DNA of 64,000 nucleotides from a virus. The translations under genes were made by a program, and so were the position numbers. Position 1 is the stretch's first letter. Every line of letters starts with the position of its first letter. The stretch lies in IMG/VR virus record IMGVR_UViG_3300045988_077625, positions 20,961-84,960 of that record; one strand, 5' to 3'. Below, piece after piece: positions 1 to 64,000 of this stretch. Under the pieces are notes generated by a model. It ran no database searches and was not told where the DNA came from. It was given only the letters and a program-made list of their open reading frames with translations.

Positions 1-376
1 CCTCTGTAAATGTTGGCGTTTTCATTTTCTTTACAAGTCTAAATTGGCAAATTCTATCACCAGGATTGATTTTTGTATTTCTTGTAAAATAGCATGGCAT
101 TTTCCATACATCATTTGTACCAGAATACGAATTATCTATAACACCAACGGAATTTGTTTGAATGATACCCCAATTTTTAAAAGTTGATGATCTTGGAGCA
201 ATGTGTGCTTCGTAACCATCCGGTAGTTTCATAGATACGCCTAAATCAACTAAGGCAAAATCACCAGCCATAAAATACCCGCCAACGCTAGCTCTTAGAT
301 CAATCCAGTCGCCAACATCAACACTTTTTAATTTTGGCATATTTTTATCATGATATACAATTTCAATATCTAACAT
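1..376 (-). CDS. dut: dUTPase, 3' end cut by window edge
   Basis: Minus frame is open from ATG (376-374) to the window edge. Translation MLDIEIVYHD..GDWIDLRAS..IAPRSS..GVIDNSYSG..GDRICQF carries the dUTPase motifs. Not in the ORF track because it runs off the edge. Confidence 0.8.
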   Translation of the reverse strand, partial: MLDIEIVYHDKNMPKLKSVDVGDWIDLRASVGGYFMAGDFALVDLGVSMKLPDGYEAHIAPRSSTFKNWGIIQTNSVGVIDNSYSGTNDVWKMPCYFTRNTKINPGDRICQFRLVKKMKTPTFTE

Positions 377-380
377 TCTA

Positions 381-908
381 TCAACCACCATTTCTTCCAC
401 ATGGGTGAAACTCAGTACATAAGCCACCTCTATATTCGCATAGCGGCACTAGATAATCCTTGAACTCAGGATTAGTCTTAACCACCTCATCAACAATCTG
501 TTGCATGACTGCTCGTGTTTCAGGTGACGCTTGATTGCATAGGCGCTTATGAGCCATATATACAAGCTGCTGGGCGTTGATTGACATAACATGGCTTACT
601 AGCTCATCTTGTGGTGCTTTGTTGCGGTCATACTTGTCTTGCCTATCATTGCGTTGAGATTGAACGTAATGATTGCACCCTACATGATGACGAACGAAGT
701 GCACACTAATCCAGTAAGGGATAACCATATGAATACCAAACCACAACTCTCTAAGAGGGCTATGCTCGGCCCCGATTAGTTTGCGTTTCCATTCGTCATT
801 TGGTACATTCATTATCTGCTTGCCGATAGTGTTCATAGTACAATACTTGCACCATGCCCAATCTTCATCTGTTGGATGTTTCTTTATTTCTACATAAATA
901 TGGCTCAA
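381..908 (-). CDS. thyX: flavin-dependent thymidylate synthase ThyX-like
   Basis: RHHVGCNHYVQSQR resembles the ThyX RHRxxSxxxxSxR signature. TTG start follows GGAGGAGG. Sits directly upstream of dut. Confidence 0.75.
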   Translation of the reverse strand: MSHIYVEIKKHPTDEDWAWCKYCTMNTIGKQIMNVPNDEWKRKLIGAEHSPLRELWFGIHMVIPYWISVHFVRHHVGCNHYVQSQRNDRQDKYDRNKAPQDELVSHVMSINAQQLVYMAHKRLCNQASPETRAVMQQIVDEVVKTNPEFKDYLVPLCEYRGGLCTEFHPCGRNGG

Positions 909-925
909 ATAATCAATCCTCCTCC

Positions 926-1171
926 TTAATATTCACATTCAGCCATAACATCCTCTGTGATATCATGACATTCAATATCTACTAGATATAGCTTGTCGTC
1001 ATCGTAACGATTTGGCGAATATGTGACCATATCAATCTCCACACAGGTATCATCAATCCACACACGTTCACCAATACGAGGAATAATCATGTGTGCAGCA
1101 TCAGTATATGTCCATACATGTCCTGTACAATCTGCATTATCGTCAACAAAATATCTTAGTAGAAATTCCAT
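926..1171 (-). CDS. hypothetical protein
   Basis: Track ORF 926..1219. Internal ATG (MEFLLRYF..) preceded by GGGAGG is the likelier start. Confidence 0.5.
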   Translation of the reverse strand: MEFLLRYFVDDNADCTGHVWTYTDAAHMIIPRIGERVWIDDTCVEIDMVTYSPNRYDDDKLYLVDIECHDITEDVMAECEY

Positions 1172-1175
1172 CCAC

Positions 1176-1400
1176 TCAATCCTCCCAACTATATAGTTTA
1201 CAAAAATATGACACAGCATCCTTTTCGATGTATTTTTGCTTTACGACATAAACATCTTGCGTTTCAATGGAAACGTCTAGTGGCAACGACACCATATCTC
1301 CAATATTTGGATATGCGATAAAATCTTCTTCAGAGCATGAACAGATAAGTTGTTCGTTCCCTAACATATCATCGTAAAATCTAATCGTCCCCATAGTCAA
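1176..1400 (-). CDS. hypothetical protein
   Basis: Track ORF, tightly packed in the operon. Confidence 0.5.
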   Translation of the reverse strand: MTMGTIRFYDDMLGNEQLICSCSEEDFIAYPNIGDMVSLPLDVSIETQDVYVVKQKYIEKDAVSYFCKLYSWED

Positions 1401-1684
1401 TCTCCTGTATTGTTTCCAAAATCAATATCGCAATCATGGCAAGCATATCCAACACAATCCAATACAACATCGCCATATCTCTCTTTGTAGTGATATGATT
1501 CTAAGAGTTTACCACATTTTCTGCAACAGTATCTCTTATCTAACTCTCTATCCAAGATGTAAACATCGTCCAATGGAAAATATCTTTTCATATATGCAAG
1601 ACATCTACCAAATGTTTCTTCGTCGCCTAATTTGTTATAATACGATGTTAAAGCATCGATAATTTCATAAATCATATTATACAA
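1397..1684 (-). CDS. hypothetical Cys-rich (zinc-binding?) protein
   Basis: CCRKCGK ... CHDCD cysteine pairs. Overlaps its neighbours by 4-8 nt. Confidence 0.5.
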   Translation of the reverse strand: MYNMIYEIIDALTSYYNKLGDEETFGRCLAYMKRYFPLDDVYILDRELDKRYCCRKCGKLLESYHYKERYGDVVLDCVGYACHDCDIDFGNNTGD

Positions 1685-1922
1685 ATCTCAACCCCTTTCT
1701 TTTCATCAAGTAGCAATATCTGCCGCAGTCAATTAGATAAATCGTTTCGCCAGACTTGTTTTTATGCCATTCAATAACTTTCCCGTATTGACAATGACGG
1801 GGCTTATTGTTCCAGTGGAACTTAGATGCGTAATAAATGTCAATATTGTTATCTTCAAACCAGTCAAGATCACCTTGCCACCAGAAATTTTCTTCGACGA
1901 TAATTGCATTTCTTTTATTCAT
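1677..1922 (-). CDS. hypothetical protein
   Basis: Track ORF in the operon. Confidence 0.5.
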   Translation of the reverse strand: MNKRNAIIVEENFWWQGDLDWFEDNNIDIYYASKFHWNNKPRHCQYGKVIEWHKNKSGETIYLIDCGRYCYLMKRKGLRFV

Positions 1923-1937
1923 TTATTTGCACCATCC

Positions 1938-2183
1938 TTATCTAAACAACATGTTCTGCCATTGTTTTGACACAATTTCGATGTACTCTTTAACCGCATC
2001 GTTTACATCCACCATATTATTGTATTTTTCTATAAGATTGTTGTTAGACCATCTATAAACCCATTTGTACTTATTGGACATGAATACAATCGAGTTATTG
2101 TAGATTGTTATGTTTCCATTCAGTTTTTGTTGAACAGAGTCTAAGAATATCTTCAGGTATTTTCTATATTCCATATCGTTCAC
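1938..2183 (-). CDS. hypothetical protein
   Basis: Track ORF in the operon. Confidence 0.5.
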   Translation of the reverse strand: MNDMEYRKYLKIFLDSVQQKLNGNITIYNNSIVFMSNKYKWVYRWSNNNLIEKYNNMVDVNDAVKEYIEIVSKQWQNMLFR

Positions 2184-3217
2184 CCGGCATATAAAGATTT
2201 ATACTTACGAATATGTTTTACCAATTTTTTGATATCTCGCTTTGTCGTTGTATTAGAGAATGAGACTCGAATTACATATGGCGCATATTCTGATGGAATG
2301 TTACAAGCGGCTAGCACTCTGTAGTCTTTGACGTCTGCACACGCGCTATGTCCTACAGACACATAGATTTTTTTAGATGCTAAGTAGGATTGCAAAGAAT
2401 CTGCGCTGATATCAAACAGCAAGATAGAATTGATGGCTTTTGTTTTCTCATGCTGAGAATCTACAACATATGAGGTTAATGAATTTTTATAAAGCTGCTT
2501 TTGCAAAAACCTGGACAAATCATCAAAATGCAATTCGTTTAAGTTGTCTACTGATCTACTCAACGCATTTGTTAATTGCTCAATTCCGTTTAAATCTTTT
2601 GTTCCACCCAAAGAAAATTCATATAGGCATTTGCTTAAAGCGTTGGACAACCAAACAAATCCAATTCCAGGATTAGCCCCAAATTTATGTCCAGATGCGA
2701 ACACCATATCACAACAACTTGAAATATCCTCTGGAATTTTATTGTGTCCAATAGCAGCTGTAAGATCGCAACAACAAAACGCGCCATATTCTTTACAAAT
2801 ATTTCCGATGGCTTCTACATCGTATATGCGCCCTGTAATGTTATTTGTTAACATCTGATAAACAAAGATTTTATCATACCAACTTTTTTCTTCCAATTTA
2901 TCTAACTGAACACATAAATCTGATTCATTGTTAAATGTTGAATGAGACACGTTCACAATGGATTCGTGTTCAAAGCAACTAGCCAAATTTGTGTATCGCA
3001 AGAAGCGCATTCTATAGTTTAGTTGTTCCAACAACGTGGAAACATCATGACAAAATAAAAATTTTCCATCATGCAAATTCAATTTGTTGCGGATCGTATT
3101 TTCAAAATTTTGTAATGCTACTGACTCATTTTTAGCATATTGTTGATTTGCATTCAGCATCCACTTGTTTTTTCTTTTAATTTCAGGACAAGTAGAAGCG
3201 TAATCCAAATACACCAT
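2180..3217 (-). CDS. class V aminotransferase / cysteine desulfurase-like (NifS/IscS/DndA-like), copy 1
   Basis: N-terminus MVYLDYAST. PLP-lysine context ASGHKFG. Cys loop VGHSACAD. Paralogous to 10789..11883. Confidence 0.7.
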   Translation of the reverse strand: MVYLDYASTCPEIKRKNKWMLNANQQYAKNESVALQNFENTIRNKLNLHDGKFLFCHDVSTLLEQLNYRMRFLRYTNLASCFEHESIVNVSHSTFNNESDLCVQLDKLEEKSWYDKIFVYQMLTNNITGRIYDVEAIGNICKEYGAFCCCDLTAAIGHNKIPEDISSCCDMVFASGHKFGANPGIGFVWLSNALSKCLYEFSLGGTKDLNGIEQLTNALSRSVDNLNELHFDDLSRFLQKQLYKNSLTSYVVDSQHEKTKAINSILLFDISADSLQSYLASKKIYVSVGHSACADVKDYRVLAACNIPSEYAPYVIRVSFSNTTTKRDIKKLVKHIRKYKSLYAG

Positions 3218-3235
3218 TTCTTCACCCTCTTTCTT

Positions 3236-3397
3236 TTAGCCAATTACTTTGTAATATTTTTTATCAAACACTCTACACGTCAACCCATAAAATTCTTTGG
3301 GGAACAGCACCTTGTACACAGGAAATCCGTCACTAATTTTTGTAACATATCCAATTACGCCCGAAGTAGATTCAATGTATTTTCCTTTTCTAAACAT
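3236..3397 (-). CDS. small hypothetical protein (53 aa, below track cutoff)
   Basis: My translation is MFRKGKYIESTSGVIGYVTK...KVIG. ATG is preceded by GGAGG and lies just downstream of promoter 3431..3459. Confidence 0.4.
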   Translation of the reverse strand: MFRKGKYIESTSGVIGYVTKISDGFPVYKVLFPKEFYGLTCRVFDKKYYKVIG

Positions 3398-3430
3398 CCT
3401 TGACAACCTCCGTTGATTTATTGTATCTAT

Positions 3431-3459
3431 ATAGTATCATATAAAACAGAGGTTGTCAA
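3431..3459 (-). promoter_or_regulatory. sigma70/sigmaA-type promoter
   Basis: Minus strand reads TTGACA-17 nt-TACTAT. Confidence 0.6.
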
Positions 3460-3474
3460 GGATTATTTTTTTAT

Positions 3475-5745
3475 TTACTCACATTTTGTCCAAGCACAGT
3501 TGGGACACGAAACACAGCCACCAATATGCACTAGCGGTTCGCCGCATTCCGGGCATAACTGCTGTTGCATATTTACCTTGCTAATTGGTTCAACAGGGAT
3601 TTTCTTAACCGGCTTTTCTTCACTGTCTTTACTATCATCATCCAGTTCTGATTGCATCTCATTATACATATCTACCAGAGCATTACCAATAGCCATAGGA
3701 CAACACGACCCCTTACTTGTATCATGGTGAGTTGCCTTTCTAGTGGCATAAGATGGACATACACCAGTTGAATCAAGCTGATCTTTGATGGTCATAATAT
3801 CAACGCCAGCGCGGCATAGTAGGCTGACCATGCGGCTTAGACCTGTCATGAAATTAGCACATCCACCTGTCGAGCCTTTATTGAAATATACCTCTTGTAG
3901 ATTGCCGTCAATTGGGTCAAAGAATGCTAAAACATGAAGTGAGCCGCATCCTGTCTGGATTTTGCGCTTTTTGCCAATCAGGTCGTTACTTGCTTCGATG
4001 ATTGAGCCGCGAGGCAGAATAGTAGATGTATTTTCTAACTTAGTTCCATCATCTTTCTTTGATTCAACATTTAGAATGCCAGCTCTCTTGCATCCGGCAC
4101 GATATACTGTAATACCCTTTAGATGCTTTTCCCAAGCATACATATATAGGTCTTTTACATCATCTACTGTCGCTTCATTTGGTAGATTGACAGTTGAGCT
4201 AATACTTGCATCAATATGTTTCTGCCATACTGATTGCATATCAATACGCCGCTCAATAGGAATAGTTGCAGATGTTACAAAGTATGATGGCAAGCCAAGT
4301 TCATCTTTAATACCATGTGCATCCATATATTCTTTAACGATTGGAGTATATACCTTATACACCTCATCATGCCCATGTAGAGATTTAGTTGTACGCTCAT
4401 AGTAATTAGCGAAAATTGGCTCAATGCCGCCTGATACACCAATCATTGTGCTAATAGAGCCAGTTGGGGCGATAGTTAATAGTTGACTATTACGCATACC
4501 ATACATATAAATCAATGTCCCAGCTTCATTATCATCATCTTTGATGTGTTCAACAAAGAACGGAGATGTGGTTACTTTGTTGAAGTCCCAATTATTATAA
4601 TAATCTTTATCTTTAGCTACTCTAGCACTAGCTACGATGGCATTTCTAGCCATAGAATAACCAATAGCGTCACATAGGGCGATAGAATCAGGCGAGCCGT
4701 ATTCAATGCCTAGCTTGATAAGCATATCAGCTAGCCCCATAATACCAAGCCCAATCTGTCTCCAATCTCTAACCGTCTTGCGCTGTTCAGCAAGTGGATG
4801 CCGCTCAAGTCCTTCATCAAGCACATCATTTAGTGCTTTAACTGCAATATTTACAGTTCTGTTAAAATCATCCCAGTCAAACTTGCCGTTATCGGCAAAT
4901 GCAGATAGGTTGATTGCACCAAGTAGACATGAGCCTCCTGCTGGTAGTGGTTCTTCTGCACAGGGATTTACACCAGCATATTCAAAATCCTTGTCATTGC
5001 TTACCAGATTCCAGTTGGTAATTCTATCCCAATAGAGAATACCTGGCTCGGCATAATCCCAATTATTACGGCATAACAGGTCAAAAATATCTCGCGCTTT
5101 TACTGTTTTCTTTATTTCTTCACCTGTTTCATTGCGCTTATAGTATAGTTCCCAATCTTCATCATTTTTAACTGCTACCATAAAACGGTCTGTAACGCGA
5201 ACTGAGATATTAGCAGATGTTACTTTGTTCAAGTCGGATTTTACTGTAATAAATTTTTCTAGGTCTGGATGGGTGCAATCAATGCTAATCATCAATGCCC
5301 CACGTCTACCATTCTGACCAATCTGCTCTGTTACTTGACTGAATGTATCCATAAAGCTGACTGCGCCTGATGTGGATTTAGCTTGATTATTAACTTTTGC
5401 GCCACATGGGGCAAGTTTGCTAATGTCAATTCCGCAGCCTCCTCCATATGAGTACGTCCTAGCCAGCTTTTTAGCAGTATCATAAATTGACTCAATATTA
5501 TCTTCAGGTGGTGAAATCACATAACAATTGCTATATGTTACCTTTTCATCATCAATGCCGCGATTGCTCAAGATGCGCCCGCCAAATAAGAATTTCTTAT
5601 CAGCAATAAGCTCTGCTACATCTGCATCGCCACCACTTACACGCTTAAGCCAATCTTCAAAAGATTCCCCATTGCGCTGATATTTCTTTTTCCAGATGTC
5701 AATACCAAGCTGATTTTCTTTACCTAGCCATTCTTCAACAAACAA
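3475..5745 (-). CDS. nrdJ: ribonucleotide reductase, probably B12-dependent class II
   Basis: NPCAEEPLPAGGSCLLGAINL active-site loop. No small subunit nearby. C-terminal CPECG..CVSCPNC zinc ribbon. TTG start. Confidence 0.8.
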   Translation of the reverse strand: MFVEEWLGKENQLGIDIWKKKYQRNGESFEDWLKRVSGGDADVAELIADKKFLFGGRILSNRGIDDEKVTYSNCYVISPPEDNIESIYDTAKKLARTYSYGGGCGIDISKLAPCGAKVNNQAKSTSGAVSFMDTFSQVTEQIGQNGRRGALMISIDCTHPDLEKFITVKSDLNKVTSANISVRVTDRFMVAVKNDEDWELYYKRNETGEEIKKTVKARDIFDLLCRNNWDYAEPGILYWDRITNWNLVSNDKDFEYAGVNPCAEEPLPAGGSCLLGAINLSAFADNGKFDWDDFNRTVNIAVKALNDVLDEGLERHPLAEQRKTVRDWRQIGLGIMGLADMLIKLGIEYGSPDSIALCDAIGYSMARNAIVASARVAKDKDYYNNWDFNKVTTSPFFVEHIKDDDNEAGTLIYMYGMRNSQLLTIAPTGSISTMIGVSGGIEPIFANYYERTTKSLHGHDEVYKVYTPIVKEYMDAHGIKDELGLPSYFVTSATIPIERRIDMQSVWQKHIDASISSTVNLPNEATVDDVKDLYMYAWEKHLKGITVYRAGCKRAGILNVESKKDDGTKLENTSTILPRGSIIEASNDLIGKKRKIQTGCGSLHVLAFFDPIDGNLQEVYFNKGSTGGCANFMTGLSRMVSLLCRAGVDIMTIKDQLDSTGVCPSYATRKATHHDTSKGSCCPMAIGNALVDMYNEMQSELDDDSKDSEEKPVKKIPVEPISKVNMQQQLCPECGEPLVHIGGCVSCPNCAWTKCE

Positions 5746-5761
5746 TAATCATCTTCCTCCT

Positions 5762-6136
5762 TTATTCAAAGTCATTCATATTAAAGCAATATGCCGTATC
5801 ATCAATTAGCATATCACAATAAATCTTGCGGCAATCCTTATATAGCTCAATTCGCGCCGGGTCATTTTCATTGAAATAATCCCAACGGATATTATGCTTT
5901 TTCAACCATTCTTTAGCTACTTCCGCAGATTCTCCTTCACGACAAGTAGTGATGATAATGACAATATCCATCTCTTGTACAGAGCGGATAAATTCTGCAA
6001 TCGGTGTTTCTAGTCCACACAGCGGATATGAACTATAGCATAGCGTATGGTCAAAATCCACTGCTAATACAAATTTAGTAGGCGGAGATTGTGCATAATA
6101 AGCGTTAATAATCTTCTTAAATTCGGTTCGATTCAT
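5762..6136 (-). CDS. HAD-superfamily phosphatase (putative deoxyribonucleotidase)
   Basis: DFDHTL motif I near the N-terminus. Small size and nucleotide-metabolism context. Confidence 0.55.
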   Translation of the reverse strand: MNRTEFKKIINAYYAQSPPTKFVLAVDFDHTLCYSSYPLCGLETPIAEFIRSVQEMDIVIIITTCREGESAEVAKEWLKKHNIRWDYFNENDPARIELYKDCRKIYCDMLIDDTAYCFNMNDFE

Positions 6137-6170
6137 TTTTAATCATATTACCTCCTTGTCATATATATTA

Positions 6171-8345
6171 TCACGATTCAGTTGATTTGTCAAGTAGCAT
6201 TTCACATAATTCAGTATTTCTTTCCTTTTCCTCTTGTACTCTCAATCCCTCTTGAATAGCCGCCTCATCTCCAATCAATATTAGCCGCTCTTGAGCTCGT
6301 GATACCGCCGTGTAGCACAAATTGCGACTTAACATTCTTACATGGCTTCTATCAATCACTACAATCACAGCCTTTGCTTGGCTACCTTGGCAGCTATGAA
6401 TAGAAATTGCATATGCTAATAGTGTATTCTTGATATGAGACTTATCAACTATACAATTACCGCAATCATATCGCACAATCATATATGGCTCTTTTTCATC
6501 TGGTACAATTTCCATTACTGTGCCAATATCGCCATTTGCTACAAAAGCCGTATCATCATCAACAAGCGGCATAGCATATTCATTCTTTTTGTTAATGACC
6601 TTATCGCCAACTTTGAAATAGATAGGTACATTATTAACAATATGCCCAACCGTGCTTAATTCATTTGGATTGAATTTGGCTTGAATCGCCCCATTGATAG
6701 CTAATGAGCCAATTTCGCCCTTATTAAATGGGGATAGAATCAGCACATCATCCTTACTATATCCATCTGCTAAGAGCCGCGCATATTCTTGTTCAATTTG
6801 ATTGATTACTAATGTATCAGTTTCAATGAACTTATAATCTGTGAAAGTATCTGTCAGATGGTCATTTACTCCATTTCGTACATCAGTAGCTATGGTGATA
6901 ATGCCAGATGTGTTATATCTGAATACTTTAGTCAAGTTGCATACAGGCACTATGCCACTATCAAGCATATCCTCAACAATATTACCACAAGCAATAGATG
7001 CAAGCTGAGATGGGTCAGCTATGAAAATGATTTTGGTATTATCTGCTACCTTATCAAATAGCATTGATAGCAAATGGACGCTAACCATACCCATTTCATC
7101 AATTAGCACATAATCGCCCAGATTGCCCTCACGAATCAAGAACATATGAATAGTGCTTGCTTCGCGCCCTGTTGCTTCTCTTAGGCGTTTGCTAGCTATC
7201 CCTGTCGGGGATAAGAGGGTATAACTATAATCGTTAGCTTCTAACATTTCAATGATTGCCTTGGTCGTAGCCGATTTCCCCGATCCGGCGCTTCCCGTCA
7301 GCATCATAACGTCCTGCTTACAAGCCATCTCAAGAATCTGCGCCTGTTCATCAGTCAGTTCTAAGCCGTCTACGTTTGTAAACTTCTGCCAATCCATAGG
7401 ATAATAATGTGGGTTGGCTATTTTTTTCTTGATGACATCAGCAATATGTTGTTCTGCGCTATATGTGGCTTGTAGAGCTGTATTTTGACTAGAGGTGTCA
7501 TAGTGTACTTGCGCCGATTTTGTCACAACATCGAGGAGATGATGGACACATTGAGGGGCTTTACGCTTGACCATATCAAATAGCTGTTTGGCTTGCATTC
7601 TTGTATTACCGTCCAACTCATTATGCTTTAGAGCATAAATAGTAGCCGCCTCACATCGTTCATAGCTATCAATCCATTGACACGTCTTTTTGGTTATCGC
7701 CTTATCAGCTCTATCGAACGACCATTCAAGCAAGTTAATCATAACAGCATATGGATTAGCATTTATATCCTTGCTAAATTCATATACATTCTTATATGTT
7801 GCGGCAATTTTGTTTATATCCTCATCATGCTCAATGCACCAAGAATATGTTTCGCCCATAAATTTAACACGCTTGTTGATTGTCTTGATTTTGTCAATAT
7901 ATCTTGGCAATAGCACATTACCTACGCCACGAATTTTTTTGTAGTCCAGCTTGTCGGATTCGCCATTCAGCACCATACTGACAAAATGAGGATATGCGGC
8001 ATGACATGATTCGGCTTGCCCATTGGTCATTAGGCTGCGTAGCGTCTGTAATTCGGCTTTTTCTGTTAGATTGAATTTGCCATCTTTAGCTACAAATCCA
8101 GCGAATCCAATAAATTTATAGCTATATTTATACTTGTCGTCCTCACATGGCTCGATGATACAATCAATAGACTGCCCCATTTTCAAGTCGGCAATCCCAG
8201 TTCCTTTTAGGCTGATTGTGCCATATTGAGGATGCCGTTCTATTGAGTCATCCTTAGTGCGACATGATATAATTGAGAAATTGGATTCAGGATTATTGAA
8301 TATCATGCGCATTGGGATTAATTTTACTGTTTGCATGGAATACAC
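6171..8345 (-). CDS. RecD/RecD2-like SF1 DNA helicase
   Basis: Walker A LTGSAGSGKS, Walker B IDEMGMV, C-terminal SIHSCQGSQAKAVIVV. Confidence 0.8.
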   Translation of the reverse strand: MYSMQTVKLIPMRMIFNNPESNFSIISCRTKDDSIERHPQYGTISLKGTGIADLKMGQSIDCIIEPCEDDKYKYSYKFIGFAGFVAKDGKFNLTEKAELQTLRSLMTNGQAESCHAAYPHFVSMVLNGESDKLDYKKIRGVGNVLLPRYIDKIKTINKRVKFMGETYSWCIEHDEDINKIAATYKNVYEFSKDINANPYAVMINLLEWSFDRADKAITKKTCQWIDSYERCEAATIYALKHNELDGNTRMQAKQLFDMVKRKAPQCVHHLLDVVTKSAQVHYDTSSQNTALQATYSAEQHIADVIKKKIANPHYYPMDWQKFTNVDGLELTDEQAQILEMACKQDVMMLTGSAGSGKSATTKAIIEMLEANDYSYTLLSPTGIASKRLREATGREASTIHMFLIREGNLGDYVLIDEMGMVSVHLLSMLFDKVADNTKIIFIADPSQLASIACGNIVEDMLDSGIVPVCNLTKVFRYNTSGIITIATDVRNGVNDHLTDTFTDYKFIETDTLVINQIEQEYARLLADGYSKDDVLILSPFNKGEIGSLAINGAIQAKFNPNELSTVGHIVNNVPIYFKVGDKVINKKNEYAMPLVDDDTAFVANGDIGTVMEIVPDEKEPYMIVRYDCGNCIVDKSHIKNTLLAYAISIHSCQGSQAKAVIVVIDRSHVRMLSRNLCYTAVSRAQERLILIGDEAAIQEGLRVQEEKERNTELCEMLLDKSTES

Positions 8346-9049
8346 CTATACAATTTTTCTGTTTTATCGGTACGACTTGATTTATCCAGTGTGCACTTCA
8401 ACTTGCCTTCCCAGATACATTCAAAGCCGTCCTCTGGCATCCAATATTCACTAATCAGAACGATATTAGTCTTAGCCATTTTTTTACACCAAGCATAGAA
8501 TTTATCATAGTCAAAATCGCTTGTTGCATATTTTGTTGTATCGCGGTATGGAGGGTCACAATAAATGACCATATGATCCACATCCAATTTCCAGAAATCG
8601 CCACATACAAAAAATATTCCTTTTAACTTGGGGGCTTGTTTCTTGATATTTCTGATAGCCTCGTTAGTAATATCTCTTGGCGTTACGCCATCTGCTTTGA
8701 AGCCCCTTGGATAACCACCGAACCATTTTGCGCCGAACGTACAGAACCCTACAAGCCCTACATACCAATCTGGATAATTGGATGGATTGGTTCTTACAGC
8801 ATTATATTCTTCCTCTGTGATGGTATCAGGCAAATCATCTGTTGTCTCTGATACATGATTTAGTAATGCAATCAGATATTTATGAACATCGTTTCCAATC
8901 TTACATGGGCATTTGATTTTATCAATCATATTAGCACCGCCAACAAACGGCTCTAAATAGCCACGACAATTAGGCATATTATCAATATATGATTGGATAA
9001 TAGGTGCAATTTGCTTACTCAAGCGGTTCTTGCTCCCAACGTATTTCAT
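8324..9049 (-). CDS. dam: Dam-like N6-adenine DNA methyltransferase
   Basis: MKYVGSKNRL start, EPFVGGANM (motif I), CDPPY (motif IV). Confidence 0.85.
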   Translation of the reverse strand: MKYVGSKNRLSKQIAPIIQSYIDNMPNCRGYLEPFVGGANMIDKIKCPCKIGNDVHKYLIALLNHVSETTDDLPDTITEEEYNAVRTNPSNYPDWYVGLVGFCTFGAKWFGGYPRGFKADGVTPRDITNEAIRNIKKQAPKLKGIFFVCGDFWKLDVDHMVIYCDPPYRDTTKYATSDFDYDKFYAWCKKMAKTNIVLISEYWMPEDGFECIWEGKLKCTLDKSSRTDKTEKLYRCIPCKQ

Positions 9050-9309
9050 TTGTCATCCTCCTCAACCAGCAGTTGTTCCCATCTGTCAATAATAATCTCC
9101 ATCAGCTTAGTTGCTCCAAACGCTGGCTCCCAGTCTTCATTGTACATTACTTCAAACCCTGTGCAATCAACAAATGTAATCCAACGATATTTTGTAGCTG
9201 TCACCTTAAATTCATTATTGCCTGTTACGCTTACATTTGCTTTTAGCAAGCTATTACAGATATGGCATACAGCATCAAGCCATGCTTCATAGGTTAATAC
9301 GTCTTGCAT
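9046..9309 (-). CDS. hypothetical protein
   Basis: Track ORF with a 4-nt overlap to dam. Confidence 0.5.
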   Translation of the reverse strand: MQDVLTYEAWLDAVCHICNSLLKANVSVTGNNEFKVTATKYRWITFVDCTGFEVMYNEDWEPAFGATKLMEIIIDRWEQLLVEEDDK

Positions 9310-9313
9310 TTGA

Positions 9314-9502
9314 TTACATCTCCTCTTGCCCCAAATTTATAAATTCGCAAACACTCATAATTATATCTTCATATTTATCAAATTCATTAGATTTTTTAAC
9401 AAAATCTCTTGCTTCATACTCCATGAAAAATTTAGGAGTAAAAATCAATTTGTATCTATCTGTTCTCGTGTTTCTAACTTTAACAAACCAGTTATGTTTC
9501 AT
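9314..9502 (-). CDS. hypothetical protein
   Basis: Track ORF. AGGAGG upstream. Downstream of promoter 9536..9564. Confidence 0.5.
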   Translation of the reverse strand: MKHNWFVKVRNTRTDRYKLIFTPKFFMEYEARDFVKKSNEFDKYEDIIMSVCEFINLGQEEM

Positions 9503-9535
9503 AATTAAAACAACCTCCTGTTCTTTGATAAATCA

Positions 9536-9564
9536 AGTATATCATAGTAACAAGAGGTTGTCAA
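9536..9564 (-). promoter_or_regulatory. sigma70-type promoter
   Basis: Minus strand reads TTGACA-17-TATACT. Confidence 0.65.
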
Positions 9565-9576
9565 GCAATATTTTAA

Positions 9577-9831
9577 TTATTTTTTAATCATTTTCTTTAA
9601 TTCTGCAAATAGCTCTCTACCACAAATAGGACAAGTAGAATTTATGTCAACTACATATTTTTCATCTACCATTAGACCGCAATTTGGGCATTTAATAGGT
9701 GCATATTTTAGGGGACGCTCAGTCCGTTTGCGACGATTTCTTTCTGCTCTGCTCAATTTCTTCTTTCTCCTTATATTTTGCTCTATATTCGTCCCGTCTG
9801 GCTTCATCACCATCATTCCACCATTTAACAT
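9577..9831 (-). CDS. possible small zinc-ribbon protein (start uncertain)
   Basis: CPNCG...CPICG pairs. Overlaps the 3' tail of the PP-loop gene in another frame. Confidence 0.35.
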   Translation of the reverse strand: MLNGGMMVMKPDGTNIEQNIRRKKKLSRAERNRRKRTERPLKYAPIKCPNCGLMVDEKYVVDINSTCPICGRELFAELKKMIKK

Positions 9832-10792
9832 TGATATAATCTAACACTTTAGCCATACCAAGCCCCTTAGCAGGGATCCACTTACCAGAATCATCATATT
9901 TACCTCCACGCATACAATAATCATAAAGTTGTGGATGGGTATTAGCTAATGTTTGGAAACGATTTGGTTCTTTTTCAAGGTGACACCCAAATCCACAGAA
10001 CACACAACCTGTTCTTTTGTAATTTGTGAAGTATAGCAAACCGTTTGCTTCTTTTAGCTCTCCATATACAGATGCATATGGAAGATTATGTTTCTTGATA
10101 TAATGAAGAATATCTTGCTCCGTCCAAAATGCGAGCGGCGTTGAAATTGGTTCTTTCAAATTAAACGCATTACATCCTTGTTGTAGCCAATTTTATTCTC
10201 GTCTTTCAGATTCTACAGTCATTACAGCCGTCATCGGATGTAGTCCCGTTTTGTGATAATAATGCTTCAATGGTTCTTTCTTCATTTTATTGCAACAATT
10301 ATCACCTATTGGAACGTCGCAATTACTTAAATATCTCCATTTAAGAGGTAGCATTTTTGTTGTTGCTTTCTTTCCTGTACTTGTAATTCCAGTAAGTCTT
10401 AAATTTCTTGTTTTTATGTTTCTTTCAGGGGGATTTTGTAAGTCCCATATCATTCTTGAGCATTGTTTAGAAATAACTGGATAACCGAATTTCGTTACAA
10501 CTTCACCAAATGTTAGTTTTGGCTTGACGATAGCAACGTTGTCAAACGATTTCACAAATGTTCTAATTTCAGGAAATTCAAGCCCAGTATCAGAATAAAC
10601 AGCAATCACATCAGGATATACATTCCGCACTAAATCAAGCAAGACCGTACTGTCTTTGCCTCTACTAAAAGAAACTGCGACCTTTCCATCCCAATGTTCA
10701 TACCATTCAATAATACGAGCCGTACTAATCTGAATCTTTTCTTCAAGAGATTTGGATTGTAGCTCTTTCAAATCTTCCTTTGTATGATTCAT
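9719..10792 (-). pseudogene. PAPS-reductase/DndC-like PP-loop ATPase interrupted by one in-frame TAA (10193-10195)
   Basis: SFSRGKDST PP-loop. The two track ORFs (10193..10792 and 9719..10159) are in the same frame: ..ESERRE-TAA-NWLQQGCNAFNLKEPISTPLAFWTEQDILHYI. C-terminal part has CVFCGFGCHLE. Confidence 0.7.
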
Positions 10793-11883
10793 TTCACAAA
10801 TTTCTCCTTATATTCAACGACCGCGTTCACAAATTCATCAATGCCCTCACATGTTGTATTTTCTCCAAAAGACACTCTAACAACACGACTTGCTTCATCA
10901 TTAGCTAAGCCACAAGCATTGAGCACTCTGAAATCATGTAGACTTGAACAGGTAGAACCGCCAATACCAATATAGATTTGCTTAGATGCTAGATATTGCT
11001 GTAAGCTGTCAGCGTTAATATCATCAAACATAATAGCGTTGATAGCAGACACGCTACGTGCTGGTTCATTTGCATTCGACTTATCTGGTTTCAACGCATT
11101 ATTGACAACAGCACCGTGAATATCATTATCAGTGAATTTATCAAGCATATATCGGTATAGTTCATATGCTCTTGCCTCATGCTCCTCTGCGTTCTTACAA
11201 GCATCTTCAGTAGCATCAACAATAGCCATCGCACCAACAAGATTAGGCGTACCATGCAGCTTGAAATCACCAAGACAATCATTGAGTTTATCAGATAACC
11301 ACATAGCACCAATGCCGCCCTCAGTACCAAGCTTGTGTCCACTCCAAATAGCACAGTCGCACCATTGGTCAATATTGGCTGGAATTGGAGCTTTGCCAAT
11401 CATAGCGGTCATATCGCAAATATAGAATGAATGGAATCCATGACAGATTGTGCCGATTTGCTCAATATGGAAAATTTCACCTGTGATATTATTGACCCCT
11501 TGCCAGATGACACATCCTCTATATCCTCTATATCCTCTATTCTTAGTTAGAGCATCCTTAAGTTGAATTATATTGGCTACTCTTGTTACTAAGAATCGGT
11601 CGAACGAATCATGTTCATATGTCGAGCCAATAACATACTCTGTGAATCTGCGCTTACCATTGACTTCCCAATTCATCAAATTCTCAACCATCTGACTACT
11701 TGTGCCACCAAATACAACCTTGCCGCTCTTAGCACCAATAGCCGCCTTTACCCTATTTGCACAATCATCAAGCAATTTCTGTTCCTTATAAGCATAATTG
11801 GCATTAGAGTTTAGAAACGAGCCGTATTTACTACATGGATATTTAGTGAACGGATTAGTTGCAGCATAATCTAAATAAATCAA
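10789..11883 (-). CDS. class V aminotransferase / cysteine desulfurase-like, copy 2
   Basis: MIYLDYAATNP, WSGHKLG, GGSTCSS Cys loop. 4-nt overlap with the PP-loop gene. Confidence 0.7.
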   Translation of the reverse strand: MIYLDYAATNPFTKYPCSKYGSFLNSNANYAYKEQKLLDDCANRVKAAIGAKSGKVVFGGTSSQMVENLMNWEVNGKRRFTEYVIGSTYEHDSFDRFLVTRVANIIQLKDALTKNRGYRGYRGCVIWQGVNNITGEIFHIEQIGTICHGFHSFYICDMTAMIGKAPIPANIDQWCDCAIWSGHKLGTEGGIGAMWLSDKLNDCLGDFKLHGTPNLVGAMAIVDATEDACKNAEEHEARAYELYRYMLDKFTDNDIHGAVVNNALKPDKSNANEPARSVSAINAIMFDDINADSLQQYLASKQIYIGIGGSTCSSLHDFRVLNACGLANDEASRVVRVSFGENTTCEGIDEFVNAVVEYKEKFVK

Positions 11884-13493
11884 TTAAAATATTCACTCCA
11901 ATCAATTTCATTTTCATTTGGTTTATCAACAATCTCATATCGTTCAATGATTGCTTGTGGCTTAATCTGCCCATTATATTCGTTCAACCCAAGCGATACT
12001 ACTACCTCTATGGATTTGCCCTGTGCTGATTCAAATTGGTTTGCTTCTTCATTACTAACAAAGAATTTAATGAATTCAATGCCATCCTGAATTAGCTTAA
12101 CAGTAGTTGAGCGATTACGATATACATAGATTTGAGGAGAAGGCAGGGTTAGATGGAATAACGGACTTGGCACACCTTGACCCCATAGGATATTATTTTC
12201 TACACACACATTTGCAAGATTGCGTGTAATATTATTAGGCGCGATCTGAGCCGCCACCTCAATATCTGGCTCTACGTCCAAATCAAGTCCATCTAAGAAT
12301 CGCGCAAATCGCTTGAGATTGGACTTTTTTACTGTGATACCAGCTGCCGCATCATGTCCTTGACATTTAGCTAATCCTGATTTATTGATAATTTCAAGCA
12401 AATCAATAGGACTACGCATCGAGCCAGACCATGTTGTACTGTTTAGTTCTCTCAGCAGGAATGTGGGCTTATTATATTTCCCACAAAATTTATTGGCTAC
12501 AAGCCCTAAATAGGATTTATTCTCAGGTTCACCAAAGCCGATAATAACCTTATGAGACGTATCAAGCCCATCTGATAGCTTATCTACAACCTTCTTGACT
12601 TGATAATCCTGTTTGGACTTTACGGCTTTCATAGCCTTTACGGCGGCTTCTGGCTCAATCTTACCAATCAGCGCATCAAAGAATAACCGCTTAGTAGACT
12701 GGTCATCACTACGAGCAAGCGCATTGGCAAGAGGCGCAATACCAAATGCCACACCCTCTGGATTAACGCCACGATTGCAACAATGCTCTAAGCAGTATTT
12801 GATGAATGGATTAGTTGGATTAGTTAATCCGTCATATACATACTTACGGTTCTCAAGTGAACGTAAGCTGCAAATATCAGAGATTAGGCTAACAGCTACT
12901 AAATCCTTGAAAGATTGAGTCGAGCCAAGCGCACAAGCAAATTTTTCTACAACACCTGTACCACTAATGTCTTTATTGATATTCGGCGCATTGTCGGCTC
13001 GATACGGGTTGACTACAACGGCGTGTTGATTCTTTCGCTCAATGATATGGTGGTCAAGAACAAGACAAGTGCATTTATGCTGTTCCAGCTCTAAACAAGC
13101 GTCATTTTCATTAGAGCTTGAATCAGGCAAGATAAGAAAATCAATATGCGCATCAATAATATCTTGCATCAGGTCTTGTATACCATGCTGCTTTCCAGAA
13201 TGGAATAGTACTACTGGTTCTTTCTTTCCAAATTCTTTACATAGCAAATATGCGATTGCCGCTGATAAGTTGCCATCTCCGTCAGAATCGGCAACGATGC
13301 CAATTTGAATATCGTCATTAGCATACTTGAACATATCAACAGCCACATCCATATTCTTGTACATATCAGGCGATTGATATTCAATCTTATCTGGATTTAG
13401 ATATGAGTCAATATCATCTATACCACAAGCGGATAAATATTCCCTTAAAAATGTGGCTTCATTAAGGGAATTAAGTAGTGGATGAATTTTAAT
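11880..13493 (-). CDS. RecJ-like DHH-family ssDNA exonuclease; start probably ATT at 13493
   Basis: DSDGDGNLSAAI and LDHH motifs. The frame stays open 43 codons upstream of the first ATG and encodes the RecJ-like N-terminus IKIHPLLNSLNEATFLREYLSACGIDDIDSYLNP. Only ATT/ATA codons are available after GGAGG (13504-13508). Confidence 0.7.
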   Translation of the reverse strand: MKIHPLLNSLNEATFLREYLSACGIDDIDSYLNPDKIEYQSPDMYKNMDVAVDMFKYANDDIQIGIVADSDGDGNLSAAIAYLLCKEFGKKEPVVLFHSGKQHGIQDLMQDIIDAHIDFLILPDSSSNENDACLELEQHKCTCLVLDHHIIERKNQHAVVVNPYRADNAPNINKDISGTGVVEKFACALGSTQSFKDLVAVSLISDICSLRSLENRKYVYDGLTNPTNPFIKYCLEHCCNRGVNPEGVAFGIAPLANALARSDDQSTKRLFFDALIGKIEPEAAVKAMKAVKSKQDYQVKKVVDKLSDGLDTSHKVIIGFGEPENKSYLGLVANKFCGKYNKPTFLLRELNSTTWSGSMRSPIDLLEIINKSGLAKCQGHDAAAGITVKKSNLKRFARFLDGLDLDVEPDIEVAAQIAPNNITRNLANVCVENNILWGQGVPSPLFHLTLPSPQIYVYRNRSTTVKLIQDGIEFIKFFVSNEEANQFESAQGKSIEVVVSLGLNEYNGQIKPQAIIERYEIVDKPNENEIDWSEYFN

Positions 13494-13525
13494 ATAAAAT
13501 CAACCTCCTTATTATTGATATAGTG

Positions 13526-13554
13526 ATTATATCATAAAGAGGTTGATTTGTCAA
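13526..13554 (-). promoter_or_regulatory. sigma70-type promoter (extended -10)
   Basis: Minus strand reads TTGACA-17-TATAAT with TGa. Confidence 0.7.
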
Positions 13555-13565
13555 GTATTAAATTA

Positions 13566-13838
13566 TCAAATTTCTTCAACTAGCACATATTCATTATCCC
13601 AAGTACTAATATAATACAGACCACCATGGTCAAGCCCAAGAAAATCAGTTTCGTTTTCTGTAAGCATCCTGACGTCCTCTGCGTCTCGATTGAGAAATTC
13701 TACCATAGAATCAATATCATCAATTCGAGCATTCTTGAACGATTCAACATCCTTATATTCATCTCTGAGATGAGGATCGTCCTTAAACAACATAAAAGCC
13801 TCCTCTACTTCCATGACATTGAGCGTGATTTTCTTCAT
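13566..13838 (-). CDS. hypothetical protein
   Basis: Track ORF 13566..13910. ATG (MKKITL..) after GGAGG lies downstream of promoter 13882..13910. Confidence 0.5.
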   Translation of the reverse strand: MKKITLNVMEVEEAFMLFKDDPHLRDEYKDVESFKNARIDDIDSMVEFLNRDAEDVRMLTENETDFLGLDHGGLYYISTWDNEYVLVEEI

Positions 13839-13881
13839 ATTATAATCCTCCAAATATATATTAGCCGGTTGGCTTAAATAT

Positions 13882-13910
13882 AGAATAGCACAAAAACATT
13901 GATTTGTCAA
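13882..13910 (-). promoter_or_regulatory. sigma70-type promoter
   Basis: Minus strand reads TTGACA-17-TATTCT with TGc. Confidence 0.55.
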
Positions 13911-13920
13911 GTATTATTTT

Positions 13921-14112
13921 TTACCTAAAAATTGTGCCATCCCAAGGCTTATATTCATAGCCGCAACGAGGACAATAATTAGCCTCAACTAGCTCATAGT
14001 GATAACCACATCTAGCACAAACACTATACCATGAGCCATTTGTATTATATCTGTGTTTCCATTTTAGCCTTGTTTCATATAGTGGCTTATATTTACCATA
14101 TTTTCTCTGCAT
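13921..14112 (-). CDS. small zinc-ribbon protein
   Basis: CARCGY...CPRCGY. Confidence 0.5.
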   Translation of the reverse strand: MQRKYGKYKPLYETRLKWKHRYNTNGSWYSVCARCGYHYELVEANYCPRCGYEYKPWDGTIFR

Positions 14113-14238
14113 TGCTCAGTACATTCAAATGGCTCTTTAGTAGCCCAACATTCTATCCTAACTACAGTGCGCTCTTTGCCATCCACATATCGTTGATACC
14201 GGCATTCATGTGCATATTTACATTCGCTTTTCATAACA

Positions 14239-14715
14239 TTATCTCTCTTTCATAAATGCCATCCAATGTGTTTTCTGCAATTTACCAGATTTATGTCCGT
14301 ACATTGGCTCGTATCCAATAACTCGAATTATTTTTGATACAGGAATGTCCGTTTCGTTCCATTTGAAAATTAGCGTTCCATTTGGCTTTAAGACCCTCAT
14401 ACATTCAGAGAATCCCTCGTGTAGCGTCTTTTCCCAATCCTCTTTAAGTACACCATATTTCTTTGCCATCCATGAATTTTCTCCAAGTGTAATCATGTGT
14501 GGAGGGTCAAATACAACGTGCCAAAAAGTATTATCATCAAATGGTAAATTAGTAAAATCAGTAATAATGTCTGGTTTGATAATTAGTTTGCGCCCATCAC
14601 ATAGATTAGCATTTAACTCTCTACAATCACAAAATTCAACATCTGGATTATTTTTATCAAACCAGAACATCTTACTTCCGCAACATGGGTCTAATACCCT
14701 TTTTTCTGTTCTCAT
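14239..14715 (-). CDS. small SAM-dependent (DNA N6A/N4C-type) methyltransferase
   Basis: LDPCCGS (motif I-like) followed by FDPPH (motif IV-like). Confidence 0.6.
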   Translation of the reverse strand: MRTEKRVLDPCCGSKMFWFDKNNPDVEFCDCRELNANLCDGRKLIIKPDIITDFTNLPFDDNTFWHVVFDPPHMITLGENSWMAKKYGVLKEDWEKTLHEGFSECMRVLKPNGTLIFKWNETDIPVSKIIRVIGYEPMYGHKSGKLQKTHWMAFMKER

Positions 14716-14767
14716 ACTCTTACCCTACTTTCCCATAATTTCATAGCTTGCTCATATGGTAGGTCCA

Positions 14768-15502
14768 TCATATTGCATTTGCAGAAGCAGCAAATTCACC
14801 ATAATATTTTAATTCCGCTTTAACTCTTGCATTTATTGCATCTTGCAAATTCTTATAACATCCAAGATATATATTCTTTTTGTTGACGAAAATATATGCC
14901 TCATATCTGTCTTTATAAGCCCTATACGTTATTCCTATCTTGCCACATTTGTTTGTTATTGAATTGTGACGATTCATACAATTTTGAGATGGCGTACAAA
15001 TTCTCAAATTGTTTCTTCTATTATCTAGCTTGTCGCCATTTATATGGTCTACGAATTTATCTTGTGGCGCATTCATCAAAAATCTATGTAACGATATTCT
15101 TTTATTTTTATCAATGCTATGCGTCGCTATATATCCGTCCGACGTTACATTCCAATAAAGATTTTTAACCGTATCATAATCTTGTATGTCAAAAATAAAT
15201 CGTGTTCCATTTTCACAATATCCAACACAAACATCATCTTGAATATCAAACTGATTGTATTTTTTATTGATTTCAACAAATTTATCAATTTTATAACATC
15301 CACACGATGTTGTTTTCCCGTTTTTAAGATATGGTAGTCTTACTGTTATCTCTTTGCCACAGTCACATTTACATCTAACCAATCTTGCACGGCTCTTTCC
15401 TGATGGGGATTCATACCAACCGTCATCCCCAATAACAACCAGCCTACCAAACCGTTCCCCTATTGGAGTTGGATTATAGCATACGCCTTTTGCTTTTGAC
15501 AT
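14768..15502 (-). CDS. HNH homing endonuclease with AP2-like domain
   Basis: VDHINGDKLDNRRNNLRICTPSQN. C-terminal YRAYKDRYEAYI..LGCYKNLQDAINAR. ATG (MSKAKG) follows AGGAAAGGA. Confidence 0.75.
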   Translation of the reverse strand: MSKAKGVCYNPTPIGERFGRLVVIGDDGWYESPSGKSRARLVRCKCDCGKEITVRLPYLKNGKTTSCGCYKIDKFVEINKKYNQFDIQDDVCVGYCENGTRFIFDIQDYDTVKNLYWNVTSDGYIATHSIDKNKRISLHRFLMNAPQDKFVDHINGDKLDNRRNNLRICTPSQNCMNRHNSITNKCGKIGITYRAYKDRYEAYIFVNKKNIYLGCYKNLQDAINARVKAELKYYGEFAASANAI

Positions 15503-15613
15503 GATTTTATTATCCTTTCCTACCAAAAGATTTTTATATAGAGTAAAGCGCAGAGAGTAGGCCCTACGCTTCTAAAAGGAATAAGTTGTACACCTTACCC
15601 TACCTCTATCCTA

Positions 15614-15642
15614 ATTATACCACAATCTCATATATTTGTCAA
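15614..15642 (-). promoter_or_regulatory. sigma70-type promoter (extended -10) for the HNH-AP2 gene
   Basis: Minus strand reads TTGACA-17-TATAAT with TGg. The -35 overlaps the primase 3' end. About 100 nt of structured leader follows. Confidence 0.7.
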
Positions 15643-16694
15643 GATATTTTTACACGATTTTCAAAAATTTTTTTCATTTGCTCGTCCGTGAAATCCATTG
15701 GACTGTATTTATATCCATCATATCCTTGATTGTTGTAGGCACAAAATACTGTGAAATATGGAGTGAGGCGACGCGCAATCTTTTTTATCTTTGCTACGAA
15801 AAATCTAAAATCTTCACCTTTGGTATCAATAAAATCTGAATCAAAACCAATCGTTACTTCATTTACACCAAGCTCTAACAACAATTGTATATGTTGCTTA
15901 GACACATTTGACCCAAATACAGCCAATGTATTATTTATTCCTTTTGATGCAGCTTTTAAGCAAGATTTCTCAGCTTCAAATAATATAACGCTCTTACACT
16001 TGCTGATTATGTCCTTATTTTGATCATAGGCATAAAATAGTTGACCGCTTGGGAATTTTAATACTGTCCCATCTAATGTGCATATTGGTCTATATTTGCC
16101 TTTAACTATATCCTGCTCTCTTGTATATCTCCCCCTTACGCCTACTAGTTGTCCATTAAACACAACAGGTATGGAAATACACGCCTGACGCGCATACCAG
16201 CCTATACCAAATTTATCAAGTGTATCTGCTGAAATGCCGTAATCCAGCCATTCTTGCGGATATAAATGGTCAAATAGAGATAATATAGACTTGTCATATG
16301 TCAAAAGTTTATCTGGCTCTGGATCGGCATTAGGTAGAAATCTACGCAATTCAGACCAATTATCAATCTGCTCATCTTGCTCTATTTGCCCCACTTGTAG
16401 ATGCAAGACAGAGCAGATATATGATACAGCTTGATTAAAGTCAATATGCTTAACATGCTGAACTAGAGATATAGTGTCACCTGAAAAATGACATACAAAA
16501 CAAAACCAGTTTTGAGATTCAATGTAGTAATAAAGGCGCGGCTTATGAGCTTGGCAATCATCCCCATGATGGCATATACTTGGGAATATCAGATTATTAC
16601 TATCAGCCTTCATCAATGGAGCACCCATAGCATCCATTAGCTCTATAATGCGGTCATCGGTTAATTGGGATTTGAGAGATTGGATGTCGATCAT
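15639..16694 (-). CDS. dnaG: DnaG-type DNA primase
   Basis: CHC2-like zinc finger (CHHGDDC..FCFVCH) and Toprim residues (EAEKS, DSD). Confidence 0.8.
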   Translation of the reverse strand: MIDIQSLKSQLTDDRIIELMDAMGAPLMKADSNNLIFPSICHHGDDCQAHKPRLYYYIESQNWFCFVCHFSGDTISLVQHVKHIDFNQAVSYICSVLHLQVGQIEQDEQIDNWSELRRFLPNADPEPDKLLTYDKSILSLFDHLYPQEWLDYGISADTLDKFGIGWYARQACISIPVVFNGQLVGVRGRYTREQDIVKGKYRPICTLDGTVLKFPSGQLFYAYDQNKDIISKCKSVILFEAEKSCLKAASKGINNTLAVFGSNVSKQHIQLLLELGVNEVTIGFDSDFIDTKGEDFRFFVAKIKKIARRLTPYFTVFCAYNNQGYDGYKYSPMDFTDEQMKKIFENRVKIS

Positions 16695-18163
16695 TTAGCA
16701 TATACCAATCGTGTTCGTTGAAGCTGATAGGGGTTATCAAATTTAGTAGTTACAAAACAATCCTTTGTTCGACCTGTATTCAAATCAAGATGGAAATATA
16801 TCTTAATGCCCTGTTCAACCTGTGAGAAGCGCATCTTATAACATGATAATACACGATTCGGCTTTACTTTATTAGGATATTTCTCCATCATCATATCAGC
16901 TATTTCTTGCTCTTTACGACGCAACGGCATGATTACGCCAGCCACATCAGCCTTGTTCTGAATTGCTCTTGAACCAGCTGCAACGCCGCTATCCATAATC
17001 TCCTGAGTCATGGCATTAGCATTAACCTGAGTAAATGTCAAGACAGCAATATTATATTCAACAGCTAAATCCTTGAGCTTACTTGCTATACCAGATAGCA
17101 CTTGATCTGAACGAGTAGACACGCCATTCTTTTTAGCCAAATCGCTTGATACAGATGATGATTCAACAATGTAATCATAACAAAGATAGCCTACATTTTT
17201 GTTTACCACATAATCCTTTACATACGATTCAATCAAATCAACCGTATAATTAGGCATAGTGACGATATATAGCTTAGATTCATGCAAGATTTTAATAGCC
17301 TCATCTACACGTTCTTCTTCGCCTTCCTCATATCGCCCATTTAAGATACTAAAGCATGGCACGCCGCTAATTGTAGCCACAATCTTAGGCGTGATTTCAG
17401 TATCCCCAGCCATCTCAAATTGGAGATATAGACCAGCCTTATGCTGATAACATGGATTATCTATATATTGCCCCTTGTTTATGTCATAGATTCTAGGACA
17501 ACATACTTGCACAAGATTAGCCAAGCCAATAGTTGACTTGCCTACACCTGAGCCGACTGAATAGATAGATAGCTGTCCCGGAATCCAACCTCTAGCAGCT
17601 GTGTTCAAATATTCGCTAAAGGTCGTTGCGCCGAATAGCGGCTCTGCCTTAAAGCCCTCTTTAATCGCTTCAAATCCGTCGCCAGCTTTTAGCTCATCTA
17701 TATCTTTATCTTTGTAGAATTGCTTTTTTATAGCTATCTGCTGTGCGTCAAAATATTGTACTATGTCCTCTATTGTCGCTTTATTATCTTGTTCAAATTT
17801 ATCTATGTTGTATCCAACTGTCTTGTATGAGCGAAGCAATGTAGCTCGTCGCGTGTTGTTGTAATAGACCTCAAAGTTCCCAACATTGGCAAGCTGCTTG
17901 ACTGTATCAATGAAATCGTCTAGTTGATTCAGCTTGAATATATCCTCTACCCTTTTGTTGTTCTTACATAGCATATAGAGGTCTAGTGCTGATATAGACT
18001 CAGCTCCACGCTTAGCCAAAGCGACACAGCCCTGCCACAATCTGAGGTGAAAATCGACCGTGAAATCTTCACGACTCAATGGGTACTTATCAGAAATAGC
18101 AAGAGAAGGCTTGATTAGCAAACAACCTAATAGTAACCTAACAGAATTTTGGTCATAGAGCAT
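16691..18163 (-). CDS. dnaB: DnaB-type replicative helicase
   Basis: Walker A GSGVGKST, DnaB-like N-terminal domain, 4-nt overlap with the primase gene. Confidence 0.8.
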   Translation of the reverse strand: MLYDQNSVRLLLGCLLIKPSLAISDKYPLSREDFTVDFHLRLWQGCVALAKRGAESISALDLYMLCKNNKRVEDIFKLNQLDDFIDTVKQLANVGNFEVYYNNTRRATLLRSYKTVGYNIDKFEQDNKATIEDIVQYFDAQQIAIKKQFYKDKDIDELKAGDGFEAIKEGFKAEPLFGATTFSEYLNTAARGWIPGQLSIYSVGSGVGKSTIGLANLVQVCCPRIYDINKGQYIDNPCYQHKAGLYLQFEMAGDTEITPKIVATISGVPCFSILNGRYEEGEEERVDEAIKILHESKLYIVTMPNYTVDLIESYVKDYVVNKNVGYLCYDYIVESSSVSSDLAKKNGVSTRSDQVLSGIASKLKDLAVEYNIAVLTFTQVNANAMTQEIMDSGVAAGSRAIQNKADVAGVIMPLRRKEQEIADMMMEKYPNKVKPNRVLSCYKMRFSQVEQGIKIYFHLDLNTGRTKDCFVTTKFDNPYQLQRTRLVYAK

Positions 18164-18645
18164 TATCCAAACACATTCTCCTCATCATTTCTTTTCACAA
18201 TCGTCTCAACCCCATCTTCAGCTTGCCATTGTTGTATATTTTGTTTTACCTGATTTAACCAAGCATAATATTTTTTACATTCATCATATTTATATTTGAC
18301 CAGTCCAAGCGGCGATTTAGATATATCTAATCCTTGCTCTTTATGAATATATCTGATAGTATAAGCAATACCACCATATGTCATATCAGGATTATCTTTC
18401 ATTAACTGAGCAAGCTGTATGCCCACAAGCCGCATATTAGCATCAGGGGCAATTTGGCGTATATAATCTAGCAACTTGCGCCTATCATCTTTTGATTCTG
18501 TCTTGGGCTTAGCGGTATGAGCATTGATGTAATCTTGCTTACATTGCTCACAGCAGAAATAGAATTTAGGCTTATATTCGATTGCATCTTGTTTTGTCCT
18601 TGATTTACCGCATTGGCGGCATTTAATTTTAGATGACTTGCTCAT
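18163..18645 (-). CDS. hypothetical zinc-ribbon protein (replication accessory?)
   Basis: ATG (MSKSSKIKCRQCG..CCEQC) follows GGGAGG. Abuts dnaB. Confidence 0.5.
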   Translation of the reverse strand: MSKSSKIKCRQCGKSRTKQDAIEYKPKFYFCCEQCKQDYINAHTAKPKTESKDDRRKLLDYIRQIAPDANMRLVGIQLAQLMKDNPDMTYGGIAYTIRYIHKEQGLDISKSPLGLVKYKYDECKKYYAWLNQVKQNIQQWQAEDGVETIVKRNDEENVFG

Positions 18646-18676
18646 AAAACAACCTCCCGTTTCATTTGTTGACTTA

Positions 18677-18705
18677 ATTATAGCATAGAAATAGGAGGTT
18701 GTCAA
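18677..18705 (-). promoter_or_regulatory. sigma70-type promoter (extended -10)
   Basis: Minus strand reads TTGACA-17-TATAAT with TGc. The TGA stop of the upstream gene lies inside TTGACA. Confidence 0.7.
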
Positions 18706-19331
18706 GAAGAAATTATCTCATATTCTAACATCCACTTATCAATTTCTTCTTGGCTCATAGCCACATCTGTTCGCTTACAATCAACCACACTAAGACCGCT
18801 AGGATGCGTTATAACCCGATTTTTCTCTATGCTATATCCTGCATCATATTCAAGATGCAATCGGCATATACAGCCTTCACAGCCGTCAGGACGTTTGATA
18901 TTAAACACCCTAGGCGAATCGCCGCATATATTCAAGAATCTGCTTGAATCAATCCATTGTCCATCCATTTCTATATTCATGTTATCAGGCGCATTATCTT
19001 CAACTATGCGGCAATATTGTACATTATAATACAATGATTTTTTCCATTCATTGATATTGCCTGATACCAATAGCCTAGTAGGCATATCAGATTTTTTCAT
19101 TGTATAATAATGTTTATTTTTGAGGTATATATAGCTGTCTATTCGTGGGTGGATATATTGCGCCATATTAAGCCATGATTTGATTTGCGACTCATTCCAT
19201 TTGCGGCTTAATGTTTGGCTCATGGTGAGACATTGATTGTTGGCGATGACGCTGAATTTGATTTTCATATGAGTCTGATATATGTCAATTCGCAGCTCTT
19301 GCAGTTGAGCTACACATAGAAATCTATTCAT
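18702..19331 (-). CDS. hypothetical protein
   Basis: Track ORF with a 4-nt overlap to the radical SAM gene. Confidence 0.5.
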   Translation of the reverse strand: MNRFLCVAQLQELRIDIYQTHMKIKFSVIANNQCLTMSQTLSRKWNESQIKSWLNMAQYIHPRIDSYIYLKNKHYYTMKKSDMPTRLLVSGNINEWKKSLYYNVQYCRIVEDNAPDNMNIEMDGQWIDSSRFLNICGDSPRVFNIKRPDGCEGCICRLHLEYDAGYSIEKNRVITHPSGLSVVDCKRTDVAMSQEEIDKWMLEYEIISS

Positions 19332-20575
19332 TTTTTAGACCATATACCAAAAGTCGCCATATCTTTTGGGATTAAATGAAAATAATCACTGTCTCCATTT
19401 TTTGAGACGAACTCATCATAATATTTCCACGAAGCACCTCTTGCTGTTTCGCCATATTCTGCAAGATACCCTGTTATATTCTTTTTATACTTTTTATAGC
19501 CATCAGCCTTCATTCCTCTACATTTACAAAATTCTTCAAATGTAAATGTTTTGAAAAAAGATGGTTGATTGCACCATGCCGCAATAGCATCATATAGCCC
19601 TCTGTATGGAGATTTTTTATAATTTTCATGTCTCATGACATATGGAAAAGCAGAATATTTAGATAGAATGAAAATGCGTTCAAATAGGTCAAATATATCA
19701 TTGAGCCAAAAATCATCATCATACCGATTTTCTCTATCAAAGCCACAAAAGCAATAAAATTTCATTTGTTTTTTCCAATTAGGGCAAGTTGAATATATTA
19801 AATTTAGTTTAGATTTAATTAAGTCTTTATCCTCAATATTATCAAAAGCGAAGATAAGATCACTATCATATTTCCACGTTTGAATTTCTTCTATTTTTTC
19901 TTTGGTGAGCAATCTTTCATCGAGCCCTTGTTTGAATTGAAACCGTCTACCAGTTGATTTTACAGAATTTATAATATTACGCCAGTCAGGACAAGCAAAG
20001 AAATTATCGTCAAGAAAACATAATTTAGGACGTGATATGTCTATAAATTCATCTAATGCAGAATGCGCACAGCATTTATTGTATATCTTATTAACACAAA
20101 ACTGACATTGACGGAAACAGCCTCTCGTCAAGAACCCAATAGAGTAATCGGTGTAATAAACAAATTCTTTTTGCTTTACACCATTAGCAATACAATTTGC
20201 AACCCATTCATCGTACAAATGATAATCCGGGATACAATGCTCTATATTATTAGGAAGTTTTGGTGCTTTCTCGTAGAAAAATCCAGTTCCGCCATATTCT
20301 ATTTTTGGGTTTTTTAAGAATGGATTGTTGGCATAATATTCTGCACAATTTGACTCAGTTTTTTCTATTGATTTGTCCTCCATAGGAATATCTGTCTTGA
20401 CAAAAACTTTAGAAATAAACACTTTGTCAAATCGTTCAATATCTTCATATGATAAACACAACCTAACATTGTCTCTTTGCGATTTATACCATGACGATAT
20501 TTTCATGCAAGCAAGATTCGGGAATCTATGTTTAGTTTGCCCGATAATTTCAGCGTCAATAATACCAACGTTCAA
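19328..20575 (-). CDS. radical SAM enzyme (possible B12-binding-like N-terminal domain)
   Basis: CFRQCQFC fits CxxxCxxC. TTG start overlaps the upstream stop (ATTTGAAC). Confidence 0.65.
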   Translation of the reverse strand: MNVGIIDAEIIGQTKHRFPNLACMKISSWYKSQRDNVRLCLSYEDIERFDKVFISKVFVKTDIPMEDKSIEKTESNCAEYYANNPFLKNPKIEYGGTGFFYEKAPKLPNNIEHCIPDYHLYDEWVANCIANGVKQKEFVYYTDYSIGFLTRGCFRQCQFCVNKIYNKCCAHSALDEFIDISRPKLCFLDDNFFACPDWRNIINSVKSTGRRFQFKQGLDERLLTKEKIEEIQTWKYDSDLIFAFDNIEDKDLIKSKLNLIYSTCPNWKKQMKFYCFCGFDRENRYDDDFWLNDIFDLFERIFILSKYSAFPYVMRHENYKKSPYRGLYDAIAAWCNQPSFFKTFTFEEFCKCRGMKADGYKKYKKNITGYLAEYGETARGASWKYYDEFVSKNGDSDYFHLIPKDMATFGIWSKK

Positions 20576-20751
20576 ATCTCACACACCACCATTCCGTTAT
20601 CTTGATATACGTTTTTAGCTTGCACATTATCAATCCAATCCCATCTATCGTCTTTGAGCTTTCCAAAATTTCTACAAACAACAAACCCTTTGCAAACAAC
20701 CATCATTTGAATATTATGAGGTAGTTCCATAAATACATCCCACACTGTCAT
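20572..20751 (-). CDS. small hypothetical protein (59 aa, below track cutoff)
   Basis: My translation is MTVWDVFMELPHNIQMM...VVCEI. GGAGG sits 8 nt upstream. Confidence 0.45.
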   Translation of the reverse strand: MTVWDVFMELPHNIQMMVVCKGFVVCRNFGKLKDDRWDWIDNVQAKNVYQDNGMVVCEI

Positions 20752-20782
20752 ATTGCGTATCCTCCGTTTATTTGATGGTTAT

Positions 20783-20811
20783 ATTATATAATAAAAAGGC
20801 GGGATTGTCAA
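20783..20811 (-). promoter_or_regulatory. sigma70-type promoter
   Basis: Minus strand reads TTGACA-17-TATAAT. The -35 sits in the loop of terminator 20793..20819. Confidence 0.6.
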
Positions 20812-20819
20812 GCCCCGCC
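20793..20819 (-). terminator. rho-independent terminator
   Basis: Minus strand reads GGCGGG-gcttgacaat-CCCGCC-TTTTT. Confidence 0.7.
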
Positions 20820-20836
20820 TTTAATATTTTTATAGA

Positions 20837-21463
20837 TTACATGAATGGATTATTTTCATCGGAATCATCCCAAGGATTTTCTGATTCAGCAGGAGTCGGC
20901 GTATCAGTAGGCGTAGTATTGAACACATCACCAAAATCAGGGATTGGGTCATTAGCAGGAGCAGTTGTAGTCTTAGTGGTGGTTAGCTCCTTTAGTGCAG
21001 GAATCTCATATTCGCCCTTTTCAATAGTTTCAACACTATGAACAGATGCAATATATGGGCGCTTACCAATACCGCCATTCTGCCGCTCATATTCTTCGGT
21101 TCCAATAACGACTCCGAACACCTTATTAACTAGCTTCTGTTCGTCCCACTCCCAATTAAAATTCTTATTCGACTTAGTTACGCTTGTAATAAACCCCTTA
21201 AAGAAAGGAAGCGCTTTATCTGAGTAGCTGCGTACTAGAACCCCATCACGAGGCCAATACTTTGTTTCACGCTTGTCTGCATCGTATAGCTTCTGATACC
21301 AATTTTTGTACTCGCCCTTGCACACGTCCAGTTCCATTCTTAAATAGCTTTTGTCTGGGTTATCGGTTACTTTCTTAATCCCTACAATGTAAGCGCCATC
21401 AGGGATTCTCTTAAACCCGCCACCATTTTCCTGAATCTTATCAAAATTAGCAATCTTTTTCAT
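20837..21463 (-). CDS. DUF669-like / SSB-like recombination accessory protein
   Basis: FKRIPDGAYIVGIKKV..CKGEYKNWY pattern recalled from DUF669. Acidic tail ends ..DDSDENNPFM, like an SSB tip. Adjacent to the Sak4-like ATPase. Confidence 0.45.
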   Translation of the reverse strand: MKKIANFDKIQENGGGFKRIPDGAYIVGIKKVTDNPDKSYLRMELDVCKGEYKNWYQKLYDADKRETKYWPRDGVLVRSYSDKALPFFKGFITSVTKSNKNFNWEWDEQKLVNKVFGVVIGTEEYERQNGGIGKRPYIASVHSVETIEKGEYEIPALKELTTTKTTTAPANDPIPDFGDVFNTTPTDTPTPAESENPWDDSDENNPFM

Positions 21464-21503
21464 ACTTTACATACCTCACATTATTTTTCAGTTTGTTTAT
21501 ATT

Positions 21504-22172
21504 TTACTCAGCTTTTTTAGCTGTAGTAGTAGATTTAGCCTTTGGCGTACTTGCCTTCTTTAGCCCATAATATTCTCTGATTGTATCATCAACCATCTTT
21601 AGATCGTTATCAATCTCAAGAGAATCAAACATCCCCATTGGCGACTTGCATGGATTCGAGCCGTCAGACTGTGTAATAAAATAATGCTTGCGCTCATCTG
21701 CTTTACATAGCAGGACAATACTAAACAGCCCCTCTACTGTGAGCTGCTGGTCTAGCATCTTACCAAGAGTCTTAGCCTTTACCTTACCGTTTTCATCAGT
21801 ATCAATATGCTGCATGATATATACAATCGTATCCGGACTTGTATCTTCCTGAACCGTGCGCAACATTTCCTCGTAGTTCTTAGCCATCGTGGTAAACTTG
21901 CCATATCCGACTTCATTTACCTTGTCAAAACTCTCAAATGCCATAAGATACTGAGCGTCATCTACGACCCAACTTAGCTTTTTGCCACTACATACTGCGC
22001 CTTTGATACTGGTATATGTGGCCTTGTTCATACTCTGTAACTTATTTACATTTCTGAATGGTAATGGCTTTGATGCCACATTTAGGATGCCAACATCCTC
22101 TTGCTTGAAATTTCTAAGTGACGCTGATTTGCCAGAGCCACTTTCACCTAAAATAAGAACTGCTACCCCAAT
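21504..22172 (-). CDS. RecA-fold (Sak4/AAA_24-like) ATPase; start probably ATT at 22172
   Basis: Walker A GESGSGKS lies upstream of the first GTG/ATG used by the track. The frame opens right after a TAA. The ATT follows GGAGG by 7 nt. Confidence 0.6.
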   Translation of the reverse strand: MGVAVLILGESGSGKSASLRNFKQEDVGILNVASKPLPFRNVNKLQSMNKATYTSIKGAVCSGKKLSWVVDDAQYLMAFESFDKVNEVGYGKFTTMAKNYEEMLRTVQEDTSPDTIVYIMQHIDTDENGKVKAKTLGKMLDQQLTVEGLFSIVLLCKADERKHYFITQSDGSNPCKSPMGMFDSLEIDNDLKMVDDTIREYYGLKKASTPKAKSTTTAKKAE

Positions 22173-22741
22173 TAAATTTCCTCCTTATATTTCCATCTAA
22201 ATCCATTAGATGTTTTTCTTTTATTTTTACAACATTCACAAATATGATTTGATTTATATCCAAGTGTTTCTATGGCTTCTTTAATGCTTTCCCACTCTCT
22301 TATAATTTCTCCGTCCAAATTCATTTGAATAACTGGTATTTTTATAGCGGGATTATTTTCTTTGAATTTTATGCTCAATTCATCATAGAACCATCTTTTA
22401 CGTTCAGCTCTTTTCTTATGTCCTTGATTATAAGATAAATTATATCCTTGTGTACACCATTCTAGGTTGTTTACATAATTGTTTAATTTGTTTTCGTCTT
22501 TATGGTTAACAATCGGAAGGTTTTCTGGATTTGATAAAAATGCTTCTGCTACAAGACGATGAACCAATAATCTTTTACCAACTTTGTTCTTAAAAAGCTG
22601 AACAGTTGCATATCTATTGTTACATATATTCCACTTTAATTTTTTCTTATATCGAAACAAACTCCGTACATTACCAAAATTACTTACTTCATACAATCCT
22701 TCATATCCAACCACATCTTTCCAAATTTCTTTTTCTTCCAT
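22172..22741 (-). CDS. HNH homing endonuclease (NUMOD4-like N-terminus)
   Basis: WKDVVGYEGLYEVSNFGNVRS; VHRLVAEAF; NHKDENKLNNYVNNLEW. Confidence 0.75.
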   Translation of the reverse strand: MEEKEIWKDVVGYEGLYEVSNFGNVRSLFRYKKKLKWNICNNRYATVQLFKNKVGKRLLVHRLVAEAFLSNPENLPIVNHKDENKLNNYVNNLEWCTQGYNLSYNQGHKKRAERKRWFYDELSIKFKENNPAIKIPVIQMNLDGEIIREWESIKEAIETLGYKSNHICECCKNKRKTSNGFRWKYKEEI

Positions 22742-22765
22742 ATGTATATATTCTCCTTATACAAG

Positions 22766-22803
22766 AAATATTAAAAGTGGAGAGTTGGTATAAGCAACTC
22801 TCC
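22766..22803 (-). terminator. terminator-like hairpin between a promoter and the HNH gene
   Basis: Minus strand reads GGAGAGTTG-cttatac-CAACTCTCC followed by ACTTTTAATATTT. Confidence 0.55.
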
Positions 22804-22844
22804 TAAATAATAGAAGTTAGCTACCCTCTATTAACCTTTCTTAT

Positions 22845-22873
22845 ATTATACCATAAAATTGTTTACTTGTCAA
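22845..22873 (-). promoter_or_regulatory. sigma70-type promoter (extended -10)
   Basis: Minus strand reads TTGACA-17-TATAAT with TGg. The -35 lies inside the last dnaE codons. Confidence 0.7.
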
Positions 22874-25800
22874 GTATTTTCCAACATTTTATAATATTTT
22901 CTTTTTCTCCTGTTTTTACCCACTCACCATCTTCACTTTTTTTATACTTATCTTTTTCTTGAATGACGGCTTTAATACAATCGCCAACGTTTATTGTATT
23001 CTTACTATAATATTGTCGATTTACTTTATGTGTTCTTTCAACACCAAAGCACAAATTATAAATTTTTACATAAACCGTACCATATCCTGTTGTCTTGACG
23101 TCTAGCACTAGCCAATCATTAGGGTCTGAATTTGGGTCATTGCCATCTACATATCCTAATAGCTCTATCTGCCATTTCAGCTTGTCAACAACGGTCGTTT
23201 TAGGCATTTTCATTGAGCGCAGAATTGCTAGGATAATGCCGCGATTATCAAGCTGACTAGCTGTTTTCTCTGTTAGCTTACCAGCATATGGCTTGAGCAT
23301 ATCTACATTATAACCCATTTCAGCCCATTTGTCAAGCTTAATTGTCTTGCATTTTGAAAATTTATTAAAAATCTCAATACCTAACAATAGTGCCTTAGCT
23401 GGGCCAAATTCTGTAAAATAACCAATCTTAACCAAAATGTCAAGTTGTCGCGCATCTGGCTTTGCTTCAAGCTGTTGGATGGCGAATAGCACATCAATAA
23501 AATTCTTGAACCGCATATCACGCATACCATATAATGCCTCAGCTACATCGGCGCTCATATACTTGATTGAGCCAAGCCCCTTATAGATTGTATTTTCATC
23601 TGCATCACAAAAATAATCTGAGCGAGAATGACGGAATTTAGGAGATTTTATTTTAATGCCGACCTTATGAGCATATGCCGTTAATGCCGCTGTCTTTTCC
23701 TCTTTGCCTTGATTGATATTCATAGCAACTGTAAGGAATTGAAGTGGATAATGGTATCTGAGCCAACCTGACACATATCCCTCATAGCTATATGGCTGAC
23801 TATGATTTAGAGAGAATAGATAATTGCTAGCATCAATAATAACTTGGATAAAATCAGCTATGACCTTATCTGATTCGTTTTGGTTCATATTGTGTCGCTC
23901 TGCCATTGTTTTAGCAAAACCAGCCTTGATTTGCGGTATATCCTTATCTGTACCAGTCTTTTTAGCAAAATGGCGGCGCACAACATCGGCTTCGCCCATA
24001 GTATAACCACAATATTCATGTAAGAATTGAATGATTTGACACTGGAATACAAGGTAGCCAAATGTCGGCTTCATAAATTCATCAATCGCCGCATTTCCAG
24101 ATTTACGGATAACGCCATTAGCAAGGTCATCACGATATGATGCACCGGCAGGACGAATTGCGCCATTACCGATTGATAGCAATGTCATATAGTCAATGTT
24201 TGGATTCAACGCCTTAAATTTCTGAATATTAGACTCAGATAAGAGCTGCTTGATATATCTATCACCAGTTGTGCCTTCCCACTGGAAGATAGCCGTAGTA
24301 TCATCTCTGATACTATCCCATACGGCTTTGTCATTTATATCAACATTGTCAGGCGTTAGACGCTCAATGCCAGCTAATTTACACGTCTCATTGATTAGTT
24401 CAATGGTATCAAGCTTGAGCAAATCTAGCTTGACATAATTCTGTAAATCAACCTCTTTCATATTGATTTGGCTGATTGGTACATCATCTGTTGACGTAGT
24501 AAATAATCCCATACGGTCATCAATAGAATGAGGTGATACAACTAAGCCGCAAGGATGGTTGCCAACTGAAACAACGCAACCATTTACAATATCGACATAT
24601 TTGAATAGCTCCGGATATTTAACACGGCATTTGTCCTCGTCTTGTTCTACGGCATTACATATTTGCCCCACTTCATCAAGTGGCATTTCCAACGCTCTGC
24701 CAACATCACGAATAGCGCCTTTTAAAGCAATCGTATTAAATGTGACAATATCAGAACAATACAACCCATGCTTGTTAAATATATATTGCTTGACCTCGTT
24801 GATTCTGCTAGGAGGAAAATCTGTATCAATATCCGACAGCGATACGCGCTCCGTATTCATGAATCGCTCAAAATTAAGCCCATGCTTGATGCTATCCATC
24901 TCAGTAATACCAAGCAGATAAGCAATGACTGAACCGTTGCATGAACCGCGCCCATATCCTACAAGAATGTCCTGCGTCTTGCACCATGCTATAATGTCCT
25001 CCATGAGCAGCATAAAGTCAATCGCGCCATTATGGACATATGCTTTCATCTCGTATTCAATGCGGTCTATGTATTCTTGATAATTAGGCAGCTTGTCAAC
25101 ACCGCGCCACACAATACCATCTGCGATCTTAGCTCTAAGAACAGCCTCGCTATCATCGCCCCATAGATGCGGATACTTATAGCTATAATCAAGCTCGAAC
25201 GGCTCAATCATATCAGCTACAGTATTCGTCATCTCAATAGCATCCAAGTACACATCTATAGGCAGCGCGTCCTGCATACGGCATAATTGCACCAACTCAT
25301 CATAACTCATCATTTCAAGATGAAATTTATCTTCACCGTCAAAATGAATATTCTTGGCTTTTTGTAGAATTTTGCGCCCATCTACATGAGTAGAATTGAG
25401 CGCATGAGTATCAGTACACATCAATAGCCGCAAACCGCTTTGTTTAGATAGCGCCCATAATGTATTGTTATAACTCTTTTGAGCGGGGTCAAGATGAGGC
25501 TGAATCTCAAGAAAACATCTGTCTTTGTGTTCACATAACCAATGGTAAAAATCCCATCGGACATCATCTGGCGCTTTGTTTAATACGCCGCCAAGACAAG
25601 CCGTAGATACAATGATATTATCACTGACATTCTTTACATCCTCAATCGTAATTCGTGGCACATAATAGAATGAATTATCGTCACGATTAAATGCCTTACT
25701 TGATAACCTGTTCAGCTCTAATACGCCATCATAATTTTTAGCAATTAACAGACAGTGGTAATTATCACGGATTTTTTCTGATAGGGTCTGAGTTAGATAA

Positions 25801-26021
25801 AATTCCTGAGCGTGGATATATTTCATACCCATTTCTTCTGTATGCAATTTCTTCTTTACCCATTGAAATACAGAACCATGCTCAGAAAACGCCATTGCCT
25901 TCATTCCTAGCTCTGCGGCGCGGTCTATATATTGGTCATATCGTGTTACAGAATCTATATTGGTTACGCCATTAGATAGCATAGAATGGATATGAAGGAT
26001 TGTATAATTTTCGTTCATCAT
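22863..26021 (-). CDS. dnaE: DnaE-type DNA polymerase III alpha subunit
   Basis: N-terminal PHP domain (ILHIHSMLSNG, AFSEHG). 1052 aa. Replication gene context. Confidence 0.8.
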   Translation of the reverse strand: MMNENYTILHIHSMLSNGVTNIDSVTRYDQYIDRAAELGMKAMAFSEHGSVFQWVKKKLHTEEMGMKYIHAQEFYLTQTLSEKIRDNYHCLLIAKNYDGVLELNRLSSKAFNRDDNSFYYVPRITIEDVKNVSDNIIVSTACLGGVLNKAPDDVRWDFYHWLCEHKDRCFLEIQPHLDPAQKSYNNTLWALSKQSGLRLLMCTDTHALNSTHVDGRKILQKAKNIHFDGEDKFHLEMMSYDELVQLCRMQDALPIDVYLDAIEMTNTVADMIEPFELDYSYKYPHLWGDDSEAVLRAKIADGIVWRGVDKLPNYQEYIDRIEYEMKAYVHNGAIDFMLLMEDIIAWCKTQDILVGYGRGSCNGSVIAYLLGITEMDSIKHGLNFERFMNTERVSLSDIDTDFPPSRINEVKQYIFNKHGLYCSDIVTFNTIALKGAIRDVGRALEMPLDEVGQICNAVEQDEDKCRVKYPELFKYVDIVNGCVVSVGNHPCGLVVSPHSIDDRMGLFTTSTDDVPISQINMKEVDLQNYVKLDLLKLDTIELINETCKLAGIERLTPDNVDINDKAVWDSIRDDTTAIFQWEGTTGDRYIKQLLSESNIQKFKALNPNIDYMTLLSIGNGAIRPAGASYRDDLANGVIRKSGNAAIDEFMKPTFGYLVFQCQIIQFLHEYCGYTMGEADVVRRHFAKKTGTDKDIPQIKAGFAKTMAERHNMNQNESDKVIADFIQVIIDASNYLFSLNHSQPYSYEGYVSGWLRYHYPLQFLTVAMNINQGKEEKTAALTAYAHKVGIKIKSPKFRHSRSDYFCDADENTIYKGLGSIKYMSADVAEALYGMRDMRFKNFIDVLFAIQQLEAKPDARQLDILVKIGYFTEFGPAKALLLGIEIFNKFSKCKTIKLDKWAEMGYNVDMLKPYAGKLTEKTASQLDNRGIILAILRSMKMPKTTVVDKLKWQIELLGYVDGNDPNSDPNDWLVLDVKTTGYGTVYVKIYNLCFGVERTHKVNRQYYSKNTINVGDCIKAVIQEKDKYKKSEDGEWVKTGEKENIIKCWKILDK

Positions 26022-26659
26022 TTATGTTTCACCGGCATAACCACACCATCACTATTTTCAGTCTTGAGATAAATCGGGCTGATTCTATTTGCTGCATACG
26101 CCTTACAATCAGGCAGACATTCCATAGCATTAAGCAAATACTGCGGATTGACCCAAAGATTCAATTCCTCATTGAGCAGATAATCAGCTACCTTCTTAGG
26201 ATTATTCTTTTCCTTGATTTTATGTGTCTTGATATATACCTTGAGTTTGCCAATATCAGGAAGGGTAATTTCTTTTCCAAAATCAGGCTTTCTAACAATA
26301 TATTCAAGTTGCATTTCCTGTCCATGATATTTTTCATCAATTTCAGGTAGAAGCTGCTTTTCATTGAATCTAATAGCTACAAAACCATCGCATACACAAT
26401 ATTTTGTTTCACCGTATTTATCTTTGTTCTCGAACATGCCTTCAAGCACAGGACGCTTGCGAGATTCAGCGTTCTTGAGGATACGATTTGCCGCAGTCAC
26501 AATCGACTTAGTACCAGATTTCTTAGATTGCTCAAGAAGCATATCAGATTCAAGAGATTTGAGAACGTCCAGCATTTCATTCTCCATCATAAGAAATCCT
26601 TCATCGTGAATCTTAATGCTCCAAGATTTGATAATGTCATACAATTTTTCAGTAGTCAT
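26018..26659 (-). CDS. hypothetical; C-terminus faintly beta-clamp-like
   Basis: ATG (MTTEKLY) follows AAGGGGG. Ends ..SPIYLKTENSDGVVMPVKHK, which recalls DnaN C-termini. Overlaps the dnaE start. Confidence 0.4.
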   Translation of the reverse strand: MTTEKLYDIIKSWSIKIHDEGFLMMENEMLDVLKSLESDMLLEQSKKSGTKSIVTAANRILKNAESRKRPVLEGMFENKDKYGETKYCVCDGFVAIRFNEKQLLPEIDEKYHGQEMQLEYIVRKPDFGKEITLPDIGKLKVYIKTHKIKEKNNPKKVADYLLNEELNLWVNPQYLLNAMECLPDCKAYAANRISPIYLKTENSDGVVMPVKHK

Positions 26660-26691
26660 AACAACAACCGCCCCCTTCATTTGATACTTGG

Positions 26692-26720
26692 ATTATATCA
26701 TAGATTGGAGCGGTTGTCAA
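26692..26720 (-). promoter_or_regulatory. sigma70-type promoter (extended -10)
   Basis: Minus strand reads TTGACA-17-TATAAT with TGa. Confidence 0.7.
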
Positions 26721-26726
26721 GAGTGT

Positions 26727-26933
26727 TTATTTAATTTTTTCTACAGGTTCTCTAACAAATTCAAAATATTGTGGCATTTCAGGTAATATTCTAACATTTC
26801 GTCCTACTAAGTGAAGCCGCAGTTCTGACAATAGCATATTAACTTGCTTACAACTTAAATTCTCGTTAAATCTAACAATATATGTGCCACCATCTTGTAG
26901 AGATTTGACGGTTCTAATTTCTTCATCATTCAT
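26727..26933 (-). CDS. hypothetical protein
   Basis: Track ORF. Confidence 0.5.
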   Translation of the reverse strand: MNDEEIRTVKSLQDGGTYIVRFNENLSCKQVNMLLSELRLHLVGRNVRILPEMPQYFEFVREPVEKIK

Positions 26934-28339
26934 ATGAATATCCTCTGGTCTTGATTTACTGCTACAACCCTACTTGATTTACCTTGTTTGATTAGCTCGT
27001 CTTGTAGTGTATTGGCAAATTCTACTTTATTCTCATAGTTACCATGTACTAAACAGAGTTTGTTGAAACGCAATGTATTTGCATAGTAATCAATTAACTC
27101 ATCACGAGAAGCATGAGACGAGAACGACACAAGCTCTGTGATATTAGCATTGTTCTCGACTACATCCCTCTCAATGTTAATCTTGTTCTCTCCGAATCTA
27201 ATCTTAGAAGCAAGTGTATTGTCAGAACTATAACCACAGAATATGATATGAGCATTATGATCTGGCAATAAAGCCTTTGCCCATGACACGCTTTTTCCTC
27301 CGGATAGCATACCTGCCGAGCTAAGCACCACCATAGGATTGGTCGGTTTTGTATTTTGTAGCGTCAATGTAGCAGCATGGTCAGGCACGAATTGTAACCT
27401 TTCCCAATGATACACCTCATTCCATAATTCATCATCGTCTGGATACAATGCGCATATTTTTTGCGCCATAGGTGAATCTACATATACTTTAATATCATTT
27501 GGAATCTTTTTATCTTTCCATAGTTGATACAACACGGTTAAGATACTTTGGCATCTTCCCAATGCAAATACAGGGAATAATGTTCTCTTGGACTGATTTA
27601 ACACAGCTACAATTTTCTCTAAATCTTTCTGCCTATCATATGGTTTGTTATTTCGCCCAATAGCGTTATATGTATTTTCACCAAGCAACATATCACAAAA
27701 CGGCAAATTGACTCTTGGTTCAAGATAGAATTGTGGCGTTTTGCCGCCAATGTCCCCAGTAAAGTTCAATACCTTGCACTGATAACCTTGTGTAATAGCA
27801 AGTGATAATTGGCATGAATTGATAATATGATTAGCTGGATAATATGTTAAAGTAATATTTGACGTTAGATTATATTGAGTTAGTGGGTTAACTTCAATAC
27901 ACCTGCTTAAAGCTGTCGCAATATCATCAGGAGTATATAACGGAGCAACTTTAATGCCGTGTTTGTTTGTAATCTTTTGACAATCTTGTGTCATAATCTT
28001 ACAAGAATCTTCCCACAATACTTTGAGATAAGCCGTAGTTCCTTTTGGGCATATGATATGAGTTTGGCATCCTTTAGCATATAATGCAGGAACAAGACAG
28101 GTGTGATCTGCATGAGCTTCATGTAGAATGAGCCAATCTACCTCCCTTGGTTTAATTTTTTTAAGCAATGACTGGTTCTGTCTATAGTTAGTAAGAATAT
28201 CACTCTCTTGGTAAATACCACAATCTAGCATGATGCAATATTTTTGAAAACGAACAAGATAGCATGATTGTGTTACTCCAACAGCAGATGCACCAATACA
28301 CTTGAGATATGGCTTGGCGGTGCCGTTACCTGATACCAT
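26930..28339 (-). CDS. metallo-beta-lactamase fold / beta-CASP-like nuclease
   Basis: HEAHADH fits HxHxDH. About 470 aa. Confidence 0.65.
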   Translation of the reverse strand: MVSGNGTAKPYLKCIGASAVGVTQSCYLVRFQKYCIMLDCGIYQESDILTNYRQNQSLLKKIKPREVDWLILHEAHADHTCLVPALYAKGCQTHIICPKGTTAYLKVLWEDSCKIMTQDCQKITNKHGIKVAPLYTPDDIATALSRCIEVNPLTQYNLTSNITLTYYPANHIINSCQLSLAITQGYQCKVLNFTGDIGGKTPQFYLEPRVNLPFCDMLLGENTYNAIGRNNKPYDRQKDLEKIVAVLNQSKRTLFPVFALGRCQSILTVLYQLWKDKKIPNDIKVYVDSPMAQKICALYPDDDELWNEVYHWERLQFVPDHAATLTLQNTKPTNPMVVLSSAGMLSGGKSVSWAKALLPDHNAHIIFCGYSSDNTLASKIRFGENKINIERDVVENNANITELVSFSSHASRDELIDYYANTLRFNKLCLVHGNYENKVEFANTLQDELIKQGKSSRVVAVNQDQRIFI

Positions 28340-28529
28340 TCACGTCATCCTTCCTCATCTTTAATACATTTCTCAGCACACAATCCATACAATTCAAATC
28401 AGCGTCATTCCACATTTTATCTCTCTGTGCTGTCATGCGTGGGTCAATTTTTACATATTTGTCGCAATCAGATTGATAATCACAACGCATACATGGAATT
28501 TCCATAAGCATTTGAGGTCTACGGCTCAT
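28326..28529 (-). CDS. hypothetical Cys-rich protein
   Basis: Track ORF. Confidence 0.45.
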   Translation of the reverse strand: MSRRPQMLMEIPCMRCDYQSDCDKYVKIDPRMTAQRDKMWNDADLNCMDCVLRNVLKMRKDDVNGIR

Positions 28530-28807
28530 TCATATTCCTCCTCATAATCAGGTTCGCTTACTTGGAATCCAATAGCTTGAGTAATAGCAGGACTAGGCGC
28601 AATTTTCTCAACGGCCGCTTCATGTTCTGCCTTATCAAGCTCTAGCTCAAGCGACATGCGGTTTATCTTTGCATTGATAGCTGACTGTACCAAGTCCACA
28701 ATTGAGCTGCACAAAGGCAACAGAGAACTTACAAATAGAACTGCGCCTCCTGCAATCCATAATGGCGTTAAATTATTCTCTCTTTTCACTACGAGCATTA
28801 ACCTCAT
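28526..28807 (-). CDS. hypothetical membrane protein
   Basis: Hydrophobic segment LWIAGGAVLFVSSLLPL. Confidence 0.45.
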   Translation of the reverse strand: MRLMLVVKRENNLTPLWIAGGAVLFVSSLLPLCSSIVDLVQSAINAKINRMSLELELDKAEHEAAVEKIAPSPAITQAIGFQVSEPDYEEEYE

Positions 28808-28982
28808 TTACTTTAGATTTGATCAGCTCTTTAATTGCTTTGGCAGAAGTCAAGTTGGAAATAGATTTATCTATTGCGCAAATACAAGCATTCCAACCAG
28901 CCATCAAACCTTGATTAAAATAGCTTTGAAATTTAGGTTCAAGCTCTTTCTTCAAAATATCTTTTAGCTCATTATCAGACAT
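28773..28982 (-). CDS. hypothetical protein
   Basis: ATG (MSDNELK) follows GGGAGGGG. The track ORF start at 29108 overlaps the neighbouring gene. Confidence 0.45.
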   Translation of the reverse strand: MSDNELKDILKKELEPKFQSYFNQGLMAGWNACICAIDKSISNLTSAKAIKELIKSKVNEVNARSEKRE

Positions 28983-29016
28983 ATGTCCCCTCCCTATATG
29001 GTGCATTTCTGTCATA

Positions 29017-29451
29017 TCAATCTGCCAACTCAAGGCTAGACAATGCAACAACACACGGCTTATCAGAATTTGCATTGTCGATAAGAGCAATGTCCTTTGT
29101 TTTATCAATATATTTAACTGTCCACACTCGAGTTCTCACATGGTTAATCACTACTCTGTCCCCGACCTTAATTTCTCTTGGCTTCTTTACTTCATTCATT
29201 TTTGCTTTTAGCTCATCAAGCCCAACCTGCAAACGCCAATCATCGTCAGGATGGCATCTTGTTTCAACCTTCTTGCCATCCTTGCTTGTCATCGTCATAC
29301 GATTACCCTTAATATGCAGGTCATAATCGCCCTCTAGCCACTTAGGTGCTAGATTCTTTTCATAGAATTTGTATTCTAGCTTCATCTTATTCTTCATCCT
29401 TTCTTTCATAATTTCATCATATAGACTATTAAATACATCATCCCACATCAT
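29017..29451 (-). CDS. hypothetical protein
   Basis: Track ORF with AAGGAGG upstream. Confidence 0.5.
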   Translation of the reverse strand: MMWDDVFNSLYDEIMKERMKNKMKLEYKFYEKNLAPKWLEGDYDLHIKGNRMTMTSKDGKKVETRCHPDDDWRLQVGLDELKAKMNEVKKPREIKVGDRVVINHVRTRVWTVKYIDKTKDIALIDNANSDKPCVVALSSLELAD

Positions 29452-29470
29452 TGTTTATGTCCTCCTTAAA

Positions 29471-29638
29471 TCATATGATAATATTATCGTAAATATATGC
29501 GTCAGATGCGTAGAAAATTTCATTAGTATGCAAATATCTACAAATCCATAGATCATCTGTATCATCCCAATTTTCTACAATAGCATATCGTAGTCCACGC
29601 TTAAAAATCGTATTTCTACATATTAGCCGCTTTGATAT
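29471..29638 (-). CDS. possible small protein with non-canonical (ATA) start
   Basis: A 55-codon open frame (ISKRLICRNT..WDDTDDLWICRY..) fills the int-to-next-gene gap. No ATG/GTG/TTG is available. ATA lies 7 nt after GGAGGG. The frame is continuous with int across its TAA. Confidence 0.3.
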   Translation of the reverse strand: MSKRLICRNTIFKRGLRYAIVENWDDTDDLWICRYLHTNEIFYASDAYIYDNIII

Positions 29639-29656
29639 TGTTATACCCTCCTCAAC

Positions 29657-30496
29657 TTAAAAATTCATCACGCTCATAGCGTTAATTGCACGTTGTTCAG
29701 TGCGCTTAATATATCTGTTTGCCGTAATAGCAATCGAGCTGTGTCCCATCGCCTTACTAATAACCTCAATAGGCACATCAGCCTCAGACATCATGGTAGC
29801 AAATGTGCGGCGCATGGTATGGTTGCTGATGTGCAATTCTTCCCAATTCTCAATACCAGCTTTTCTAGCACACACCTTGAGCATAGCGCTGGTATTTTTG
29901 CCATCCATCTTATTGCCTTGATTGCCAACAAATAGATATTCACAACCATTTTTGCGTTCATTGGTAATATAGCTATCAATCAGCTTGATCGTCTCATCGG
30001 ACAAACCAATCAATCTATCCTTATCGCCCTTACCACGAATGACTAGGATATTATTACTGCGGCTTTCATACTGCTCAAGCGTGATATTGAGCAATTCGTG
30101 AATACGCAAGCCAGTTTGCGCAAGCATCATGATAATCGCCTTATTGCGCAAATTGGTTGCGGCATTGACCATGGCTCTTACTTGTTCACCAGTCAGCGCA
30201 GATTGTTCACGATTCTTGATAGCAGGAGCTTCAAGAAACTCAGCCGGATTGCGCTGAATGAACTCATTCCGATATAGGAATTTGAAATATTCACGAACAG
30301 CTGACGTTCTCTGAGCAACAGATGCAGAGCTGAGATTACTCATACTGGACTGCCACATCTCAAGATCAATAGCCTTGATTTCAGATTCAGGCTTGTTGAC
30401 ATACTTCAAGCAATTATTAACCGCCTTGGTATATTCTCTGATTGTGCCTTCGCTACGGTGCTTTGCCTTGAGGCTCATAATAAACAGTTCATTCAT
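29657..30496 (-). CDS. int: tyrosine recombinase / integrase (XerC/D-like)
   Basis: HTMRRTFAT and GHSSIAITANRY in the C-terminal catalytic region. ATG (MNELFIM) follows AAGGAG. Confidence 0.8.
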   Translation of the reverse strand: MNELFIMSLKAKHRSEGTIREYTKAVNNCLKYVNKPESEIKAIDLEMWQSSMSNLSSASVAQRTSAVREYFKFLYRNEFIQRNPAEFLEAPAIKNREQSALTGEQVRAMVNAATNLRNKAIIMMLAQTGLRIHELLNITLEQYESRSNNILVIRGKGDKDRLIGLSDETIKLIDSYITNERKNGCEYLFVGNQGNKMDGKNTSAMLKVCARKAGIENWEELHISNHTMRRTFATMMSEADVPIEVISKAMGHSSIAITANRYIKRTEQRAINAMSVMNF

Positions 30497-30525
30497 AATA
30501 TTCAGCTCCTTTACTTGATGGTTTA

Positions 30526-30554
30526 AGTATAGCACAATGGAGCTTGTTTGTCAA
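30526..30554 (-). promoter_or_regulatory. sigma70-type promoter (extended -10) for int
   Basis: Minus strand reads TTGACA-17-TATACT with TGc. Confidence 0.7.
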
Positions 30555-30558
30555 GCTC

Positions 30559-30873
30559 TTATTTCATTAGTGAAGAAAATTCTTCTGTATGTCCGCATTT
30601 ATCACAAGTGTAATAGAAAGATTTAGAAGCGTGACGCTGAGAAGCCGCAGAGAGTTCATAAGTACCGCCGCATTCACAAATGCCATTATTCCAACAATCA
30701 TTAGCATTTTCGGCGTCCTTGTAAATCAGAGCCACAACCCCACAAGTGACAGCCAGCACGCACAGGCAAGCAATGATTTTTCCTTTTACAGTTTGCGGAG
30801 CAACAATCGCAACCATCAGAGGAAGCAGAGCGAGAACCGCCCAACCAACATAGAACATGACATTTGTAAACAT
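30559..30873 (-). CDS. small membrane protein with C-terminal Cys cluster
   Basis: Two hydrophobic helices, then CECGG..CDKCGH. Confidence 0.5.
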   Translation of the reverse strand: MFTNVMFYVGWAVLALLPLMVAIVAPQTVKGKIIACLCVLAVTCGVVALIYKDAENANDCWNNGICECGGTYELSAASQRHASKSFYYTCDKCGHTEEFSSLMK

Positions 30874-30930
30874 TTTAATTACCTCTTTCCTTAACTTCTG
30901 GTATTATTATACCATGCGGAAGGGGTTTTG

Positions 30931-31158
30931 TTAACCCTTTTTTTCAGTTCTTTGCCACAAAATTTTCATAATGCAAGTCAAAGCCATACGCATGGCAAAA
31001 ACTTCCATGTATTCAAATTGAGGCAAATTGAAATGCCATGCAAAGATGTTCCAACCCCACCAGATGAAAGCCGCAGTAGTGAACCAGAACGCCACCTGTC
31101 CGACTATTGTACCACATACCTGTCCCGCAGTCATTTCTTTAAAATCCATTTTTATCAA
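30931..31158 (-). CDS. small membrane protein
   Basis: Track ORF with hydrophobic segments and its own promoter. Confidence 0.5.
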   Translation of the reverse strand: MIKMDFKEMTAGQVCGTIVGQVAFWFTTAAFIWWGWNIFAWHFNLPQFEYMEVFAMRMALTCIMKILWQRTEKKG

Positions 31159-31182
31159 TTCCTTTCGTTTCTTTGTACCTCA

Positions 31183-31211
31183 ATTATAGCACCTTTTGGC
31201 TTGTTTGTCAA
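31183..31211 (-). promoter_or_regulatory. sigma70-type promoter (extended -10)
   Basis: Minus strand reads TTGACA-17-TATAAT with TGc. Confidence 0.7.
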
Positions 31212-31218
31212 GCCCTTT

Positions 31219-31371
31219 TTACAGAAAAATTATTGCGGCGGAAATTACAAGCAGATAGCCAAGAGACCCCGCCAAAACATTGTGTTTGAAAGCGCCATTT
31301 ACATTAGCGTCAATAATGGCAAATCCCGCAAGGAACATGAGAAAAGCCATGAAATACTGTAATAGTTTCAT
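31219..31371 (-). CDS. small membrane protein (50 aa)
   Basis: ATG (MKLLQYFMAFLMFLAG..) follows GGGGG. Confidence 0.45.
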   Translation of the reverse strand: MKLLQYFMAFLMFLAGFAIIDANVNGAFKHNVLAGSLGYLLVISAAIIFL

Positions 31372-31372
31372 G

Positions 31373-31561
31373 TTAAAACCCCCAATGCTTTTCACCATCA
31401 GAAAACAGTGCATCGTGCATGTCATTGTAAAGCTGATAGCCGCCCTCTTTGAGAAGCTGTTCTTTGTACGCCTGCCGAACCGCAAAAATTCGGTCAAGTT
31501 CTTTGTCTTGCTCTTGGAGCATAATCAAAATGGCGGTAAACTCTTTTTCTTTCATGTTCAT
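31373..31561 (-). CDS. hypothetical protein
   Basis: Track ORF. Confidence 0.5.
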   Translation of the reverse strand: MNMKEKEFTAILIMLQEQDKELDRIFAVRQAYKEQLLKEGGYQLYNDMHDALFSDGEKHWGF

Positions 31562-31579
31562 TACCTCTTTTCTATTGGT

Positions 31580-31608
31580 ATTATAACATAGGTCGGAGCT
31601 TTTGTCAA
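31580..31608 (-). promoter_or_regulatory. sigma70-type promoter
   Basis: Minus strand reads TTGACA-17-TATAAT. Confidence 0.7.
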
Positions 31609-31618
31609 GCTCCTTTTT

Positions 31619-31795
31619 TCAGCTCAGTCTTTCAAACATGGCCCATAGCGTTTCGCTGTCAATGGATGTTTCATCCATCATTTCTTGAATTTGCTCTTCA
31701 GTGGATAGGTATTCATCATTTCGCCAAAAGATAGAACGAATAATTATCCATGCGCACCAGCTTACGACAATTAGTACCAATACAGCCGTCATCAT
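31619..31795 (-). CDS. small membrane protein (58 aa)
   Basis: ATG (MMTAVLVLIVVSW..) follows GGAGG. Confidence 0.45.
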   Translation of the reverse strand: MMTAVLVLIVVSWCAWIIIRSIFWRNDEYLSTEEQIQEMMDETSIDSETLWAMFERLS

Positions 31796-31826
31796 GGTCT
31801 TACGACCTCCTTCATTTGATGGTTTA

Positions 31827-31855
31827 AGTATAGCACCATAGCGGCGATTTGTCAA
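31827..31855 (-). promoter_or_regulatory. sigma70-type promoter (extended -10)
   Basis: Minus strand reads TTGACA-17-TATACT with TGc. The -10 and leader are nearly identical to the int promoter. Confidence 0.7.
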
Positions 31856-32091
31856 GTATTATTTTGAGGAAATATCTCACAGCTCTTAACGCCGTTGACA
31901 AACCAATACCACTTACCATCTTCAGGGTCTTGTTTAATATTATATCTTCTTTGTTTCAAATTATCCATAAATATATCTTGTTGAGTAATTTCCATTGGCT
32001 TAATTTCATAGCTAAACCAATTATATAATTCAGCAATTAACTTGTCCCCATTATAAAGTTTGACATTACCTGTTTCTGCTACATGTTGCAT
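31852..32091 (-). CDS. hypothetical protein
   Basis: Track ORF. Confidence 0.5.
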   Translation of the reverse strand: MQHVAETGNVKLYNGDKLIAELYNWFSYEIKPMEITQQDIFMDNLKQRRYNIKQDPEDGKWYWFVNGVKSCEIFPQNNT

Positions 32092-32112
32092 CTCATCACT
32101 TCTTTCTTTTAG

Positions 32113-32147
32113 AAAAATCCCTATAATCTTTCAACCATAGGGATTTT
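32113..32147 (-). terminator. rho-independent terminator after hup
   Basis: AAAATCCCTAT-12 nt-ATAGGGATTTT. The stem carries the U-run. Confidence 0.6.
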
Positions 32148-32161
32148 AACAGGAGGATTAT

Positions 32162-32437
32162 TTACTCATTGATTTCTGCCTTCAATACACTCGTTGGCTT
32201 AAAAGTCAGAGCATACTTGGCAGGAACTTCAATGGTTTCACCGGTCTGTGGATTACGAGCAGTACGAGCATCGCGCAGCTTGGTTGAGAACTTGCCAAAG
32301 CCATGAATCACCACATCCTCATGCTGAATTAGGCTATGTCTGATATAGTCAATGAATGCGTCTACAATCTCAGTTGTGTCCTTGACCGTATTCTCTGTAC
32401 TATCTGCTACAAACTTGATTAGCTCTTTCTTAGTCAT
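32162..32437 (-). CDS. hup: HU/IHF-family DNA-binding protein
   Basis: GFGKFSTKLRDARTARNPQTGETIEVPA. 91 aa. Confidence 0.85.
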   Translation of the reverse strand: MTKKELIKFVADSTENTVKDTTEIVDAFIDYIRHSLIQHEDVVIHGFGKFSTKLRDARTARNPQTGETIEVPAKYALTFKPTSVLKAEINE

Positions 32438-32621
32438 TGTGATATTCCTTTCACTTTAATTTCAATTTAATTTGACAAGTCGCAATGTTCATGTGCATAT
32501 TGACTTGATAGATTGTATGGGTATTATCTAATGTACACTCAATAATACCCATAGATGATTCCTATTTCTGCTCATTCGTCAACAAGCTTCGTCGCCCGTA
32601 GCAATCATCAAGCATAGGCAC

Positions 32622-32705
32622 TGGTGCGGGATAGGGAAGTCGAATCCCTACGCCTTACGGCAACAGATTTTGAGTCTGCCGTGGCTGCCATTACACCAAT
32701 CCCGC
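32622..32705 (-). tRNA. tRNA-Leu (anticodon CAA), CCA encoded
   Basis: Hand-folded cloverleaf. Acceptor GCGGGAT/ATCCCGC. Anticodon stem GCAGA/TCTGT with loop CTCAAAA. Long variable arm GCC-GTAA-GGC. T arm AGGGA-TTCGACT-TCCCT. Confidence 0.85.
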
Positions 32706-33098
32706 ATATATTATCTCAAGCCGACTTCCTACCCCATAGCTATTTCTAGCATCGGCTCGTGAATGATGTTGTCAATCCCAATCCCTTTCATTATGCCGAA
32801 CAGATTGACTGGTGCGCCCTACTTGGCATTAGGCAATTACGCCATTTATGCTTATCTCATTTGTCTTACGCACGTTCCCCAATATGCTTGAATGCTACCC
32901 AATACTAGATGTTCACTTTCAGCCGTTGGGACTCTCACATTCAAGACTGTATCTGGCGTAATAATATAATGATGGCTGTTCATCAAACTCCATTTAACTA
33001 CTGCTTCTGAAGGCATCACTTAGCTTAGACAATCAAACTAAGCTTAAACGAGAGTATTCAAACCGTGTAATCATATTACACTTCGTAGCACCATCATC
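32706..33098 (-). ncRNA. promoter-driven non-coding leader upstream of tRNA-Leu (unknown structured RNA or decayed tRNAs)
   Basis: No credible ORF. Begins about 7 nt after a consensus promoter. Perfect 7-bp hairpins GTGTAAT-atg-ATTACAC and AGCTTAG-9 nt-CTAAGCT. An internal ..GGGCGCACCAGT repeats the tRNA-Leu 3' end CGCACCAGT. Confidence 0.4.
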
Positions 33099-33110
33099 TT
33101 TGCATTTTCA

Positions 33111-33139
33111 ATTATACCATACTTGATTTCATTTGTCAA
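33111..33139 (-). promoter_or_regulatory. sigma70-type promoter (extended -10)
   Basis: Minus strand reads TTGACA-17-TATAAT with TGg. Confidence 0.75.
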
Positions 33140-33215
33140 GGATTATTTTTTCAATCAGCATACCAACAGAAACACCAGCCGCAAATAAACCTAAACACAT
33201 AAACACAATATCCAT
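33129..33215 (-). CDS. possible 28-aa hydrophobic peptide
   Basis: MDIVFMCLGLFAAGVSVGMLIEKIILDK after GAGGAAG. Its 3' end overlaps the -35 box. Confidence 0.3.
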   Translation of the reverse strand: MDIVFMCLGLFAAGVSVGMLIEKIILDK

Positions 33216-33298
33216 TAGTTACTTCCTCTAAAATTAATCATAAATAATCAATAAATTTTCCTAAACCGTTTACCCTACAACTTATACTACTTAATCAA

Positions 33299-33538
33299 CT
33301 AATCTGAAAATTCTTCATTATTAGTCAATGATTTCTTTACCAGGCGAGCTAATTTGAGCCGTTCAGCCGCAGCTTGCTTTTGTTCTTCGGTCATTGAGCG
33401 GGTACGACCTGATTTGCCAAATCTCAAGTCGTAAAGCGGGCAAGACTTGATTGGACAATGCTTTACTTCATTCGTTGAATCTCCCGAACACTGCAAGCAA
33501 TATTGTCGTATTCGTTTTAGCGGCGATGTTGAATCCAT
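33299..33538 (-). CDS. small Cys-rich (zinc-binding) protein
   Basis: CLQCSG..HCPIKSCPLY. Basic C-terminus. Confidence 0.5.
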   Translation of the reverse strand: MDSTSPLKRIRQYCLQCSGDSTNEVKHCPIKSCPLYDLRFGKSGRTRSMTEEQKQAAAERLKLARLVKKSLTNNEEFSD

Positions 33539-33567
33539 AGTAAATGCTCCTTTTATTTTATTTTATC

Positions 33568-33643
33568 TGGTCGAGGGTAAGTGATTTGAACACTTGTAGC
33601 ACGATTATAAGTCATGTGGACTAGACCGCTGTCCGAACCCTCG
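33568..33643 (-). tRNA. tRNA-Ile (anticodon UAU), CCA encoded
   Basis: Hand fold. Acceptor CGAGGGT/ACCCTCG. D arm GGAC-AGCGGTCTA-GTCC. Anticodon stem CATGA/TCGTG with loop CTTATAA. T arm AAGTG-TTCAAAT-CACTT. Confidence 0.8.
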
Positions 33644-33742
33644 ATACTGTGAGCCTTTTATCGTCATGCTCAGGACTATATTCTAGGAGGTTCACAATGA
33701 AGAACTGTAATTGAGATTACCCAATCTCTCAACCACATCTGT

Positions 33743-33771
33743 ATTATATCATAAGAAATACTGTTTGTCAA
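33743..33771 (-). promoter_or_regulatory. sigma70-type promoter (extended -10) for tRNA-Ile
   Basis: Minus strand reads TTGACA-17-TATAAT with TGa. The upstream gene's TGA stop lies inside TTGACA. Confidence 0.75.
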
Positions 33772-33929
33772 GAACAAATTTTATTCATTTCAATAAAATT
33801 TTCACAAGCCCAACCATTGAGGACGGGGATTTCATCACAGCTATATCCCCACAATCCAGTTTCACGGTTATAGCAATCTACATGGCAAATGAAATCGCCA
33901 ATTTTGAAACAGGTATCAAGCATAATCAT
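33768..33929 (-). CDS. small Cys-rich protein (53 aa, below track cutoff)
   Basis: My translation is MIMLDTCFKIGDFICHVDCYNRETGLWGYSCDE... GGAG upstream and its own promoter. Confidence 0.45.
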   Translation of the reverse strand: MIMLDTCFKIGDFICHVDCYNRETGLWGYSCDEIPVLNGWACENFIEMNKICS

Positions 33930-33953
33930 TATCTCCATTTATTTGATAGTTGG

Positions 33954-33982
33954 ATTATACCATATAAAATTTTATTTGTCAA
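33954..33982 (-). promoter_or_regulatory. sigma70-type promoter (extended -10)
   Basis: Minus strand reads TTGACA-17-TATAAT with TGg. Confidence 0.75.
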
Positions 33983-34392
33983 GCATCTTTTTCAAATTTA
34001 TTTTTAATATCCGTCCATCTTTTTATCTGGTCATCTACACGCACCCATTCACCATAATGTATATCTGGGTCAAAATACCATAGTCCATAATAGTTTGGAT
34101 TTTTCTCATCTTCAATAGAGCGAAATGGATTTCCATAGCCTTGATACTTAAATAAATCTTTAATAAATGTCACATCGCTATCATTTCCAACTATAAACGC
34201 CGCCATATAACCAACATCAAATCTGTTAATATAGATAAGCTCAGCACCATCTTTTCCATAAAACCCCAACGTACTATTATTCTGTTTCTTTACATTATTG
34301 TACCGGCACTGAAATTCATGAAGATGTGCCTCATACTCATCATCAAATTCTGCGCCGCAATATTCACATTTGTAAATCGTTGTTTCAATCAT
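33979..34392 (-). CDS. hypothetical protein (N-terminal CxxC..H..C)
   Basis: Track ORF. Confidence 0.5.
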   Translation of the reverse strand: MIETTIYKCEYCGAEFDDEYEAHLHEFQCRYNNVKKQNNSTLGFYGKDGAELIYINRFDVGYMAAFIVGNDSDVTFIKDLFKYQGYGNPFRSIEDEKNPNYYGLWYFDPDIHYGEWVRVDDQIKRWTDIKNKFEKDA

Positions 34393-34973
34393 TCAAACAG
34401 CTCCTCCATTTCTCTAACATGATATTGTCTATTTTTCAAATCGTCCACCCTAGTTCTAGCCAATTCCCAATTTGAACCAGCAAAGCCGCTTTTCATCACA
34501 TCAGCTATAATCTGCTCGTCTTTATATTTGCGCCGTTCGAGCCGTAAATCATGTAGCAGCTTATATATCTTATACCCATCTCTAGCATTGTATGAATTGA
34601 ACTCAATAGCATGAAGCACATCTTGAATTTTATTCTCTACTTCTTGCAGCTTATATTTAACCCATGTCACCCTTGCTACAAGCTGGTCATGCAGGTCACA
34701 GAATGAGCCAATTTGTTCCAATGCTGAATCGTAATTCGCTAATTCCGAATTGTCAAATCCGTTAAAATCGACGGTTTTAGATGGTACATCAATCTGCTGT
34801 ACAAAATATCCAAGATTGCGCATTTGCTTTGGCAGATTGGCAAGCGCATTATCAGCTTTGGTCTTATCATTGAATTGAAATGATTCAACTAATTCAGATG
34901 TTGGAATCCATTGTCCAATAGTATTGTGCATGAGATAGTATTTTTGATTATATAGTACATACATTATCATCAC
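34389..34973 (-). CDS. hypothetical protein
   Basis: Track ORF. The start may be ATG at 34964 after AGGTG. Confidence 0.5.
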   Translation of the reverse strand: MMIMYVLYNQKYYLMHNTIGQWIPTSELVESFQFNDKTKADNALANLPKQMRNLGYFVQQIDVPSKTVDFNGFDNSELANYDSALEQIGSFCDLHDQLVARVTWVKYKLQEVENKIQDVLHAIEFNSYNARDGYKIYKLLHDLRLERRKYKDEQIIADVMKSGFAGSNWELARTRVDDLKNRQYHVREMEELFE

Positions 34974-35303
34974 CTATGGTTCAATTATACCATACTCATT
35001 TACATTTGTCAATAGGATATTTGCCCATTCTGCATTTTCATCTTCGTCGGCATAGAAAAATTTATGACCACCAATCGTCATCGCATAATTCTGCGATTCA
35101 TGCCATGGGCTATCGCACAAAGATGGTGCATAGAAAAACAAAATCGGCTTTTCTGTCACGAATTGCCCCATATCGAAAATGTCATGTATGGCATCCATAA
35201 CCTCAATATACATTTTTCTATTTTGTTTATCTAAATCTGGATTCCAACCGTCGTATTGATACACCTCTTTAACTTCACGAGCCGTTAAGCCATCTTTAAT
35301 CAT
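34974..35303 (-). CDS. hypothetical protein
   Basis: Track ORF. First gene of the minus arm. Confidence 0.5.
   Translation of the reverse strand: MIKDGLTAREVKEVYQYDGWNPDLDKQNRKMYIEVMDAIHDIFDMGQFVTEKPILFFYAPSLCDSPWHESQNYAMTIGGHKFFYADEDENAEWANILLTNVNEYGIIEP
34984..35012 (-). promoter_or_regulatory. sigma70-type promoter (extended -10) inside the upstream gene's 3' end
   Basis: Minus strand reads TTGACA-17-TATAAT with TGg. Confidence 0.65.
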
Positions 35304-35790
35304 TACACTAATGTAAATATCGATTCCGATTTTAGAATTTCATTTTCCACATATACTTACAATCTCGCAAATCAATTTTCGTTTTGTGGCTCGTGCATAT
35401 ATAAATATCCATATACATATCCAATAATAAGAATTATTATCATTTTTATATCCATCTGCATATACATTTACATATTCATATGTAAATGTATCTACATCAT
35501 CATGCACATAAATGATGCAGATAGATTGATCGATAAATAGATTGACACATCTATAGATACATATATACTAATATTACATATTATATTAGCATCAAAGTCA
35601 ATATGTCTATATATCCATCAGTACATTTATTCACACATTCACATTTTTCATATGAATATATGTGAACATTCACACATTTTTCCAACGAGTTTATGTATTG
35701 ATTTGCTACTTTTCTATATAGATATATACTATTAGCATCAATCTATTGCATACACACATTATCTTGTATAGATATAATGCTTGGTTGTCA
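35304..35790. repeat. AT-rich non-coding region dense in palindromes and short direct repeats (candidate origin or regulatory hub)
   Basis: 14-bp-arm palindrome at 35462-35491 nested in CTGCAT..ATGCAG. TTCACAT..ATGTGAA around TTCATATGAA. ATATCCAT occurs three times. ATATATACTA..TTAGCATCAA occurs twice. Confidence 0.5.
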
Positions 35791-36284
35791 ATTATGACAT
35801 GATCACCACAATTAGCCGTGTCGCATCACCTGCGCCTTACTATGCCGATTTTAGAGCAATGGCATATACCTACTATCATCGGCGCAAAAAGCCCGCTATG
35901 AGCAACACAGATACCGTCACGTCCACGCGATTATTATGCACACACTATATTGCCCGAGAAAACAATCGTCGCTTAACACGGACACGCAGACACGAAAAAT
36001 AGGCGTTGATTTGAGCCGCCGCGATATTATATATAGTATATATGGCGGGTAAAATTGTAAGAATCTTAACACGCACACGCAAGAATACGACGCTGTCAAT
36101 TTTGACATCAAATTGGGCATATGGAACAGATGTTCGATATACAGTTAGCATATGCTAACCTATTTACTTTACTTGGGTAAAGTTTTTCAAAAAGTTGGAA
36201 ATTGTGCAGATTGTACAATTTGGCTAAAATGATATCCGGCAACGAAGCCCTCCGGCAGCTGGCCAAAAACTGGAACCCGACCCG

Positions 36285-36415
36285 GAGAAAAAACCCTTCG
36301 CCATCGTCATGCCGCCCCCCCCAACGTCACCGGCCAGCTGCACATGGTCCACGCCCTGGACGCCACCCTGCAGGATATTCTCACCCGCTTCGAGCGGATG
36401 CAGTGCTATGATCCG
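36285..36415 (+). pseudogene. valS: fragment of a valyl-tRNA synthetase 5' region, frameshifted in a C8 run
   Basis: [12 protein letters not shown] then, after 2 extra C (run 36315-36322), [30 protein letters not shown]. This matches the ValRS PPPNVTGxLHxGHAL signature. The segment is visibly GC-rich. Confidence 0.7.
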
Positions 36416-36578
36416 CTCAATCAGAAGCGCCAAATCTCTGGCCGTCTGCGGGAGACGTGTGGGGCTGTTTGGTGGGATCTACTCTTTTTATCCTGCCGAA
36501 AAAATAATGCCCCACTGAGACGGCATACAAGCCCCTACAAGGCGCGAACTATACCGGGACTATAGATATATAGGCAAG

Positions 36579-36610
36579 CAAAAAAACCCGCCAGCAGACC
36601 GCCAGCGGGT
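36579..36610 (-). terminator. rho-independent (bidirectional-looking) terminator
   Basis: Minus strand reads ACCCGC-13 nt-GCGGGT followed by TTTTTTT. Confidence 0.7.
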
Positions 36611-36630
36611 TTATAAATCATGACTCTTTT

Positions 36631-36819
36631 TTAAATTTCCATCTGCGCAAAGTTCGACATCTCGGCAGTTATGCAAGCTGGAGTGCTGGCGTATTTTTCC
36701 ATCCACTTGTCAAAACTATATTCGAGATAATTTTCCAGATTTTGTAAATTTTCTGGCTTGCTTGCAAGCTCGCGGATCGCATCGCAAAATTGAGCAGCTT
36801 CAAAAGTATATTTTGGCAT
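36631..36819 (-). CDS. hypothetical protein (island)
   Basis: Track ORF. ATG (MPKYTF) follows GGGGAAA. Confidence 0.45.
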   Translation of the reverse strand: MPKYTFEAAQFCDAIRELASKPENLQNLENYLEYSFDKWMEKYASTPACITAEMSNFAQMEI

Positions 36820-36847
36820 GATGATTTCCCCTTTCAAAATTTACATA

Positions 36848-36997
36848 TCAAAACAGTTTGATATATTTCATTGACACAATAACATATTGTAAGGATAGCA
36901 CATCAAACACGCGCGTTTCTTCCACACCGTATCCAGACGGACAGACATTGTAAAATTCTTCCACCTGTTTTTCAGTCATTGCGTTTACTTTTTTCAT
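36848..36997 (-). CDS. small hypothetical protein (49 aa)
   Basis: My translation is MKKVNAMTEKQVEEFYNVCPSGYG... GGAG upstream. Confidence 0.35.
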   Translation of the reverse strand: MKKVNAMTEKQVEEFYNVCPSGYGVEETRVFDVLSLQYVIVSMKYIKLF

Positions 36998-37105
36998 GAT
37001 AATTTTACTCCTTCCTATTCTCACGCCTTCAGCGCCTCACTACGGGCTTTTCAGCGCGGCGGTATATGTTTACTTGTCTCGTGTGTTTATGGCGTGGTGG
37101 GCTTG

Positions 37106-37288
37106 TCAAGCGGTCTCACCCGGCCAGATCTCGCTATTTACATCATACCATGAGATGAATACGTCGTTTATATCTTCCGTCCCAAAATAACGCGCGGGCG
37201 TTGTCTCTGTACCGTCTGGCATGATGACAGATTTATTACTATATTTTCCCCAGCTATCCGCCATTGCTTCCCGCTCTGTTTTATACAT
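37106..37288 (-). CDS. hypothetical protein (island)
   Basis: Track ORF. Confidence 0.4.
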   Translation of the reverse strand: MYKTEREAMADSWGKYSNKSVIMPDGTETTPARYFGTEDINDVFISWYDVNSEIWPGETA

Positions 37289-37556
37289 ACGGTTTACAAT
37301 GGCGGACTTATTGTATATATGTCCAATTGTCCGACATCACACGCGGTGATCCGTGCTTTTCTTCGTCATACGCGCAAATATAGCGCTGTCTGTTTTCGTA
37401 TTTTACATAAAATAACATGATAAAATCCTCCCTTTAATTTACAATTTTTTCCAACAAATACGGGATCCAGAAAAAACTGGAAATTGCTACAATGCAGAGT
37501 AAATATTGCAAAATCCAATAAATTGGATTCAAGCGGCGTTTTGATTTTTTCATAGT

Positions 37557-37838
37557 TTACGCCTCCACTTTGTATTCTTCAAACGGAAAACGCGCCCCAA
37601 AGAACCAATATGTTTTATTTTTGGGGATTTCTCTTTCAATAAAATATTCCAAAAATTTCTTTTTCAGTGTTGGCGCGTATTCGATTTCAGCGCCGCGATT
37701 CATGTTGTTTCTATTTACCCAACGCCTGCCATATTTTTCCATTTCTTTTTCAGTAAACAGTTCGCCGCCAACAAAAATATTCCGGTTTTTGTCAAGTTTT
37801 TTGTTGTCGGCTTCGCGCTTTACTTGATAAAATTTCAT
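37557..37838 (-). CDS. hypothetical protein (island)
   Basis: Track ORF with GGGGG upstream. Confidence 0.45.
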   Translation of the reverse strand: MKFYQVKREADNKKLDKNRNIFVGGELFTEKEMEKYGRRWVNRNNMNRGAEIEYAPTLKKKFLEYFIEREIPKNKTYWFFGARFPFEEYKVEA

Positions 37839-37913
37839 TGTAAATACCCCCTTAAAATGTTCATGGAATAGGGCTTTTTGAACGGAAACCCTTTAGAAAC
37901 CGCGCGGAAATGT

Positions 37914-38162
37914 TTAGTTTTTTTCTCCGTCCTGCTCCTTCATGATATCTTCAAAAGAATTATATCCTAACCACTCCGCTATCGTATCTTCTTCAAACCA
38001 GAAGAAATCATTGATTGCGGTTTCGTCCATTCCTTCCGGATTGCATTCTTCAAGAATAGATTCAATCTGATCAAGTTCGCACGGAGTCAGATATTTCACA
38101 GTGTCTCTTGCTCCGCTCCAAAATTCAAAATCACGCAAGCTTTTTTCAGTGTAAATTTTCAT
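37914..38162 (-). CDS. small acidic hypothetical protein (island)
   Basis: Track ORF. DFEFWSGARDT..INDFFWFEEDTIAEWLG. AGGAGG upstream. Confidence 0.5.
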   Translation of the reverse strand: MKIYTEKSLRDFEFWSGARDTVKYLTPCELDQIESILEECNPEGMDETAINDFFWFEEDTIAEWLGYNSFEDIMKEQDGEKN

Positions 38163-38223
38163 TTTGTTTCCTCCTGTTTTATTTATTTTTTATAGCTTGG
38201 CGGGATTGCTCCCGCCTTGCCAT

Positions 38224-38358
38224 TTACTTGTGTTCGTCCACCCATTCGCGCGCGGCTTTTTCTGTTTCTACCTCTGTTAAAATTTTGCCGCTTGCGTCTC
38301 GGATATAATAGACGCTTTCAGACTCCTGAATCAGAAATCCTTTATACTGTTCTTGCAA
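38224..38358 (-). CDS. small hypothetical protein (44 aa, TTG start)
   Basis: GGGAGG then TTG. QEQYKGFLIQESESVYYIRD... Followed by hairpin GGCGGGA-gcaa-TCCCGCC. Confidence 0.35.
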   Translation of the reverse strand: MQEQYKGFLIQESESVYYIRDASGKILTEVETEKAAREWVDEHK

Positions 38359-38384
38359 GCTGTTCACCTCCCTTGCATGGTTAT

Positions 38385-38413
38385 ATAATAGCGCAGAACG
38401 CCGGAAAAGTCAA
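38385..38413 (-). promoter_or_regulatory. sigma70-type promoter of the island operon
   Basis: Minus strand reads TTGACT-17-TATTAT. Confidence 0.55.
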
Positions 38414-38465
38414 CCCGTTCATCATAAAAATATTGCACAAATAAACGTGGCTGATTTTATGCAGA

Positions 38466-38595
38466 TTGACAAAATGGATATTATATATATTATAGTATAT
38501 AATAGCTGGACAACACAATGCCGCTGTGAGGCGCTTAGAGCCGTTTTAAGCGGTTTTTAGGTCGAGCCGTGTTTTTATATGCCCGGCTTTTTTAT
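38466..38595 (+). ncRNA. candidate small RNA unit (promoter, hairpins, terminator)
   Basis: TTGACA (38466-71) with an AT-rich -10 candidate about 16 nt on. CCGCT..AGCGG helix. GAGCCG-14 nt-CGGCTT followed by a T-run. No ORF. Confidence 0.3.
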
Positions 38596-39434
38596 TCCGT
38601 TATACGTATTCTATACAGTTTGATTATTCACTGTTTTGATGGCAAATAGATATGTTATGCGCTTGAAAAGTTAGAATATTCTAGATAGCGCTAGTTATTG
38701 TATAGTTATACTGTGTATATGCGGCATGAATATGAATATTTATAATATCAATTATGATTCCCATTTTATAATCGGTATATATATATATATATAGATAAGA
38801 TTGTATCGAGTATAATAGTTACAATATAGTTACAATGTGTAACAGGATCATGTCAATATTGTACGGCATATTATATTTTATAATTGTAAATTTTTAAAGT
38901 TGATTATAAAATCCTATTATATTATATAGGCAGGTATAGTATGGATGATATGCGAACATTTGTTCTGTTAGTAGTTGTTATGATGGATGAGGTTGTAGTT
39001 AGTGGGAGGGTTGACAAGTGTTATACAAAAAGCGCATAACGCCTAATATGTAGCATACTACCTATTTTTTGCTAGTAAAATTATGGGGTAAAAAATGGGT
39101 CATCTTGGTAATTCTCCAAAACAGCCCCCCCGGTAAAGCAAGGATCATCCCTATTTTAAGATAGATCGGTGGAAAAGTGCTATTTTCAGGTGTTTTTGTA
39201 GTTTAGCGTATTAAAACCTACCTGGGGGCTAGGTTATGGATTAGCAAAGGCTAACCGGTGAGATTTCGGTTGTAGCACATCAAACCACATACCATGTAAT
39301 ACATCACATATTCAAAAACTACCACATCGCTTATAAATCACATCATTATCAAACAACAACTGAATAATTTACAATTTATTAACAAATAGATGACTAGAAT
39401 ATGATATAATTACAATGTAATTTAGATAAATTTA

Positions 39435-39525
39435 ATTTTTGTCTAAATCGTGATACTAATATAATACGCTAGTATTATCATAGTGTCATCACTTAGACAA
39501 AAATTTTTTTTATTTAGACAAAAAT
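39435..39525. repeat. three copies of the 13-nt motif TTTAGACAAAAAT (one inverted, two direct) flanking a hairpin
   Basis: Inverted copy at 39435-39447. Direct copies at 39493-39504 (12 of 13 nt) and 39513-39525. Hairpin ATAATAC-gcta-GTATTAT at 39461-39478. Lies between an extended -10 (TGATATAAT, 39402-39410) and the ATG at 39546. Confidence 0.55.
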
Positions 39526-39545
39526 GTAAAAGGGGTTTATTTTAT

Positions 39546-40574
39546 ATGAGAAAACAAAATATCAAGCAACCAACAGGCGCTGAATTGATTGAATCACTAG
39601 AAAAGATAGAAGGGTGCGAATTGAAATACCAAGACTTATGTAAGGCTCTTAATATAACTCCAAAATGCGGTTGCTCCAAAATAACTCAACTTGACCACAT
39701 TAGAAATTATTGTCAACTAGATACTCTAGAACATCCAACCCGTTATATTGTACAAGAGGTCTATCCTGAAGCAGACGCGCTTATCAACGAGCTAGACAAA
39801 GATTCGTATCAAGCCGCATTTGAAGCCGCTCTTTATCAAATCTTTCTCAAAACAAATTGCGCCACTATATATGCATCAACCAGCAATCTGCTCAGAATGT
39901 TCCAGGAGGTCAATGATAATTTCAGCTACACATACAGTCAAGCCGTAGAAAATTCAGAGCATTACGGCTACATGAGCTTAGTTAATGGCGTTGTATACAA
40001 TATCCTTGCTCAATGGACTAGGCGTAAATTGCTGACCATGAAGAACCGTTATGTCATTGATCTGAATAGGGGTTATCGTCTCTATAAGCAACGGCGCAAC
40101 CCAGGGGGAAAAGAAACATGGCTTGAAACATATGATGTGCCAGAAGATAACCCAGATCATCAGACATGCCTATCTATCTATTCTAAAGCCGTTAATGAGA
40201 TAATGCCGCCAAATTGGGGCAAGGTCATAGATAATAGAGTCTATAAGCCATACGTGTCCACAGAGCAATATAAGGCGTTTGAGGCGCGGCTTGCTCAATT
40301 AACTCAAGAGTTATTTGGCGGTGAATATGTTAAAGTCAAAGAAGTATATGTCATCAAGCCAGCTACAAAGGAATGGATTGCTAATCGGCTCTTAGATGTC
40401 TACGAGCATTATCCTAGCTTTGAGAAAATCAATAAAGAGGCGTGCGCTAAGATTATTCAAACCAGCCAGCTTAGTTGTATTACGGGCAAACAGCGACGCG
40501 AATTTGTTGACATAAATATGGACAATAAGCAAAGCGACCGTCTCAAGGATTTAGTTGACAATGAAAAACAATAA
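39546..40574 (+). CDS. hypothetical protein (343 aa)
   Basis: Track ORF 39483..40574. ATG (MRKQNIKQ) is the likelier start, because the upstream part is the repeat region. Confidence 0.55.
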   Translation: MRKQNIKQPTGAELIESLEKIEGCELKYQDLCKALNITPKCGCSKITQLDHIRNYCQLDTLEHPTRYIVQEVYPEADALINELDKDSYQAAFEAALYQIFLKTNCATIYASTSNLLRMFQEVNDNFSYTYSQAVENSEHYGYMSLVNGVVYNILAQWTRRKLLTMKNRYVIDLNRGYRLYKQRRNPGGKETWLETYDVPEDNPDHQTCLSIYSKAVNEIMPPNWGKVIDNRVYKPYVSTEQYKAFEARLAQLTQELFGGEYVKVKEVYVIKPATKEWIANRLLDVYEHYPSFEKINKEACAKIIQTSQLSCITGKQRREFVDINMDNKQSDRLKDLVDNEKQ

Positions 40575-40575
40575 A

Positions 40576-40623
40576 AATCTGCCCCAATTTATTCCCTACA
40601 TATATAGGGACTTGGGGCAGATT
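40576..40623. terminator. bidirectional compound hairpin terminator between convergent genes
   Basis: AATCTGCCCCAA ... TTGGGGCAGATT with inner TCCCTA-catata-TAGGGA. A/T runs on both sides. Confidence 0.7.
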
Positions 40624-40640
40624 CATTTTATTTAGTTGTA

Positions 40641-41057
40641 TCAATCAATCCTTTCTTCTGCAATTCCATCAGACGTACTATAGCAAATATGCTTAACTCC
40701 CAATTCTTTTATATATTTCATACAAGCAGGACATGGCCGCGCCATTGCTTTATTGCCGTTTGCATATTCACGATATACATATAGTGTCGATTTGCTAAAA
40801 TCAATATCTAGATATTTTACTTTGCTCAATGCTCTGATTTCAGCATGAAGCGAATTTATCACGCCGCTTTGGTTAGGATCAAATTCACGTTCTGCATTAA
40901 GCCGCTTCTGTAACGGGCTTGTTTTTGTGCTATTGCAACCAGTAGCAAGCAATATGCCCTTATAGTACAGAGCTGCGCCAAGATGGTATCTAGGAAATTT
41001 AGATTCTTTGCTTACTCTACAAGCTGATTCAATTCCGCGCTTAGTTCTCTGGTTCAT
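40641..41057 (-). CDS. dCMP deaminase (ComEB/cytidine-deaminase fold)
   Basis: HAEIRAL and PCPACMKYI zinc motifs. Start taken at MNQRTKRG. Confidence 0.75.
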   Translation of the reverse strand: MNQRTKRGIESACRVSKESKFPRYHLGAALYYKGILLATGCNSTKTSPLQKRLNAEREFDPNQSGVINSLHAEIRALSKVKYLDIDFSKSTLYVYREYANGNKAMARPCPACMKYIKELGVKHICYSTSDGIAEERID

Positions 41058-41349
41058 TAGATTTGTCCATCTTCGCCCCGCAGTTGGGGCAGTAAGGCTT
41101 GCCGTACTCTTTCGAAAAATTCCGGCAGCGGGTGCACTGCTCCTCATAGTTTCCCGTTTCCAGATTGAAACGACCCGTACCCCACCGCCCATGGACCACT
41201 GGGACAACATCTGCGACTGTATTGATGCATCGGTTTTCATTCATTATGCAGTCAAACTTTCCGTTGCGAAGCATCGTTTCCAGATTTTTAAGATTACAGC
41301 CTTTGCAATGAGGAGAGTCGCATTCTCTGCATTCGATATATTCAGCCAT
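41041..41349 (-). CDS. Cys-rich zinc-binding protein (GC-richer moron)
   Basis: CRECDSPHCKGC ... CTRCRN..CPNCG. Composition is visibly GC-richer than its flanks. Confidence 0.5.
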   Translation of the reverse strand: MAEYIECRECDSPHCKGCNLKNLETMLRNGKFDCIMNENRCINTVADVVPVVHGRWGTGRFNLETGNYEEQCTRCRNFSKEYGKPYCPNCGAKMDKSNEPEN

Positions 41350-41888
41350 TATTCGTCCACCTCATATCCCAATTCAATCAACGTCATAATAGCATAATTA
41401 GCCATATCAAGCAATGTGTCCTCGATCTTCTCATCTTTAACCTGAGCATCATGTGATACAGCAAGCGACATGAGCCGATTCATCTTATCACTAAGACGGG
41501 TCACAGCACTGATAATCCCTAGTTTTTTGTATGTGTCACCAAATGAATCACCATAGTCATGATTCTTTGCTTTATATACCTGATTGAGCTTCTTACAGAT
41601 TGCACAATGCCGCGCCACCTTTGGTTCAATATGTAACTTAATGTCGTCAGGCTCTTTGTCACAGCATTCAGCTTCAGCATTTTCACAAGCTGCTGGATCA
41701 AGCTCTTTATACCAACCATAGATTTTATCAAGCATCTTATCGTCCATTTCATTAAATACACAAGCATATTTATTTGTAAATTCATCTGTTTCTTCATCGT
41801 ACATATTTTTTAATTCACATTTATCACAAGTATCACCACAATGGTCGCAATACAATTCAAGTACATCAACTTTTTCTTTTCTTGTCAT
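41349..41888 (-). CDS. MazG-like / DUF1599-like nucleotide pyrophosphohydrolase domain protein
   Basis: KNHDYGDSFGDTYKKLG..RLSDKMNRL pattern in the C-terminal half. Cys-rich N-terminal half. Confidence 0.5.
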   Translation of the reverse strand: MTRKEKVDVLELYCDHCGDTCDKCELKNMYDEETDEFTNKYACVFNEMDDKMLDKIYGWYKELDPAACENAEAECCDKEPDDIKLHIEPKVARHCAICKKLNQVYKAKNHDYGDSFGDTYKKLGIISAVTRLSDKMNRLMSLAVSHDAQVKDEKIEDTLLDMANYAIMTLIELGYEVDE

Positions 41889-41905
41889 ATTTATTTATCC
41901 TTCCA

Positions 41906-42127
41906 TCAATCATTCAGCATGATATTTTCAATATTTTCATACATTGTCCAATCTTCATCGAGTTTTGCTTTTACTGGCTTGAATACATGATATTCAATTC
42001 CTTCATCTTCTTCTGTTTTCCAATCACAATCAGGATTACTACATCTGTAAACATGAATTGGTGGAAATGTAGCTACACAATAATGATTTAATTGACAACC
42101 ACATTTAGGACAAGTATAGATAATCAT
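41906..42127 (-). CDS. small zinc-ribbon protein
   Basis: CPKCGC ... CSNPDC. Confidence 0.5.
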   Translation of the reverse strand: MIIYTCPKCGCQLNHYCVATFPPIHVYRCSNPDCDWKTEEDEGIEYHVFKPVKAKLDEDWTMYENIENIMLND

Positions 42128-43297
42128 TTATTCATCCTCCTCATTTTCATCACAATCTTCATCTACAAAATGAACATCTACATGAAATTCATTACGCAGT
42201 ACATCAATAGCTTCTTTGGGGCTTACATAGAAAAATTCCTTATGTTTGTTTTCCTTATTGACTCGCTTATCGTCAAAATAATCATGGACGCGCGTCTCAA
42301 GGTCAAATACGTCATCATCAAACACAAGTCCATAGCAAACGAATGGGAACGGTACTGATGCCGACGATAATTCGGAAATTCTACGCAATGGCTGGAGACG
42401 ACGTGTTACTCCCAGCTTGCAGCAATTTGGCATAGCAGGAGTTGCTGTAATATATAAATATCCAGCTTTTGCATTGTTGACCCGATAGTCAATATTTGCA
42501 ATACGCTTATCAATAGCTCTTAGCGTTGCTTCAAATTTAGCGCGTTCTTCAGCGTTGAGCGTCTTTCGCAGAGATTGTTCATACATACGACGCTCTTTTT
42601 GAAGTTCTGCCTTTTCGCGCTCAGCCTCAGCGAGTAACTGTTCCTGTTCTCTTAATCTGCGTTTTTCTTCACGGATTCGCGCCTTTTCTTCTTTCTGCTT
42701 GACCTTGATAGCCAAGTTGATATCTAGCATATCAAGTCGCGCCTTTACATATTCAGCATTAAGCGCTAATCCGACTTTATTTGCTTTAGACTGATAAGAA
42801 TTAAATTTATTCTTAATCAATTCTTTGCTCTTAGCAACATTGTTTGCAGTTACAGATTTTTCTTTGCTGTCAATATATGCGTTGCAACTGTAAATCAATC
42901 CGCGCCCATATACATCTTGCATTTCTTTGCCACGTCTATCTGATCCATCGAGTCTATATCCTTGCTCAATGCGATATAAGCCAGCATTAACAGCGGATTT
43001 AATTTTACTTTGTAGATCATAGCGCCGATGCTCAAGTTCATCCAATGAATCTTGATAATATGGGATATTATAATCCTGCATTTCTTCAATGACATGGATT
43101 TGACCGTTTAGGGCATCAAGAACAGCTTGAGCTTCCTTTGCGGCAATTTCAGCGCAATCAGCTTTATTCTGGCTGGATGTGGTTAGCTCATCTAATGCTT
43201 TAATTTTTTCTTGCATTGCCTCTTGTTTTGCTTCAAGCAGGGCAATATTTTCTTCAATTTCCGTTTTCTTCTTGTTCAACTTGAAAATCTCGAACAC
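42128..43297 (-). CDS. DUF4041-like coiled coil + T5orf172 (GIY-YIG superfamily) domain protein
   Basis: C-terminal GYLYITATPAMPNCCKLGVTRR..RISELS. Long charged coiled coil. GTG at 43297 lies 9 nt after AGGAGG. Confidence 0.6.
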   Translation of the reverse strand: MFEIFKLNKKKTEIEENIALLEAKQEAMQEKIKALDELTTSSQNKADCAEIAAKEAQAVLDALNGQIHVIEEMQDYNIPYYQDSLDELEHRRYDLQSKIKSAVNAGLYRIEQGYRLDGSDRRGKEMQDVYGRGLIYSCNAYIDSKEKSVTANNVAKSKELIKNKFNSYQSKANKVGLALNAEYVKARLDMLDINLAIKVKQKEEKARIREEKRRLREQEQLLAEAEREKAELQKERRMYEQSLRKTLNAEERAKFEATLRAIDKRIANIDYRVNNAKAGYLYITATPAMPNCCKLGVTRRLQPLRRISELSSASVPFPFVCYGLVFDDDVFDLETRVHDYFDDKRVNKENKHKEFFYVSPKEAIDVLRNEFHVDVHFVDEDCDENEEDE

Positions 43298-43493
43298 GTC
43301 TAGCCGCCTCCTTACCAAAAATCTTGTCTATGTGCTTATCAAAATCCAATGGATTATTGCTTTTTGCTAAAATCTGCTTGGTGCTGGTATTATATAGCTC
43401 GAATTGCCCGTTGCCACAATCATTGATAACCCAGCCAGTATTGCCATATTGGACTACGGCGTTAATTTTCTTTATTCTTGGCATTTGTTTCAC
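43254..43493 (-). CDS. hypothetical protein
   Basis: Track ORF with GAGGTG upstream. Confidence 0.5.
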   Translation of the reverse strand: MKQMPRIKKINAVVQYGNTGWVINDCGNGQFELYNTSTKQILAKSNNPLDFDKHIDKIFGKEAARRVRDFQVEQEENGN

Positions 43494-43504
43494 CTCATGA
43501 TGTA

Positions 43505-43533
43505 ATTATATCACAGTTATTTGCACTTGTCAA
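43505..43533 (-). promoter_or_regulatory. sigma70-type promoter (extended -10)
   Basis: Minus strand reads TTGACA-17-TATAAT with TGa. Confidence 0.75.
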
Positions 43534-43564
43534 GCATAATTTTTGGCAAATTGATTTTTCACAT

Positions 43565-43616
43565 CAATTTAACTAATTATCTACGAATGTATATGAGTAG
43601 ATAATTAGTTAAATTG
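43565..43616. repeat. perfect 20-bp inverted repeat with a 12-nt spacer
   Basis: CAATTTAACTAATTATCTAC-gaatgtatatga-GTAGATAATTAGTTAAATTG, between divergent promoters. Confidence 0.8.
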
Positions 43617-43687
43617 TAATTATATATATTAGATATTATAACATAGAAAGTATGTAATGTCAATAGAAAAATTTTTTATTTTACTAC

Positions 43688-43716
43688 TTGACAAGATGAT
43701 GAAAATATGGTATAAT
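43688..43716 (+). promoter_or_regulatory. sigma70-type promoter (extended -10)
   Basis: TTGACA-17-TATAAT with TGg. Followed at the predicted 5' end by a 12-bp stem-loop (43724-43751). Confidence 0.75.
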
Positions 43717-43811
43717 ATAGTAAATAAGTAAATACGTTAGTATTTACTTATACATTGTTTCTTTCTTTTTGGTTCTTTTTCTTTCTTAGAATTTATAGAT
43801 AGGAGATAAAT

Positions 43812-44375
43812 ATGGAAAATAATAACGTCGTATATAAGCATACGAACTTAGAGAATGGATTAGTCTATTATGGGATTGCAGAAGATTATATTGCGCGTTG
43901 GAGTGATGGGTTTGGTTATCAGAACAACAGACAGTTTTGGAGCGATATTGTAAAATATGGGTGGAAAAATTTTAAGCATGAGATAATATTTGAAAATTTA
44001 AGCCGCGATGAGGCAAAATTTTATGAGGGTTTATTGATTCAAGAAACACAGTCGTATCTTCCTGAGAATGGATATAATCAAAATCTTGGTGAAAGAATGG
44101 AATATAAAGAAGTTGAAGTAGATGATTCTGTATCTGACGCAGTTGACGCAAGGCGACCCAGAAATGGTCGTGGTGGCGTTCCCGTTTATTATTCTGGTAA
44201 AATATATCTAACTATGAAAGAACTTTGTGATGAAATAGGCGAGGATAATTTGGCCGTGTCACAAATGCTCAATCCAAATTCACCTCGGAGAGTTGCCCCA
44301 CATCTTGCCGCGAATGGATTAAGATATGCTACGGATGATGAAATTAAAGCGTATTATCAATCATCTCATACTTGA
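43812..44375 (+). CDS. GIY-YIG homing endonuclease-like protein
   Basis: VVYKHTNLENGLVYYGIAEDYIARW in the N-terminal module. AGGAG upstream. Confidence 0.65.
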   Translation: MENNNVVYKHTNLENGLVYYGIAEDYIARWSDGFGYQNNRQFWSDIVKYGWKNFKHEIIFENLSRDEAKFYEGLLIQETQSYLPENGYNQNLGERMEYKEVEVDDSVSDAVDARRPRNGRGGVPVYYSGKIYLTMKELCDEIGEDNLAVSQMLNPNSPRRVAPHLAANGLRYATDDEIKAYYQSSHT

Positions 44376-44400
44376 CAAATAATCAATTATATGATATAAT
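44372..44400 (+). promoter_or_regulatory. sigma70-type promoter (extended -10)
   Basis: TTGACA-17-TATAAT. The TGA stop of the GIY-YIG gene is inside TTGACA. Confidence 0.75.
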
Positions 44401-44429
44401 AGCATTAAGCTCAAGGAGGTGATAAGAAA

Positions 44430-44573
44430 TTGTGGAGCGAAATGAGTTATAATTGGTATATATCGGAAGATACAGAACCAGAAGTATGGGATAATGAATA
44501 TGAGCCAACTGAGCGTGATTGGGCGCTTTGGATATATGGTAGTTCAGAGAATGAATTAGAGGTGATTTTTTGA
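44430..44573 (+). CDS. small acidic protein (47 aa, TTG start), coupled to the RNAP gene
   Basis: AAGGAGGTG upstream. Its stop overlaps the RNAP TTG start (TTTTGAAC). Confidence 0.4.
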   Translation: MWSEMSYNWYISEDTEPEVWDNEYEPTERDWALWIYGSSENELEVIF

Positions 44574-47239
44574 ACCTACAGACGCAAATTTATTTGCATT
44601 CAATAGATACTAGTGCATTTTATGATGACAACGAGCTATTGATACATAATCGGCTTGTAAGGTTATATTCTTTGAGAAAACAATTATCAGATATTGATAA
44701 GCCGAAAAAGAAAAAGTCTGGCGAACAATCGAATAAAAAAACATACAAAACAAAGAAGTTTGCTGAACGTAAAGAATGGGAGAAATCGCTTGAGGGTAAA
44801 CTGGATTGGAAAGTAAAATCTGTAAATCGTTTGCTTAAAAAAGAAAAGGCGCGGTTATCTGAATTGCTTGATGATGCTGTGAATCGAAATGCAACTAGAG
44901 AATTGCGTACAGATGCGGTTACAGATAAGACGGTTGTTAATCTATTTGAATCTGATTTGACGCGTAGCTTGAGGCTTGAGCCGTTTAAGTTGACCGATGA
45001 GTTATTCATCATTAACGTATTTTTCTTTCAGGTATTTAATAATCTAGTTCATCAAGGATTCATCTATAATGGCGAAAAATATGTGTTCCTCACTGCATCA
45101 GCGGGTCAAATCCGTACCAAACGAGCTGTATTTGTTAAAGAATCATCATTTAAGCAAATTGAACAGAAATTGATGTGTGGGTTAACCATAGATGAAATCA
45201 ATGAACAGGGAGGAATGAATCAGAACAAGTTCCTTACATATTTAGCCCTTATGAACTCTGCTACCGATGTTTGGGAAGATTTTGATATCGACAAATCCAT
45301 TGTGATGGATGATTGGGAAACGGCTGTTCCGGGATTGGTTGACCATATTGATGGCGTGTCATATGAGATTAGGCGCGAAATGACAGAGACGGTCATCCCT
45401 CATATGGACGGATGCGGCATCATGCTCAATGAAACAACACGGATGGTGCGTATGCCGTGGGTTAAAGGTCTACTTGTTACATTTCCATTTGATAAATTTA
45501 TCAAAGAGAAATGTGGCGGCGAAGCAATTGTAACAGATATTTACGGCAACGAGCATAAAATTATAGAAGAAGGCATACGGTATATATTCACAAAGAGCCA
45601 ATTCAAATTATGGAAATTTTATGATTCGTGGGAATGCTATAAGGCACGATTCAAAAATTTTGGATGTAATGCTTGCTATTGCAATATAGAAGAACCGTAT
45701 ATTCCAAAGAGCCGCATCAATTATCAGATGCTTCAGACATTGAGCGATATGACTGATAATGAGATTGACCGCATCATCTCCAAGACGGAGCAAGAGATTG
45801 ATGATGTTGGCAAGGATTATCAAGTTACGATGCGGCTACTTGGCGCAACAGAGAACAACCGCTATAAGTCAGCTATGCAAGAGGCGTTATTGATATATCC
45901 TGAGCTGTTTAAGGATTCATATAACCGAGAAATTCTGAAACAGACTAAAAAGAGCCTAGTAAAGCAAGCTAAGGGCGGGCGGCTTAGAGTTAATGGAAAA
46001 TATTTATTCTTGGCACCTGATTTATACGCTTTCTGTGAATGGCTGTTCCTAGGCGAACAGAATCCACAAGGATTGCTTACAGATAGTGATGTATATACAA
46101 ATCAATATCGAGATGGAGAAACACTTGCTTGTTTGCGTTCGCCGCATCTGTATAGAGAGTGGGCAATCAGGACAAATCGACGCAGCTTAGAGCTTGACTA
46201 TTGGTTTGGTGAAACTAAGTGTATATATACTAGTTGTCACGATTTAATAACAAGGATAGTTATGGCGGACTGCGACGGTGATAAATTACTGGTTATAAAA
46301 GACCGAACATTGACAAATTGTGCGAAAAGGAATATGTCTGATATTTGTACTCTTGCATATGACCTCAAAAAAGCCAAGGGCGGCTTATTAAATCCAGACA
46401 GTATGTACAATGGAATGGTCAATGCTTATACTAAGGGTAATATTGGGCCAGTTAGTAATAATATTACAAAAATCTGGAACAACGGCGAAATTACACAAGA
46501 AGAATTGGATGTTGTTAAATGGCTCTGCTTTGAAAATAACGCTGTTATTGATTGCGCTAAGACGCAATGGCTACCAGAACGACCCAAGCAAATCAATAAC
46601 ACAATCAAACAATACACCAAAGCCCGTGTGCCAAATTTCTTTCAATATGCCAAAGACAAAGACCCAGATACACAAGTTGAGCCTCCCAACAATTCCACGA
46701 TGAATCGCATCTCAGCTAAAATTCCTACGTCCCGAATCCGCTACAATAACAAGATTGGGAAATTCGACTGGACGATGCTGATAAATAAGTCAGTCGATTA
46801 TACCACTAGAGAAAATTCGCCAATCATCGAGAGGTATAATTGGTGGATAAGAAATCAACGTCGATTTGACTATGGTGATGACACGCATATCAATGAGAAC
46901 GATTTATATAAATATCGCCGCATAGCACAAGATATAGTGGAATATAGCAATGAACCACTAGATGTTGTTGTCAATAGTTTGGTTGCTTATTTATATACGG
47001 TCAAAAAATCAAGCAATAAGAAAATGCTATGGGCTTGTTTTGGTTGGACGATTGTAGATAATTTGAGAATCAATACGGCGCAACTTAATCCAATCTGCCC
47101 CATTTGTGGTAAGCGGTTCAAGCCACGTGATGTATGCCAGCATTATTGTTCTGAAGAATGCTATAAGAAAGCAGATAATCAGCGGCGTATTGAATCGCGT
47201 GAAGCACCACCTGTCCGCACGGGGGACAGGTTAAAATAG
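44570..47239 (+). CDS. YonO-like single-subunit RNA polymerase (beta-prime-like double-psi barrel)
   Basis: LRSPHLYRE, then about 35 aa later VMADCDGDKLLV (nt 46265-46282). This parallels beta-prime NRAPTLHR ... NADFDGDQMAV. C-terminal CPICG..C..C zinc ribbon. Confidence 0.65.
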   Translation: MNLQTQIYLHSIDTSAFYDDNELLIHNRLVRLYSLRKQLSDIDKPKKKKSGEQSNKKTYKTKKFAERKEWEKSLEGKLDWKVKSVNRLLKKEKARLSELLDDAVNRNATRELRTDAVTDKTVVNLFESDLTRSLRLEPFKLTDELFIINVFFFQVFNNLVHQGFIYNGEKYVFLTASAGQIRTKRAVFVKESSFKQIEQKLMCGLTIDEINEQGGMNQNKFLTYLALMNSATDVWEDFDIDKSIVMDDWETAVPGLVDHIDGVSYEIRREMTETVIPHMDGCGIMLNETTRMVRMPWVKGLLVTFPFDKFIKEKCGGEAIVTDIYGNEHKIIEEGIRYIFTKSQFKLWKFYDSWECYKARFKNFGCNACYCNIEEPYIPKSRINYQMLQTLSDMTDNEIDRIISKTEQEIDDVGKDYQVTMRLLGATENNRYKSAMQEALLIYPELFKDSYNREILKQTKKSLVKQAKGGRLRVNGKYLFLAPDLYAFCEWLFLGEQNPQGLLTDSDVYTNQYRDGETLACLRSPHLYREWAIRTNRRSLELDYWFGETKCIYTSCHDLITRIVMADCDGDKLLVIKDRTLTNCAKRNMSDICTLAYDLKKAKGGLLNPDSMYNGMVNAYTKGNIGPVSNNITKIWNNGEITQEELDVVKWLCFENNAVIDCAKTQWLPERPKQINNTIKQYTKARVPNFFQYAKDKDPDTQVEPPNNSTMNRISAKIPTSRIRYNNKIGKFDWTMLINKSVDYTTRENSPIIERYNWWIRNQRRFDYGDDTHINENDLYKYRRIAQDIVEYSNEPLDVVVNSLVAYLYTVKKSSNKKMLWACFGWTIVDNLRINTAQLNPICPICGKRFKPRDVCQHYCSEECYKKADNQRRIESREAPPVRTGDRLK

Positions 47240-47310
47240 TGGGAAATATATGGATAAAATGAAATCACCACAACATATTGTGGTAAACTAATAGGGAAAG
47301 GACGATATAA

Positions 47311-47730
47311 TTGCATAAAAATAAATATCCTCGGCTAGGTAAAGCCGATATGAGCAAAGAGTTACGACGGCGTACAGGCGTTGATTCTAAAATTATTGAA
47401 TTAGTATTAAGAAATTATCATGATATTATCCGCGAGACACTACAGCATGGCGTGGAGTATTCACTACCTGATATTGGTGTTATTACATTCCGCGACCATC
47501 CACCTAAACCAGCTGGAGAATATTGGAATGGATTCCAAAAGCGGCGTATGTACTATCCTGACAGAATGGGATATTATCGGTTAGAGTTCAAGGCTGAGAA
47601 GCATATGGCTAGTTATGTAAAAGCTGGCACATTGTATGGTAAAGGCCCAACCAAAGAAGAATGGGACGCTTGGGTATTGGAGAATTATCCAGATAATCCT
47701 AAGTTTGCTAAGGAAGAAGAAGATGGCTGA
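47311..47730 (+). CDS. HU/IHF-fold DNA-binding protein (divergent)
   Basis: SKIIELVLRNYHDIIRETLQHGVEYSLPDIGVITF..YYRLEFKAEK follows the HU layout. TTG start. Confidence 0.5.
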   Translation: MHKNKYPRLGKADMSKELRRRTGVDSKIIELVLRNYHDIIRETLQHGVEYSLPDIGVITFRDHPPKPAGEYWNGFQKRRMYYPDRMGYYRLEFKAEKHMASYVKAGTLYGKGPTKEEWDAWVLENYPDNPKFAKEEEDG

Positions 47731-48286
47731 ATATAATAAGCTGAACCAAGAATTTTACGCTTATGCGGCAAATCTGCTTGAATCTAAACCAGAAACGGTA
47801 AAGAAATATTGGCAAGCCTGTGTTGACACTATCGTTCATATGTTGCATTTTGATGGCAGATGTCAAATGCCGGGTGTTGGAACATTTGAGTTGAAAGAAG
47901 TTCCGTCTTGGACTGGAATGGCAAAAGATGATAATGGCGAACTTGTAGAGAGAACCATTCCGGCGTGGTTCAAAATTACATATAAAAGCAATGATGATTT
48001 CGTCAATAATGTCAATGGGCGAGGGGTTACAAAGAGATACCGCAAACGTGTTCGTGAACGCAAGTTGACACCTAATGACTTAAAGTTAATTACACAAGCC
48101 GAAGCAGAAAGAACCGCAAAGCGAACATTAGAGCAAATGCAAAATGAGCGTATTGAGAAAGCAAAGCAACAGAGCTACGATGATTTCATCAATGTAATCA
48201 ATAAGAAAAAAGAAGAATACGAACGGAAAAAGAAGGAAAAGGAACAGAAATTGAATGAATCTACAGAAGATACGACAAGCGACTGA
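47723..48286 (+). CDS. HU/IHF-fold DNA-binding protein 2 with a Lys/Glu-rich tail
   Basis: ATG overlaps the upstream stop. VKKYWQACVDTIVHML..MPGVGTFELK..PAWFKITYKS. Confidence 0.45.
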   Translation: MAEYNKLNQEFYAYAANLLESKPETVKKYWQACVDTIVHMLHFDGRCQMPGVGTFELKEVPSWTGMAKDDNGELVERTIPAWFKITYKSNDDFVNNVNGRGVTKRYRKRVRERKLTPNDLKLITQAEAERTAKRTLEQMQNERIEKAKQQSYDDFINVINKKKEEYERKKKEKEQKLNESTEDTTSD

Positions 48287-49454
48287 GCTGCTAGATAGCA
48301 AGTTAATTGACTTACAGGAATGGACGGCTCGTTGTCTTGGTGAAGATTATAGGGGCGTCTGGTCAGAGGAATATTTACGTCGTTGTGCTGTGTTTGTCCG
48401 AAATATGCTGAACAGCGCAGATGATTGTGAATCAGACGAAAAGGATGCCAATATTCTATCACAGCTTAGAGAGGCTAAGCAAGAACTAGAGAAATCACGT
48501 CTTAAACTGCGCACAGAAAATCTTGAGTATGCGGCGAATAAGCGCGAAGTTGCTCGACATGATATGCTCAATGAAGAAATCGTTGCAGCTATCAATCGGC
48601 TTGAGCCAATCAAGTTCAGCCGCAAATTTGAACCAGACCCAATCAAAGAGCAAGTTGGCGTGTTGTGCATTGGCGATGAGCATTATGGCACAATAATTGA
48701 TATGGATTCATTGTTTGGCGAGAAGGTAAATGTGTACAATCCTGATGTATTCAAGGCACGAATGGAAAAGCTGATGAACAGCATTGAAGATGACGTATAT
48801 TCAGTATCGTCATTCAGCCGTTTGGTTGTGTTTGATATGGGGGATTCCATTCAAGGCGCACTTAGGCTGTCAGACCTTATGAAGCTAAAAGCTGGCGTTG
48901 TAGATTGCGCAATGCAGTATGCTGAATATATTAGTCAATGGCTTGTTGAGCTAAGTGAACGCCTACAAGTGCCGATTGAATATATTGCAGTTGGCGGAAA
49001 TCATAGTGAACTCAGGCTACTCAATGGCAAGAAGGGCGATTTCCCAGAAGATAATATTGCTAAGATTATTACGCAGATTGTGCAGTTGCGCCTTGAAGAT
49101 AATCCGAACATTGAGGTTGCGCCATATGCCGAATGTGGGTTTAAGACAATTCAAGGCGTAAATATCCTAGCATATCATGGCGATGATACCAAGGATGTAA
49201 CTAGAGAAATCGCTTTCTTTGAGGATTATCATCAGATTGATATTGATATTTTGCTACTTGGGCATTTTCATCATTTTGAGCAACAGTCAGTCGGCATTGG
49301 CTTGAACACTGAGAAAGAGTTCATTAAATGTCCATCTATTGTCGGCGTTAATGATTATAGCAAGAGATGCCGCAAGTTGTCAAGAGCTGGTGCATTGCTC
49401 ATGTTGTTTGAAGATGGGCAAAAGACATGGACTAAGAAATATGTTTTGAATTAA
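48255..49454 (+). CDS. calcineurin-like metallophosphoesterase
   Basis: GDEHYG, GDSIQG, GGNHSE, GHFHH motifs in the canonical order. Confidence 0.65.
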   Translation: MNLQKIRQATELLDSKLIDLQEWTARCLGEDYRGVWSEEYLRRCAVFVRNMLNSADDCESDEKDANILSQLREAKQELEKSRLKLRTENLEYAANKREVARHDMLNEEIVAAINRLEPIKFSRKFEPDPIKEQVGVLCIGDEHYGTIIDMDSLFGEKVNVYNPDVFKARMEKLMNSIEDDVYSVSSFSRLVVFDMGDSIQGALRLSDLMKLKAGVVDCAMQYAEYISQWLVELSERLQVPIEYIAVGGNHSELRLLNGKKGDFPEDNIAKIITQIVQLRLEDNPNIEVAPYAECGFKTIQGVNILAYHGDDTKDVTREIAFFEDYHQIDIDILLLGHFHHFEQQSVGIGLNTEKEFIKCPSIVGVNDYSKRCRKLSRAGALLMLFEDGQKTWTKKYVLN

Positions 49455-49639
49455 ATCTATCCTTGCAATAGCAAGTTTAGAAATATCCGAAAGGAGGTCA
49501 CTATTCTCTTGAATTATCCACTGGTTTATCCGAAGCATAATTAAAGAAAGGATGGTGGTCAGAGCCAATCGGCTCATATCTACAATAAGCCCAACTCAAT
49601 GGGGACTGTTGTTTAACTGAATATTGAACCTTGACAAAT

Positions 49640-49673
49640 ACGAAGCAGCCAAGATTGCTCTCAGCTGCTTCGT
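49640..49673 (+). terminator. hairpin, probable terminator or attenuator
   Basis: ACGAAGCAGC-14 nt-GCTGCTTCGT then CATATTTATA. Confidence 0.5.
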
Positions 49674-49715
49674 CATATTTATAGGAAAATAAACGGAACA
49701 GAAAGGAATGAGAAT

Positions 49716-50540
49716 ATGTTTTGCCCATATTGCGGCAAGGAAAAGCAAGATAGCCAATTCTATAAAAGCCCAATCAAAACGGGCGAATATATTAAGCCAT
49801 GTAAGTCATGCGTAACTGAGCTATATAAGCAAGCTCTTGAATCTACTAAAGACCAAGGCGCAGCATTATGGTCAACTTGTATGCAGACTGGTATTCCTAT
49901 GAGACGCGCTGAATATACGGCTTGCCTTGAAACGCTAGAAAAAGCGGCTAAAGGCAAAAAGCCTAGTTTATTTATGTTGTATCATACATATTTATCCACA
50001 TCTCCTGATAAGCTAACGGGCGTATGGGATAGCGATATGGAGTTGTCTAATTTCAAGGATTTGGGCGATGTTGCTAAGGGTGAAACTGATGAGGTGGCGC
50101 TTAAAGCGAGATGGCGCAAACAATGGGGCGGCGACTATGAGGATGAAGATTGTCAGTGGCTAGATGATATGTTTGATAGCTATACGGCAGATATATTTGA
50201 AATGGACACCGCTATGGAAATGCGTTATCGTGACTTGTGTAAATTAGAGCTTGAGCAGTATAAAAATGGTGTTAATAAGGACACACAGTCGCAGATCAAA
50301 ACGCTTATGTCATTACTTAAACTTGATGATTTTAAGAGCAATCAGAAGTCGGATGCTGAACGGGCGTTTGAGAAGCGTATAGCTTGGGTGGAATATACCA
50401 AGCCGTCTGAATGTGAAGATTTAACAAGATTCATAGATATGGTTGGATATGAAAAGGACAAGGGCGAAAAGATGCGTAGTTTGCGCAATGCTGTTGCTGG
50501 CACTAGAGATTACCCAGCAATCCCGAAGGAGGAAGCATAA
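49716..50540 (+). CDS. putative terminase small subunit (by position)
   Basis: Immediately precedes the large terminase gene with an ATGA-type overlap. N-terminal CPYCG zinc knuckle. Confidence 0.35.
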   Translation: MFCPYCGKEKQDSQFYKSPIKTGEYIKPCKSCVTELYKQALESTKDQGAALWSTCMQTGIPMRRAEYTACLETLEKAAKGKKPSLFMLYHTYLSTSPDKLTGVWDSDMELSNFKDLGDVAKGETDEVALKARWRKQWGGDYEDEDCQWLDDMFDSYTADIFEMDTAMEMRYRDLCKLELEQYKNGVNKDTQSQIKTLMSLLKLDDFKSNQKSDAERAFEKRIAWVEYTKPSECEDLTRFIDMVGYEKDKGEKMRSLRNAVAGTRDYPAIPKEEA

Positions 50541-52384
50541 TGCGTTCTAGGATGGGCGGTCTTAGAGAATCATTTAAGGCTGATAAACTTCGAGCTGTAT
50601 CTGGCATATCCAAAAAAATAGATAGCGATTTAGAAAACAACATCATAGAGTGGACAACTCTGTTTAGACGGAATTGGGACATATTTGCTGAATTTTATCT
50701 AGGGATTCCATTAAAACCATATCAACGCCAAGCATTGCATGAAATTGGTGTGTCAGATGTGTATTTTTGGAGAGCAGGGCGTGGTGGTGCAAAATCGTTT
50801 ATTACAATGCTTGCGGCGGTCTGTAAATTACTATTGTATCCAAACTGTCAGATAATTATTACATCCTCTACGGTTGACCAAGCTAATAAAATGGTCAAAG
50901 AGAAGTTAGAGAAAGAATTGATAAAAAAGTTATCTAAACTACTTTTGCTTTATTACGAAAAAGACTGGATAAAGATAACAAAGCCGAATGATGGATATTA
51001 TGTAGAATGTACGCTTAATAATTCATCCATCACCGTTCTTGCACCAGTTGAATCCGCGAGAGGTTCACGCTCCAACTTTACCATTTACGACGAAGTTGCT
51101 ATTATGAAGAAAACGGCAATAGACCAAATTTTTGATGGCATGCTGTTTCCTAGGCAACCCAATTATTTAAGCAATCCTGCATATTCTGGGAATAAGAGAT
51201 GGATAGAAGAATCTAAGAGTATATATCTAACATCGTCTAAGTTTAAGTTCCAGTGGTGGTATAGATTGTGGTGTGACTGTGTAACAGGATATTATGTTGA
51301 TAAGCGTACTAGATATGGTATATTTGCAACAGACTTCTTTGATAATATAGAAAATGGCTTAAAAACATGGGGCGATTATCGTAGAGCTAAAAGACAGAAC
51401 GACGATATATCATTTAGGACAGAATATCTAAACGAAGCCGTAGGTGAATCCGAAGATTCTTTCTTTAGCCTTGAATCGTTCAAAGAGAATCAGGTTATTA
51501 CAGATGCGTTTTGTCCACCAAAGCCAATGGATTTATTGGTGTCTAGTGAATCAGATGAGGACGAAAAGAAAGAGGATGAAGTACGTCTCATCGTGTCTGA
51601 CTTTGCATGGACAACAACTGGTAAGAAAGCAAATGAATCAGATAATAGTATTGCTATATGTATTAGGGCTAAATGGAAAAAAGACCATTTTGATAAATAT
51701 GTAGAATATATTGAATTGCTACCAACAGCAGATGACGCGGATGGTTGTGCTGATAGGTTAAAAGAATTGTTTTGGTTGTACAAGGCAGACTATCTAGTGC
51801 CCGATGCGAGATCAGGCGGTGAAGCGGTCATGATAGCCTTATCTAAACCGTATACTAATGAACGCTATTCGGCGTTCATCAATAATCATGGCTTGACTAT
51901 GGCTGATAAAAAGGAATATCATGTGGCTCGACCTGATAAGCTAGATTACTATAGAGTCAATGCAGTAGACCCAAATGCTTATCCTTGTATTATACCTATT
52001 GTTGGTAGTGAAACACTCAACACGTCTTATTGGAAAGCAACTAAAATGTCACTTGAGAATAATCGTATAAAATTCTTGATAGGGATGAGCGATAAGCAAG
52101 ATGCTATTGTTGAAACTGGCGAATATTACAAATACACCGGCGAACAGACAGCAGATATACTTGCACCTCATGGCAATACTGATTTACTCATATCGGAAGC
52201 CGTTAATTTAACTACTATATTCAAAGGTGAAAACATCAAACTAGAGGCTCCAAGAACGGGGCATCGTGACCGTATTGTTACATTGGCTATGGGTATTCTA
52301 ATATGTGATTATATAGAAAATGAATGGAATAGACAGAGTCATGTTGAAGAATATGACTTAGATGATGTGCAATTAGTTTGGTGA
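50540..52384 (+). CDS. terL: terminase large subunit
   Basis: RAGRGGAKSF Walker A-like, IYDEVA Walker B. 614 aa. Followed by the portal gene. Confidence 0.75.
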   Translation: MRSRMGGLRESFKADKLRAVSGISKKIDSDLENNIIEWTTLFRRNWDIFAEFYLGIPLKPYQRQALHEIGVSDVYFWRAGRGGAKSFITMLAAVCKLLLYPNCQIIITSSTVDQANKMVKEKLEKELIKKLSKLLLLYYEKDWIKITKPNDGYYVECTLNNSSITVLAPVESARGSRSNFTIYDEVAIMKKTAIDQIFDGMLFPRQPNYLSNPAYSGNKRWIEESKSIYLTSSKFKFQWWYRLWCDCVTGYYVDKRTRYGIFATDFFDNIENGLKTWGDYRRAKRQNDDISFRTEYLNEAVGESEDSFFSLESFKENQVITDAFCPPKPMDLLVSSESDEDEKKEDEVRLIVSDFAWTTTGKKANESDNSIAICIRAKWKKDHFDKYVEYIELLPTADDADGCADRLKELFWLYKADYLVPDARSGGEAVMIALSKPYTNERYSAFINNHGLTMADKKEYHVARPDKLDYYRVNAVDPNAYPCIIPIVGSETLNTSYWKATKMSLENNRIKFLIGMSDKQDAIVETGEYYKYTGEQTADILAPHGNTDLLISEAVNLTTIFKGENIKLEAPRTGHRDRIVTLAMGILICDYIENEWNRQSHVEEYDLDDVQLVW

Positions 52385-52534
52385 TATGACTTGCCTATGA
52401 AGCGGTTGCTATGTTGGTGTGTTACCGTGGAGGTGCTATTAGGGTTGCGTGGTCTCCAAGTTCCAACTTAGGCTTAATCAAAACTATAAAATAAAAACAC
52501 TCAAAAATACAAAACAAAGAAAGGAGGGCGAAAT

Positions 52535-54115
52535 TTGGCAGAACCGTTAGTAACATTTGAACAGGCTCAAGCTGTAACAGAATTTGCACAAGCATTATAT
52601 GCTTATGACCAGTTTGGCTTCTGGTCGCCAATGCTAAGCAATCAGCTATTGCAGAGTTTGAACAACAATCCAGAAACACCCAGTTCTGATAAAATTCGCA
52701 AGGCGCTTGCTGAATACAAAGAAAATTCAGAGCAAATTCAGGGCTATATGGAATATATGAAATTCTGGGATATGATATTTGCCAGAACTCTACAAGCATA
52801 TTGCAATGCTCTATCATTTGATCTACAGCCTGTTTGTATCAATGCTTTTACTCAGAGTGATTATGAATCAAGCGCATACCAAGAGGATAAGCGGCGCGTA
52901 TATGATTTCTTAAACAAATTTGACTATAAGGCTGAATTTAGTAAAGTTGTGGCGCAAATTGTGACGCACGAAACATATTTTACTTGGTTCAGAAAGACGA
53001 AATGGGGCAATAAAGGAATGAAATTCGCCCTACAGATTTTGCCACAAGATAGATGTTTGCTTACCGGATATTGGGAAAAAGGCATGTTGTTTGATTTTGA
53101 CATGAGCTATTTCCTGCAAGCTGGTGTAGACATCAATGGATTTGACCCAGCATTTAAGAAATATTATCAGCGTGTATTTGGCTCTGAGGAAGAAGCATTT
53201 AAAAATTATCGCCCTACAAACCCACTAAATAGACGAAATGGCGCATATGCTATGTGGACGCAAACATCTCCTAGTGATGGGGCATGGGCGTTTAAGTGGA
53301 ATCCTAGTACATTTAACAATACGCCATTTTTAGCCCCGTTCCTAAAGAACGCCATTGCCAATGATGATATTGCTCAGTTACAATATAATAAGGACATTGC
53401 GTCGGCATATGCTATTCTAGCTGGTGAAATTCGTCTATTTGATACGGCTAAATCTGGTACCAAGGCGAACCAATTTGCTATCGATCCAAAGACGTTAGGC
53501 GGATTTATGCAAAAGGCAAAGGCTGGACTTGGTTCGTTGTCTAAGTTGGCAGCTATGCCGCTTGAAAATATTAAGTTCTACCAATTTGAGGACAAGAATA
53601 CAGATATGTATTCAACACAGTTGGCTACATCTGCTGGTGTTGGGTCTGGTGTGAGCCGTGTCATTTATAGCTCAGACAAACAATCTAACGCGGAGATTGA
53701 GGCTGGGCTTAATGATATGTATCAGACTATGAAGCCGCTATATCCACAATTTAGTAATTTCCTAGAATTTTATGTCAATCAGCTAACAAAGAAATACAAG
53801 TGGAAGTTTATCTTTGATGGGTCTAATTATCCATTTGAGCGTGAGGCTCGATTTGATAAGGTGAAGAAAATGGCCGATTCTGGCATTGTTTTACCTATGC
53901 AAACATGGGCGTCTGTATCTGGATATCAACCGCAATTATTTGAAGCAATGATGGCTGAGAGCAAATATACGGGTTGGATTGATAAATATACACAGTTGTT
54001 AAAGAACACAAATACAACTAAGGGCGGTTCAGATAATGAAGGTGGCAGACCCAGACAGGATGAAACAACACTCACAGATTCAGGAGAGGCAAGCCGAGAA
54101 ACATTAAAGGAATGA
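52535..54115 (+). CDS. portal protein
   Basis: 526 aa directly after terL. TTG start after AAAGGAGGG. Confidence 0.6.
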   Translation: MAEPLVTFEQAQAVTEFAQALYAYDQFGFWSPMLSNQLLQSLNNNPETPSSDKIRKALAEYKENSEQIQGYMEYMKFWDMIFARTLQAYCNALSFDLQPVCINAFTQSDYESSAYQEDKRRVYDFLNKFDYKAEFSKVVAQIVTHETYFTWFRKTKWGNKGMKFALQILPQDRCLLTGYWEKGMLFDFDMSYFLQAGVDINGFDPAFKKYYQRVFGSEEEAFKNYRPTNPLNRRNGAYAMWTQTSPSDGAWAFKWNPSTFNNTPFLAPFLKNAIANDDIAQLQYNKDIASAYAILAGEIRLFDTAKSGTKANQFAIDPKTLGGFMQKAKAGLGSLSKLAAMPLENIKFYQFEDKNTDMYSTQLATSAGVGSGVSRVIYSSDKQSNAEIEAGLNDMYQTMKPLYPQFSNFLEFYVNQLTKKYKWKFIFDGSNYPFEREARFDKVKKMADSGIVLPMQTWASVSGYQPQLFEAMMAESKYTGWIDKYTQLLKNTNTTKGGSDNEGGRPRQDETTLTDSGEASRETLKE

Positions 54116-54119
54116 TATT

Positions 54120-54632
54120 ATGATGTTATCAGAAAGAACAAGTGAAGCCCTAGACATTCTAGTTGGGCAGTATTTTTCTTTGAACCGCACGTTTGATAGG
54201 TGTGTGTCGTGGATGGAAGTAAAATTTGCTATGCCTAATGCCGCAAATATTATTCATCATAAATTAGCGCATCTCTGGCCGCTTATGGCTGATACTGTAA
54301 GCGATTTTAAGCATCAATGGAACATTACCACATATTATCCTGAGACGCGTGGTGATAAGCGCGAATACGATAATCTTGAGCAAATGATGGGCACTATGCT
54401 TAGAGAAACACTTGACCTATATCAAGTTATTAAGCAGACGTATTATATTGCAAAAGAAGAAAAAGATTTTAACGCAAATGCTATGCTACAAGAGCTTATG
54501 CAGGATATGAATAAAGTTGTAGCGCAGATTATTTTATTGGATGATAAAGCCAAACAAATGCCAACAGAATATGACGAATATGACCGTCATATTGATAGTT
54601 GGGGAATTGTTGGTTTGGAGGATTATCAATGA
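54120..54632 (+). CDS. hypothetical protein
   Basis: Track ORF. Confidence 0.5.
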   Translation: MMLSERTSEALDILVGQYFSLNRTFDRCVSWMEVKFAMPNAANIIHHKLAHLWPLMADTVSDFKHQWNITTYYPETRGDKREYDNLEQMMGTMLRETLDLYQVIKQTYYIAKEEKDFNANAMLQELMQDMNKVVAQIILLDDKAKQMPTEYDEYDRHIDSWGIVGLEDYQ

Positions 54633-54808
54633 TTATTCTTGGAATTCCAAAGAATCCAGAAGATTATTTTATTGCTGATGATGCACTTGCTTGGGAATTA
54701 GACCAAGCTGGATTCTCGGCTAAATATTTAGATGAGGATGCTTATTATTATAAAAAGAATAAAAAATTATTAAGATGGTTAGATAATCACAACATAGAAG
54801 GACGGTGA
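54629..54808 (+). CDS. hypothetical protein (59 aa)
   Basis: ATG follows GGAGG. The track start at 54599 is less likely. Confidence 0.45.
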   Translation: MIILGIPKNPEDYFIADDALAWELDQAGFSAKYLDEDAYYYKKNKKLLRWLDNHNIEGR

Positions 54809-55035
54809 GCAAAAAAATGAAGAATAGAGATTGGAAAACATGGCTAAAGGCCGCATTGGTTAGAGCAGTCAAAACAATGTGTCAGTCTGCACTAGCTTTA
54901 ATTCCGGCAGCAATTACGATTGTTGACGTTGATTGGATTACTGTTGCTGGCACATCTGCGCTTGCTGGTGTTGTCAGCTTAATTACATCTGTTGCGGGAT
55001 TGCCAGAGGTGGATGAAAATGCAAATCTTAACTAA
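54805..55035 (+). CDS. holin (Dp-1/LL-H-like)
   Basis: Two hydrophobic helices (MCQSALALIPAAITIV; AGTSALAGVVSLITSVAGLPE). Precedes the amidase gene. Confidence 0.6.
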   Translation: MSKKMKNRDWKTWLKAALVRAVKTMCQSALALIPAAITIVDVDWITVAGTSALAGVVSLITSVAGLPEVDENANLN

Positions 55036-55822
55036 ATATATTACACATAATCCTTTTTTTAATGATGGTAGATGGATTACCGGAAATGAATTTAAAGGAT
55101 TCTTTCTTCACTCTGTAGGGTGTGCTCAACCAAATCCATTGGTTTTTATTAGGCAATGGGATAATGCCAATTATGGCAGAGCAGGTATCAACGGATTCAT
55201 TGGAGCCGATGCGGTCTATCTGACGGCCCCATGTTTGGAGACGCCGGGCAAGGTGAAGCGCATGCCCCACGCCGGAAAGCCCGCCGGGAACAACGGATAC
55301 ATTGGCTTTGAGATGTGCGAACCGGCACAGATTCATTATACCGGCGGCGCAAGATTTACTGTGCAGGACAAGGCTGCGGCCCAGGCGTATTGCCGCAAAA
55401 CGTACCAGAACGCTGTGCAGCTCTTTGCGCGGCTGTGTAGCTTCCACGGGAAAAATCCGCTGGCGGACGGCGTGATTCTGAGTCACAATGAAGGTGGAAA
55501 ACGTGGCATTGCAAGCGGACACGTCGACCCGGAGCACCTCTGGCGCGGTCTTGGGCTACCCTATACTATGAACAGCTTCCGCCAGGATGTGGCGGCGGCA
55601 ATGAAACCAAAGGAGGAAATTGACATGACGAAAGCAGAAGTGGTTGCGCTGATTGATGCACGTATCCAGGCGGCGTTGGAGGGCAAGGGAACCGAGGCAA
55701 GCGCCTGGGCAAAAGATGAGGTTGCCCAAGCTGTCGCGGCTGGCATCACTGATGGTACCCGTCCTGGCGGGTATGCAAAGCGTGAAGAAGTTGCCGCTAT
55801 GGTACTAAGAGGGAAAAAGTAA
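55019..55822 (+). CDS. N-acetylmuramoyl-L-alanine amidase endolysin (Amidase_2/PGRP-like) with an SLH-like tail
   Basis: FFLHSVGC.., HAGKPAGNNGYIGFEMCEP, SHNEGG. C-terminal ASAWAKDEVAQAVAAGITDG..REEVAAMVLR. Confidence 0.7.
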   Translation: MQILTKYITHNPFFNDGRWITGNEFKGFFLHSVGCAQPNPLVFIRQWDNANYGRAGINGFIGADAVYLTAPCLETPGKVKRMPHAGKPAGNNGYIGFEMCEPAQIHYTGGARFTVQDKAAAQAYCRKTYQNAVQLFARLCSFHGKNPLADGVILSHNEGGKRGIASGHVDPEHLWRGLGLPYTMNSFRQDVAAAMKPKEEIDMTKAEVVALIDARIQAALEGKGTEASAWAKDEVAQAVAAGITDGTRPGGYAKREEVAAMVLRGKK

Positions 55823-55861
55823 TCTTTCTTGTAAAAATTTTATAAGAAAGGAGGAAGATGA

Positions 55862-57367
55862 TTGCAGAAAGATGTAAAATTTCAGCTTGAAGATGCTGTT
55901 GAATATCCTGAATGGTGTGATAATTACCCAGAGCATAAATTTACTGTGTTTAAGTGTTGCTTTTTGAGCACTAAACCAAATGCGCATAATTTAGATATTG
56001 GCGATGATGTATTGCGGCGTGACGCTCAATCTATTCTTGGCAATATGCTTGTGGCGAAAATTCAGAATGGTGATGCAACTACGCATTTACCGTCAGAGAT
56101 TCAGTATGGTTATTTCCCCCGCGAACAAGAGATTGAGTTTGTTGAGGAAGATGGAGTTACCAAAGCATATGCTTATGCGGTTGTAAGCAAACACTATAGT
56201 AAGGAATTAAACCATATCTTCGAGTTTGATAATCTTCGCAATAGCTCTGTCGAAATGACGGTAACAACAGATAAAGATGAGGATGAAGGTAAAGTTATGG
56301 CGCTAGATATTTTTGGGCTAACTGTACTTGGAAAAGCTATTAACGGCAGCTGTCCTGATGCAGATATTAAGATGGTTCGCTTCTCGACTGAGGACGCAGA
56401 CGCTTATTTTGCTAAGTCTGATTCTCTATCTAATCTAAAGCAATTTGTCGAAGAAAGGAAACAATCAATGGCTGAAAAGAAAACGTATAAGATTGACAAG
56501 TCCAAAGAAGCTATGTCTACGGCTGATTGGGGTGATTACGATAAGGCGGCTATGAGAGATAAAATCATGGACGCTAAGAATCGTGATACGCTTGTTAAAT
56601 CTGTATATCTACTTGTAGAAGATGGTTGGAAAGACGCACCATCTGAACATTTGAAATACCCAGTCATGCAAATTGATGGGGATAAATTTGTGTATAACCG
56701 AAATGCTCTAAGTGCTGCACTGACATATGCCAAGCAGAATGATGAGACTGAGGTTGTAAATAAAATTAAGGCTATCTATAAAAAGTTAGGACTTGATGAT
56801 GATTCTGAAAGAAAGGAGGAGGCTAAAATGGAAGAAATTAAAGAACTAGCCGCTACTGAGGTCGAGGCTGAATCCGCTCTTGAGGAAAAGAAAGAAGAAA
56901 TGGCTGAACCAGAGATTGAGGTTAAGGCTGAGGAACCAAATTGTGACGAATGTGATGACCATGATGATGACGATGATGGGCATGAGGAAGAAATGTCCGC
57001 TGAGGACATGAAAGCTCGTATTGCACAGCTTGAAAAAGATATTGAAGATAAAGACAATATCATCATGGGTCAAAATTCTGAGCTTGAGACACTACGTCAG
57101 TTTAAGAAAGACGTAGAGGACAAGGAAAAGGCTATTTCTGTTGAGGCTATTATGGCTGAATGCAAGGAATATATGTCTGACGATTGTTATAAGCAGATGC
57201 GCGAAGAAGGCATGGCTTGTGAATTTGCTGATGTTGATGCTTGGGCAAATAAGGTTAAGGCATATTGTTTCTCTGCTGTAAAGAAAACCCCAAAGAAAGA
57301 AAAATCAGATGTATTTACTTTCGCTGCTCCTGTTGAAAAGAAGGAGCATAAAGGTCTATGGGACTAA
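55862..57367 (+). CDS. putative prohead protease/scaffold fusion
   Basis: Position between portal and capsid genes. Highly acidic coiled-coil C-terminal half. N-terminal domain loosely resembles the HK97 protease. Confidence 0.4.
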   Translation: MQKDVKFQLEDAVEYPEWCDNYPEHKFTVFKCCFLSTKPNAHNLDIGDDVLRRDAQSILGNMLVAKIQNGDATTHLPSEIQYGYFPREQEIEFVEEDGVTKAYAYAVVSKHYSKELNHIFEFDNLRNSSVEMTVTTDKDEDEGKVMALDIFGLTVLGKAINGSCPDADIKMVRFSTEDADAYFAKSDSLSNLKQFVEERKQSMAEKKTYKIDKSKEAMSTADWGDYDKAAMRDKIMDAKNRDTLVKSVYLLVEDGWKDAPSEHLKYPVMQIDGDKFVYNRNALSAALTYAKQNDETEVVNKIKAIYKKLGLDDDSERKEEAKMEEIKELAATEVEAESALEEKKEEMAEPEIEVKAEEPNCDECDDHDDDDDGHEEEMSAEDMKARIAQLEKDIEDKDNIIMGQNSELETLRQFKKDVEDKEKAISVEAIMAECKEYMSDDCYKQMREEGMACEFADVDAWANKVKAYCFSAVKKTPKKEKSDVFTFAAPVEKKEHKGLWD

Positions 57368-57400
57368 AAATAAAATTGATTAAAAGGAGATAATTATATT

Positions 57401-57928
57401 ATGGCTAATACTCACTCTTTTGTTATCCGCACTCTTGACGATTGGCAGAATGATGCCATCAACTGTGCTGGCATTTGCAAGGATAATGACCTAGATAATG
57501 GTCAGTTTGTCACTCGTGGCGCTCTAGGTCTAAAGACTGACGGTGGCTATGAATTTGCTTGTACACTACCTGCTGCTAATGCAACTGATCTATGGCTCGT
57601 CGAAAAGCCCGCTGTTGGCACCACTGTTGAGCAGCAGGAAATGAGCGACCCCCGTTATTTCTATAACCCCAAGGGCAGCGCATTCTCCATTAAGGGTCTA
57701 ACTGCTGGTCGTACTTTCCTTGAAGCTCCCGCTTCTGCATTTGCTACCGGTAAAGATCCCAAGACTGTTGCTAGTGCTACTGTTGCTTCTGTTGGGACTG
57801 ATGGCCGTCTAGTTGCAGCTGCTAATGCTCCTGCTTCTGGTACTTATTTTACCATCGAAGCCGAGCATACCGTTGATATTGGTATCGAAGCTGTTCCTAC
57901 TTGGATTCTCAAGTGCGCCCGCAACTAA
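57401..57928 (+). CDS. abundant head protein (decoration or scaffold-like)
   Basis: Same GCT/CGT/CTT-biased codon style as the capsid exons. AAGGAG upstream. Confidence 0.4.
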   Translation: MANTHSFVIRTLDDWQNDAINCAGICKDNDLDNGQFVTRGALGLKTDGGYEFACTLPAANATDLWLVEKPAVGTTVEQQEMSDPRYFYNPKGSAFSIKGLTAGRTFLEAPASAFATGKDPKTVASATVASVGTDGRLVAAANAPASGTYFTIEAEHTVDIGIEAVPTWILKCARN

Positions 57929-57963
57929 TTAAATTTAATAAATAAGCAAAGGAGATATATATT

Positions 57964-58220
57964 ATGAATCTAAGCAAAGAAATTGTTGCTTTCTCCAATG
58001 GCAACACTAAGTTCTATGAGCAGTTCATGGACTATCATTTCCATAAGTCTGAGGCTGAACAGGGCCGTAAGCTAGGTGCTTATGATGTTACCAAGCCTCT
58101 TGCTGAAAAGCATGATGTTGTCAATGCTGCGTATTTTGCAGAGGTTGAGCGTCTTTCCAACTGCACTCGTAATGCTGAGAATGCTGATGCGTGGGCAGCT
58201 AATCCTATGGTTCGCTGGGT
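57964..58220 (+). CDS. major capsid protein, exon 1 (proposed)
   Basis: AAGGAG plus ATG. Only 87 codons before a TAA that I place inside the intron. Splice-site choice is tentative. Confidence 0.5.
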
Positions 58221-58422
58221 AAAATAATATGGCCCTCTATATTGAGTAATCAGTATAGACTTCTCGTTAAATGCGTTTAATCCCTAAAGCCTATATACCC
58301 AAACAGTAGCTAGAAATGGCAAGCTGAGTGGTTGTGAAAACAGAAAAAAGTTATAGGATATTTATATGGTTAAACCCTAAGTGAATGTAAATGGGTGTTT
58401 CGCAGGGAAAGCCCTAAATGTA

Positions 58423-58451
58423 TTGACATGTTACTTACGATATGGTATAAT
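58423..58451 (+). promoter_or_regulatory. sigma70-type promoter (extended -10) inside the intron
   Basis: TTGACA-17-TATAAT with TGg, upstream of the endonuclease ORF. Confidence 0.7.
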
Positions 58452-58570
58452 ACACATGGGAAACCCCCAACGACTATCCCCTTGAGGGGGAGTAAAACCA
58501 CAAGTTTATGGTGGAAGAAAAATGAGACTCTTATATATCTAATATTATCGACCAAGAAATGAGGTTTAAT

Positions 58571-59503
58571 ATGATTAAACCAGACCAAATTGTTAAAGTA
58601 AAATGGAATGGACAAACCAAGCAGTATTGGATTTCAAAAGGATATACTTGCACTAAAATGGGAGATAAGTTCGAGGCGAAAGCCGAGGATTTACCACCCA
58701 AGAGTGCTATATTTGTTGATGCGATTTGCGACTATTGTGGGCAAGCATTTCCAATGAGAATGTATGCTTATAATAACAGCGCAAAATCTGGGAAAGTTGC
58801 TTGCAAGCATTGCAAAGGTAAGAAAGCTAAAGAAACAAATCTTGACAAATATGGTGTTGAAAACGTTATGCAGGTAGATGAGATTCATGATAAGATGAAA
58901 AGTACCATGCTATCAACGTATGGTGTTGAGCATCCGTCACAGTCAAAAGATTTACATGCTAAAGCAATGAGCAAGTACAATTTTAGCGACGCGTTAGACA
59001 AGCGCAAAGAGACGTGCTTGTTAAAATACGGAGTGGACAATGCAAGTAAATCTCAAGACGTTATAGCCAAGGCCAAGAACACATGCAGAAAGAAGTATGG
59101 TGGTGATAGCTCACAATGTGATGAACAGGTGAGAGCTAAATCTATACAATCTATGCTAAATGGCGGGGTAATTCAATCATCTAAAGCAGAACGAGCTATG
59201 ACGGATTTACTAATTGATATGTATGGGAAAGAAAATTGTCATCCGCAATTCCCTTTAGATAAAATTGTTATGGATTGTTTACTCGACTATAATGGTATTA
59301 AAATTGACGTTGAATACGATGGAGAATTTTGGCATAAGGATAAACAAGAAAGTGATAAACGCCGAGATTATTATTGTATTAGACGTGGATATAAAGTATT
59401 ACGATTCTTTAGCAAATATAATGTTCCTACAAAAGAGCAAATAAAACAAGGTGTTGACTATCTGGTCAATAGTGAACACAAACATTTAAGAATAGATATA
59501 TAA
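58571..59503 (+). CDS. intron-encoded homing endonuclease (Vsr/DUF559-like PD-(D/E)xK C-terminal domain)
   Basis: Repeated KYG(V/G)xN modules. C-terminal DVEYDGEFWHKDKQESDKRRDYYCIRRGYKVLRF. ATG follows GAGG. Confidence 0.6.
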   Translation: MIKPDQIVKVKWNGQTKQYWISKGYTCTKMGDKFEAKAEDLPPKSAIFVDAICDYCGQAFPMRMYAYNNSAKSGKVACKHCKGKKAKETNLDKYGVENVMQVDEIHDKMKSTMLSTYGVEHPSQSKDLHAKAMSKYNFSDALDKRKETCLLKYGVDNASKSQDVIAKAKNTCRKKYGGDSSQCDEQVRAKSIQSMLNGGVIQSSKAERAMTDLLIDMYGKENCHPQFPLDKIVMDCLLDYNGIKIDVEYDGEFWHKDKQESDKRRDYYCIRRGYKVLRFFSKYNVPTKEQIKQGVDYLVNSEHKHLRIDI

Positions 59504-59583
59504 GATGAAGATATAGTCTGAACTCATATGAAAGTATGAGCAGTTTATCTTTGCGTTGAGAGATGAACGGCATAGGCGTTACG

Positions 59584-60439
59584 AACCTATGTGAACATAA
59601 TTGCTAACTTCGCTGTGATCAACGCCCTAGTCAATGCAGTTCTTCCTGCATACGTTACCGAATCCCTTGCTCCATTCGTTGATTTCCGTATGGCTGGCAT
59701 TGGCGATATTGTTAAGGTCAAGGTTATGCCTCGTACCCTTTACACCGTCTCTGCTGGTGGCACTGGTGAACGTACAACTTTCCGTCAGAAGAAGTATGCT
59801 GGCGATGTTGTCATTTCCATGCAGGAGCGCATTATCACCACTTACGTTGATATGTATCGCGTAATGGCTGGTAAGGAAGATATTGCTGATTTCGTCCGTG
59901 CTATCGTTCTTTCCATTGAGATTGATATGCAGAAGATGGCCGTTGCCGCTCTTAATGCTGGTCTAGCTGGCGCTTCCTATCCTTCTCAGTTCCTAGAGAA
60001 TGCCGCATTTGATGCTAAGAAGCTTATTGCTCTAGCACAGCGCGTTCAGGCTTATAACAATGGTATTAAGCCGATTATCATGGGTACTGCTTCTGCTCTA
60101 GCTAACGTCCTACCTGATAGCACTATGGGTTATCGTGGCAATTATGACGCTAATGGCGGCTCTGTCCATGTTCTCCGTGACTTCTATGGCTTTGCCCTCT
60201 ATGAGCTACCCCAGATGCCTACTGGCTCTAACTACGGTCTAGCTCTTGATGACAACAAGCTATATGTTGTTTCTCCTGTTGGCTCTAAGCTAGTTGTTGG
60301 CGCTATGTCCACCACTCTAACCAACAGCAATCAGTTCTATGAGAATGCTGACCTCACCTCTAATTTTACAATGCGCAAGAACTACGGATTCGAGTTCGTC
60401 GGTGCATCCTTCGCTGGACTATACACCATCACTGAGTAA
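59584..60439 (+). CDS. major capsid protein, exon 2 (proposed)
   Basis: The frame is open from 59576. No SD or ATG (the track start is a bare GTG). 282+ codons in highly-expressed codon style. Followed by a strong terminator. Confidence 0.55.
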
Positions 60440-60448
60440 TAATTATCT

Positions 60449-60472
60449 GAGAGGGGTTATTAACCCCTCTCT
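60449..60472 (+). terminator. rho-independent terminator after the capsid gene
   Basis: GAGAGGGGTT-atta-AACCCCTCTC then TATTTATA. Confidence 0.65.
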
Positions 60473-60507
60473 ATTTATAACGGAAATAAGAAAGGAAAAT
60501 AAAAGGA

Positions 60508-61161
60508 ATGGCAAATACTACAAACACTAAATCCACTGCAGCCACCAAGACAACAAAGTCGATTGAAACGCCTGTTGTTGATAAGGAAAAGGAACAGCTA
60601 AAGGCGCAGCTTGCAGAACAGCAGAAGCGCATGGAAGAAATGATGGCGCAGATGCAGGTGCTTATGCAGGCACAGTCTCAGGTTAAAACAGAAGCGGCAT
60701 CTGTTAAAGATAAGTCTAAGGCGCTTAGAAATATTAAGTTCATCAATATGTGTCCGGGCAACATCAATCTGCGTGGTACTCGTATGCACAGAATTGAAGG
60801 ACAGTATAAGTATAAGATGATTCCAGAATCTGAGGCGTTTTCTGTTGTAAATAATATGCCTGAAACCGTATCTAGCGGCATGGTGTATATTGACGACCCA
60901 GAATTCGTTCATAAGTGCGACCTAGACGAAATTTATCGCCATATTCTTAGCGCTACAAAGCTCAAGGAACTACTAAAGCAGAATGCGGTCGATATTTGTG
61001 AGGTATATAAGGGCGCAACTGACCAGCAGAAACAAATCATCGTAGATACTATTTCTAATATGGTGCTTGATGGACTACCAGTTGACGCGAACGTGCTTGT
61101 TAAGATTGGTGAACTTAGTGGTAAAAATCTAATTGATATTGAACCCCTCGAAGAGGAGTGA
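60508..61161 (+). CDS. hypothetical virion-module protein
   Basis: Track ORF. Confidence 0.5.
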   Translation: MANTTNTKSTAATKTTKSIETPVVDKEKEQLKAQLAEQQKRMEEMMAQMQVLMQAQSQVKTEAASVKDKSKALRNIKFINMCPGNINLRGTRMHRIEGQYKYKMIPESEAFSVVNNMPETVSSGMVYIDDPEFVHKCDLDEIYRHILSATKLKELLKQNAVDICEVYKGATDQQKQIIVDTISNMVLDGLPVDANVLVKIGELSGKNLIDIEPLEEE

Positions 61162-61167
61162 TAAATT

Positions 61168-61608
61168 ATGGCAACATCATTTGATGTTATTTGTAACAGA
61201 GCATTAAGTGTAATTGATGACTATAAACTGCGTAAGCTATATGACGCAAACATTGAGCTGTTTCACGACAAGATTGATGGTTGGGTCATTAGCTCAGCAG
61301 CAAAGTTTATAGAATGTGAACAACCGCTAACATACAATTCAGAGCTTAGACAATTTGACGCAGATTTAACAGATTTAGAGATTCAGATTCTTGCCGAATA
61401 TTGGGTAATTTACTGGTGGCGCGGCGAGACGGACGTAGCAACACAGATTGCGCAAAAACTTAAAGTTCCATCATCTTTCCAGATGGATGGCGTATCCTCA
61501 CAGAATTTCAAGGAAAAACAGAACGTCATTGATAAGCTAGAAGAAGATGTAGATAGGCTCATTCACGACAAATACCAGCTCTTATATCTATCCTCCTATA
61601 ATTATTAA
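61168..61608 (+). CDS. putative head-tail connector/adaptor (by position)
   Basis: Track ORF downstream of the capsid gene. Confidence 0.35.
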   Translation: MATSFDVICNRALSVIDDYKLRKLYDANIELFHDKIDGWVISSAAKFIECEQPLTYNSELRQFDADLTDLEIQILAEYWVIYWWRGETDVATQIAQKLKVPSSFQMDGVSSQNFKEKQNVIDKLEEDVDRLIHDKYQLLYLSSYNY

Positions 61609-61622
61609 AGAGGGGTGGATAT

Positions 61623-61889
61623 ATGAGCAGAACAGATAAGCAAGATAAAATTCATGCTTTGTATAAAGTCCTGTTGCTGTTTGAAGATTTGACCAGCCTT
61701 GAGCCGACAATTGAAGAAGCCGACTATATAGCATATTGTGAGCGGCTATCTGTGCGATTTAGAGCAGTTGATGGTGAAATTGCTGATACATTAGCAGGAT
61801 TAAGCAAAATGGGGCTTGAGCTTACTCATCCTATTATTCGTTCATGTGTATTGCGTATGACGAACAGGATTGAAAGGATGGGTGATTGA
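61623..61889 (+). CDS. hypothetical virion-module protein
   Basis: Track ORF with GAGGGG upstream. Confidence 0.45.
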   Translation: MSRTDKQDKIHALYKVLLLFEDLTSLEPTIEEADYIAYCERLSVRFRAVDGEIADTLAGLSKMGLELTHPIIRSCVLRMTNRIERMGD

Positions 61890-61890
61890 T

Positions 61891-62643
61891 ATGGCATATG
61901 AGATGTTTCAATATCAACCAAATCCCAATGATTATTACCGCGATTTGACACAAGAATACATAAATGCGCAATGGTATAACACGTCTGCTAAAACACCTGA
62001 GAATGGCGGCGAATTGCTAGAACAAAATGGAATAGGGTCTAATGAATATAATCCAGTAGAAGCATGGGTTGCGCCTACTGTGGCAACCACATCGACCGGA
62101 TCAAAGGATACTATAGATTTCCTACAGCTAATATTCAAGAATATTGACCATTTTGTTGTGCGCGGATTGTATTACAAGTTCGATGATAATGTGTGGATTG
62201 TTCACGATTCAGGCAAATTTGATGGCTTGCCTCGTGGTGTTGGTGTGCGCCGTTGTAACAATGTCATGCGAATTAAAGATGAGGTCAATGACACAATCTT
62301 TAGCGCACCGTGCGTTGTTGATTATGATATGCAATCACCATCAGCACAGGTAAGCACACAAATCATTACGCCAAATAATCATGCCGTTGTTATGGTTCAG
62401 GGCAATGAGGACGTATATAGACTATTCAAATATAACACACGTTATATTCTAGGTGGCAGACCATTTAAGCTGTTATCCTATCAGAACGCAATTAACGCTT
62501 ATGGTATTAGCAAGCCAACATTGCTCACGCTTGAGCTATATCTTGATGAGGCTCATGCTGGTGATGATATTGCGAATCAGCTTGCGGATAATAGCTCTAT
62601 TGATTATCCAATGGACGAAAACGCGCCATTTCCAATGGGCTAA
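61891..62643 (+). CDS. hypothetical virion-module protein
   Basis: ATG (MAYEMFQY) abuts the upstream stop. Confidence 0.5.
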   Translation: MAYEMFQYQPNPNDYYRDLTQEYINAQWYNTSAKTPENGGELLEQNGIGSNEYNPVEAWVAPTVATTSTGSKDTIDFLQLIFKNIDHFVVRGLYYKFDDNVWIVHDSGKFDGLPRGVGVRRCNNVMRIKDEVNDTIFSAPCVVDYDMQSPSAQVSTQIITPNNHAVVMVQGNEDVYRLFKYNTRYILGGRPFKLLSYQNAINAYGISKPTLLTLELYLDEAHAGDDIANQLADNSSIDYPMDENAPFPMG

Positions 62644-62660
62644 AGGAGGGCGGTTAGATT

Positions 62661-63233
62661 ATGTATAATTCTTTATCAAGATTACCAAGCATTGGATATA
62701 ATATCATGGTATATTTAGCAAAATCGACCGACCATATTGCTGAGGTCTTTTGGAAGATGCTGGCATATAAAGACTACAAGGCGTTGAGCCATGAGTCACT
62801 TACATTCCAACAAAAGATGAAGATGGTGTGGGCGCAAGGCAAGCAGGATACATATAGTGTATTTTTAACCAATCTGATTGAGGACGTTATAGCTGAATCA
62901 AAGCAAATTGTTAAGATATACCAATATTATATCCATGCGTCCGAGCTATATACTAGTACAGTAGTCTATGCGTTTGATTGTCTATATGGCGGTCAGATGA
63001 GCCTAGTTGAATATAATGGTATTCCTGTAAATCGCGGCGATTTATTTATCCATTGTATTTTGCATTTATTGAATGGCGCAGAAGTGGGCGGTGTTGGTAA
63101 ATTGACATTTTTAGACGATATGAGCCGATACAGCGCTGCGCGTTCAACCATTGGCAATAAAAATACGTTTACAGGCGTTCAATTATATATGGCTGTTGAA
63201 GTAGGTGATGGAGGTGTCGATGCTGGATGCTAG
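62661..63233 (+). CDS. hypothetical virion-module protein
   Basis: AAAGGAGGG upstream. Confidence 0.5.
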   Translation: MYNSLSRLPSIGYNIMVYLAKSTDHIAEVFWKMLAYKDYKALSHESLTFQQKMKMVWAQGKQDTYSVFLTNLIEDVIAESKQIVKIYQYYIHASELYTSTVVYAFDCLYGGQMSLVEYNGIPVNRGDLFIHCILHLLNGAEVGGVGKLTFLDDMSRYSAARSTIGNKNTFTGVQLYMAVEVGDGGVDAGC

Positions 63234-64000
63234 ACATCGAATACTATAAGCGTAAATACTTTATTTTCGACAAGCCATGTATATATAAAAAAAATAATAA
63301 AGAATTTACATTATATCCAGTTAGTTTAGAAGATTCTGAAGATTTTTTAGAAGCATCTCAAATAATTTCCATAGATAAGAATAGTCTATCTTCTGTGGAG
63401 ATTATTCAGATGACATATTTAAAATTTATATGTTCTGTTTTATTTAGAAATAAAAACAATATCAATGATTTTGTGACCATTCTTAGATTGTCATTACATA
63501 TGTATAATCCAAAAATAGGAATTGATGCGAACAACAAATATGTTGTTTTTGATGAGGATGCTGATATAAGTATAGCAGAGAGAGAATTTGAAGATATTCG
63601 TAGACTAATATTGTATCAAAATATAGTATCTTTTGACGATTCGTATATAGACCCGGATTTAAAAAAGGCTATTGATGAAACAAATAAGTTGAGAAATAAA
63701 GACATAGATTTTCCAGACATTGAAAGAAAAATGGCTATCATCACGTCTCATTGCGGTATTAGCAAATTAGATCAACAAAAAATGACATATAGAGCACATA
63801 CTATGTTGTGGAATGAAGTATGTAGTGATATTGATTTTTCAACGACTAGAGCCGTGGCTTTGTTCTCTGGCGAAAAAATAGAGCATTGGATATATAAAAA
63901 GAAAAAAGACAAAATGGACGATTACATTATTTCTGGAGAAAAATTTGCAGACAAGTTAGGCGCGAATTTTCAAGATTTAGAAAATAATGCAAAGGTTGTA
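63227..64000 (+). CDS. hypothetical protein, 3' end cut by window edge
   Basis: My reading: ATG at 63227 overlaps the upstream stop, and the frame stays open for 258 codons to the window end (MLDIEYYKRKYFIFDKP...). Not in the track. More AT-rich than its neighbours. Confidence 0.5.
   Translation, partial: MLDIEYYKRKYFIFDKPCIYKKNNKEFTLYPVSLEDSEDFLEASQIISIDKNSLSSVEIIQMTYLKFICSVLFRNKNNINDFVTILRLSLHMYNPKIGIDANNKYVVFDEDADISIAEREFEDIRRLILYQNIVSFDDSYIDPDLKKAIDETNKLRNKDIDFPDIERKMAIITSHCGISKLDQQKMTYRAHTMLWNEVCSDIDFSTTRAVALFSGEKIEHWIYKKKKDKMDDYIISGEKFADKLGANFQDLENNAKVV

Follow-up and report, generated by a model that had tools for sequence, protein, structure and literature searches.

Does an uncultured human-gut phage that carries two cysteine desulfurase-like genes and a PP-loop gene close to DNA methyltransferase genes possess a working system for thiolation of nucleic acids, or do the desulfurases serve another role? 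The question arose from the sequence-only reading of a 64,000-nt window (the whole stretch of DNA that was analysed, positions 20,961 to 84,960 of the IMG/VR record IMGVR_UViG_3300045988_077625), which had proposed a minimal thiolation module. We have now confirmed part of the underlying observation, and its interpretation was partly supported.

The two NifS/IscS/DndA-like genes with SGHK and a Cys loop were found as described. AT5_1 (2180..3217, minus strand, 345 aa) and AT5_2 (10789..11883, minus strand, 364 aa) are both intact and match PF00266 with 86.9 and 67.3 bits, respectively. The SGHK motif with the PLP lysine lies at 2684-2695 in AT5_1 and at 11332-11343 in AT5_2, and the Cys loop is GHSACA (2336-2353) in the former and GGSTCS (10945-10962) in the latter. 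The equivalents of IscS H104, D180, K206, C328 and R354 are invariant in an alignment of 40 family sequences; they correspond to H91, D157, K184, C312 and R336 of AT5_2, and AT5_1 carries the same catalytic set. The best PDB match of AT5_2 is E. coli IscS (3.4e-12), and all PDB matches are cysteine desulfurases or near relatives (selenocysteine lyase, DndA, SspA). Similarly, all NCBIfam matches at E ≤1e-5 are NifS/IscS/SufS/DndA-type desulfurase models except one unnamed model (NF005047). The phage proteins share with type I IscS/NifS the class V aminotransferase fold, the SGHK lysine, the SxC loop cysteine and the His/Asp/Arg residues, but they are shorter (335-365 aa versus 380-405 aa), lack the C-terminal tail, are only about 25% identical and have Ala in place of the conserved IscS Gln183. 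Since this replacement is accompanied by scores of about 70-80 bits against curated NifS/IscS/DndA cut-offs of 300-640, another PLP chemistry is possible.

The family comprises 75 representative clusters (E ≤1e-30) and is found almost exclusively on viral contigs: 18 IMG/VR contigs of 35-108 kb carry it, whereas the search of 185,579 species genomes gave a single MAG contig. We assign AT5_1 and AT5_2 to a phage-restricted family of short NifS/IscS-type, predicted PLP-dependent cysteine desulfurases; no published description of such a family was found in the literature. The two proteins are 35% identical (BLASTP, 7e-67). Orthologues of AT5_2 with 72-88% identity are abundant, whereas AT5_1 has just 5 clusters above 50% identity and is therefore a narrow, lineage-specific paralogue, located 3' of the class II ribonucleotide reductase (RNR) gene and not paired with a PP-loop gene. 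Its cassette includes a 56-aa ORF upstream (3236..3406, minus strand) and an 81-aa ORF (1938..2183, minus strand) overlapping the AT5_1 stop (GTGA), and both keep their positions beside the AT5_1 orthologue in the related loci L119 and L009. In L119, the cassette comes after NrdD and the Fe-S activase NrdG. The dN/dS ratios of AT5_1 (0.09) and AT5_2 (0.14-0.16) are comparable to those of RecJ and RecD2, and both desulfurases evolve under purifying selection.

AT5_2 is embedded in a tight gene string. It shares 4 nt (ATGA, 10789-10792) with the PP-loop ORF, as had been noted, and overlaps (TTGA, 11880-11883) the upstream gene of a RecJ-like exonuclease with DHH, DHHA1 and RecJ_OB domains (11880..13364, minus strand). 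In the relatives, of which most loci were examined over 8-10 kb per side, RecJ, the desulfurase and the PP-loop gene form one translationally coupled string with RecJ as its first gene. In the closest relatives (L003, L009, L016-L021, L027), the desulfurase gene directly follows that of RecJ, which elsewhere in the clade is found a few genes away within the same replication module. The PP-loop gene directly adjoins the desulfurase in 8 of the 18 IMG/VR loci; this adjacency persists down to 34% desulfurase identity, with reversed order in L131 and L136. As it recurs in many related viral contigs and in both orders, the adjacency is beyond chance, and the proposed pairing holds.

The order PP-loop gene, zinc-ribbon gene, small ORFs, Dam and RecD2 is also conserved in the relatives. 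The small basic zinc-ribbon protein (9577..9831, minus strand; weak Pfam zinc-ribbon matches) overlaps the 3' end of the PP-loop gene and occurs with 87-93% identity (tblastn) in L003, L009 and L013, relatives that include one without the PP-loop gene. The Dam-type (D12) N6-adenine DNA methyltransferase (8324..9049, minus strand; PF02086, 58.5 bits) is encoded about 670 nt downstream of the PP-loop gene, and a small methyltransferase of PHROG 954 at 14239..14715. The described setting of Dam, a second methyltransferase, RNR and replication genes (class II RNR, RecD2, RecJ, DnaG, DnaB and DnaE) was thus confirmed, except for "ThyX" (381..908, 175 aa), which matches only positions 148-190 of the Thy1 profile.

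The PP-loop gene was lost repeatedly among the relatives, while the desulfurase was always retained in the replication module. An HNH gene occupies the place of the PP-loop gene in L013/L017 and L030, and the gene is absent from L021/L027. At least six near-complete related genomes (contigs of 86-92 kb) have the desulfurase without a PP-loop gene of the clade type, and the main role of the desulfurase therefore cannot rest on this partner.

In the window itself, the partner gene is broken. It had been read as one ORF with SFSRGKDST and CVFCGFGC; both motifs are present, but they lie on separate ORFs because a single in-frame TAA (10193-10195) splits the gene, which encodes a PAPS-reductase-fold protein. 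The N-terminal fragment (10193..10792, minus strand, 199 aa) matches positions 2-50 of the PF01507 profile (42.2 bits) and contains the PP-loop SFSRGKDS (10649-10672). The C-terminal remainder (9719..10192, minus strand) is in the same frame, matches profile positions 135-172 (28.9 bits) and contains the motifs GCNAF, CVFCGFGC (9983-10006) and DYCMRGG (9902-9922); its mechanically defined ORF is 9719..10159, with the start TTG at 10159. In addition, Arg44 (codon AGA, 10661-10663) stands in for a conserved glycine, so that the loop reads SRGKDS, whereas 117 of 120 homologues have GG. Compared with the intact, 97%-identical allele P0121/L009, these changes are G44R (GGA to AGA) and Q200stop (CAA to TAA). 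The inactivation is recent, since the two alleles differ in 60 synonymous and 11 non-synonymous codons. The identical broken allele is present in the independent gut-assembly contigs L007 and L008. In the window, which encodes no suppressor tRNA, TAA is an ordinary stop codon that terminates 21 of 45 large ORFs. Judged from the sequence, G44R and Q200stop inactivate the PP-loop enzyme in this phage lineage, and relatives have an intact one. With the nonsense codon and the substituted PP-loop glycine, this phage is not expected to possess a functional minimal thiolation system.

The PP-loop protein has the fold and the invariant cysteines of PHROG 424, a phage "PAPS reductase" family to which it belongs (158 bits). 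The suggested relationship to DndC/SspD did not hold up in profile searches: DndC, SspD and BrxP gave 16, 33 and 45 bits, and the similarity is confined to about 45-60 N-terminal residues of the PP-loop region, so the protein is none of these three. Nor is it an assimilatory CysH or the tRNA thiolase TtcA: the CysH models scored 43-46 bits (cut-offs 154-165), TtcA scored 20.8 bits (cut-off 272), and TtuA is merely a distant Foldseek match. The structural model (pLDDT 88.7) has the PAPS/APS-reductase fold, and PAPS/APS reductases are the nearest solved structures (Foldseek TM about 0.6 normalised to the target). The protein has the DTG..FPE motif in common with CysH, and its CC...CxxC spacing resembles that of APS reductases. 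However, it is only 15-19% identical to CysH, and the family has the canonical ATP-pyrophosphatase loop SGGxDS (SSSFGIQA in CysH). The phage family also contains additional insertions, is extended by about 60 residues at the C-terminus and lacks the catalytic tail ECG[LI]H. The family-invariant cysteines are C166/C167, C207, C263, C266 and C293. APS reductases and DndC use a CC...CxxC signature of this kind to bind a [4Fe-4S] cluster, and the phage protein probably carries an Fe-S cluster too.

In 80 diverse loci, the commonest neighbours of PP-loop genes of this family are N6/N4 methyltransferases (29) and C5 methyltransferases (13); terminase and SSB genes also adjoin them across phages. PHROG 424 is thus frequently found near DNA methyltransferase and packaging genes. 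Any desulfurase within 6 kb was found in only 3 of the 80 loci, which indicates that the pairing is specific to the gut-phage clade, where the PP-loop gene is part of the replication module and coupled to the phage desulfurase.

Several explanations of these genes were considered. It is possible, though somewhat unlikely, that the desulfurases do Fe-S and sulfur housekeeping only: they would build [4Fe-4S] clusters on the PP-loop protein, NrdG and radical SAM proteins in an anaerobic host, nucleic acid would receive no sulfur, and the PP-loop protein would have an unrelated, DNA-associated function for which it merely needs its cluster. The many genomes with a desulfurase and no PP-loop gene are in agreement with this, as are the position of the AT5_1 cassette beside NrdG in L119, the occurrence of NrdD and a Fer4_12 protein in L019, L021 and L027, and the radical SAM gene in the window. 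The latter, to which the sequence-only reading had alluded (19328..20575, minus strand; phrog_9298, 148.7 bits; missed by Pfam), has the motif CFRQCQFC (CxxxCxxC), and its product may receive Fe-S clusters from the desulfurases. There is also a precedent in the assembly of the DndC cluster by DndA, according to the mention of You et al. (2007) in PMC12914056. On the other hand, no scaffold or carrier (IscU/SufU/NifU, TusA, rhodanese) was found in the scanned parts of the window, and this lineage keeps both desulfurases although it has class II RNR and no NrdG. Moreover, the tight start/stop overlap with a canonical ATP pyrophosphatase is more like that of thiolase pairs than of cluster maturation. 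In Bacillota, dedicated pairs of a class I desulfurase and the PP-loop ATP pyrophosphatase that it serves, encoded immediately side by side (NifZ-ThiI, YrvO-MnmA), are the norm for tRNA, and a general scaffold is not needed. The phage pair might accordingly modify phage or host tRNA (s2U, s4U or s2C type) and tune translation or frameshifting, parallel to the host IscS-dependent thiolation for phage lambda; tRNA-Leu(CAA) and tRNA-Ile(UAU) are encoded in the window, and host tRNA thiolation genes appear among the phage host factors mentioned in PMC6242692. We consider this improbable, as the PP-loop protein belongs to the PAPS-reductase clade and not to the TtcA, TtuA, ThiI or MnmA clades, its neighbours across phages are DNA methyltransferase, terminase and SSB genes, and its gene is located in a DNA replication module.

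A Dnd/Ssp-like DNA phosphorothioation system working in this very phage is very improbable. The sulfur-mobilising core of Dnd/Ssp is indeed a desulfurase with a PAPS-reductase-fold PP-loop protein (PMC12914056, PMC10853773), and the phage pair resembles DndA-DndC and SspA-SspD in the adjoining NifS-like PLP desulfurase and PP-loop genes, the SGGxDS loop, the conserved Fe-S-type cysteines and the DNA-related context. The desulfurases score 83-91 bits with the PADLOC DndA and SspA models but 44-45 bits against a DndA cut-off of 480, the PP-loop protein matches its counterparts over the N-terminal part only, and in the window it is a pseudogene with a mutated ATP loop. The phage genes lie in a replication module without DndB/D/E or SspB/C, as had been noted. 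The surroundings of the PP-loop gene, here and in relatives, yielded no P-loop NTPase of the DndD/SspC/BrxC type and neither DndE nor SspB; in published work, phosphorothioates are confined to cases in which the PAPS-reductase protein occurs together with such an NTPase. Slightly less probable still is an auxiliary metabolic gene (AMG) for assimilatory sulfate reduction, with the PP-loop protein as a viral CysH and the desulfurases for cysteine catabolism. Phage PAPS reductases are treated as cysH AMGs in the literature (e.g. PMC13369170), and the nearest solved structures would fit, but the low CysH scores, the SGGxDS loop, the missing ECG[LI]H motif, the coupling to a desulfurase and the position in a replication module beside methyltransferases rather than cys genes all argue against it.

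The best reading, to which we give a probability of about one half, is that the two desulfurases are dedicated sulfur donors whose facultative sulfur-transfer partner has decayed. In relatives with an intact gene, the pair would most likely operate like DndA-DndC or the Bacillus pairs NifZ-ThiI and YrvO-MnmA, although the PP-loop enzymes of the latter two belong to different clades and thiolate tRNA. Sulfur removed from cysteine would be bound as a persulfide to the loop cysteine of the desulfurase and passed to the Fe-S or Cys site of the PP-loop enzyme, which would adenylate a nucleic acid and replace oxygen with sulfur. As the PP-loop family habitually adjoins DNA methyltransferases, DNA is the likelier substrate. 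The PP-loop step is not expected in this lineage, given G44R and Q200stop. No universal phage Fe-S client accounts for the constant retention of the desulfurase, since this phage has a class II RNR and its radical SAM gene is lineage-specific (L003 and L009 lack it at the corresponding position). Fe-S or sulfur supply, the fallback of the original proposal, is a live option. As both desulfurases are under purifying selection despite the knockout of the PP-loop gene, they must have a sulfur-donor role independent of this partner, which may consist in providing Fe-S clusters for phage enzymes (the radical SAM protein here, NrdG in relatives) or sulfur to host acceptors.

Both Aminotran_5 genes of the window, AT5_1 (2180..3217, minus strand, 345 aa) and AT5_2 (10789..11883, minus strand, 364 aa), were confirmed as open reading frames with Pfam matches to that family. 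The sequence-only reading was right about these two genes, but the PP-loop gene that it described next to AT5_2 is split by a TAA at 10193-10195. All NCBIfam models matched by the two proteins at E ≤ 1e-5 were of the NifS/IscS/SufS/DndA type except one unnamed model (NF005047), and their PDB matches were all cysteine desulfurases or close relatives (selenocysteine lyase, DndA, SspA). The best NifS/IscS equivalog scores, 79.1 and 71.3 bits, lie far below the curated cut-offs of 304-643. AT5_1 and AT5_2 share 35% identity over their full length, more than the ~25% identity of each to cellular enzymes. The PLP-binding lysine lies within SGHK in both proteins, aligns with IscS K206 and is invariant in a 40-sequence family alignment which included E. 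coli IscS. The same alignment showed that C312, H91, D157 and R336 (AT5_2 numbering), corresponding to IscS C328, H104, D180 and R354, are invariant, and that IscS Gln183, which contacts PLP, is replaced by a nearly invariant alanine (A160) in the phage family. Both genes are under purifying selection, with dN/dS values of 0.09-0.16, comparable to those of RecJ and RecD2. Judging from their sequences, AT5_1 and AT5_2 would be members of the type I (NifS/IscS-like) superfamily with a predicted desulfurase activity.

The desulfurase family is distinct and essentially viral. Among 1.84 billion representative proteins searched, 75 clusters matched at E ≤ 1e-30, mostly of 335-365 aa, and the ordinary desulfurases of 380-410 aa enter this search only from about E 1e-13. 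Peptide patterns found the family on 18 IMG/VR contigs of 35-108 kb (the locus search was built on a 10-sequence desulfurase alignment), and the same patterns applied to 185,579 species, one genome each, gave a single MAG contig and no host. The family appears to be undescribed; our literature searches turned up no account of a cysteine desulfurase encoded by a phage. It is also absent from the cultured relatives, the tblastn matches being at most 27% identical and located in unannotated, probably host-derived records. Even the nearest cultured phages are remote from this one: the large terminase (50540..52384, plus strand) shares 38% identity with its counterpart in Enterocloster bolteae phages, and DnaE shares 49% with its counterpart in Clostridioides phage pCD1602_4. 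A megablast search of window positions 2000-14000 against GenBank phages gave no match.

The source genome is that of an uncultured human-gut phage of ~85 kb with ~38% GC. Minus-strand transcription over 1-43 kb covers a replication and nucleotide-metabolism module, in which Pfam and PHROG scans found DnaE, DnaB, DnaG, RecJ, a RecD2-type helicase, a class II RNR and Sak4-like and SSB-like proteins. The plus strand beyond ~44 kb carries the packaging genes, and most other plus-strand ORFs there are without annotation. The nearby gene taken for ThyX (381-908, minus strand) does match Thy1, but its 175-aa product covers only the last ~43 positions of the profile; this short length is kept in relatives, a dCTP deaminase/dUTPase-like gene comes next, and the product may be a non-working thymidylate synthase. 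The second methyltransferase (14239-14715, minus strand), a SAM-dependent protein of 158 aa with the motifs VLDPCCGS and FDPPH, was matched strongly by PHROG 954 (260 bits) and barely by Pfam, and an HNH gene lies directly upstream. At 40641-41888 (minus strand), a dCMP deaminase adjoins a CxxC-rich DUF1599 ("nucleotide modification associated domain 1") protein, and the two may form a separate nucleotide-modification or salvage pair. A tyrosine recombinase is encoded at 29657-30535 (minus strand), though the phage marker genes are near-absent from the 185,579 bacterial species genomes; its role may lie in the resolution of genome dimers or in a phage-plasmid lifestyle rather than in chromosomal integration. 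Homing elements are abundant across the clade, and the window carries HNH, I-HmuI-like, T5orf172 and GIY-YIG genes (homing-element spans 14768-15526, 22172-22741, 42128-43318 and 43812-44375). Homing endonucleases target the desulfurase gene, as they do RecJ, RNR and DnaE: in relatives, RecJ, RNR (by a LAGLIDADG gene), DnaE (by an intein) and the desulfurase gene (by an HNH ORF which splits it in locus L032) are interrupted, examples being L032 6853-8807, L003 17656-20943 and L009 1-545. The 45 large ORFs of the window end with TAA (21), TGA (22) or, rarely, TAG (2).

The desulfurase gene is a constant part of the replication module, and at 16-19 of the 21 loci it has DnaB, DnaG, RecJ or DnaE nearby. 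In 8 of the 18 IMG/VR loci the next gene is the PP-loop gene, even where the desulfurases are only 34% identical. The start and stop codons of the two genes overlap wherever this was checked (the window and the related loci L003-L006, L009 and L010), and in L131 and L136 the gene order is reversed with the two ORFs still contiguous. Within the clade, loss of the PP-loop gene is a recurrent event: an HNH-family ORF takes its place in L013/L017 and in L030, and it is absent from L021/L027 and present in the otherwise collinear L019. An exact degenerate-pattern scan of six desulfurase-bearing contigs of 86-92 kb detected no PP-loop gene of the clade type; for most related loci, the flanks covered were 8-10 kb on each side. 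In L028 and L030 (e.g. L030 4747-5577), a 277-aa ORF upstream of the desulfurase gene has, by eye, the motifs of a papain-like (C1) cysteine peptidase. AT5_1 forms a narrow paralogous group, in which no more than five clusters exceed 50% identity, and lies in a cassette between a 56-aa and an 81-aa ORF (window 1938-3406; L119 611-2717). This cassette follows the class II RNR in the window and class III NrdD with its Fe-S activase NrdG in L119, which hints at a link between the paralogue and RNR activation.

The PP-loop gene itself is inactivated in the window. Its PAPS_reduct match (Pfam) is split over two ORFs (10193..10792 and 9719..10159, minus strand), which lie in a single 357-codon frame broken by the one TAA. 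An intact homologue of 358 aa, P0121, encoded on a 74.5-kb contig (L009) and 97% identical, has CAA (Gln) at the position of the TAA and SFSGGKDS (GGA) in place of SFSRGKDS (AGA). The PP-loop Gly-Gly, in the form SGG[KV]DS, is present in 117 of 120 homologues and Arg in 0/120, as against SRGKDS in the window. Between the window allele and that of P0121, 60 codons differ synonymously and only 11 non-synonymously (dN/dS 0.04), which indicates that the gene was under selection until recently. The broken allele was found in four ~85-kb contigs of public gut-metagenome assemblies, and two of these, which were retrieved and come from separate samples, match the window base for base over the gene, so a sequencing error was rejected; the allele represents a real circulating lineage. 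Recoding of the TAA was likewise rejected because this codon ends 21/45 large ORFs and the window encodes just two tRNAs, Leu-CAA and Ile-UAU. TAA is a normal stop codon in this genome, no suppressor tRNA was found in the window, and no other recognisable coding-strand gene is split in frame. A functional two-piece enzyme is unlikely since the break lies within the core domain and the PP-loop glycine is lost too; the nearest start codon after the TAA is TTG, and the spacing of its Shine-Dalgarno sequence is poor. The gene is also a mosaic, its ends being near-identical to those of relatives and its middle occurring in two diverged allelic types (window 9719-10792 vs L003 11071-12168). Among the 120 homologues, 67 are of the type SFSGGKDS and 48 of the type SNSGGVDS, and the mosaic suggests recombination between cassettes.

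The PP-loop protein was assigned to PHROG 424, the phage "PAPS reductase" (158.1 bits, residues 8-303). Its homologues in Clostridium, Ruminococcus, Enterobacter and Vibrio phages are often located in the packaging region, and those of the first three carry the annotation "PAPS reductase". The HMM searches proposed by the sequence-only reading for DndA, DndC, SspD, TtcA and IbrA supported none of these families. A DndC/SspD-like enzyme had been suggested, but P0121 matched DndC with 16 bits (residues 14-57), SspD with 33 bits (40-86) and BrxP with 45.5 bits (25-80), the window protein scoring similarly; membership of these families was rejected as the similarity is confined to the N-terminal PP-loop. 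Assimilatory CysH was rejected too: its models scored 43-46 bits vs cut-offs of 154-165, the family keeps the ATP-pyrophosphatase loop SGGxDS where CysH has SSSFGIQA, the C-terminal ECG[LI]H motif is absent from the sequence, and the fold alone is common. Neither is the protein a tRNA thiolase by any family-level model, with TtcA at 20.8 bits vs a cut-off of 272, no match to the ThiI and MnmA models, and TtuA only a distant Foldseek match (E 3.5e-4, TM 0.31-0.37), as was LarE. The IbrA type was rejected since Pfam gave PF01507 alone and no C-terminal DUF3440. The AlphaFold model (pLDDT 88.7) is nearest to PAPS/APS reductases (TM ~0.6 on the target, 15-19% identity); no DndC, SspD or BrxP chain was among the best 50 Foldseek matches, and Foldseek could not separate DndC-like from CysH-like proteins. 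The cysteines CC166/167, C207, C263, C266 and C293 are invariant, and this CC...CxxC pattern resembles that of Fe-S APS reductases and DndC and may mark a [4Fe-4S] cluster site. In 80 diverse viral PP-loop loci, the commonest neighbours were N6/N4 (29) and C5 (13) DNA methyltransferases, followed by terminase, SSB and HNH genes. A desulfurase gene lay within 6 kb in only 3/80; in L041 a canonical NifS gene 4 kb away was not counted as coupled, unrelated genes (Bro/ANT, RdRP-like) lying between.

The anatomy of the pair fits a dedicated sulfur donor, the desulfurase, with a facultative partner, the PP-loop enzyme, which would transfer the sulfur in an ATP-dependent reaction. Such desulfurase and PP-loop pairs are of a known kind and the setting in a phage replication module is new. 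The phage pair resembles DndA-DndC and also the NifZ-ThiI and YrvO-MnmA pairs of Bacillota. Nevertheless, the desulfurases reached only 44.0 and 44.7 bits with the DndA equivalog TIGR03235 (cut-off 480), and the absence of DndB/D/E and SspB/C partners noted from sequence was upheld by Pfam and PHROG scans of the neighbours, which found no Dnd/Ssp family member among the genes scanned (RecJ, RNR, Dam, RecD2). The same scans detected no DndD/SspC/BrxC P-loop NTPase, DndE or SspB flanking the pair in the window, nor did Pfam annotations of ~10 kb on each side in the related loci show any of these Dnd/Ssp/BREX-4 partners. The pair is not a Dnd or Ssp system: its PP-loop protein does not pass as a member of these families, and the neighbourhoods scanned lack the P-loop NTPase, which published work describes as indispensable for phosphorothioation (PMC12914056, PMC10853773). 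In the virome literature, the PP-loop family is labelled as the auxiliary metabolic gene (AMG) cysH (PMC13369170). Three features argue against this label, namely the canonical ATP loop, the coupling to a desulfurase and the frequent proximity of methyltransferases; the first two also favour a macromolecule as the sulfur acceptor rather than a role in sulfate assimilation.

Of the candidate thiolation module proposed from sequence, the gene pair is real in the clade, but in the window genome the PP-loop gene is dead and the pair has decayed. PP-loop-dependent modification is not expected in this phage, and since its desulfurases are retained and constrained, they must serve something else. The most economical idea is that they supply Fe-S clusters. 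Possible clients would be a radical SAM protein in the window lineage and NrdG in relatives, although no universal Fe-S client was found among the loci compared. The radical SAM gene (19328-20575, minus strand; 415 aa, motif CFRQCQFC, phrog_9298), missed by Pfam and found by a motif scan and PHROGs, occurs in the window lineage alone among these loci. In the intact relatives, the desulfurase and the PHROG-424 PP-loop protein, a putative Fe-S enzyme, might constitute a two-component phage DNA thiolation system operating without DndD, DndE, SspB and SspC, a reading which we consider unlikely (probability about 0.15). With such a two-component system, phage DNA would receive sulfur in phosphorothioate or thio-base form, and the sulfur could act as an anti-restriction mark alongside Dam methylation.

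The constant presence of the desulfurase in the replication module of 85-108 kb phages raises the question why these phages carry their own sulfur donor beside the replisome genes. The PP-null lineage of the window, in which the PP-loop gene is inactivated, provides a natural knock-out control for mass-spectrometry or long-read kinetic tests. Phage "PAPS reductase/cysH" genes are among those most frequently presented as viral sulfur-metabolism AMGs, a putative role, e.g. in honey-bee and human gut viromes, and their translational coupling to a phage-only desulfurase is seen here in an abundant human-gut phage clade. If the two-component reading is true, the "cysH" sulfur-metabolism AMGs of viromes would be DNA-modification enzymes.

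What the first reader, a model, noticed from the sequence alone, without database searches (positions are those of the whole stretch)
57964..60439. Putative major capsid gene split by a group I intron that carries its own consensus promoter and a homing endonuclease
- **Exon 1.** An SD+ATG ORF of only 87 codons (57964..58227) sits about 1.36 kb upstream of a 282-codon open frame. That second frame has no SD and no ATG, and is open from 59576.
- **Shared codon style.** Both pieces use the same distinctive GCT/CGT/CTT/TCT-rich codon style as the abundant head gene 57401..57928.
- **Intron core.** The intervening DNA contains AGATATAGTC (59509-59518), which matches the conserved P7 3' core remembered from Tetrahymena and T4 td introns. 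The complementary GACTAT lies at 58472-58477.
- **Other helices.** There are GAAA-type hairpins, and a possible P1 with a U.G pair at 58220.
- **Proposed junction.** Joining 58220 to 59584 (omega-G at 59583) restores the frame (..RWV-TYVNIIANF..) and gives a 370-aa protein.
- **Payload.** A TTGACA-17-TATAAT promoter (58423-58451) and a Vsr-like endonuclease ORF sit inside the element.
Basis: partly seen in the sequence, partly recalled or inferred. Interest (0 to 1): 0.7.

Follow-up and report, generated by a model that had tools for sequence, protein, structure and literature searches.

The report
Mobile self-splicing intron in capsid gene
The major capsid gene of this uncultured gut phage is interrupted by a mobile group I intron carrying its own promoter and homing endonuclease, a known kind of element, but it appears to splice after a G rather than the near-universal U.

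Summary
The core of the finding holds. Window 57964-60439 is one HK97-fold major capsid gene (YonB family) split by a 1384-nt group IA2 intron (58220-59603). The intron carries a 12/12 sigma-70 promoter in P6 and a DUF7487/DUF559 (I-Bth0305I-like, Vsr-type) homing endonuclease gene in the P8 loop.

Evidence:
- Rfam gives sub-threshold group I hits (E 5e-5 in the window; 7e-8 and 3.5e-9 in ORF-less relatives).
- Fifteen related introns support 16 helices: 98.8% of cells paired, 52 of 90 pairs with compensatory changes.
- More than 100 uninterrupted homologues were listed (most of the 120 shown, of 406 hits).
- The exact 363-aa spliced protein is encoded without an intron in near-identical ~82-kb phage genomes.

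Its omega-G lies in the conserved P9.2 loop. Intron-less alleles read TGGG|CT, which gives 58219|59604 (RW|ANFA, 363 aa).

The 5' exon therefore ends in G, and the U.G pair sits one position inside the intron. Across 15 alleles at three capsid-gene sites, only this rule gives colinear products. The same shift was shown experimentally for group B IStrons (BcISt1, target AGGG followed by U).

Verdict: a new member of a known kind, with an uncommon 5' splice site. Splicing and homing were not tested.

The parts
57964..58219 (+). Capsid gene exon 1: 85 codons plus the first base of the Ala86 codon. The Shine-Dalgarno AGGAG lies at 57950-57954.
   Evidence: Aligns with residues 1-85 of uninterrupted 361-366-aa homologues. 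The exact 363-aa spliced product is encoded without an intron in loci L079-L084.
58220..59603 (+). Group I (IA2-type) intron, 1384 nt. U58220 is its first base and G59603 is omega-G.
   Evidence: Insertion relative to intron-less alleles that read TGGG|CT. Rfam RF00028 partial hits. Covariation across 15 related introns.
58217..58235 (+). P1: exon GGG (58217-58219) plus intron U58220 pair with the guide sequence GCCC (58232-58235). The loop is 58221-58231. The U.G pair lies one position 3' of the inferred splice site.
   Evidence: GCCC is invariant in 15 introns. GGG|U is the junction at all three capsid-gene sites. The same arrangement is reported for group B IStrons (PMC4227781).
58236..58259 (+). 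P2 hairpin: 58236-58245 pairs with 58250-58259, closed by a GUAA loop.
   Evidence: 9 of 10 pairs show compensatory changes.
58262..58268 (+). P3 5' strand UCUCGUU, which pairs with AAUGAGA at 58521-58527.
   Evidence: 4 of 7 pairs are compensatory and 99% of cells are paired.
58272..58404 (+). P4 (58272-58275 with 58401-58404), P5 (58282-58284 with 58393-58395) and the extended P5 arms.
   Evidence: Predicted by RNAalifold. Pair counts, coordinates.
58406..58465 (+). P6/P6a (58406-58407 with 58464-58465; 58412-58414 with 58458-58460). The loop of this arm holds the promoter.
   Evidence: Both P6 pairs and one P6a pair are compensatory. The loop is short and has no promoter in L001, L006 and L009.
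58423..58451 (+). Sigma-70-type promoter TTGACA-17-TATAAT with an upstream TG. It faces the endonuclease gene.
   Evidence: 12 of 12 match. Present in L119 and L096. A similar one sits in P6 of L148 and in the P8 loop of L136 and L141. Function is inferred.
58472..58476 (+). P7 5' strand GACUA, which pairs with UAGUC at 59514-59518.
   Evidence: 100% of cells paired. The middle pair is C-G in 6 introns and U-A in 9.
58477..58514 (+). P7.1 (58477-58482 with 58486-58491) and P7.2 (58498-58501 with 58511-58514), the extra hairpins typical of IA2 introns.
   Evidence: 3 of 6 and 4 of 4 pairs are compensatory.
58521..58527 (+). P3 3' strand AAUGAGA.
58529..58540 (+). P8 5' strand, which pairs with 59494-59505 (12 bp in the window). 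The endonuclease gene fills the P8 loop.
   Evidence: Direct reading of the sequence. 8 pairs were counted, all cells paired. ORF-less relatives have a short P8 loop at this place.
58571..59503 (+). Homing endonuclease gene, 310 aa. The Shine-Dalgarno GAGG lies at 58561-58564. The stop TAA 59501-59503 lies inside the P8 3' strand.
   Evidence: Pfam DUF7487 and DUF559; PHROG 12131 and 3339. A profile of 7 intron-borne relatives has I-Bth0305I (PDB 3r3p) as its best solved match, E 0.003. The L009 orthologue starts at this ATG.
59494..59505 (+). P8 3' strand AGAUAUAUAAGA.
59509..59518 (+). J8/7 and the P7 3' strand (AGAUAUAGUC), the conserved catalytic core.
   Evidence: Rfam alignment. A 19-mer spanning this core and the start of P9 occurs in 69 viral contigs.
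59523..59592 (+). P9 (59523-59529 with 59534-59540, GAAA loop), P9.1 (59543-59550 with 59559-59568) and P9.2 (59570-59576 with 59586-59592). The P9.2 loop contains G59583.
   Evidence: 2, 7 and 6 pairs respectively are compensatory.
59593..59603 (+). 3' tail GAACAUAAUUG, ending in omega-G59603.
   Evidence: A tail of the same type ends related introns in other genes. It was checked against an intron-less allele for the second intron of L001. The GAACA motif after P9.2 is also described for IStron ribozymes.
59604..60439 (+). Capsid gene exon 2: the last two bases of Ala86 through the stop codon.
60449..60471 (+). Terminator-like hairpin followed by a T-rich tail, just after the capsid stop codon.
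   Evidence: This is a consensus scan only.

Best explanation
Window 57964-60439 is a single major capsid gene (HK97 fold, YonB family) of an uncultured ~82-90-kb gut phage. It is interrupted by a mobile group I intron of the IA2 type, 58220-59603.

**Splicing (inferred).**
- The capsid pre-mRNA folds into the ribozyme, helices P1 to P9.2.
- A free guanosine attacks the bond between G58219 and U58220.
- The freed exon then attacks after omega-G59603.
- The result is CGC UGG G|CU AAC and a 363-aa capsid protein, identical to that of intron-less sister phages.
- The 5' splice site is unusual. The exon ends in G, and the conserved U.G pair (U58220.G58232) is formed by the first intron base next to the P1 loop. 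This matches the experimentally characterised group B IStron ribozymes.

**Mobility (inferred).**
- The 310-aa endonuclease gene sits in the P8 loop.
- It has its own consensus sigma-70 promoter in the P6 loop. It can therefore probably be made by host RNA polymerase independently of capsid transcription.
- The enzyme would cut intron-less capsid alleles of co-infecting phages.
- Repair from the intron-bearing copy then spreads the intron (homing).

**What is shown and what is inferred.**
- Shown here: the anatomy, the conserved and covarying structure, the exact insertion boundaries, the presence/absence polymorphism, and the protein families.
- Inferred: the splicing chemistry, promoter use, endonuclease activity and homing.
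For: **Capsid gene identity.**
- 406 homologues were found. Most of the 120 listed are uninterrupted proteins of 351-366 aa that cover the whole query and read RW|ANFA across the junction.
- An AlphaFold2 model (pLDDT 80) matches only HK97-fold capsid and encapsulin structures in its top 50 hits (E about 1e-7, probability 1.0).

**Intron boundaries.**
- The exact 363-aa product of the join 58219|59604 is encoded without an intron on at least 19 contigs up to 84 kb.
- At the DNA level these alleles differ from the window's exons at 16-43 of 1092 positions and read TGGG|C.

**Ribozyme.**
- RF00028 hits score 29.3 bits (E 4.7e-5) and 13.7 bits in the window.
- They score 37.5 and 41.8 bits (E 7e-8 and 3.5e-9) in ORF-less versions of the same intron.
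- Across 15 related introns, 90 pairs in 16 helices are 98.8% paired, and 52 pairs show compensatory changes.
- 0 of 500 shuffles reach these values. Controls with the partner slid by 1-3 columns are 37-49% paired.
- P7.1, P7.2, P9.1 and P9.2 are present, as in IA2 introns.

**Splice sites.**
- In 15 alleles at three capsid-gene sites, the rule 'exon ends in GGG, intron runs U...G' gives a colinear product in 15 of 15.
- The rule 'U at -1 plus the last G' gives a frameshift in 15 of 15.
- For site B, the intron-less allele L107 confirms the expected protein sequence SKGARGERT.
- BcISt1 was shown by RT-PCR to splice after the G of AGGG, with the following U as the first base of the element (PMC4227781).

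**Mobility.**
- Both ORF-less and ORF-bearing versions of the intron exist.
- The endonuclease families are, and the promoter.
Against: - No RNA or protein data were available, so splicing, the exact 5' cleavage site and endonuclease activity are untested.
- Every Rfam hit is below the family's gathering score of 50 bits.
- The exon part of P1 is only 3 bp (GGG/CCC), and no convincing P10 was found.
- Canonical group I rules would place cleavage after U58220. A G at -1 is rare enough that a recent intron database discards every candidate without U at that position (PMC11835236).
- The match of the endonuclease profile to I-Bth0305I is weak (E 0.003). The single sequence finds no relevant solved structure: only two chance-level matches at E about 0.1.
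- I found no direct sequence similarity to a verified group B IStron.
Confidence: 0.85

Rival explanations
1. Splicing follows canonical rules after U58220 and after G59583. The mRNA then keeps 59584-59603, and the capsid protein has 370 aa with the insert VTYVNII.
For: - U58220.G58232 is a proper wobble pair in the canonical position.
- The join is in frame and open in all eight alleles at this site.
Against: - No homologue has the insert, and the 370-aa sequence is absent from the collection, while the 363-aa one is present.
- G59583 lies in the loop of P9.2, where 6 of 7 stem pairs are compensatory.
- That loop and the GAACAUAAUUG tail are 3'-terminal intron features in unrelated genes.
- The second insert codon reads T, P, S, F or A across alleles through changes at the first two codon positions, which is not a coding pattern.
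- The same rule fails in 6 of 7 alleles at the other two sites.
- The insert would fall inside a predicted 27-residue helix.
Confidence: 0.04
2. Fully canonical splicing, after U58220 and after G59603. The mRNA would carry one extra U (UGG GUC UAA), so the capsid gene would be broken or would need translational recoding.
For: This is what textbook rules predict from the U.G pair and the family's 3' tail. Related introns in other genes (the second L001 intron, L058, ECP3) have a canonical U at -1.
Against: - It gives a frameshift in 15 of 15 alleles, and an immediate stop in the window.
- Intron-bearing phages are nevertheless common. Exon products were seen on 17 and 69 contigs, and the ribozyme is under purifying selection.
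- No conserved slippery or recoding signal was seen at the junction across alleles (direct reading of the joined sequences).
- BcISt1 shows experimentally that the U is removed.
Confidence: 0.03
3. There is no productive splicing. The capsid is made as two polypeptides, 87 aa and 282 aa (the latter from GTG 59591), and the ribozyme is a relic.
For: Gene callers report the two pieces separately in many metagenomes (P0121, P0123, P0003, P0069, P0077). An NTG codon lies at the same place in all eight site-A alleles.
Against: - All such calls come from intron-bearing alleles. The start codon lies in the intron's conserved P9.2 stem and tail, with no convincing Shine-Dalgarno sequence.
- The split would fall inside a predicted long helix of the HK97 fold.
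- Strong covariation shows that the RNA structure is maintained.
- Sister phages with an identical protein have an intact gene.
Confidence: 0.04
4. The element is an IStron, that is, a group I ribozyme fused to an IS605/IS607 transposon, rather than a homing intron.
For: - It shares the GGG|U 5' junction and the GAACA motif after P9.2 with group B IStrons.
- A related ribozyme core in the portal gene of Staphylococcus phage Romulus is followed by an IS605 OrfB transposase gene.
Against: - There is no transposase ORF. The only ORF is a DUF7487/DUF559 endonuclease, and it lies in P8, not after P9.2.
- Only 11 nt follow P9.2.
- Each insertion site is conserved among related phages, as expected for homing.
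Confidence: 0.02

Closest known systems
Group I introns with homing endonucleases in phage capsid and other structural genes. Examples: mycobacteriophage LittleE capsid intron, lactococcal phage Tuc2009 capsid gene, introns of Twort/K-like Staphylococcus phages.
   Same: [quoted passage not shown] It is present in some closely related phages and absent from others (PMC3706429). The ribozyme core (P3 to P7.2) is 68-77% identical to intron cores in Enterococcus and Staphylococcus Herelleviridae.
   Different: The host phage lineage differs: it has an SPbeta-like structural module and is known only from metagenomes. The endonuclease is of the DUF7487/DUF559 type, not HNH or LAGLIDADG. The inferred 5' splice site follows G, whereas LittleE, BAKA and the ECP3 relative have U at -1.
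Phage T4 td intron (IA2), as I recall it from the literature
   Same: It has the same IA2 architecture with P7.1 and P7.2, the same AGAUAUAGUCUGAAC core, a P1 of the form GGGU paired to G-C-C directly abutting P2, and an endonuclease gene with its own promoter inside the intron.
   Different: In td the U of GGGU is the last exon base, the ORF sits in P6, and the endonuclease (I-TevI) is GIY-YIG. These td details come from memory and were not tested here.
Group B IStron ribozymes (BcISt1 of the Bacillus cereus group, and CbISt3/4 of Clostridium botulinum phages)
   Same: They are IA2 ribozymes. The target ends in GGG, U is the first base of the element, the U.G pair is shifted one base pair from the splice site and flanked by the P1 loop, and a GAACA motif follows P9.2. 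Splicing after G was shown by RT-PCR (PMC4227781).
   Different: IStrons carry IS607/IS605 transposase genes after P9.2 and insert in many unrelated genes. This element carries a homing endonuclease in P8 and occupies fixed sites in one gene. I found no direct sequence match to a verified group B IStron.
I-Bth0305I (PDB 3r3p), the intron-encoded endonuclease of Bacillus phage 0305phi8-36
   Same: It is the best solved-structure match to the C-terminal domain of the endonuclease profile. The matched stretch (profile positions 242-292) covers the conserved motif DVEYDG..WH...D.RR, whose residues D246, E248, D250, H255, D262, R264 and R265 are invariant in 7 relatives. Both are encoded in phage group I introns.
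   Different: The match is weak (E 0.003, 51 profile positions). The N-terminal two thirds (DUF7487, with CxxC...CxxC and repeated YG motifs) has no solved relative. The Vsr-like fold of I-Bth0305I is from my memory of the literature.

Membership tests
Group I intron (Rfam RF00028) | Covariance-model score at or above the curated gathering score (50 bits) | tested here: not met
   Window: 29.3 bits (E 4.7e-5) and 13.7 bits as two partial hits on either side of the ORF. ORF-less relatives: 37.5 and 41.8 bits, E 7e-8 and 3.5e-9. The hits are significant but below the threshold.
Group I intron | Conserved core helices P3-P9, including the P3/P7 pseudoknot arrangement, maintained in evolution | tested here: met
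   16 helices and 90 pairs, 98.8% paired. 52 pairs have compensatory changes. 0 of 500 shuffles reach these values, and slid controls are 37-49% paired.
Group I intron | The last intron nucleotide is G (omega-G) | tested here: met
   G59603, by comparison with intron-less alleles. The last base is G in 15 of 15 related introns under the only colinear boundary rule.
Group I intron | The last 5'-exon nucleotide is U and forms the U.G wobble with the guide sequence | tested here: not met
   Intron-less alleles read TGGG|C, so the exon ends in G58219. The U.G pair (U58220.G58232) lies one position inside the intron. This exception is documented for BcISt1.
Group I intron | GTP-dependent self-splicing | not testable with these tools
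   This needs in vitro transcription and splicing, or RNA from infected cells.
Subgroup IA2 | Extra hairpins P7.1 and P7.2 between P7 and the 3' strand of P3, and an extended P9 with P9.1 and P9.2 | tested here: met
   P7.1 at 58477-58491, P7.2 at 58498-58514, P3' at 58521-58527, and P9.1 and P9.2 within 59543-59592, all with compensatory changes.
Mobile (homing) intron | Presence/absence polymorphism at a fixed site among close relatives, with an intron-encoded endonuclease | tested here: met
   Intron-less genomes encode an identical capsid protein, with 98.5% identical exon DNA. Endonuclease-bearing and endonuclease-free versions occupy the same site.
Mobile (homing) intron | The endonuclease cleaves the intron-less allele near the insertion site | not testable with these tools
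   Only indirect hints are available: synonymous differences cluster within 13 nt of the site (5 of 16).
IStron (group B) | IS607/IS605-type transposase genes placed after P9.2 | tested here: not met
   Only 11 nt follow P9.2. The sole ORF is an endonuclease in P8.
IStron (group B) ribozyme type | Target ending in GGG, U as the first base of the element, and a U.G pair next to the P1 loop | tested here: met
   Seen in 15 of 15 alleles. The comparison rests on the description in PMC4227781, not on a sequence alignment.
DUF559 / I-Bth0305I-like (Vsr-type) endonuclease | Pfam DUF559 match above the curated cut-off, and conserved acidic and histidine residues in the C-terminal domain | tested here: met
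   DUF559 scores 24.8 bits against a cut-off of 20.6. D246, E248, D250, H255 and D262 are invariant in 7 relatives. The best PDB match is 3r3p at E 0.003.
HK97-fold major capsid protein (Pfam YonB, PF27364) | HK97 fold and family membership of the spliced product | tested here: met
   The top 50 Foldseek PDB matches are all phage capsid or encapsulin structures, E about 1e-7. Homologues carry the precomputed PF27364 annotation. My Pfam copy lacks this model, so the window protein itself gave no Pfam hit.

The most novel reading that the evidence does not exclude
This is a homing-endonuclease-driven phage intron whose ribozyme cleaves after a G. The conserved U.G wobble would be formed by the first intron base.

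If so, it is a transposase-free relative, and possibly the ancestral type, of the group B IStron ribozymes.

The family occupies three different sites in one capsid gene, each directly after GGG. One genome carries two copies that share an identical 5' half. This suggests spread to new sites guided by the 4-nt guide sequence GCCC, either by reverse splicing or by selection for splice-competent insertions, and not only by endonuclease homing.
Probability: 0.55. Interest if true: 0.6.

Novelty: new member of a known kind. Interest (0 to 1): 0.42.

Why it matters
**Annotation.** Gene callers split this abundant gut-phage capsid gene into an 87-aa and a 282-aa hypothetical protein in dozens of metagenomes. 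The second piece is given a false GTG start inside the intron. The correct product is a 363-aa HK97-fold capsid protein.

**RNA biology.** The family offers 15 natural alleles at three sites that all imply cleavage after G, with the U.G pair shifted by one base. This exception was previously documented for group B IStrons, and current intron databases filter it out by design. The family would be a compact natural system for studying how group I ribozymes choose the 5' splice site, and how introns and IStrons are related.

**Otherwise ordinary.** Mobile group I introns in phage structural genes are well known.

Tried and rejected
- **Rfam at gathering threshold on the whole window.** It found only a tRNA.
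- **Megablast of the region against GenBank phages.** No match.
- **Single-sequence search of the endonuclease against PDB.** Nothing relevant.
- **Host identification via bacterial genomes.** The only hits were five metagenome bins with inconsistent taxonomy, so no host could be named.
- **Search for P10.** No conserved pairing between the 3' exon and the bases 5' of the guide sequence. The only regularity is that the first exon-2 base is always C or U, which could pair with G58232.
- **My first P3' assignment (GAGUA after P7.1).** Wrong. Covariation places P3' at 58521-58527.
- **Alternative in-frame junctions 58212|59594 and 58216|59604.** Rejected. They delete the conserved RW, and the required U or wobble is not conserved.
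- **Looking for other copies of the P7 core or the endonuclease in the window.** None found.
- **Looking for direct similarity of the P1-P3 region to Clostridium phage IStrons.** None found.
- **The pattern GACTTCTCGTTAAATGCG in viral contigs.** It returned only the same capsid introns plus one chance coding match, L085.
Full report
**What is at the locus.**
- The + strand carries an 87-codon ORF (57964-58227) with a good Shine-Dalgarno sequence.
- Next come about 1.36 kb holding a 314/310-codon ORF (58559 or 58571 to 59503).
- Then comes a 282-codon frame with no ATG, open from 59576.

**The two flanking frames are one capsid gene.**
- The joined protein finds 406 relatives. Most of the 120 listed are single uninterrupted proteins of 351-366 aa that cover the whole query and carry the precomputed Pfam family PF27364 (YonB).
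- In the alignment they run straight across the gap as ...NPMVRW|ANFAVINA....
- An AlphaFold2 model of the 363-aa product (pLDDT 80.4) matches only HK97-fold phage capsid and encapsulin structures in the top 50 PDB hits (E about 1e-7, probability 1.0).
- Neighbours of the homologues carry the YonD_N, YomX_C and YomW families, an r1t-type holin and an amidase.
- The window also encodes a large terminase and a protein that hits the RdRP family, as SPbeta YonO does.
- This is therefore the structural module of an SPbeta-like, uncultured gut phage of about 82-90 kb.

**The intervening DNA is a group I intron.**
- Rfam finds nothing at its gathering threshold.
- With an E-value cut-off on the 1.9-kb stretch, RF00028 matches twice. 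One hit covers 59446-59540 (29.3 bits, E 4.7e-5) and the other 58216-58504 (13.7 bits), one on each side of the ORF.
- Relatives that lack the ORF give single hits of 37.5 and 41.8 bits (E 7e-8 and 3.5e-9). These are still below the 50-bit threshold, so I did not rely on the model alone.
- I collected 15 related introns from capsid genes of related phages, removed the ORFs from the P8 loop, and aligned them.
- The RNAalifold consensus plus a hand-added P7 gives 90 pairs in 16 helices. Of all cells, 98.8% are standard pairs, and 52 pairs carry compensatory double changes.
- 0 of 500 shuffles reach these values. Controls with the partner slid by 1-3 columns drop to 37-49% paired and 8-12 compensatory pairs.
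- The helices map to P2, P3, P4, P5 and its extensions, P6/P6a, P7, P7.1, P7.2, P8, P9, P9.1 and P9.2 (window coordinates). This is the IA2 architecture.
Their middle pair switches from C-G to U-A in 9 of the 15 introns.
- The core is 68-77% identical to intron cores in Enterococcus and Staphylococcus Herelleviridae.

**Payload: endonuclease gene.**
- The ORF lies in the P8 loop. P8 pairs 58529-58540 with 59494-59505, and the stop codon lies inside the 3' strand.
- The conserved start is ATG 58571, behind GAGG 58561-58564. The L009 orthologue lacks the upstream ATG.
- The protein matches Pfam DUF7487 (1e-18) and DUF559 (2e-5, above the cut-off), and the PHROG homing-endonuclease families.
- A profile of seven intron-borne relatives has I-Bth0305I as its best solved match (PDB 3r3p, 'mobile intron protein', E 0.003). 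The match covers the invariant DVEYDG..WH...D.RR block.
- The 'Vsr-like' label is therefore reasonable, but it rests on weak similarity.

**Payload: promoter.**
- TTGACA-17-TATAAT (58423-58451) is a perfect 12 of 12 match with an upstream TG, and it sits in the P6 loop.
- ORF-less relatives have a short P6 loop.
- Other endonuclease-bearing relatives have similar promoters in P6 (L148) or in the P8 loop (L136, L141). One (L009) has none.
- A transcript starting there would lack P1-P6 and could not form the ribozyme. That the promoter serves endonuclease expression is an inference.

**The 3' junction.**
- The exact 363-aa product of the join 58219|59604 is in the protein collection and is encoded without any intron on at least 19 contigs up to 84 kb.
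- These intron-less genes differ from the window's exons at only 16-43 of 1092 positions and read CG(A/G)TGGG|C(A/T)AATTTCGC; the more distant L005 (63 differences) reads CGTTGGG|CTAACTTCGC.
- The inserted element is therefore 58220-59603 (T...G), with the usual one-base ambiguity.
- That loop (GUURCGAA) and the following tail (GAACAUAAUUG) recur at the 3' ends of related introns in unrelated genes, for example an Hsp70-like gene.
- For a second intron in L001, comparison with the intron-less L002 confirms that the exon begins after the tail.
This fits an RNA loop, not a coding sequence.

**The 5' junction is unusual.**
- With omega-G at 59603, the exon must end at G58219. U58220, which pairs with G58232 of the invariant GCCC, is then the first intron base.
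- Canonical rules (U at -1) would give UGG GUC UAA, a frameshift and an immediate stop.
- I tested this on all 15 alleles. They occupy three different sites in the capsid gene: after residue 85/86, after about 138, and after about 320. Each site directly follows GGG.
- The rule 'GGG|U...G|' gives a colinear product in 15 of 15 alleles.
- The rule 'U at -1 plus the last G' fails in 15 of 15.
- For site B, the intron-less allele L107 (AAG GGC GCA CGT) confirms the expected protein SKGARGERT.
- This arrangement has an experimental precedent. Tourasse et al. 2014 (PMC4227781) showed by RT-PCR that the IA2 ribozyme of the group B IStron BcISt1 splices after the G of its AGGG target, and that the following U is the first base of the element.
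- They noted that in group B elements the U.G pair is shifted by one base pair from the splice site and is flanked by the P1 loop. They also describe a GAACA-type motif after P9.2. All of these features are present here.
- A 2025 intron database states that the U.G pair is completely conserved and rejects any candidate without U at -1 (PMC11835236). Introns of this type would be missed by it.

**Mobility.**
- The intron is present or absent among phages with identical capsid proteins.
- It exists with and without the endonuclease gene.
- 5 of the 16 synonymous differences between the window and the closest intron-less alleles lie within 13 nt of the insertion site. This would fit either co-conversion or cleavage-resistant target variants.
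- Homing itself was not tested.

**Comparison with known systems.**
- Group I introns with endonuclease genes in phage capsid genes are documented. Examples are mycobacteriophage LittleE, verified by RT-PCR and N-terminal sequencing, and lactococcal phage Tuc2009 (PMC3706429).
- The element is therefore a new member of a known kind.
- It is not an IStron. It has no transposase, the ORF is in P8, and only 11 nt follow P9.2.
- A related core in the portal gene of Staphylococcus phage Romulus is followed by an IS605 OrfB gene.

**Verdict.**
- The point of interest beyond routine annotation is the inferred G at -1, shared by a family that sits at three GGG sites of one gene.

Noticed in passing
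window 44570-47239 (+): An 889-aa protein matches the Pfam RdRP family (PF05183, E 4e-8). Single-subunit RNA polymerases of the YonO type (SPbeta) hit this family. Together with the YonB, YonD, YomX and YomW-type neighbours, this suggests an SPbeta-like phage with its own late-gene polymerase. The YonO link is from my memory of the literature.
   Followed up: partly
L001 5860-7253, compared with window 61168-61608: A relative carries a second endonuclease-bearing group I intron in the homologue of window gene 61168-61608. The window's copy is uninterrupted. Comparison with the intron-less L002 gives canonical boundaries there: GUGAGU|U...AAAUUAG|AGU.
   Followed up: yes
L136-L141, L143, L146, L154 (site after residue ~138); L148, L149, L154 (site after ~320): The capsid gene of related phages carries introns of the same family at two further sites, each directly after GGG. 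L154 has two introns in one capsid gene. Their 5' halves (P2-P7, about 200 nt) are nearly identical (a few differences in P2/P3; identical from P4 to P7), while the 3' halves and the endonucleases differ. This suggests recent transposition or gene conversion.
   Followed up: partly
window 58214-58219 and 59604-59617, compared with L080-L084: 5 of the 16 nucleotide differences between the window's exons and the closest intron-less alleles lie within 13 nt of the insertion site. None changes the protein. This could reflect co-conversion tracts or cleavage-resistant target variants.
   Followed up: partly
L031, L058, L067, L073, L040 (viral contigs): Introns with the same P7'-P9-P9.2-tail architecture interrupt an Hsp70/DnaK-like gene at the DLGGG|TFDVS motif. 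In L058 the 5' junction is a canonical GGU|AAACAUAAUU.
   Followed up: partly
L161 (Staphylococcus phage Romulus, JX846613 8510-10175): The region annotated 'similar to portal protein' contains a ribozyme core about 68% identical to these introns. A promoter and an IS605 OrfB transposase gene follow it, so it looks like an IStron in a phage portal gene.
   Followed up: partly
window 33571-33643 (-): A tRNA gene (Rfam RF00005, 54 bits) lies between the replication and structural modules. I did not determine its anticodon with ARAGORN.
   Followed up: no
window 3475-5745, 6171-8345, 11880-13364, 16691-18163, 22863-26021, 26930-28339 (all -): The minus-strand replication module encodes:
- a ribonucleotide reductase with a TSCPD domain;
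- a RecD-like helicase;
- a RecJ-like DHH protein;
- a DnaB-like helicase;
- a Pol III alpha-type polymerase;
- a beta-CASP nuclease.

None looked interrupted at the level of a Pfam scan.
   Followed up: no
window 60449-60471 (+): A 10-bp GC-rich hairpin followed by a T-rich stretch lies directly after the capsid stop codon. It could be a terminator or a stabiliser of the abundant capsid mRNA.
   Followed up: no
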